Shown one piece after another: positions 1-19,905 of a DNA stretch of 19,905 nucleotides. Position 1 is the stretch's first letter. The number at the start of each line of letters is the position of its first letter. This stretch comes from Paraphysomonas bandaiensis (lineage: Eukaryota > Protista > Chrysophyceae): positions 1 through 19,905 of the forward strand of contig CBFFRP010000510.1 in assembly GCA_965644295.1 (NCBI GenBank), given 5' to 3'. The notes beneath the pieces were generated by a model. That model searched no databases, was not told the DNA's origin, and saw nothing but the letters and a program-made list of their open reading frames with translations. Made by a program: the position numbers and the translations under genes.

Positions 1-2590
1 GATTTTGATTATTGTTTGCTGAATGGTGATATGATCTTATTTCAGATGATCATTCCCATTTCGATAATTGCTACGGCTTTTATCTTTTCCCGTCCGTATG
101 ATTTTGAGATGAACATGTTCTGTATGGTTACATCGTTACGGTCGCGGATATTATACACATGTTTAGAGTGTATACACATTTGATTACGAGAGTCGAGTGA
201 GAATCTATTATAATTTGTGGTTGGTTCCTCTATACGTAGTTAAGATGAATACTACAGAATAGTGAGGGAGATAGGGAGGCCACAAGTAATCGAACATCGC
301 AGAAATGTGATGAACGGTGAACGTATTACTAAGATGAGCTCGATGGATATGATTTTGATTACATTAACTATCAGGGAGATAGGGAGGCTGGTGATCAGAT
401 AGTGAGAGAGACGACTCTTAGCGATGATTTGGGATTGCAGGCTGACGAGTCTAATATTCCTTTAGCTGAGAGAGTGTCCATGAGTAGGCGAGTAAGACCT
501 ATTCGCGATTTTAATCGTGTAGTGAGAGTCATGCATGGCAGTGAGGAAAAACCTCATTGTGTAGTTAATGAGAGTGATGTGGATAGAGCCCTTCACGATG
601 AGAGTGATGTGGATAGAGCCCTTCACGATGAGAGTGATGTGGATAGAGCCCTTCACGATGAGAGTGATGTGGATAAAACCCTTCACGATGTGAGAGTGAT
701 AGATAGATCCCAGCCCAAGGAACGAAATGATATGAGTGCAAAAGGAAGAATGAATCCTGCTAAAAAGGCAAGGTGTGTGAGAAAAAAAAGGAATTTTCAT
801 GCAATTGATTCAGGTAAAACGGAATGTGATTCTCCGACTAAACGAAGTAAACCTCGTGCAACGTCATGCCGACCGAAACCTGTCCATCAAGCGAGGGTTC
901 AACCTTACCGTCACTCTGTTCCATTAAATAACAAATAGAGGAGATTGAAGATTCCTTTCGATTTATTAAAGATTTTCCAAATCCAGTGTTTGCTCTTGGT
1001 GTCCTGATTTATGAGTTTACTAAATGTTACTGGCTACATGTATGTGTACATGGGATATAAGCACAATGGACAATGTTTTTGAAGAGAGAATTCAAAAAGT
1101 GATTTAATTGAGCAGGAATTCTGGAGGATTGCAGACCTATGAAAGACCGACTGAGCGTTAATTTAATTTGTCGGATTATAATATGATGAGTGTAAGAAGG
1201 AAGGCAAAAGTTAATCCAGCATTGAGCAAGATTATTAGTGATCAGGGTGATATATACTCAGGAGAAGTATAGAAAATGAGGAACTACGTACATGTATCCT
1301 ACCCTTCTATGATTTGTGATTGCTCTATGAATACATGAAAACAATGGATTGTATTATATACATGCCACCTTGAAGTCTCTATATGTGTCAGGATCTCTTT
1401 ACAATCTGATATATTGTTTATAAGATTGTTCTATATGATATATATGTATATATGTGACTCCATACATATATACTACTTATTGATAGGCAAATATATGAAA
1501 TGGTTGATATCGATTTCGTTTCACCATATGCTATTCAAATAAATGATATCTATTGAAATTACACAGAGAATATCAGATGATTACACAGAGAGGTGAGGTT
1601 TTTGCAAATATTATGGATGATGTATTCCTGGGTGTTCCTATGACATTGTATCATGTTTTATTATTCTGTTGCATGAAAGGTTCAATGCAAATATTGAGGT
1701 CAAGGAGAGTATGTTTAGGGAATATATATACATCATCAAAGAGAGATAAACATATTATGTATATGATTATTAGTGATCTGATAGAAGACGGAAAAGTATT
1801 ATTATTATGTTGATCTCGATATATATTAGTACTATATTATATTATTATGAGTACTACAGTTATTATTCCATTTTCTTTGAGAAATGATGATGACAATGAT
1901 TATATGAATGGAGAATATCGTTTCTAAGATGAGTACATTGAAAATTGGGTTTAAAATGGTATGTATGCAACAAGATAGATTATATTTGTTATATGTTCAG
2001 TTGTTAGTTTGTTATCTAACTCTGACAGGCAATACTGGGGTGCAATTATGAACATTTTTCAAATATTGAGTGAATTATATAGATCTCCATATTCCTTTCA
2101 TGAAACAATCTGAAGCAGTGTCAATTATTAGTGGCTATTGTGATACTGAATGGACTACGATTGTGTCAAAGTCCGAATTAAAAGATTTCGATTTATTTTC
2201 ACCGAAGGATTCCGAGTATTTAGCTAAGCTGCCATAAGAAATTAATGTCATTGAGAGAGACATAATATATCAAGAGAGTTATCGCTAACAAGAATGTGAC
2301 AGAGAAATTAAAGGTGATAAACCTACAATTATTCATATTGATAACACGTCAGCGATTAAGTTGGCCAAAATTTTATGTATTTTCAGAGGAGAATGAAGCA
2401 CATTGCTAACAACATGAGATCAAAGATAGCACATATGGCGATACGACATCAATTTTCTATTAGACGATTATTCGCGAATGGGATTGTGGATTTCCAATAT
2501 ATTTCTACTATGAGGAAAATCTGACTGATCTATTCACTAAATCCCTTGCTAACCGTTTTCTTAAAAGAAACTTCGGTGGTTTGTGATTGA
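1..2590 (+). mobile_element. Degenerate Ty1/Copia LTR retrotransposon pol region (pseudogenised RT/RNase H)
   Basis: Broken-frame translations give Copia-type motifs in the expected order: YVD(L)DILV (~1806-1829, cf. YVDD), GYCDTEW (2133-2153, cf. GYxDADWA), SEYLA (~2211-2225, cf. AEYxA), KPTIIHIDNTSAIKLAK (2319-2369), FQRRMKHIA (~2381-2407), ENLTDLFTKSL (~2515-2547, cf. ADIFTKxL). Many stops and frameshifts. The 5' extent is inferred. Confidence 0.85.
568..687 (+). repeat. 30-bp tandem repeat, 4 copies (ATGAGAGTGATGTGGATAGAGCCCTTCACG)
   Basis: Three exact copies plus a fourth with 2 substitutions. In frame it reads ESDVDRALHD, probably in the variable integrase-RT linker of Copia pol. Confidence 0.95.
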
Positions 2591-2724
2591 GTGTTTGATG
2601 TCATACTTAAAGGGATTGATATATTATACTACATACTTAAGTATTTGAGTGCTATGTTTGTAAAGTGCATTATATACCATCATATTATTATCTATATTTG
2701 AAATGGTATACTTAGACGGGAGCG

Positions 2725-3274
2725 TAATTGATGTAAACGGTCTGCCCGTTGATCTCGTGCGTCTATTCATACATACAGTATATTCTCGTGATTACAATAT
2801 ATATATATACCTGCGTTATTTTATTTTTCCCTTATTGATGAGCATATTTGGGTTTTCGTTATAAACGTTTAGGTATTGTTGAAGTTGATCTTCACATGTG
2901 ACGACTTGTTCTGCACTGTATCCTTGCGCACGCTAGGATATAGGGAGGCACTTGGATTGTGATATCCTGCGTACGGTAGTACACTGTACTGCAGTACACT
3001 GTACAGGAGTACAGTGGTATACAGTACAGTGGTATACAGTACAGAGTATACAGTCATGTCTTGCATACTGAGTCATACATGATATACAGTATCGTATAGA
3101 GTTATACTGTACAGTACGACGTAGGTGTTGGATGCAGCGTAGTACACCGAGGACTGATTTTTGCCCTTGGAGTCATTTCGTTAGTCTGATGTTGCATGTG
3201 TGTTTTGTTGATCAGCTTATAATTAAGCATTATTCGCTTCTCTGCTTTCTCTCGCTTACGTATATAATATAACA
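2725..3274 (+). repeat. Probable 3' LTR of the Copia element
   Basis: Follows the RNase H end and a purine-rich PPT-like tract (AGACGGGAG, 2714-2722). Noncoding and could end in AACA at 3274. The 5' TG is not intact, no partner LTR is in the window, and the end overlaps the viral inverted repeat. Confidence 0.5.
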
Positions 3275-3361
3275 ACATTATTATATTCTATAATTAAATT
3301 AGACTTCAAGGTTTTATAGGGTTTTTGTATAAATTTGTTTTCTTTTCTAATTATATATACA

Positions 3362-3625
3362 ATGTTAATCGATGTAATTATTAAGTATAAAAAAAAAAGT
3401 GGCCCACTCTGTTTAGAACTCTTTGAATCATTAGACCATTCTAAATTTACCGCTCGTAGTGTACAATTCTTTAAAGAAATAGACCATTCTAAATTTAACG
3501 CTCGTAGTTCTAACCCTAATTTGTTTTGGCATGATTATACAATAAATATTAAAGACTTTGAAGAATTTGTCATGCATTTTGAAGATGTGATCGATGTAAT
3601 TAATGTAAGAATAAAACATTACTAA
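3362..3625 (+). CDS. Hypothetical 87-aa protein with an internal 16-aa duplication
   Basis: The ATG at 3362 follows TATATATACA, like other element genes (the track's TTG start at 3335 is less likely). Contains FESLDHSKFTARS / FKEIDHSKFNARS at a 48-bp period. Confidence 0.6.
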   Translation: MLIDVIIKYKKKSGPLCLELFESLDHSKFTARSVQFFKEIDHSKFNARSSNPNLFWHDYTINIKDFEEFVMHFEDVIDVINVRIKHY

Positions 3626-3772
3626 AATTAAGGTTTTTTAAACAAAATTGGGGGTTTTTATTTCTAAAATTAAGGGTTTTTATATAAATCAAGGTTTTTA
3701 TATAAAAATTGGGACTTTTTTGCGTAAATTCAAGATTTTTATAAAAATATGGGTTTTATAAAACTTATTTTG
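3626..3772. repeat. Degenerate ~20-bp periodic repeat (AAATT-RRGG-TTTT-ATA-like units)
   Basis: About 7 loose units such as aaattaaggttttt, aaattggggggttttt, aaattaagggttttt, aaatcaaggttttt, aaattgggactttt, aaatatgggtttt. Mirrored at 16690-16935. Confidence 0.7.
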
Positions 3773-3773
3773 G

Positions 3774-3911
3774 AAAACCGAGTTATATTATATTTTCACA
3801 GTATGGTTTACTCTCATCCAATACTTTTGCGACAAAATTGTCGCAATTGTATTGGCTGTCATTCATTTTCAAGTTATTCGGCAAAACCGAGTTATATTAT
3901 ATTTTCACAGT
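3774..3911. repeat. Two exact 29-bp direct repeats flanking a hairpin
   Basis: AAAACCGAGTTATATTATATTTTCACAGT at 3774-3802 and 3883-3911. Between them is the hairpin CCAATAC-tt-TTGCGACAA-aa-TTGTCGCAA-tt-GTATTGG at 3818-3855. Confidence 0.9.
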
Positions 3912-4210
3912 TTGCTTCATTCTCACAATCCCAGATATTCCCACATTGGTATGTTTTGTGTTGCTGTGTATGTTGTGTTGTTGTTGTGATGCTGTTGTGT
4001 TGTTTATGTGTCTACGAGTATATACATACATTATATATATATTCATTCATAATATTCATTGTCATTGTGTCTATATCATTGTGATATATAACAAGCATGG
4101 AAATAAAGGAAATATGATCTCATTATGAGTGCATATCAGGTATATTGTCTTTGTTTGGTTATATGTATCGTATTCATTATATTCATTGTTGTTGTTATGT
4201 GGGGTTCTTC

Positions 4211-4252
4211 TTCTTTCTCACAAGCATTTGTGAAAACCCCAAAGGCTTCATT
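4211..4252 (-). pseudogene. 3' remnant (14 codons) of the HNH endonuclease gene
   Basis: Reads NEAFGVFTNACEKE on the minus strand, identical to the C-terminus of 15631-16137, with three synonymous nucleotide differences. Confidence 0.92.
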
Positions 4253-4454
4253 TCTTTCTTTCTTCTAACATCTTTTTCTCTTCTTGTGTTCGTTTACATA
4301 AAGCAGTTTTATAATGTAGTTTAATTCTATTTTTACAAACTTGTCTTTCGCATAACTCACATTTGACCTTTTCACAATTATAAGCTATGAGTTTGTCTCT
4401 GTTCTTCTTGTAGTATTCCTTTTGATAAGCAATATTCTTTTCTGACTTGTTCAT
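4248..4454 (-). CDS. Small basic Zn-finger-like protein (CxxC...H...C), copy 1
   Basis: Motif CELC-x11-H-x5-C. Nearly identical to 15364-15582, with mostly synonymous differences between the copies. Confidence 0.85.
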   Translation of the reverse strand: MNKSEKNIAYQKEYYKKNRDKLIAYNCEKVKCELCERQVCKNRIKLHYKTALCKRTQEEKKMLEERKK

Positions 4455-4553
4455 GTATGTTATAATAATACTATATATTTTTATTTTTTTAAATGACTTT
4501 ATATAAAATTAAGCAAATAGATATTTCATATTTTATATATACACATAATATAT

Positions 4554-5573
4554 ATGAATAAGAAATCATTCAACGATATAATAAAGAAACTTGATATTGA
4601 TGAAACATTCACAAAAGAAGGAAAGAAACAAAAGAAATTTAATAGCATTAGAAAGAATACAGTTCAAAAAGCTAATTATAATATGATGGCTGATTTATTG
4701 GAACTTCCTGCAACTTCAAAAGGATATAGATACTGTTTTGTCATATGTGATTTATTCAGTAGACGATTTGACATTGAACCAATTAAGAATAAAGATTCTC
4801 AAACTGTCTTAAATGCTATGAAAGAATGCTTTAAACGATCATATATTGATAAACCTTATGCTTCTATAAGAACTGATGACGGAAATGAATTTAAAGGCGT
4901 GTTTTTCAAATACTTACATGATAATTCAATTTTACATAAAGTCGCTTTACCCAATAGACATAAACAAATGGCTAATGTTGAAGCCCTAAATAAGCAATTA
5001 GCAAGACTTTTTAATGGTTATATGAATAAAAAAGAGAAAGAAACAAAGAAAGTATTTCGCGAATGGACTGATATAGTACCAATAGTTAGAAAAGATTTAA
5101 ATGAATTCAGAGAAAATTTAACAGTTAATGAACCTGGATTCATTAACTATTCTATTAAAGCAAAATATAATGTGGGTGATATTGTTTATGAGAAGCTTGA
5201 CAGTCCTGAAAATGCTTTAGGACATAAACAAAATACGAAAAATTTTCGTGTTGGTGATTATAGATATTCACAAATACCAAAGAAGATCATTAACGTTCTT
5301 TATTTCACTGATAAACCTTATTACAGATATATATTACAAGGATTGCCTAATGTCTCTTATTCTCAACATGAACTTATTAAAGCTGATAATGAGAAAGACA
5401 CAAAATATGAAGTAAATAAAATTATTGGAAAGAGAACCAAAAATAAAAAAGTTGAATATTTAATATGGTGGAAGAAATATAAAAAAAATGAAAGCACATG
5501 GGAACCTGAGAAAAACTTAATTGAAGACGGATTACAAAATACAATTAATGATTACAACAAAAACAATTCTTAA
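4554..5573 (+). CDS. Retroviral-type (rve) DDE integrase with C-terminal chromodomain, copy 1
   Basis: Catalytic motifs ADL, TDDGNEF and VEALN. Chromodomain YEVNKIIGKR...EYLIWWKKY...STWEPEKNL. No N-terminal HHCC finger. The architecture matches Polinton-type integrases. Confidence 0.95.
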   Translation: MNKKSFNDIIKKLDIDETFTKEGKKQKKFNSIRKNTVQKANYNMMADLLELPATSKGYRYCFVICDLFSRRFDIEPIKNKDSQTVLNAMKECFKRSYIDKPYASIRTDDGNEFKGVFFKYLHDNSILHKVALPNRHKQMANVEALNKQLARLFNGYMNKKEKETKKVFREWTDIVPIVRKDLNEFRENLTVNEPGFINYSIKAKYNVGDIVYEKLDSPENALGHKQNTKNFRVGDYRYSQIPKKIINVLYFTDKPYYRYILQGLPNVSYSQHELIKADNEKDTKYEVNKIIGKRTKNKKVEYLIWWKKYKKNESTWEPEKNLIEDGLQNTINDYNKNNS

Positions 5574-6856
5574 CATTCATGTTTTTCATAATTGGCGTAT
5601 TCTTTATCACATTTATTACAAATATGTCTGTAATGTATAGCATTATAAAATATTATTTTTCCACTTGATTTCTCTTCTGGAGTTGGATAATACTTATTCT
5701 TTATTGAAAAATTAAAGTCCTCAATTAATGTTAATCTGTCTGTGTGAATTGCTACTAATTTGTCGATTAAGTTGTTTTTCATTACTAATTCAAACATCTT
5801 CTTCCTTCCTAATGACACTAGAAACGGCTTTATCCTTGCAAAGTTATACTTATAAGCTTCATCGCTTTTCACACATTTATATGTTCCTGAGTTTGTAATC
5901 TTCCTTAGTTTGTATTCACTATCAACAGTGCTGTTTATTCTTGTTAAGTCTAAATCATCAAAGTCATCAAAATATAAGTTCTTAAAGCTTGCCAGTGTTC
6001 CTCCTATTGTTGAGATGAGATGTTTTACTAACTTGTTCTTTGGTAACTTCTCTTTGACACTTAACATATCTTTCAACCATTCACCGAATAGTTTATCACC
6101 ATCCATTAAGTCATCATAGTCCCATATTAAAGCGTTATAGTCATATTCATCATCTACTTTCAGTAATTTGAATGTTAAGCCGAAGTAATCTTTATATTTA
6201 TACACTGAGTTTAATAATGTTGAGGTATAATGATTATCTTGTGAAAAGTTAAATACGTTTGTGAATTGATTGTTTGTATAGTTTATTTCAACTCTATATA
6301 TTCCATATTTCAATTTTCCATATTCAACACTATCTAAATTATATACTTTACCTTCTCTATATGGTATCTTCATATTGATTAAGAGATTGCTATAATAACT
6401 ACTAAAGTCTCTACTATAACACATCACGGGTTTTTCTTTGTAATCTAAGTTTAATGTTATCAATCCTGAATTGTAACAACGCTCCATTATGTAAAATTCT
6501 GTCTTTGATACTCTCTCAAACTTCTTTAATGTCTCTGCCTTGTGGTATGCCTTCCAATTGTATAATACGGCGTCATTATGATTGAAATACTTCTTATACT
6601 TGATTGAAAAATACTTACTACTCTTTGTTTTGATTGAAACTTTCTTTAATGCATCACACAATATATTAAAATCTTTTTTAAACCTTTTCAAGTCTGACTC
6701 TGTGTTATCATATCCTTGTAACATACTAAACTGATGACTCTTTTCGTGAAATATCTCTTGTAAATCACATCTTCTTACTTCGTCATCTTCATCAGTCATA
6801 TATACAGCTTCATTCATATCATAATAATAGTAATATACTTTATAGTTCTTACTCAT
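5570..6856 (-). CDS. Short divergent family-B (protein-primed-like) DNA polymerase, copy 1
   Basis: Motif A-like DFSSYYS, B-like KHLISTIGG, VSLGR (cf. TxxG/AR), C-like IHTDR. No recognisable Exo motifs. C-terminal CxxC...HxC. Confidence 0.7.
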   Translation of the reverse strand: MSKNYKVYYYYYDMNEAVYMTDEDDEVRRCDLQEIFHEKSHQFSMLQGYDNTESDLKRFKKDFNILCDALKKVSIKTKSSKYFSIKYKKYFNHNDAVLYNWKAYHKAETLKKFERVSKTEFYIMERCYNSGLITLNLDYKEKPVMCYSRDFSSYYSNLLINMKIPYREGKVYNLDSVEYGKLKYGIYRVEINYTNNQFTNVFNFSQDNHYTSTLLNSVYKYKDYFGLTFKLLKVDDEYDYNALIWDYDDLMDGDKLFGEWLKDMLSVKEKLPKNKLVKHLISTIGGTLASFKNLYFDDFDDLDLTRINSTVDSEYKLRKITNSGTYKCVKSDEAYKYNFARIKPFLVSLGRKKMFELVMKNNLIDKLVAIHTDRLTLIEDFNFSIKNKYYPTPEEKSSGKIIFYNAIHYRHICNKCDKEYANYEKHEC

Positions 6857-6927
6857 ATATAATACATGTACATTTTATATTTTAAACCATTTTATTTATT
6901 TTATATATTTTATATATTTTATATATT

Positions 6928-7266
6928 TTAATATAATATTGTAATTTCAAAATAAAAATAATCACTGAATTTTTCTTCAACTGTCTTAGCTTCAATACCA
7001 TATGAACGATAATAATTAATCATCATCCATTTTAAATCGTCTTCTATAAAATCCTGTGATTTTAACGTCTTCATACCATCTATACCCATAGCACGAATTA
7101 TAAAGTTATTTTTCTTATACTTCTTCGCTATTGCCTTGTAGAACTTGTTTATTTCATCTATACTTATCTTTTGATTCTTTTTTGGTGTAAATTGTGTCGT
7201 TGATTGTAATACGAATCCTTTCTTATTCTTCTTTTCAATTTTCTTTGTATCAAAATTCTTACTCAT
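6928..7266 (-). CDS. Unknown 112-aa protein, homolog of 12424-12747
   Basis: Shares the blocks KxxIxxIxxxYKA, IDG..T(L/I)KS and KFxD..Y with the 107-aa ORF at the mirror position. Has the element's upstream motif. Confidence 0.85.
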   Translation of the reverse strand: MSKNFDTKKIEKKNKKGFVLQSTTQFTPKKNQKISIDEINKFYKAIAKKYKKNNFIIRAMGIDGMKTLKSQDFIEDDLKWMMINYYRSYGIEAKTVEEKFSDYFYFEITILY

Positions 7267-7329
7267 ATAATATATATATATACATTATATATTTTTAAAC
7301 CTTTTTATTTATTTTGTATATTTTGTCAT

Positions 7330-7572
7330 CTAATTTTTAGATTGTATTTTTTTAACTTCCTTCTTTATGTTGTATATTTTAGTATTATTAAAAAAGTCTC
7401 TGTATATGTGATGAGGTCTCTTACTTTCCATTCGTCCTTCAGTTATCTTGTTATTCTTTCTTACTAAGTGTAACTCTATATCTAAGTCTTTTGCAACTTC
7501 TTTCAATGTTTTATATTCTTTGATTAAATTATTGTCTCCATCAATTTGAACAACTCTATATTTCATACTCAT
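7330..7572 (-). CDS. 80-aa protein with a NUMOD1/IENR1-like helix-turn-helix DNA-binding domain
   Basis: VVQIDGDNNLIKEYKTLKEVAKDLDI resembles the NUMOD1 pattern. Upstream motif present. Absent from the right arm. Confidence 0.65.
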   Translation of the reverse strand: MSMKYRVVQIDGDNNLIKEYKTLKEVAKDLDIELHLVRKNNKITEGRMESKRPHHIYRDFFNNTKIYNIKKEVKKIQSKN

Positions 7573-7633
7573 ATATTATATATATATATAATATATTTTT
7601 ATTTTTTTAACCATTTTTATTATTCAATATATT

Positions 7634-9280
7634 TTATATCATTTTCATCAAATCATCTATATCATCATCATCTAGTTCTACAGCCTTCATTTGTTTAAGC
7701 TTCTCTTTGTTATTCTTTTGTTCATTCTCTTCTAAGCGGTTCTTTCCTTTTTTCTTAGGTGGTTTAATTTCTACAAATAGACTCTCTACTTCGCTTTCTG
7801 TTTCTTTAACTTCCTTATTTTTTAGTTTCTTCTCCTTTCTTTCTTTTCTCTTTTCTTTTTTCTTTTCATATGCTTCTAGTTTCTTCTGTAGCTCTTCTAT
7901 TTGTTTCTTCTGAGATTCAATCTCTTTGAGTAGTGAGTTGTTGTCTTGGTCAGATGTCTCAACTTCCTTCTTGTTCTTATCTATTGATGTTCCATCACTG
8001 AATTCATCTAATTCATGAATCCATTTATTCTTTGTGGCGATTTGTAATAGTTCTTTGTTTGATACTATATACTTATTATATAGTTTTCTGTTTATCTTCT
8101 TCACCACATAGTTAATTCCTATCTCTTTTAACTTCTCGTTCATTCCAATTTTTCCCAAGGGCCTTATATTCAAAGACATGCAATAACAAGTATACTCTTC
8201 TAATAGTTCATCTACTGTATGATCAATACTAGCTTTATTCAAAACAAACTGATACTTAATAAACTTGCAAACATTATTTAATCGTTTAGCTATTGATGCC
8301 ATCTTTGATTTCGTCTCTGGGAAGTCTTGAGAATTAAAGTCTGTTGTGTCCACTTCTCTGAAGTAGCAATACAAAGCATAACCTACACTATCAGTAAAGC
8401 AATTATCATATATGTTCTTCCAATACAGTTTGTTTGCTTCGCTTAAATTTCCTTGTTTGTGTGTTGATATATCTAAACAGAAAAATCTTCTTCCATCATC
8501 GCTAATATCATGATTTGATAATAAGCAGTAGTTATTTATATTTTCAGCATCATAAGGATTACAACCTTTACTTTCTAATGTAATCATATTTGATGTAATC
8601 TGTCTCTTTAACTTTGATCCAACCGCCATCCATTCACCAGTGCTGAATGTTTCAAGTTCTTCAAAAGATACGAACAATTTACCACCTAGAATAGAATTGA
8701 AGTTACTCTTTAAACATTGACTTCCTGTTTCAATAGTCAAGTCTTTTGGTAACACATGACTAATTATCATCTGAGGATATGTTGATTTTCCTACTCCTTG
8801 GGCTTCTGTTTTCAACACTAAACATGAATTGTTTTTGTTTCCTTTACACATGTTAGCAGTCCATTTTAATAAATGTGAATATATAGCTTCATTGTTTGAA
8901 CATATAACCTCTTTCATATAACCTAAGAACACTTCAGCATATTTTCTATCATGTTTTGGTAATGATGAATAAGGCTTGACTGCTGGTAGTTGAGAACACA
9001 AATTAAGTTTATCGTCATATAAAGTTGGTTTATTTATTTTATACACAGGTGTCAATATATTGTCATGTTCGCATAAATACCATGACTTAAACTGCTTAGG
9101 AAATCTATTAATGTATACTTTTGACATTTCTTCTTGCTTCTTTATTTCATATTTACCATTTTTTTTAAAGGCGTGGTCTCCTGTACTCAAAGGGATAAAG
9201 TATTCGGCAATATACTTTTTAGTGTCATTTATAGAATCAGCAGAAAGCTCTTTTAATTTTTTCAATTCAAAGTTACTCAT
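7634..9280 (-). CDS. SF3 / D5-like replicative helicase, copy 1, with no evident primase domain
   Basis: Walker A QGVGKST, Walker B FVSFEE, sensor LLSNH, arginine finger GRRF. Charged coiled-coil C-terminal tail. Confidence 0.88.
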   Translation of the reverse strand: MSNFELKKLKELSADSINDTKKYIAEYFIPLSTGDHAFKKNGKYEIKKQEEMSKVYINRFPKQFKSWYLCEHDNILTPVYKINKPTLYDDKLNLCSQLPAVKPYSSLPKHDRKYAEVFLGYMKEVICSNNEAIYSHLLKWTANMCKGNKNNSCLVLKTEAQGVGKSTYPQMIISHVLPKDLTIETGSQCLKSNFNSILGGKLFVSFEELETFSTGEWMAVGSKLKRQITSNMITLESKGCNPYDAENINNYCLLSNHDISDDGRRFFCLDISTHKQGNLSEANKLYWKNIYDNCFTDSVGYALYCYFREVDTTDFNSQDFPETKSKMASIAKRLNNVCKFIKYQFVLNKASIDHTVDELLEEYTCYCMSLNIRPLGKIGMNEKLKEIGINYVVKKINRKLYNKYIVSNKELLQIATKNKWIHELDEFSDGTSIDKNKKEVETSDQDNNSLLKEIESQKKQIEELQKKLEAYEKKKEKRKERKEKKLKNKEVKETESEVESLFVEIKPPKKKGKNRLEENEQKNNKEKLKQMKAVELDDDDIDDLMKMI

Positions 9281-9499
9281 ATATAATATACAAACATATT
9301 ATTTTTTTAAACCTTTTTTATATTTTATATATTTTATATATTTTTTAAAACTATTTTGTTTATTGTTTGTTGCGTGTGTGTATTCAACTATTTATTAACC
9401 TTCATCCGTTTTTTCTTTTTGACATCTTTCATGGCCTTTTTAAAATTATCTCTTTAAACCATTTTGCTTTTTAATAATTTTTTAATTGGTAATAACGTA

Positions 9500-9670
9500 A
9501 AAATTATTTTGAATAGAATAAATTATTTTGATAAAATATTTTGAATAGAATAAATATTTTATGAATAAATTATTTTGAAAAAATATTTTGAATAGAATAA
9601 ATATTTTTGATAAATTATTTTGAAAAGTATTCATGAGTTAAACAATGAAAATTATTTTGAAAATTTATTT
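9500..9670. repeat. Iteron-like tandem array of AAA(T)TATTTTG(AATAGAAT) units
   Basis: About 9-10 loose copies of the core. TATTTTGAATAGAATAAAT occurs three times. Confidence 0.85.
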
Positions 9671-9857
9671 TTTGCTTGCAACTACTACGATGACTATCAC
9701 TAACCCTTACCTTATATCTTTCCAGCAACTACGACTAGTCCGCTTTATTACTTCGTCTACTAATAAGTTTATTTTTGAGTATAGTAATTAGTATATTTAT
9801 TCTATTATCATACGTCTTTTATAAAAAAAATTATTAAAAATTTCTAAAAATATACTC

Positions 9858-9929
9858 AAAAATATACTATAAAATATTAAGGTTCTTTATTACTTTTTGA
9901 ATTTTAAGTATATTTTATAGTATATTTTT
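9858..9929. repeat. Perfect 20-bp inverted repeat with a 32-bp spacer
   Basis: AAAAATATACTATAAAATAT (9858-9877) pairs with ATATTTTATAGTATATTTTT (9910-9929). A second 13-bp pair lies at 9771-9783 / 9851-9863. Confidence 0.9.
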
Positions 9930-10004
9930 TAAATTTGTTTTTTAATTTATTACTTTTTAAATATTATATTAACTTTATATATTTAAGTTATTTTATAGCT
10001 TTAA

Positions 10005-10212
10005 GCCCTGTTTACAGAGGGCGTTATATTAGCTTGCTAATGGAAGAGAGGATAAGAAAAACTTGATTTTTCGTTCATCGTATTTGTTCTGTGTGACACA
10101 CAGAAAGGCGGAAAGGGGAGCCGGGTCGTTCTGTGCCACTTAGGCATCCCTCCTGAGCCGGGAGGCTCTCCGTATAGTTATAAAACATTCGTTTTATAAC
10201 TCTTCCTTATCA
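10005..10212. other. GC-enriched multi-hairpin island at the symmetry centre (candidate origin or structured RNA)
   Basis: At least six stem-loops read directly: 10005-10022, 10028-10041, 10056-10072, 10087-10105, 10115-10171 (enclosing 10134-10146) and 10176-10201. Function is inferred only. Confidence 0.6.
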
Positions 10213-10612
10213 CTCTAAGTATATTATTAATACTCTTATATAATACTATACTTTAAATACTAATATTAATAATCTATACTTTAAACTGTTTTATAATACT
10301 ATATACTTTATACACTTTATACATTAAAAAGTAACACACCTGACAACATGGATAAAAAGGATAATATTTTAAAGGATAATTAAAAAACTGGTATTAATAG
10401 TTTTGAAATTGAAAAATCCCCCCACACTGTCCAGCATGAATAAGTGATAGAGTCACAAGCATAGTTGAAGAGATGTAAAAGAGTGTGTGGAATGTGAAAA
10501 AGTGATAACGATTATAAAGTACAATCACACGCAAAAAACAATATACAAAATCTTTTTTTTTAAATTAATATAAAACAATTTAAAAATTAAAATATAATAC
10601 TATTATATAGAT

Positions 10613-12358
10613 ATGGAAATTCTAACTTTACCAAAGGAAGACTTCAGTATTTCAAAGATGCAAGACTTAGAGAAACATGGAGAACTTAAAGACAATCTAG
10701 ATGTAATAAAGTATGTGTTTAAGTATTACTACGAAATACAAGGCGGTCTATACTACTTTTATGATGTTGAAGAAGACAAATTTGTTATGAAGACTAAAAA
10801 AGATTTCAAAAACGAAGTTCTTGTAAAACTTGAAAAAGAAAAAGAGATAACGAAACAAATGAACAAGAACAACAAAATTTTCAAGATAGCATGTAAAATA
10901 GGTAAACCGAGAATATACAAGAACAATTCTAAATACTATATAAATGAATCTGGGTCATTCTTACATACTAATTACAAGTCATTCAAAGAGTATGATAAGA
11001 AAACTAAAGAGTCAGTCTATAAGTTTATTGATTTCATGAGAGAGGTCTCATGTAACAATGACGAGAAGACATTAAAAGCATTGTTGTTATGGTATGCTTT
11101 AATAGCAAGAGGTATAAAGACTGAATTGATGATAGTTAGAAGAACAAGTGCTCAAGGAGTTGGAAAATCAACAGAACCAGATTTCTTTTATGAGTTTGTG
11201 TTTGGACACAGTGTATCAGTAAGAGTTACAGATTTATCACCTTTCCTCACAGCAAATAACAAGCTACTACTTGGTAAGGTATTCGTAATAGTAGAAGATA
11301 TTGAAGACTTAACAGACAATGATTATAAAAGATTCTCATCTAAAATTAAAACTTATGTGACTGAAAAAACTACATTGTATGCTGACAAATACGAAAAGCA
11401 ATTTGATGCACCTAATATAAACAACTATGTAGCAACTACCAACTATCATATGAAAGATTCGTCAGGACGTAGAGCAGCAGAATTAGATATATCTTTAGCA
11501 AGAAAGCAAGATTTTGAATATTTCAATGACTTAAGAGAAACATGTTTTAATATGAAGTGTGGCGAAGCGTTCTTCTCATACTTACTAACTGAAATCACTG
11601 ACGAACAATGTTCAAAATACTATCCTCAAAGAGACTTTCCAGAGACAGAGAATAAGAGAATAGCTATATCAAGTAACTTAGACAGTGCTTATAGATTCAT
11701 TAAAGAGATGTTTGTTTTAAAGAGATTACCAATTAAGAGAGTTCCAAGAAAGAGTTTATATGATGACTACGCAGAATGGGCATCAAGTAGTGGAGTAAGA
11801 AAGTTAAAGTCAAATACATTTTATCAAAAACTAGAAGAAGTCAAAATAACAACTATAAAGTCGAATGGATTCAGATATAATTATTCTGTGAAAGAGTTAC
11901 ATTCTATAGCAGAAAAAGAGAAGTGGATATGTAAATATGATGAATTTGATGGTGATAACACTTATGAAACTAACTGTATTCAAGATGAAGAAGCTGAAGA
12001 AGTCAAAAGATTGAAAGATGAAATCCAACTATTGAAAGAAAGAATAAAAGAACTTGAGAAGAGTGATAACAAGAAGACAACAAAAGAAGATAAGCTTATT
12101 AAAGAGTTAGATGAACTTGATGAACTTGACGAACTTGATGAACATGAATATGACGAAGAAGACTTGAACAAGTCATTTGACTTTGGTGTAAACACTGTAA
12201 TCAAAGCAAAGAACAAACTAATTACGACAAATGAGAAGAAAGAGGAAAAGAAGACAACGAAAGAGACTAAAGTTAACAAAGATGTCAATCTCGTAATGTT
12301 ACCAGAACAGACAGACTTGACAGATGAAGATATCAAAAATTTCACTAGTTTTTTTTAA
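10613..12358 (+). CDS. SF3 / D5-like replicative helicase, copy 2, with no evident primase domain
   Basis: Walker A QGVGKST, Walker B VIVED, sensor ATTNY, GRR. Shares NINNY and DFPET with copy 1. Acidic/coiled-coil tail with DEL repeats. Confidence 0.88.
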   Translation: MEILTLPKEDFSISKMQDLEKHGELKDNLDVIKYVFKYYYEIQGGLYYFYDVEEDKFVMKTKKDFKNEVLVKLEKEKEITKQMNKNNKIFKIACKIGKPRIYKNNSKYYINESGSFLHTNYKSFKEYDKKTKESVYKFIDFMREVSCNNDEKTLKALLLWYALIARGIKTELMIVRRTSAQGVGKSTEPDFFYEFVFGHSVSVRVTDLSPFLTANNKLLLGKVFVIVEDIEDLTDNDYKRFSSKIKTYVTEKTTLYADKYEKQFDAPNINNYVATTNYHMKDSSGRRAAELDISLARKQDFEYFNDLRETCFNMKCGEAFFSYLLTEITDEQCSKYYPQRDFPETENKRIAISSNLDSAYRFIKEMFVLKRLPIKRVPRKSLYDDYAEWASSSGVRKLKSNTFYQKLEEVKITTIKSNGFRYNYSVKELHSIAEKEKWICKYDEFDGDNTYETNCIQDEEAEEVKRLKDEIQLLKERIKELEKSDNKKTTKEDKLIKELDELDELDELDEHEYDEEDLNKSFDFGVNTVIKAKNKLITTNEKKEEKKTTKETKVNKDVNLVMLPEQTDLTDEDIKNFTSFF

Positions 12359-12423
12359 AATAATATAAATAATATAAAACAATTTAAAATTTTAATATAT
12401 ATATTTAATATATATATATACAT

Positions 12424-12747
12424 ATGAATTTTACAATCAAAGATATAAACACTGTATCAAAAGGCAAATACAAGATAGGAGCAAAGAGAATACGACCTAA
12501 CACAGGAAAGAAGCTACAAATAAACGATATAAGAACACTTTATAAAGCTTTGTTAGATGATAAAGGAATTGACAGACATAAAATCAACATAGCGATAAAA
12601 ACTATTGATGGTAGATATCTAACGATAAAGAGTTTTCAAGACAATGAAATTAAAGACTGGGATGATGTGGAATATCTGAAGAACAAAGTTAAAGATGACA
12701 AAAAGTTTCTTGACTTTGAATATGCTGATTTCTATGTGAAAAACTAA
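12424..12747 (+). CDS. Unknown 107-aa protein, homolog of 6928-7266
   Basis: Shares motif blocks and synteny with the 112-aa ORF. Upstream AAAACAATTTAAAA motif. Confidence 0.85.
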   Translation: MNFTIKDINTVSKGKYKIGAKRIRPNTGKKLQINDIRTLYKALLDDKGIDRHKINIAIKTIDGRYLTIKSFQDNEIKDWDDVEYLKNKVKDDKKFLDFEYADFYVKN

Positions 12748-12807
12748 ATTAATATAAAATAATTTAAAATAGTATAAAGAATTATTATATATATATAATA
12801 TATAATA

Positions 12808-14253
12808 ATGAGTATTAATAAGACAAAGTTTACAAGTAAGAATGGTGAAGAGAGAGTATACAACAAAGAAACAGGTGAAAGCCGTTATTTGAGATACTTC
12901 TATAGAGAGAACGGCAAAACATATTATATGTCACACGATAAAGATGATTTGAACTGTCAAACAGAACAAGAGAGATGTGATGATGGATTGAATAAATATA
13001 ACTACTTTGAACTGTTTGACGGTTATGAAGGTTCAAAAGAAGGAATACGAAAGTATATGAAAGACTTTAAAGAATGTTGTGATATACTATTAAAAGATGG
13101 TATATTTTATAAGAAGTATTACAATCATAAGAGTGCTACAATGCTAACCTTTTCAAGATTCTCAAATATGAAAAAGAACAGTGTAAGTATGAACAATAAG
13201 AAAGTTAGATTAGAAAACATAAACTTCAAAGAATCTTATGTTTTGGAGAAGTGTCATAATGCTGGTCTTTGTTGTTTAGATGAACAATACAAAGGTAATG
13301 TTCTAAAGTGTTATGGATACGACTACGGCGCTTTCTATCCTTATATTCTGTCTAAAAGTGACTTGAAGGTTGCTACCTCACAACCAGTATATAAGATAAT
13401 GTCTCAAGATAAGTTTATGAAGAAGTTGTCAAAAGGTAAGTTGAAATATGGAGTATACAATGTCAAAATAACAATTACAGAAAAAGATAATAAAACAAGT
13501 CCTTCACAGTTTTATAAGAAGTTTTCATTTTCAAGTGATAATTGGTATACTCATATAGACTTGTCATATGTATATTCACAAATAGACAACTTTGAATTAG
13601 AGTTTAAGATAAATGAACAAGCTAAAGATTATAACACTATGATATATGACGAAGATGACTTAATAGACAGCAAAGTTATATTTGAGAGTTGGTATGACAA
13701 ATTAAAGAGTATGAAAGATAAGAATAAGAATATGTTAATAAAACACTTGATGTCCAGTATTTGGGGTTACTTGTGTGAACATAAGAAACTGTATTACTCT
13801 CAAGAAGAGTTTATGAAACTTGATGACGAAGATGTCTCAGACATAACAGACAAAGACAATACAAAATATAAGGTATTGAAAGAGAAGATGAGTATTGACA
13901 GTGATGATAATATAAAGATTGACTTTACATTGATTGATAAAGACCAACCTTATAAATACAACATAGCAAGAATGAAGCCATTTCTTATGTCATATTGTCG
14001 TTGTTTTGTGGCGAAGATGATAGATAGAGAAGGTATATTACATAAGATAATAAGAATCCATACAGACGGTATAGTATTGAACAGTAAACACGAATTCAAA
14101 GGCGAATACAAGCCATTGAAAGAATCCAAAACAACAGGCAATATACTCTGGAAAAACACAAATACCTATTTTCATAAGTGTAAAAAGTGCGATTTTTTGT
14201 ATTCTCATAGAACAAAAAAGTTGATGGGTAAAGATGAAATACACGATTGTTAA
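12808..14253 (+). CDS. Short divergent family-B (protein-primed-like) DNA polymerase, copy 2
   Basis: Motif A-like DYGAFYP, B-like KHLMSSIWG, MSYCR, C-like IHTDG. Shares GKLKYG(I/V)Y, YKYNxARxKPFL and KYxNH with copy 1. C-terminal CxxC...HxC. No recognisable Exo motifs. Confidence 0.75.
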   Translation: MSINKTKFTSKNGEERVYNKETGESRYLRYFYRENGKTYYMSHDKDDLNCQTEQERCDDGLNKYNYFELFDGYEGSKEGIRKYMKDFKECCDILLKDGIFYKKYYNHKSATMLTFSRFSNMKKNSVSMNNKKVRLENINFKESYVLEKCHNAGLCCLDEQYKGNVLKCYGYDYGAFYPYILSKSDLKVATSQPVYKIMSQDKFMKKLSKGKLKYGVYNVKITITEKDNKTSPSQFYKKFSFSSDNWYTHIDLSYVYSQIDNFELEFKINEQAKDYNTMIYDEDDLIDSKVIFESWYDKLKSMKDKNKNMLIKHLMSSIWGYLCEHKKLYYSQEEFMKLDDEDVSDITDKDNTKYKVLKEKMSIDSDDNIKIDFTLIDKDQPYKYNIARMKPFLMSYCRCFVAKMIDREGILHKIIRIHTDGIVLNSKHEFKGEYKPLKESKTTGNILWKNTNTYFHKCKKCDFLYSHRTKKLMGKDEIHDC

Positions 14254-15266
14254 TCCTTCTTGTTGTATTCATCAATCAAGTTCCTTAATCCATCTTCAAT
14301 TAAGTTTTTCTCAGGTTCCCATGTGCTTTCATTCTTTCTATAGTTCTTCCACCATATCAAGTATTCAGTTTTCTTATTCTTTGTTCTCTTTCCAATAATC
14401 TTTTTAACTTCATATTTCGTTTCCTTTTCATCTTTAGCCTTCATGAGTTCATATTCAGAGTAAGAGACATTAGGTAATCCTTCTAATATATATCTGTGAT
14501 AAGGTTTATCAGTGAAATAAGCAACTTTTATAATCTTCTTTGGTATTTGTGAATATCTATAATCACCAACACGAAAGTTTTTCGTATTTTGTTTATGTCC
14601 TAAAGCATTTTCAGGAGTGTTGAGTTTTTCATATACAACATCACCAACTTTATATTTTTGTTTAATAGAATGGTCAATGAATCCAGGTTCATTAACTGTT
14701 AAGTTTTCTCTGAATTCGTTCAAATCTTTTCTGACTATTGGTATTATATCAGTCCATTCTTTATATACTTTCTTTGTTTCTTTCTCTTTTTTATTCATAT
14801 AACCGTTAAACAGTCTGTCTAATTGCTTATTCAATGCTTCAACACTCGCCAATTGTTTATGTCTATTAGGTAAAGCTACTTTATGTAAGATTGAATTGTC
14901 ATATAAGTATTTGAAAAAGACACCTTTGAATTCATTTCCGTCATCTGTTCTTATAGAAGCATAAGGTTTATCAATATATGGTCGTTTAAAACATTCTTTC
15001 ATAGCATTTAAAACAGTTTGAGAATCTTTATTCTTGATTGGTTCAATGTCAAATCGTCTTGTGAATAAGTCACATATAACAAAACAGTATCTATATCCTT
15101 TTGAAGTTGTTGGAAGTTCTAACAAATCAGCCATCATGTTATAATTAGCCTTTTGAATAGTATTCTTTCTAACACTATTAAATTTCTTTTGCTTCTTTCC
15201 TTCTTTAGTAAATGTTTCATCAATATCAAGTTTCTTTATTATGTCATTGAATGATTTCTTGCTCAT
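14250..15266 (-). CDS. rve DDE integrase with chromodomain, copy 2
   Basis: Same DDE and chromodomain motifs. About 40 differences in 338 aa versus copy 1 by manual count, mostly conservative. Confidence 0.95.
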   Translation of the reverse strand: MSKKSFNDIIKKLDIDETFTKEGKKQKKFNSVRKNTIQKANYNMMADLLELPTTSKGYRYCFVICDLFTRRFDIEPIKNKDSQTVLNAMKECFKRPYIDKPYASIRTDDGNEFKGVFFKYLYDNSILHKVALPNRHKQLASVEALNKQLDRLFNGYMNKKEKETKKVYKEWTDIIPIVRKDLNEFRENLTVNEPGFIDHSIKQKYKVGDVVYEKLNTPENALGHKQNTKNFRVGDYRYSQIPKKIIKVAYFTDKPYHRYILEGLPNVSYSEYELMKAKDEKETKYEVKKIIGKRTKNKKTEYLIWWKNYRKNESTWEPEKNLIEDGLRNLIDEYNKKD

Positions 15267-15363
15267 ATATATTATGTGTATATATAAAATATGAAATATT
15301 CAGTTGCGTAAATTTTATATAAAGTAATTTAAAAAAATAAAAATATATAGTATTATTAATAAT

Positions 15364-15582
15364 ATGAACAAATCAGAAAAGAACATTGCATATCAAAAAG
15401 AATACTACAAGAAGAATAAAGACAAACTCATTGCTTATAACTGCGAAAAGGTCAAATGTGAGTTATGTGGTCGACAAGTTTGCAAGAATAGAATTAAACT
15501 ACATTATAAAACTGCTTTATGTAAACGAACACAAGAAGAGAAGAAGATGTTGGAAGAAAGAAAGAATCAAATAAATGAATAA
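15364..15582 (+). CDS. Small basic Zn-finger-like protein, copy 2
   Basis: CELC-x11-H-x5-C. Two internal substitutions versus copy 1 and a slightly longer C-terminus. Confidence 0.85.
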   Translation: MNKSEKNIAYQKEYYKKNKDKLIAYNCEKVKCELCGRQVCKNRIKLHYKTALCKRTQEEKKMLEERKNQINE

Positions 15583-15630
15583 TTATTATAAAATGGTTTA
15601 AAAACTTATAAATACATATATATTATTACA

Positions 15631-16137
15631 ATGACTGAAGAGTGGAAAGTGATAGATGGTTACAACAATAATTACAGTGTATCAAACAAAGGAAATGTAA
15701 AGAATAATAAGACAAATAAGATATTGAAACAAAACATAAATACAAAGGGATACAATATACTTTGTCTCTGTGTAAATGGAAAGCGAAAAACAATAGAAGT
15801 TCACAGGTTAGTTGCATTGTCGTTTATACCAAATCCAGAAAATAAGCCTTGTGTGGACCATATAAATAATAACCCAACAGACAACAATGTCAATAATTTG
15901 AGATGGGTTACAAATTCAGAGAATCAATATAACCAAAAGTTGAGCAAAGCAAATACATCAGGAGTAAAAGGAGTCTGTTATCACAAAAGAGATAAGAAGT
16001 GGAATGCGCAAATAACATTAGACGGCATTAAAATTCACCTTGGATACTTTGACACAATAGAAGAAGCAAAACAAGCAAGGATAAAAAGAGCAAATGAAGC
16101 CTTTGGAGTCTTTACAAATGCTTGTGAGAAAGAATAA
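15631..16137 (+). CDS. HNH homing endonuclease (NUMOD4 + HNH + AP2-like domain)
   Basis: NUMOD4-like EEWKVIDGY..YSVSNKGNVKN. HNH core VHRLVA..FIPNP...VDHINNNPTDNNVNNLRWVTNSEN. AP2-like NTSGVKGV...KWNAQI...HLGYFDTIEEAKQAR. Confidence 0.93.
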   Translation: MTEEWKVIDGYNNNYSVSNKGNVKNNKTNKILKQNINTKGYNILCLCVNGKRKTIEVHRLVALSFIPNPENKPCVDHINNNPTDNNVNNLRWVTNSENQYNQKLSKANTSGVKGVCYHKRDKKWNAQITLDGIKIHLGYFDTIEEAKQARIKRANEAFGVFTNACEKE

Positions 16138-16449
16138 GAACTCCTATATAACAACAACAATGAACACAATGAATATGACTCATACACATAATCAAAGCTA
16201 TATACTTGATATGCCCTTATAATGACACCATATTTCCTTTATTTTCATGTTTGTTATACATCATAATGATGTGTAACAATGACAATGAATATTATGAATG
16301 AATATATATATAATGTATGTATATACTCGTAGACACACCAACAACACAAGACACACAACACAACACAACACAACACAACAACAGAGCAATACAGAATACA
16401 GACTGAAAATATTACATTTATATATTTAAATCATGTCGTGACGATGTAT

Positions 16450-16547
16450 GAAAGACGCTGGAGTCGTTCCGGTGGTAATTAGTCTGTGGCGGCAGATGAA
16501 AGCCCTGGTTCGATTCCCGTTGCCGCCACATCGAAAAGGCGTTTTTC
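16450..16547 (+). ncRNA. Candidate Pol III-type structured small RNA
   Basis: B-box/T-loop match GGTTCGATTCC (16507-16517) inside a perfect 10-bp stem TGTGGCGGCA/TGCCGCCACA (16485-16494/16521-16530). Outer stem GAAAGACGC/GCGTTTTTC and a T5 run at 16542-16546. Expression is not shown. Confidence 0.45.
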
Positions 16548-16605
16548 TGAAAAAATATGGAAAATTCAAATACTGTTGATGCAGGTGAAAAAACCACATC
16601 AATAC

Positions 16606-16670
16606 GCTATGAGAATTTCCAGACCATTTTGGGGAAGGAATTTCTTGCGATGGTCTGGAGTTCTCATAGC
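16606..16670. other. Long hairpin (~21-bp stem, one bulge)
   Basis: GCTATGAGAATTTCCAGACCAT (16606-16627) pairs with ATGGTCTGGAGTTCTCATAGC (16650-16670). Confidence 0.8.
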
Positions 16671-16689
16671 AGCCATTTTGCTAAAAACA

Positions 16690-16935
16690 AAACGAAAAAA
16701 CCCCGAATTTTTATATTTTGATATTTAAAAATCCCGTTTTTTTTAATGAAATATTCTTATGAAAGCTTAAAATCCTAATTTTATAAAGAAAAGAATATTA
16801 CCGAATTTATATATTAAAAACTCACTTTTATATATTTTAAAACCCCAAGTTTTTATAAAAATCCCTAATTTTTATATTTTAGATCTAGAAACCCCATATT
16901 TTTATATAAACCTTCTTATAAAACTCTAAAAACCT
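16690..16935. repeat. Degenerate ~20-bp periodic repeat, mirror of 3626-3772
   Basis: Units such as aaaaaccccgaatttt, aaaatcctaatttt, aaaaccccaagtttt, aaaatccctaatttt and aaaccccatatttt. Confidence 0.7.
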
Positions 16936-16976
16936 AATTTAATTATAGAATATAATAATGTTGTTGTATTATATAG

Positions 16977-18509
16977 ATGTCAATATATACGAAGCCGAAA
17001 ACAAGTAATAATACCATATTCAACGCAGAGAACTTTAAACAGAGAGAAACAGCAAGAGTTATATTAAACATGGCAGAATATGCAAGATTAGACAATGCGA
17101 GATTTACGGAGAATGTTGAAATCGTCTCTGGTAAGAACATAACCATTAATAATGAACCTCAAACAGTCGCTTTCACAGATTCAAAGAACACGATGTTATT
17201 GGATATGAACACAAGATTATTAAACCTTACTGAAGATGAAATTCAAACATTAGACGGAATAAATACCAATGAAACTATACAATCACAATTAAACACATTG
17301 ACAGCAAGTTTTAACGGTCTTGATGCTCTTCAAGACATAGATTTAATTAATATTCCAGCTTTGCAGTCTGATGTCGCAGATTTACAAGCTCAAGATACAA
17401 TATTACAGAATCAAATAAATTCCAATGATACAGACATAGCAAATTTACAAACTCAGATTACTAATAACGACACAGACATAGCAAATTTACAAACTCAGAT
17501 TACTAATAACGACACAGACATAGCAAATTTACAAACTCAGATTACTAATAACGATACAGACATAACAAACTTACAAAATGACGTGACAACACTACAAACA
17601 GAAGATACAAATTTGCAGAATCAAATAAATTCCAATGATACAGACATAGCAAATTTACAAACTCAGATTACTAATAACGATACAGACATAACAAACTTAC
17701 AAAATGACGTGACAACACTACAAACAGAAGATACAAATTTGCAGAATCAAATAAATTCCAATGATACAGACATAGCAAATTTACAAACTCAAATAACAAC
17801 AAACACTAATGATATAACATCATTACAAACTCAAATAACAAACAATGATAATGATATAACATCATTACAAACTCAAATAACAAACAATGACAATGATATA
17901 ACAAACTTACAAACTCAAATAACAACAAACACTAATGATATATTAACTAAAAATGACATTATTAATGTTAATAATAAGTTGGATTCGTCTTTAGTCTATG
18001 ATTCAACATTCACAGATACAGTGGATAACTTATTAAGCACGATAGACGGAAACATAACAACACTTGAGAATACAAAATTGAATTTAACAGGCGGAACAAT
18101 AACAGGCAATATAACAACTAAACAAATAAGCGAATCACTCAGCACAACATATTCGTTTTCATCAAATGTTTTGACATATGATTATAACAATGGAGCAATC
18201 GTATATTTCAATGGATTGACAGCAGACACAAACTTTCAACTTGATATAACGAATGTCAATTCAAGTAACTTAACAAACACTTCTTTCACAGTGTCAATAA
18301 TCATAGATACATCAAGTTATAAAGCATATATAAACACTTTAAAAGTTAATACAGTGTCACAAACTTTAAATGTGTCTGGAGGTTTAGCTAATGTTAACGT
18401 GGACGACGTGACAACATCAGGAGCAATACTACAGACGATAACAATAATATATACTAACTCAGGAACATCACCGACTAAAGTCATATCTAATGTAGGTTCA
18501 TATTATTAA
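16977..18509 (+). CDS. Putative virion fibre/spike protein with trimeric coiled-coil stalk
   Basis: About 13 tandem 14-aa (double-heptad) units of the TNNDTDIANLQTQI type, then the fibre-type motif KLNLTGGTITGNI and a T/S/N-rich, probably beta-rich C-terminal domain. Confidence 0.7.
   Translation: MSIYTKPKTSNNTIFNAENFKQRETARVILNMAEYARLDNARFTENVEIVSGKNITINNEPQTVAFTDSKNTMLLDMNTRLLNLTEDEIQTLDGINTNETIQSQLNTLTASFNGLDALQDIDLINIPALQSDVADLQAQDTILQNQINSNDTDIANLQTQITNNDTDIANLQTQITNNDTDIANLQTQITNNDTDITNLQNDVTTLQTEDTNLQNQINSNDTDIANLQTQITNNDTDITNLQNDVTTLQTEDTNLQNQINSNDTDIANLQTQITTNTNDITSLQTQITNNDNDITSLQTQITNNDNDITNLQTQITTNTNDILTKNDIINVNNKLDSSLVYDSTFTDTVDNLLSTIDGNITTLENTKLNLTGGTITGNITTKQISESLSTTYSFSSNVLTYDYNNGAIVYFNGLTADTNFQLDITNVNSSNLTNTSFTVSIIIDTSSYKAYINTLKVNTVSQTLNVSGGLANVNVDDVTTSGAILQTITIIYTNSGTSPTKVISNVGSYY
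17390..17945 (+). repeat. 42-bp coding tandem repeat with a 126-bp higher-order duplication
   Basis: Near-exact repeats of ACAGACATAGCAAATTTACAAACTCAGATTACTAATAACGA(C/T). The 42-aa block DTDIANLQTQITNNDTDITNLQNDVTTLQTEDTNLQNQINSN occurs twice in tandem. Confidence 0.95.
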
Positions 18510-18561
18510 TAAAATAATATAAAACAATTTAAAAAAATATTATATATACATATTATATATC

Positions 18562-18747
18562 ATGCCTAAAGATAGTGGAAAACCTAAAGAGATTAAGACA
18601 AAGTGTAAACACTGTAACAAAGCTATAAGAAGTATAAATAACGATTGGAAGTCTAGAGAGTATCATAAGAAATGTTATAAAGAGATTGAAGATATGAAGA
18701 TGATGATGATTACCTTGGAGAAGTATCAGAGGATGTATAATTTATAA
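18562..18747 (+). CDS. Small putative Zn-binding protein (CxxC...HxxC)
   Basis: CKHC...HKKC. Preceded by the AAAACAATTTAAAA...TATATATC motif. Confidence 0.7.
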   Translation: MPKDSGKPKEIKTKCKHCNKAIRSINNDWKSREYHKKCYKEIEDMKMMMITLEKYQRMYNL

Positions 18748-18819
18748 GTTTTGATATTGTTGTGATTAGTTAATTAGTATTATATATACATATGTATATG
18801 TAACATTGTAACAATCAAA

Positions 18820-19143
18820 TTAGTAGCCTTGTTCAGGTTTTATATAAGTTCCGTGTGAATCATCATATTCTTTTAATAACTTTTGTCTTTTCTCATAAGC
18901 TTTAGTTTTTTCAAGTTGTTCATTTGGTAAGTTTCTATTGATTGGATTCTTATAATATATCTGTTGTCTTTCATTAAGAAGTTCAACTTGTTTTTTTCGT
19001 TTCTGTATTTCTAAGTCTTTGATTAAGGCTTTGTATCCTTCAATTTGTTTAACTATGTTTGATATTTCAGTTTGAACTTGTGGTTTCTTAGTCTTTGGTA
19101 TTGCATACAACTCGTTTTTTAAACAGATTACGAAATCACTCAT
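18820..19143 (-). CDS. Hypothetical 107-aa coiled-coil protein
   Basis: Clean ORF with element-like composition and a heptad pattern. The upstream TTATAAAACTATTT...CTATTATATA motif is shared with the lipase gene. Confidence 0.7.
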   Translation of the reverse strand: MSDFVICLKNELYAIPKTKKPQVQTEISNIVKQIEGYKALIKDLEIQKRKKQVELLNERQQIYYKNPINRNLPNEQLEKTKAYEKRQKLLKEYDDSHGTYIKPEQGY

Positions 19144-19176
19144 TTATATAATAGATTTAGAAATAGTTTTATAACT

Positions 19177-19860
19177 TTATTTTCCAAATCTCTTATCAGG
19201 TTTCAAATACTTCAATTCATCTGTATTGTGAGACTTTAAAAGATTGTTTGTTTTTGAATTGAAGACATGTGTTTTGTTGTTATTAGGATTGAAATAATTT
19301 AAAGATGAGACAGGATCATTGTGTGTTTTGATATCTGTTTGATTGTCACGAGTCTTTTTTGTCATTTCTAAAGGTGATATTGCCTTATTAAATGTTATCA
19401 CATTCTTGGAATTCTTCCCTACTTCTTCCGCTACAAGTGCTCCTAAAGAATGACCTATTGTATGCATGTTTTCAGTTCCATATTTCTTTTCTGCTTTCTT
19501 TTGTATCTTCTTAGCATGTTTAAATCTATTTCCTCTGTGTCCAAATAATAAGCCTACATCAGTTAATACATCTTGTTTAGAGTTTGTTCCACGATGAACA
19601 ACAACAGGTTTATCGTTTCCTTCATCATAATAAACTTTTGTTCTTTTTCCTGATAAGTGTTTATCAACTTTGAAATTACCTACATCTTTGTTCTTTTTGT
19701 CATAAGAAGCCTTTAATAACTTTCTTGTTTCATCTGCTGTTAATGAACCACCTTTCATTTCATAATACAGTTTTTTACATAAAGGATCTGACAAGGCTTC
19801 ATTATACTTCATATTGTTCACTTGACTGTATTGCTTTACATGTTGTATCCACTTTGACAT
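19177..19860 (-). CDS. Class-3-like lipase / alpha-beta hydrolase with a short N-terminal extension
   Basis: VVHRGT, nucleophile elbow GHSLG, ITFN, NDPVS (catalytic Asp candidate) and a C-terminal His (KSHN). Confidence 0.85.
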   Translation of the reverse strand: MSKWIQHVKQYSQVNNMKYNEALSDPLCKKLYYEMKGGSLTADETRKLLKASYDKKNKDVGNFKVDKHLSGKRTKVYYDEGNDKPVVVHRGTNSKQDVLTDVGLLFGHRGNRFKHAKKIQKKAEKKYGTENMHTIGHSLGALVAEEVGKNSKNVITFNKAISPLEMTKKTRDNQTDIKTHNDPVSSLNYFNPNNNKTHVFNSKTNNLLKSHNTDELKYLKPDKRFGK

Positions 19861-19905
19861 TACTATTGTGTATATAATAGTAACATAAAATAGTTTTATA
19901 ATGCT

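What the first reader, a model, noticed from the sequence alone, without database searches (positions are those of the whole stretch)
5570..14253. Three-gene replication cassette, present in two distant versions: primase-less SF3 helicase + ~110-aa unknown protein + minimal PolB-like enzyme
Seen: both arms keep the co-oriented order helicase > small protein > PolB-like gene with intact ORFs, although each protein pair shares only motif-level identity. Established: Polinton, adenovirus and phi29-type pPolBs carry a proofreading domain and need a terminal protein, while D5-type helicases are usually fused to a primase. Inference: neither a primase nor an exonuclease/terminal-protein region is evident here, so the trio may be an undescribed minimal replisome whose priming mode is unknown.
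Basis: partly seen in the sequence, partly recalled or inferred. Interest (0 to 1): 0.85.

Follow-up and report, generated by a model that had tools for sequence, protein, structure and literature searches.

The report
Two mavirus-like virophage replication modules, head-to-head
The region is where two virophage-like mobile elements related to mavirus meet head-to-head, each carrying the known helicase plus exonuclease-less DNA polymerase module; the one open point is a small conserved protein that may serve as the polymerase's protein primer.

Summary
Both arms carry intact, co-oriented genes for an SF3 helicase, a ~110-aa protein and a 428/481-aa polymerase. The pairs are 27%, motif-level and 32% identical.

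The left arm has an extra 80-aa gene. Each arm ends in a convergent rve+chromodomain integrase; these two are 89% identical, so an inverted repeat brackets the region.

A pLDDT-91 model of the polymerase matches mavirus pPolB (E 1e-21) and phi29 polymerase (E 5e-12). It has no exonuclease, TP or vOTU domain. The helicase has no primase domain.

The module is widespread, with 2,278 polymerase cluster representatives. The small gene lies upstream of the polymerase in 41/42 loci and the integrase downstream in 62/63. Relatives carry a Sputnik-type penton gene, a packaging ATPase gene and TIRs.

It therefore maps to mavirus-related elements with palm-only pPolB plus DUF5906 helicase, described in 2024 and 2026. 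It is not an undescribed replisome.

The two versions come from different lineages and sit on near-identical backbones, which points to module swapping.

Still open: the small protein has the strand/helix order of the TP/D1 fold, an invariant Tyr, and co-diverges with the polymerase. It is a candidate stand-alone terminal protein (~40%). The rival is piPolB-like self-priming.

The parts
3261..4247 (.). Outer part of the left inverted-repeat arm. Non-coding and repeat-rich, homologous in pieces to 16092-16975. Homology to the right arm stops at 3261, the point where the 510-aa gene starts on the right.
4248..4454 (-). 68-aa C2HC zinc-finger-like protein, left copy (the right copy is 15364-15582)
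   Evidence: dN/dS 0.03 between the copies
4554..5573 (+). Left rve + chromodomain integrase (339 aa), convergent with the left polymerase
   Evidence: dN/dS 0.126 against the right copy
5570..6856 (-). Left palm-only pPolB-type DNA polymerase (428 aa), intact
6928..7266 (-). Left small alpha/beta protein (112 aa), candidate stand-alone terminal protein
   Evidence: (P0053)
7330..7572 (-). 80-aa protein in the left arm only. Homologues sit between helicase and small gene in L004, L006, L014 and L089.
7634..9280 (-). Left SF3 (D5-like, DUF5906) helicase (548 aa) with no primase domain and a coiled-coil/charged C-terminal tail
9281..10612 (.). AT-rich spacer between the divergent helicase genes. 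It holds the two helicase promoter-like motifs, a 32-47-nt tandem array (9501-9631), a local imperfect palindrome (9824-9877 / 9902-9951) and a GC-richer ~190-nt island (9990-10180). Read as the two elements' subterminal regions abutting.
10613..12358 (+). Right SF3 helicase (581 aa; DUF5906 + Pox_D5) with no primase domain. Its C-terminal ~120 aa tail is shared with an otherwise unrelated D5_N/P-loop protein in L094.
12424..12747 (+). Right small alpha/beta protein (107 aa), candidate stand-alone terminal protein
12808..14253 (+). Right palm-only pPolB-type DNA polymerase (481 aa), intact. Catalytic residues D172, K312 and D420.
14250..15266 (-). Right rve + chromodomain integrase (338 aa), convergent with the right polymerase
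15364..15582 (+). 72-aa C2HC zinc-finger-like protein, right copy
15631..16137 (+). NUMOD4 + HNH_3 + AP2 homing-endonuclease-like gene, whole in the right arm only. The left arm keeps only its last 14 codons.
16138..16976 (.). Outer part of the right inverted-repeat arm, with an extra GC-richer island (16430-16700) absent from the left arm

Best explanation
**What it is.** 5570-14253 is the junction of two mavirus-related virophage-like elements lying head-to-head. They are of the type with a palm-only pPolB plus DUF5906 helicase, called 'pMVRE group 1'. Each contributes the replication module that sits at one end of such elements:
- an SF3 helicase without a primase domain;
- an optional 80-aa protein;
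- a ~110-aa alpha/beta protein;
- a ~420-480-aa family-B polymerase of the protein-primed class, reduced to palm/fingers/thumb with TPR-type insertions;
- a convergent rve-chromodomain integrase.

**Origin of the two modules.** They come from different lineages of the family. Their backbones (integrase, zinc-finger gene, non-coding repeats) are about 88% identical. The picture is replication-module swapping between close relatives, not a local duplication.

**How it most likely works (inferred, not shown).**
- Replication starts at the element's ends by protein priming.
- The small protein is the most likely primer. It would be a stand-alone counterpart of the TP/D1 domain that mavirus carries fused to its polymerase, with the invariant Tyr84 as the linking residue.
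- The polymerase extends without proofreading and the separate SF3 helicase unwinds.
- The integrase inserts the copy into cellular or giant-virus DNA.

**Confidence by step.**
- Identity of the module: about 0.85.
- Two elements rather than one: about 0.7.
- Small protein as TP: about 0.4.

The overall figure of 0.7 refers to the identity and arrangement, not to the TP step.
For: **Polymerase**
- The AF2 model has pLDDT 91.4.
- Foldseek best hits are mavirus pPolB (E 1.4e-21, TMq 0.64) and phi29 polymerase (E 5.5e-12).
- Across 195 family sequences the motif A Asp, motif B Lys and second motif C Asp are invariant.
- All 54 complete ORFs are 368-456 aa, with at most 67 residues before the profile start. 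There is no room for Exo, TP or vOTU domains.
- No DxE-type acidic pair is conserved in the N-terminus.

**Helicase**
- DUF5906 hits in 14/16 members, D5_N in 2/16, and no primase family in any.
- The PHROG 'primase' profile matches only through its C-terminal helicase part.
- The PDB match is limited to profile positions 118-368.

**Synteny across 85 independent loci**
- Small gene just upstream of the polymerase: 41/42.
- Convergent integrase: 62/63.
- Helicase: 12/17.

**Virophage identity of relatives**
- Sputnik V18/19 penton gene in L006, E 4.8e-22.
- A32-type ATPase gene in L004.
- Perfect TIRs of at least 272 bp in L004.

**Literature**
- Mavirus pPolB lost the exonuclease domain and pairs with a separately encoded S3H (PMC11161782).
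- PRT-pPolB + DUF5906 + chromo + rve defines pMVRE group 1 (PMC13215967).

**Two lineages**
- Each polymerase is closer to dozens of foreign sequences than to its partner: rank 62 and 28 of 195.
- The integrases are 89% identical, with dN/dS 0.13 and dS 0.48.
- L005 and L094-L097 join a right-type small gene and polymerase to a left-type integrase (94-96%).
- Each arm has its own upstream motif.
- In 10 of 15 loci the contig ends 157-829 nt upstream of the helicase gene. This fits the 1.3-kb spacer being two abutting subterminal regions.

**Small protein as TP**
- The element order in the AF2 model is b-b-a-b-b-a-loop-b. This equals the TP/D1 topology described in PMC11161782.
- Thr67, Tyr84 and Lys94 are invariant.
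- Foldseek rank 3 is the mavirus pPolB, probability 0.98, E 0.02.
- Its divergence tracks the polymerase (Spearman r 0.52, 0/500 permutations). The helicase tracks the polymerase less well (r 0.25).
Against: **Element identity and arrangement**
- No capsid gene and no terminal inverted repeat of either element lies inside the window.
- No independent contig spans 9466-10560, so the head-to-head junction is unconfirmed.
- The left element has no counterpart of the right-hand genes beyond 3261. It is truncated, or it is a replication-integration-only unit.

**Small protein as TP**
- No Foldseek hit for the small protein reaches E 1e-3. The tool does not say which part of mavirus pPolB it matched.
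- The model is only pLDDT 72, and Tyr84 sits in a low-confidence helix rather than clearly in the loop.
- Sequence and profile searches give nothing for the small protein.

**Other limits**
- I could not obtain the mavirus polymerase sequence to align domains directly.
- The polymerase family carries the same two motif changes that mark self-priming piPolBs.
Confidence: 0.7

Rival explanations
1. The polymerase primes itself de novo, as the primer-independent PolBs (piPolB) of pipolins do. The small protein would then be an accessory DNA-binding or processivity factor, not a primer.
For: - In 195 family members the first Asp of motif C is never the common residue (H 111, Q 46, Y 10, C 10).
- The KxY-equivalent strand reads K-[T/S]-[T/S]-G in about 90% of members.
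- piPolBs are singled out by the same two changes, printed in the paper as SxTTDG and KTRG (PMC5695915).
- No TP domain is fused to the polymerase.
- A Cys/His cluster ends 42 of 183 polymerases, including both window copies.
Against: - piPolBs keep an active exonuclease domain. This family has none.
- The nearest folds are mavirus pPolB and phi29 polymerase.
- Protein-primed archaeal PolBs also vary in motif C, so the changes are not diagnostic.
- A small gene conserved in 41/42 loci and co-diverging with the polymerase asks for a tight partner role.
- No piPolB was available here for a direct comparison.
Confidence: 0.2
2. Priming is supplied in trans by the primase of a co-infecting giant virus or of the host. 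The helicase recruits it. The small protein has another role, for example end-binding, transcription or packaging.
For: - No primase is encoded in the cassette.
- According to the papers read, virophages replicate with giant viruses.
- Gene-specific upstream motifs suggest dependence on a foreign transcription system.
- The helicase body is swapped freely while only its C-terminal tail is kept.
Against: - The polymerase fold belongs to the protein-primed class, with insertions of TPR1/TPR2 size between motifs A-B and B-C.
- A relative has TIRs, which fits end-initiated replication.
- pPolB is stably linked with DDE integrases acting on the same ends (bioRxiv 10.64898/2026.10.13.758929).
Confidence: 0.15
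3. The whole 3261-16975 stretch is one composite element that keeps two different replication modules between long inverted repeats, and both modules are in use.
For: - The layout is mirror-symmetric, with 88% inverted repeats of at least 1.3 kb bracketing both cassettes.
- All genes in both arms are intact.
- The integrase copies are under purifying selection.
- Genomes with several replicases, and repeats bracketing a replication module, have been reported.
Against: - The right arm runs on into further element genes, one of which uses the right-type motif (18521). The left arm stops at 3261.
- In relatives the module sits once, next to a terminus.
- The spacer looks like two subterminal regions.
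- Left-type and right-type cassettes occur separately in marine contigs.
Confidence: 0.15
4. The head-to-head junction is an assembly chimera joining two co-occurring virophage genomes.
For: - Both cassette types occur in the same marine (Tara) data sets.
- Independent contigs stop at 9465 on the left side, and none crosses the spacer.
Against: - The junction lies in unique AT-rich DNA, not in the shared integrase repeat where assemblers usually mis-join.
- The arms are only 88% identical, so they would not collapse.
- Tandem and adjacent integrations of such elements are documented.
Confidence: 0.1

Closest known systems
Replication module of mavirus (Cafeteriavirus-dependent mavirus) and mavirus-like virophages, as dissected in PMC11161782
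   Same: - The pPolB has lost the exonuclease domain and is the best structural match (E 1.4e-21).
- The SF3 helicase is encoded as a separate gene.
- There is an rve integrase with a chromodomain.
- GC content is low and the setting is marine.
   Different: - Mavirus pPolB is 617 aa and is described as TP-vOTU-PALM.
- Here the polymerase is 368-481 aa with no N-terminal TP or vOTU region.
- A conserved ~110-aa gene sits immediately upstream instead.
pMVRE group 1 / 'palm-retaining truncated pPolB' elements (PMC13215967)
   Same: - Palm-only pPolB, DUF5906 helicase, chromodomain + rve integrase, and GIY-YIG or other endonuclease genes (L006).
- Abundant in freshwater and marine metagenomes.
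   Different: - That paper does not mention TP, vOTU, priming or a small conserved partner gene.
- Direct membership could not be checked, because its supplementary lists are not held.
phi29-type protein-primed replication (stand-alone TP gene next to the pPolB gene)
   Same: - Polymerase fold (E 5.5e-12).
- A small gene directly upstream of the polymerase gene.
- TIRs in a relative.
   Different: - phi29 polymerase has an active exonuclease domain.
- phi29 TP is an elongated helical protein unrelated to the alpha/beta TP/D1 fold.
- phi29 has no SF3 helicase and no integrase.
PRD1 / adenovirid terminal proteins and the D1 domain of polinton pPolBs (PMC11161782)
   Same: - The order of secondary-structure elements is the same: a 4-5-stranded sheet with two helices.
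- A conserved hydroxyl residue lies near the last helix-strand junction.
   Different: - The match rests on topology and a weak Foldseek hit only.
- The protein is much shorter than stand-alone PRD1 or adenovirid TPs, which carry helical extensions.
piPolB of pipolins (PMC5695915)
   Same: - The first Asp of motif C is replaced.
- A K-T-x-G-type strand stands in place of KxY.
- TPR-type insertions are present.
   Different: - piPolBs keep a working exonuclease domain.
- They are bacterial or mitochondrial, and not linked to an SF3 helicase, an rve integrase or virophage genes.
pPolB-S1H fusion proteins of Tlr1, PLVs and transpovirons
   Same: Exonuclease-less palm domain combined with a helicase activity.
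   Different: There the helicase is superfamily 1 and fused, and TP-vOTU is retained. Here it is a separate SF3 helicase and there is no TP-vOTU.
Multi-replicase and tandemly integrated polisuvirus genomes (bioRxiv 10.64898/2026.10.13.758929)
   Same: - Adjacent elements with near-identical backbones but different replication modules.
- pPolB always paired with a DDE integrase.
- Homing endonuclease genes nearby.
   Different: Here both modules are of the same class (S3H + small protein + pPolB) but from distant lineages, and they are arranged head-to-head.

Membership tests
Family B DNA polymerase, protein-primed class (pPolB) | Palm catalytic motifs A, B and C with the metal-binding aspartates | tested here: met
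   D172 is present in 192/192, K312 in 195/195 and D420 in 194/194. The first motif C position is not Asp. PMC5695915 states that only the second carboxylate is needed.
Family B DNA polymerase, protein-primed class (pPolB) | TPR1 and TPR2 insertions / overall fold of phi29-type enzymes | tested here: met
   The top Foldseek hits are only pPolBs: mavirus 1.4e-21, phi29 5.5e-12, GA-1, tectivirids and adenovirids. There are 140 residues between motifs A and B and 108 between B and C, with a long beta-hairpin at 354-377. The subdomain-by-subdomain mapping is my inference.
Family B DNA polymerase, protein-primed class (pPolB) | N-terminal 3'-5' exonuclease domain | tested here: not met
   Conserved columns start at reference residue 73. 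E142 is the only invariant acidic column before motif A, and D86 (87% acidic) and E147 (89% acidic) are the only other conserved ones. Complete ORFs are 368-456 aa with at most 67 residues before the profile start.
Family B DNA polymerase, protein-primed class (pPolB) | A cognate terminal protein | tested here: inconclusive
   The candidate is the small upstream gene. Support comes from synteny in 41/42 loci, TP/D1-like topology, an invariant Tyr, and a Foldseek hit to mavirus pPolB at E 0.02.
Mavirus-type pPolB (TP-vOTU-PALM) | Fused N-terminal TP (D1) and vOTU (D2) domains | tested here: not met
   No N-terminal extension in 54/54 complete ORFs. The rare extensions in the wider family are NUMOD4, weak HNH_3 or DUF5710, not the small protein.
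Mavirus-type pPolB (TP-vOTU-PALM) | Palm domain without exonuclease, plus a separately encoded S3H and an rve integrase | tested here: met
   description in PMC11161782
pMVRE group 1 (PMC13215967) | PRT-pPolB together with DUF5906, chromodomain and rve | tested here: met
   definition
pMVRE group 1 (PMC13215967) | Placement in the group-1 clade of the pPolB tree | not tested
   No reference sequences of that study could be obtained, and no supplement is held.
Virophage (capsid module) | Virophage-type major and minor capsid proteins, packaging ATPase, protease | tested here: inconclusive
   None lies inside the window. Relatives with the same cassette carry a Sputnik V18/19 penton gene (L006, E 4.8e-22) and a Pox_A32 ATPase gene (L004).
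D5-type primase-helicase | N-terminal AEP primase (or other primase) domain | tested here: not met
   About 180 residues precede Walker A, and 2/16 members hit D5_N there. No primase family was hit in 16/16 members. PHROG 'primase' profile positions 1-516 are unmatched.
D5-type primase-helicase | SF3 helicase core (Walker A/B, D5-like C-terminal domain) | tested here: met
   DUF5906 E 8.7e-11 and 3.4e-12; Pox_D5 E 1.5e-7; G184, K185 and R287 invariant.
piPolB (pipolins) | Conserved exonuclease domain plus SxTTDG and KH-X8-KTRG motifs | tested here: not met
   The exonuclease domain is absent. The motif variants are only similar: x-T-D-[G/N/S] and K-[T/S]-[T/S]-G. No conserved K-H lies upstream of them.

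The most novel reading that the evidence does not exclude
In this large branch of mavirus-related elements the terminal protein has been split off as a free-standing ~100-140-aa gene, and the vOTU protease has been dropped. The ~110-aa TP, the ~420-aa palm-only polymerase and a swappable SF3 helicase would then form the smallest protein-primed replisome known. The helicase would dock through its conserved C-terminal tail, and the invariant Tyr84 would be the linking residue.
Probability: 0.35. Interest if true: 0.6.

Novelty: new member of a known kind. Interest (0 to 1): 0.38.

Why it matters
**Limited novelty.** The cassette is not a new kind of replisome. It is the replication module of mavirus-related virophage-like elements, which are abundant in lakes and oceans.

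**Two points still matter.**
- The polymerases here lack the fused terminal-protein and protease domains described for mavirus. A small partner gene, almost always present and co-diverging with the polymerase, stands just upstream. This gives a concrete candidate for how palm-only pPolBs start synthesis. The question can be settled by structure comparison and distribution surveys.
- The window and its marine relatives show natural module exchange at gene-boundary resolution. The helicase body, the small-protein + polymerase pair and the integrase backbone recombine independently. This supports recent claims that replication modules of small eukaryotic DNA viruses are highly mobile.

Tried and rejected
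**Searches on the polymerase that found nothing**
- Pfam, PHROGs and NCBIfam.
- phmmer and profile searches of PDB sequences. Only the predicted fold identified it.

**Searches of public collections that found nothing**
- IMG/VR scans with the polymerase alignment and the integrase. The helicase alignment was too divergent to scan.
- tblastn against the GenBank phage collection.

**Hypotheses tested and rejected**
- A small protein-polymerase fusion ('Rosetta stone') was looked for in family members with N-terminal extensions. The extensions are NUMOD4, weak HNH_3 or DUF5710, or have no Pfam match, and hhalign against the small-protein family gives nothing.
- The small protein against PDB sequences and Pfam gave only chance-level hits.
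- A TIR partner of the spacer was sought inside the window. Only promoter-like motifs recur.
- The left flank 1-3260 has no similarity to the right-hand element genes.
- tRNA and Rfam searches of the window, and relaxed Rfam searches of the two GC-richer islands, gave nothing credible. The islands are unrelated to each other.

**Lookups that failed**
- Accession lookups in papers for the source assemblies found nothing.
- The right-arm polymerase and helicase are not on record as exact sequences.

**Rejected idea.** An in-situ duplication followed by divergence is ruled out, because each polymerase has dozens of closer relatives elsewhere.

Full report
**Layout**

The window is AT-rich, with 25-30% GC over the region. 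The finding's region has mirror symmetry.

- Left arm, minus strand: helicase 7634-9280 (548 aa), an 80-aa gene 7330-7572, a 112-aa gene 6928-7266 and a 428-aa gene 5570-6856.
- Right arm, plus strand: helicase 10613-12358 (581 aa), a 107-aa gene 12424-12747 and a 481-aa gene 12808-14253.
- Each arm ends in a convergent integrase gene, 4554-5573 (+) and 14250-15266 (-). Each overlaps the polymerase stop codon by 4 nt.
- All these reading frames are intact.

The inner genes are very different between arms. The helicases are 27% identical and the polymerases 32%. The small proteins match only at E 0.005 in a pairwise comparison.

The integrases, in contrast, are 89% identical. They lie in an 88% inverted DNA repeat that runs outward, with indels, to about 3261 and 16975.

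**What the genes are**

*Helicases.* They hit DUF5906, and the right one also hits Pox_D5.
- In a 16-member alignment of relatives, 14 hit DUF5906, 5 VapE-like, 3 Pox_D5 and 2 D5_N. None hits any primase family.
- A PHROG profile named 'DNA primase' is matched only through positions 517-806 of 855, which is its helicase part.
- The PDB match covers profile positions 118-368 only.
- About 180 residues precede Walker A, and they resemble D5_N. 'Primase-less SF3 helicase' holds.

*The 428/481-aa proteins.* They have no hit in Pfam, PHROGs, NCBIfam or PDB sequences.
- An AlphaFold2 model built on 38 homologues is confident, with pLDDT 91.4 and pTM 0.89.
- Its Foldseek neighbours are exclusively protein-primed family-B polymerases.
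- These are mavirus pPolB (E 1.4e-21, TMq 0.64, 19% identity), a 339-aa Harvfovirus protein, phage GA-1, tectivirid, archaeal-virus and adenovirid polymerases, and phi29 polymerase in nine PDB chains (E down to 5.5e-12).

*The integrases.* They are rve + chromodomain.

**Polymerase anatomy**

- A library-wide profile search finds 2,278 cluster representatives, 959 of them at E below 1e-30. Nearly all are 390-450 aa.
- Over the 195 sequences I hold, the motif A Asp, motif B Lys and second motif C Asp are invariant.
- Conservation begins at residue 73 of the 481-aa reference. E142 is the only invariant acidic column before motif A. D86 and E147 are the only other conserved ones.
- All 54 complete ORFs in fetched loci are 368-456 aa, with at most 67 residues ahead of the profile start.
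- There is therefore no exonuclease domain and no fused TP or protease domain.

Two motif variants stand out.
- The first motif C position is His, Gln, Tyr or Cys rather than Asp.
- The strand that carries KxY in other PolBs reads K-[T/S]-[T/S]-G.
- PMC5695915 reports the analogous pair (printed there as SxTTDG and KTRG) as the hallmark of primer-independent piPolBs.

A Cys/His cluster ends 42 of 183 family members, including both window copies.

**The cassette elsewhere**

I scored 85 independent loci from metagenomes and assemblies with profiles.
- The small gene lies just upstream of the polymerase in 41 of 42 loci that have enough flank. Three of these are on the opposite strand.
- A convergent integrase follows in 62 of 63.
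- A helicase of the profiled type precedes in 12 of 17.
- The 80-aa family appears in some loci.

Relatives show what kind of element this is.
- L006 carries a Sputnik V18/19-type penton gene (E 4.8e-22) and a GIY-YIG gene.
- L004 carries a Pox_A32 packaging ATPase gene. It is bounded by perfect inverted repeats of at least 272 bp inside a 62-kb contig.
- In 10 of 15 loci with a complete helicase gene, the contig ends 157-829 nt upstream of it. The module therefore sits next to a genome end.

**Comparison with the literature**

- PMC11161782 (Krupovic et al. [quoted passage not shown] It has a TP-vOTU-PALM organisation and works beside a separately encoded S3H.
- PMC13215967 (Wei et al. 2026) names such enzymes 'palm-retaining truncated pPolBs'. 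It finds DUF5906, chromodomain, rve, MCP and GIY-YIG in 'pMVRE group 1', which contains mavirus and is common in freshwater and marine metagenomes.
- The window's cassette fits this description.
- The difference from mavirus itself is that TP and vOTU are missing from the polymerase, and a small gene stands in front of it. Neither paper mentions such a gene.

**The small protein**

- The family has 30 cluster representatives of 92-143 aa. Thr67, Tyr84 and Lys94 are invariant, and a second Tyr at position 85 is present in 26/30.
- The AF2 model is moderate, with pLDDT 71.7. Its elements are strand 3-13, strand 16-25, helix 33-44, strand 54-60, strand 65-68, a low-confidence loop, helix 81-88, a short helix 92-95 and strand 97-106.
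- This is the order given for the TP/D1 fold in PMC11161782: a four-stranded sheet, sometimes with an extra first strand, plus two helices. The Ser/Tyr linking residue lies between the second helix and the last strand.
- Foldseek against viral models gives no hit below E 1e-3. Rank 3 is the mavirus pPolB itself (E 0.021, probability 0.98, TMq 0.50). The tool does not report which part of that protein is matched.
- Pairwise divergence of the small protein tracks that of the polymerase: Spearman r 0.52, n = 40 loci, 0 of 500 permutations as high. This is tighter than for the helicase (r 0.25, 27/500) or the integrase (r 0.35).
- No fusion of the small protein to the polymerase was found.
- I rate 'stand-alone terminal protein' as the best single reading, at about 40%.

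**Why two versions**

- Each polymerase is closer to dozens of sequences from other samples than to its partner: rank 62 and 28 of 195. The pair is not a local duplication.
- The left cassette occurs at 99.5% identity in Tara Oceans contigs.
- Relatives of the right cassette occur in the same kind of marine data.

Those relatives are mosaics.
- Their small gene and polymerase are 80-89% identical to the right arm, but their integrase is 94-96% identical to the left arm.
- The upstream region of one (L096) matches the left helicase's upstream region at 93%.
- Their helicase body is a third, unrelated D5_N/P-loop protein. It shares only the last ~100 residues with the right helicase.

Further points on the two arms:
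- Each arm has its own upstream motif. AAAACAATTTAAAA lies 41-52 nt before the right-arm start codons and before a downstream 61-aa gene. AAAWGGTTTAAAA lies before the left-arm genes.
- Purifying selection is evident. dN/dS is 0.125 for the right polymerase against L005, 0.126 between the two integrases (dS 0.48) and 0.03 for the zinc-finger gene.
- The 1.3-kb spacer holds tandem arrays and a local palindrome, like the subterminal region next to the TIR of L004.

Together this points to two related elements with different replication modules lying head-to-head. This is the kind of arrangement and module turnover described in bioRxiv 10.64898/2026.10.13.758929.

The right element continues to the window's end. 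The left one shows no homologue of those genes beyond 3261. That position is exactly where L094 and the right arm start the 510-aa gene. The left element is therefore truncated, or it is a replication-integration-only unit.

**Caveats**

- No contig independent of the window crosses 9466-10560.
- No TIR of either element is visible in the window.
- No capsid gene lies in the window.
- I could not obtain the mavirus polymerase sequence or any piPolB for direct alignment.
- The host is unknown. The left flank (GC 30-41%, a 30-nt tandem array, no long ORFs) may be cellular DNA.

Noticed in passing
window 15631-16137 (and 4211-4252): A NUMOD4 + HNH_3 + AP2 homing-endonuclease-like gene is whole only in the right inverted-repeat arm. 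The left arm keeps just its last 14 codons at 100% identity. The gene is preceded by the left-arm type upstream motif (15591).
   Followed up: partly
window 9990-10180: A GC-richer (45%) ~190-nt island lies in the AT-rich spacer. Its ends pair and it folds better than shuffles on the plus strand (z -2.9). It has no Rfam match and no similarity to any fetched locus.
   Followed up: partly
window 16430-16700: A second GC-richer island is present only in the right arm. It has a structured segment at 16432-16545 (z -3.6) that contains a tRNA T-loop-like string, but ARAGORN calls no tRNA. A near-perfect ~30-bp hairpin lies at 16606-16670 (z -6.9). Rfam hits are at chance level only.
   Followed up: partly
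window 16977-18509: A 510-aa ORF has 12.5 copies of a 42-nt (14-aa) repeat, including a perfect 126-nt duplication. It is predicted to be coiled-coil, possibly a fibre-like protein. Homologues directly follow the integrase region in L094 and directly precede the helicase in L098.
   Followed up: partly
window 19177-19860 (-): A 227-aa protein has a weak lipase / alpha-beta-hydrolase signature (Pfam Lipase E 8e-4; NCBIfam SA1320 family E 5e-13).
   Followed up: no
window 4248-4454 (-) and 15364-15582 (+): A 68/72-aa C2HC zinc-finger-like gene lies next to each integrase. It is the most constrained gene of the repeat (dN/dS 0.03) and is also present in L094 and L095.
   Followed up: partly
window 1-3260: The left flank has higher GC (30-41%), a 4.4-copy 30-nt tandem repeat at 568-700, no long ORFs and no similarity to the element genes. 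It may be cellular DNA or an unrelated insertion.
   Followed up: partly
proteins P0126, P0147, P0169, P0201, P0208, P0127: A minority of polymerase-family members carry a ~100-165-aa N-terminal extension. It hits NUMOD4 (with weak, sub-threshold HNH_3 in three) or DUF5710. A DNA-recognition or nicking module is thus fused to the palm-only polymerase.
   Followed up: partly
L094:126-1931 versus window 10613-12358: A helicase-position protein is unrelated in its first ~500 residues (weak D5_N, P-loop). It shares the last ~100 residues (58% identity) with the right helicase. This suggests that the charged C-terminal tail is a conserved docking segment.
   Followed up: partly
L004:6597-21200: A complete relative of at least 14.6 kb has perfect TIRs of at least 272 bp and 13-nt subterminal arrays. 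It is embedded in a 62-kb metagenome contig, so it is integrated in a larger genome of unknown nature.
   Followed up: partly
BFVD hit A0A3G5A8K3: A 339-aa 'DNA polymerase' assigned to a Harvfovirus (giant-virus) metagenome bin matches the model at E 4.8e-16, TMt 0.76. It may be a related element inside, or binned with, a giant-virus genome.
   Followed up: no
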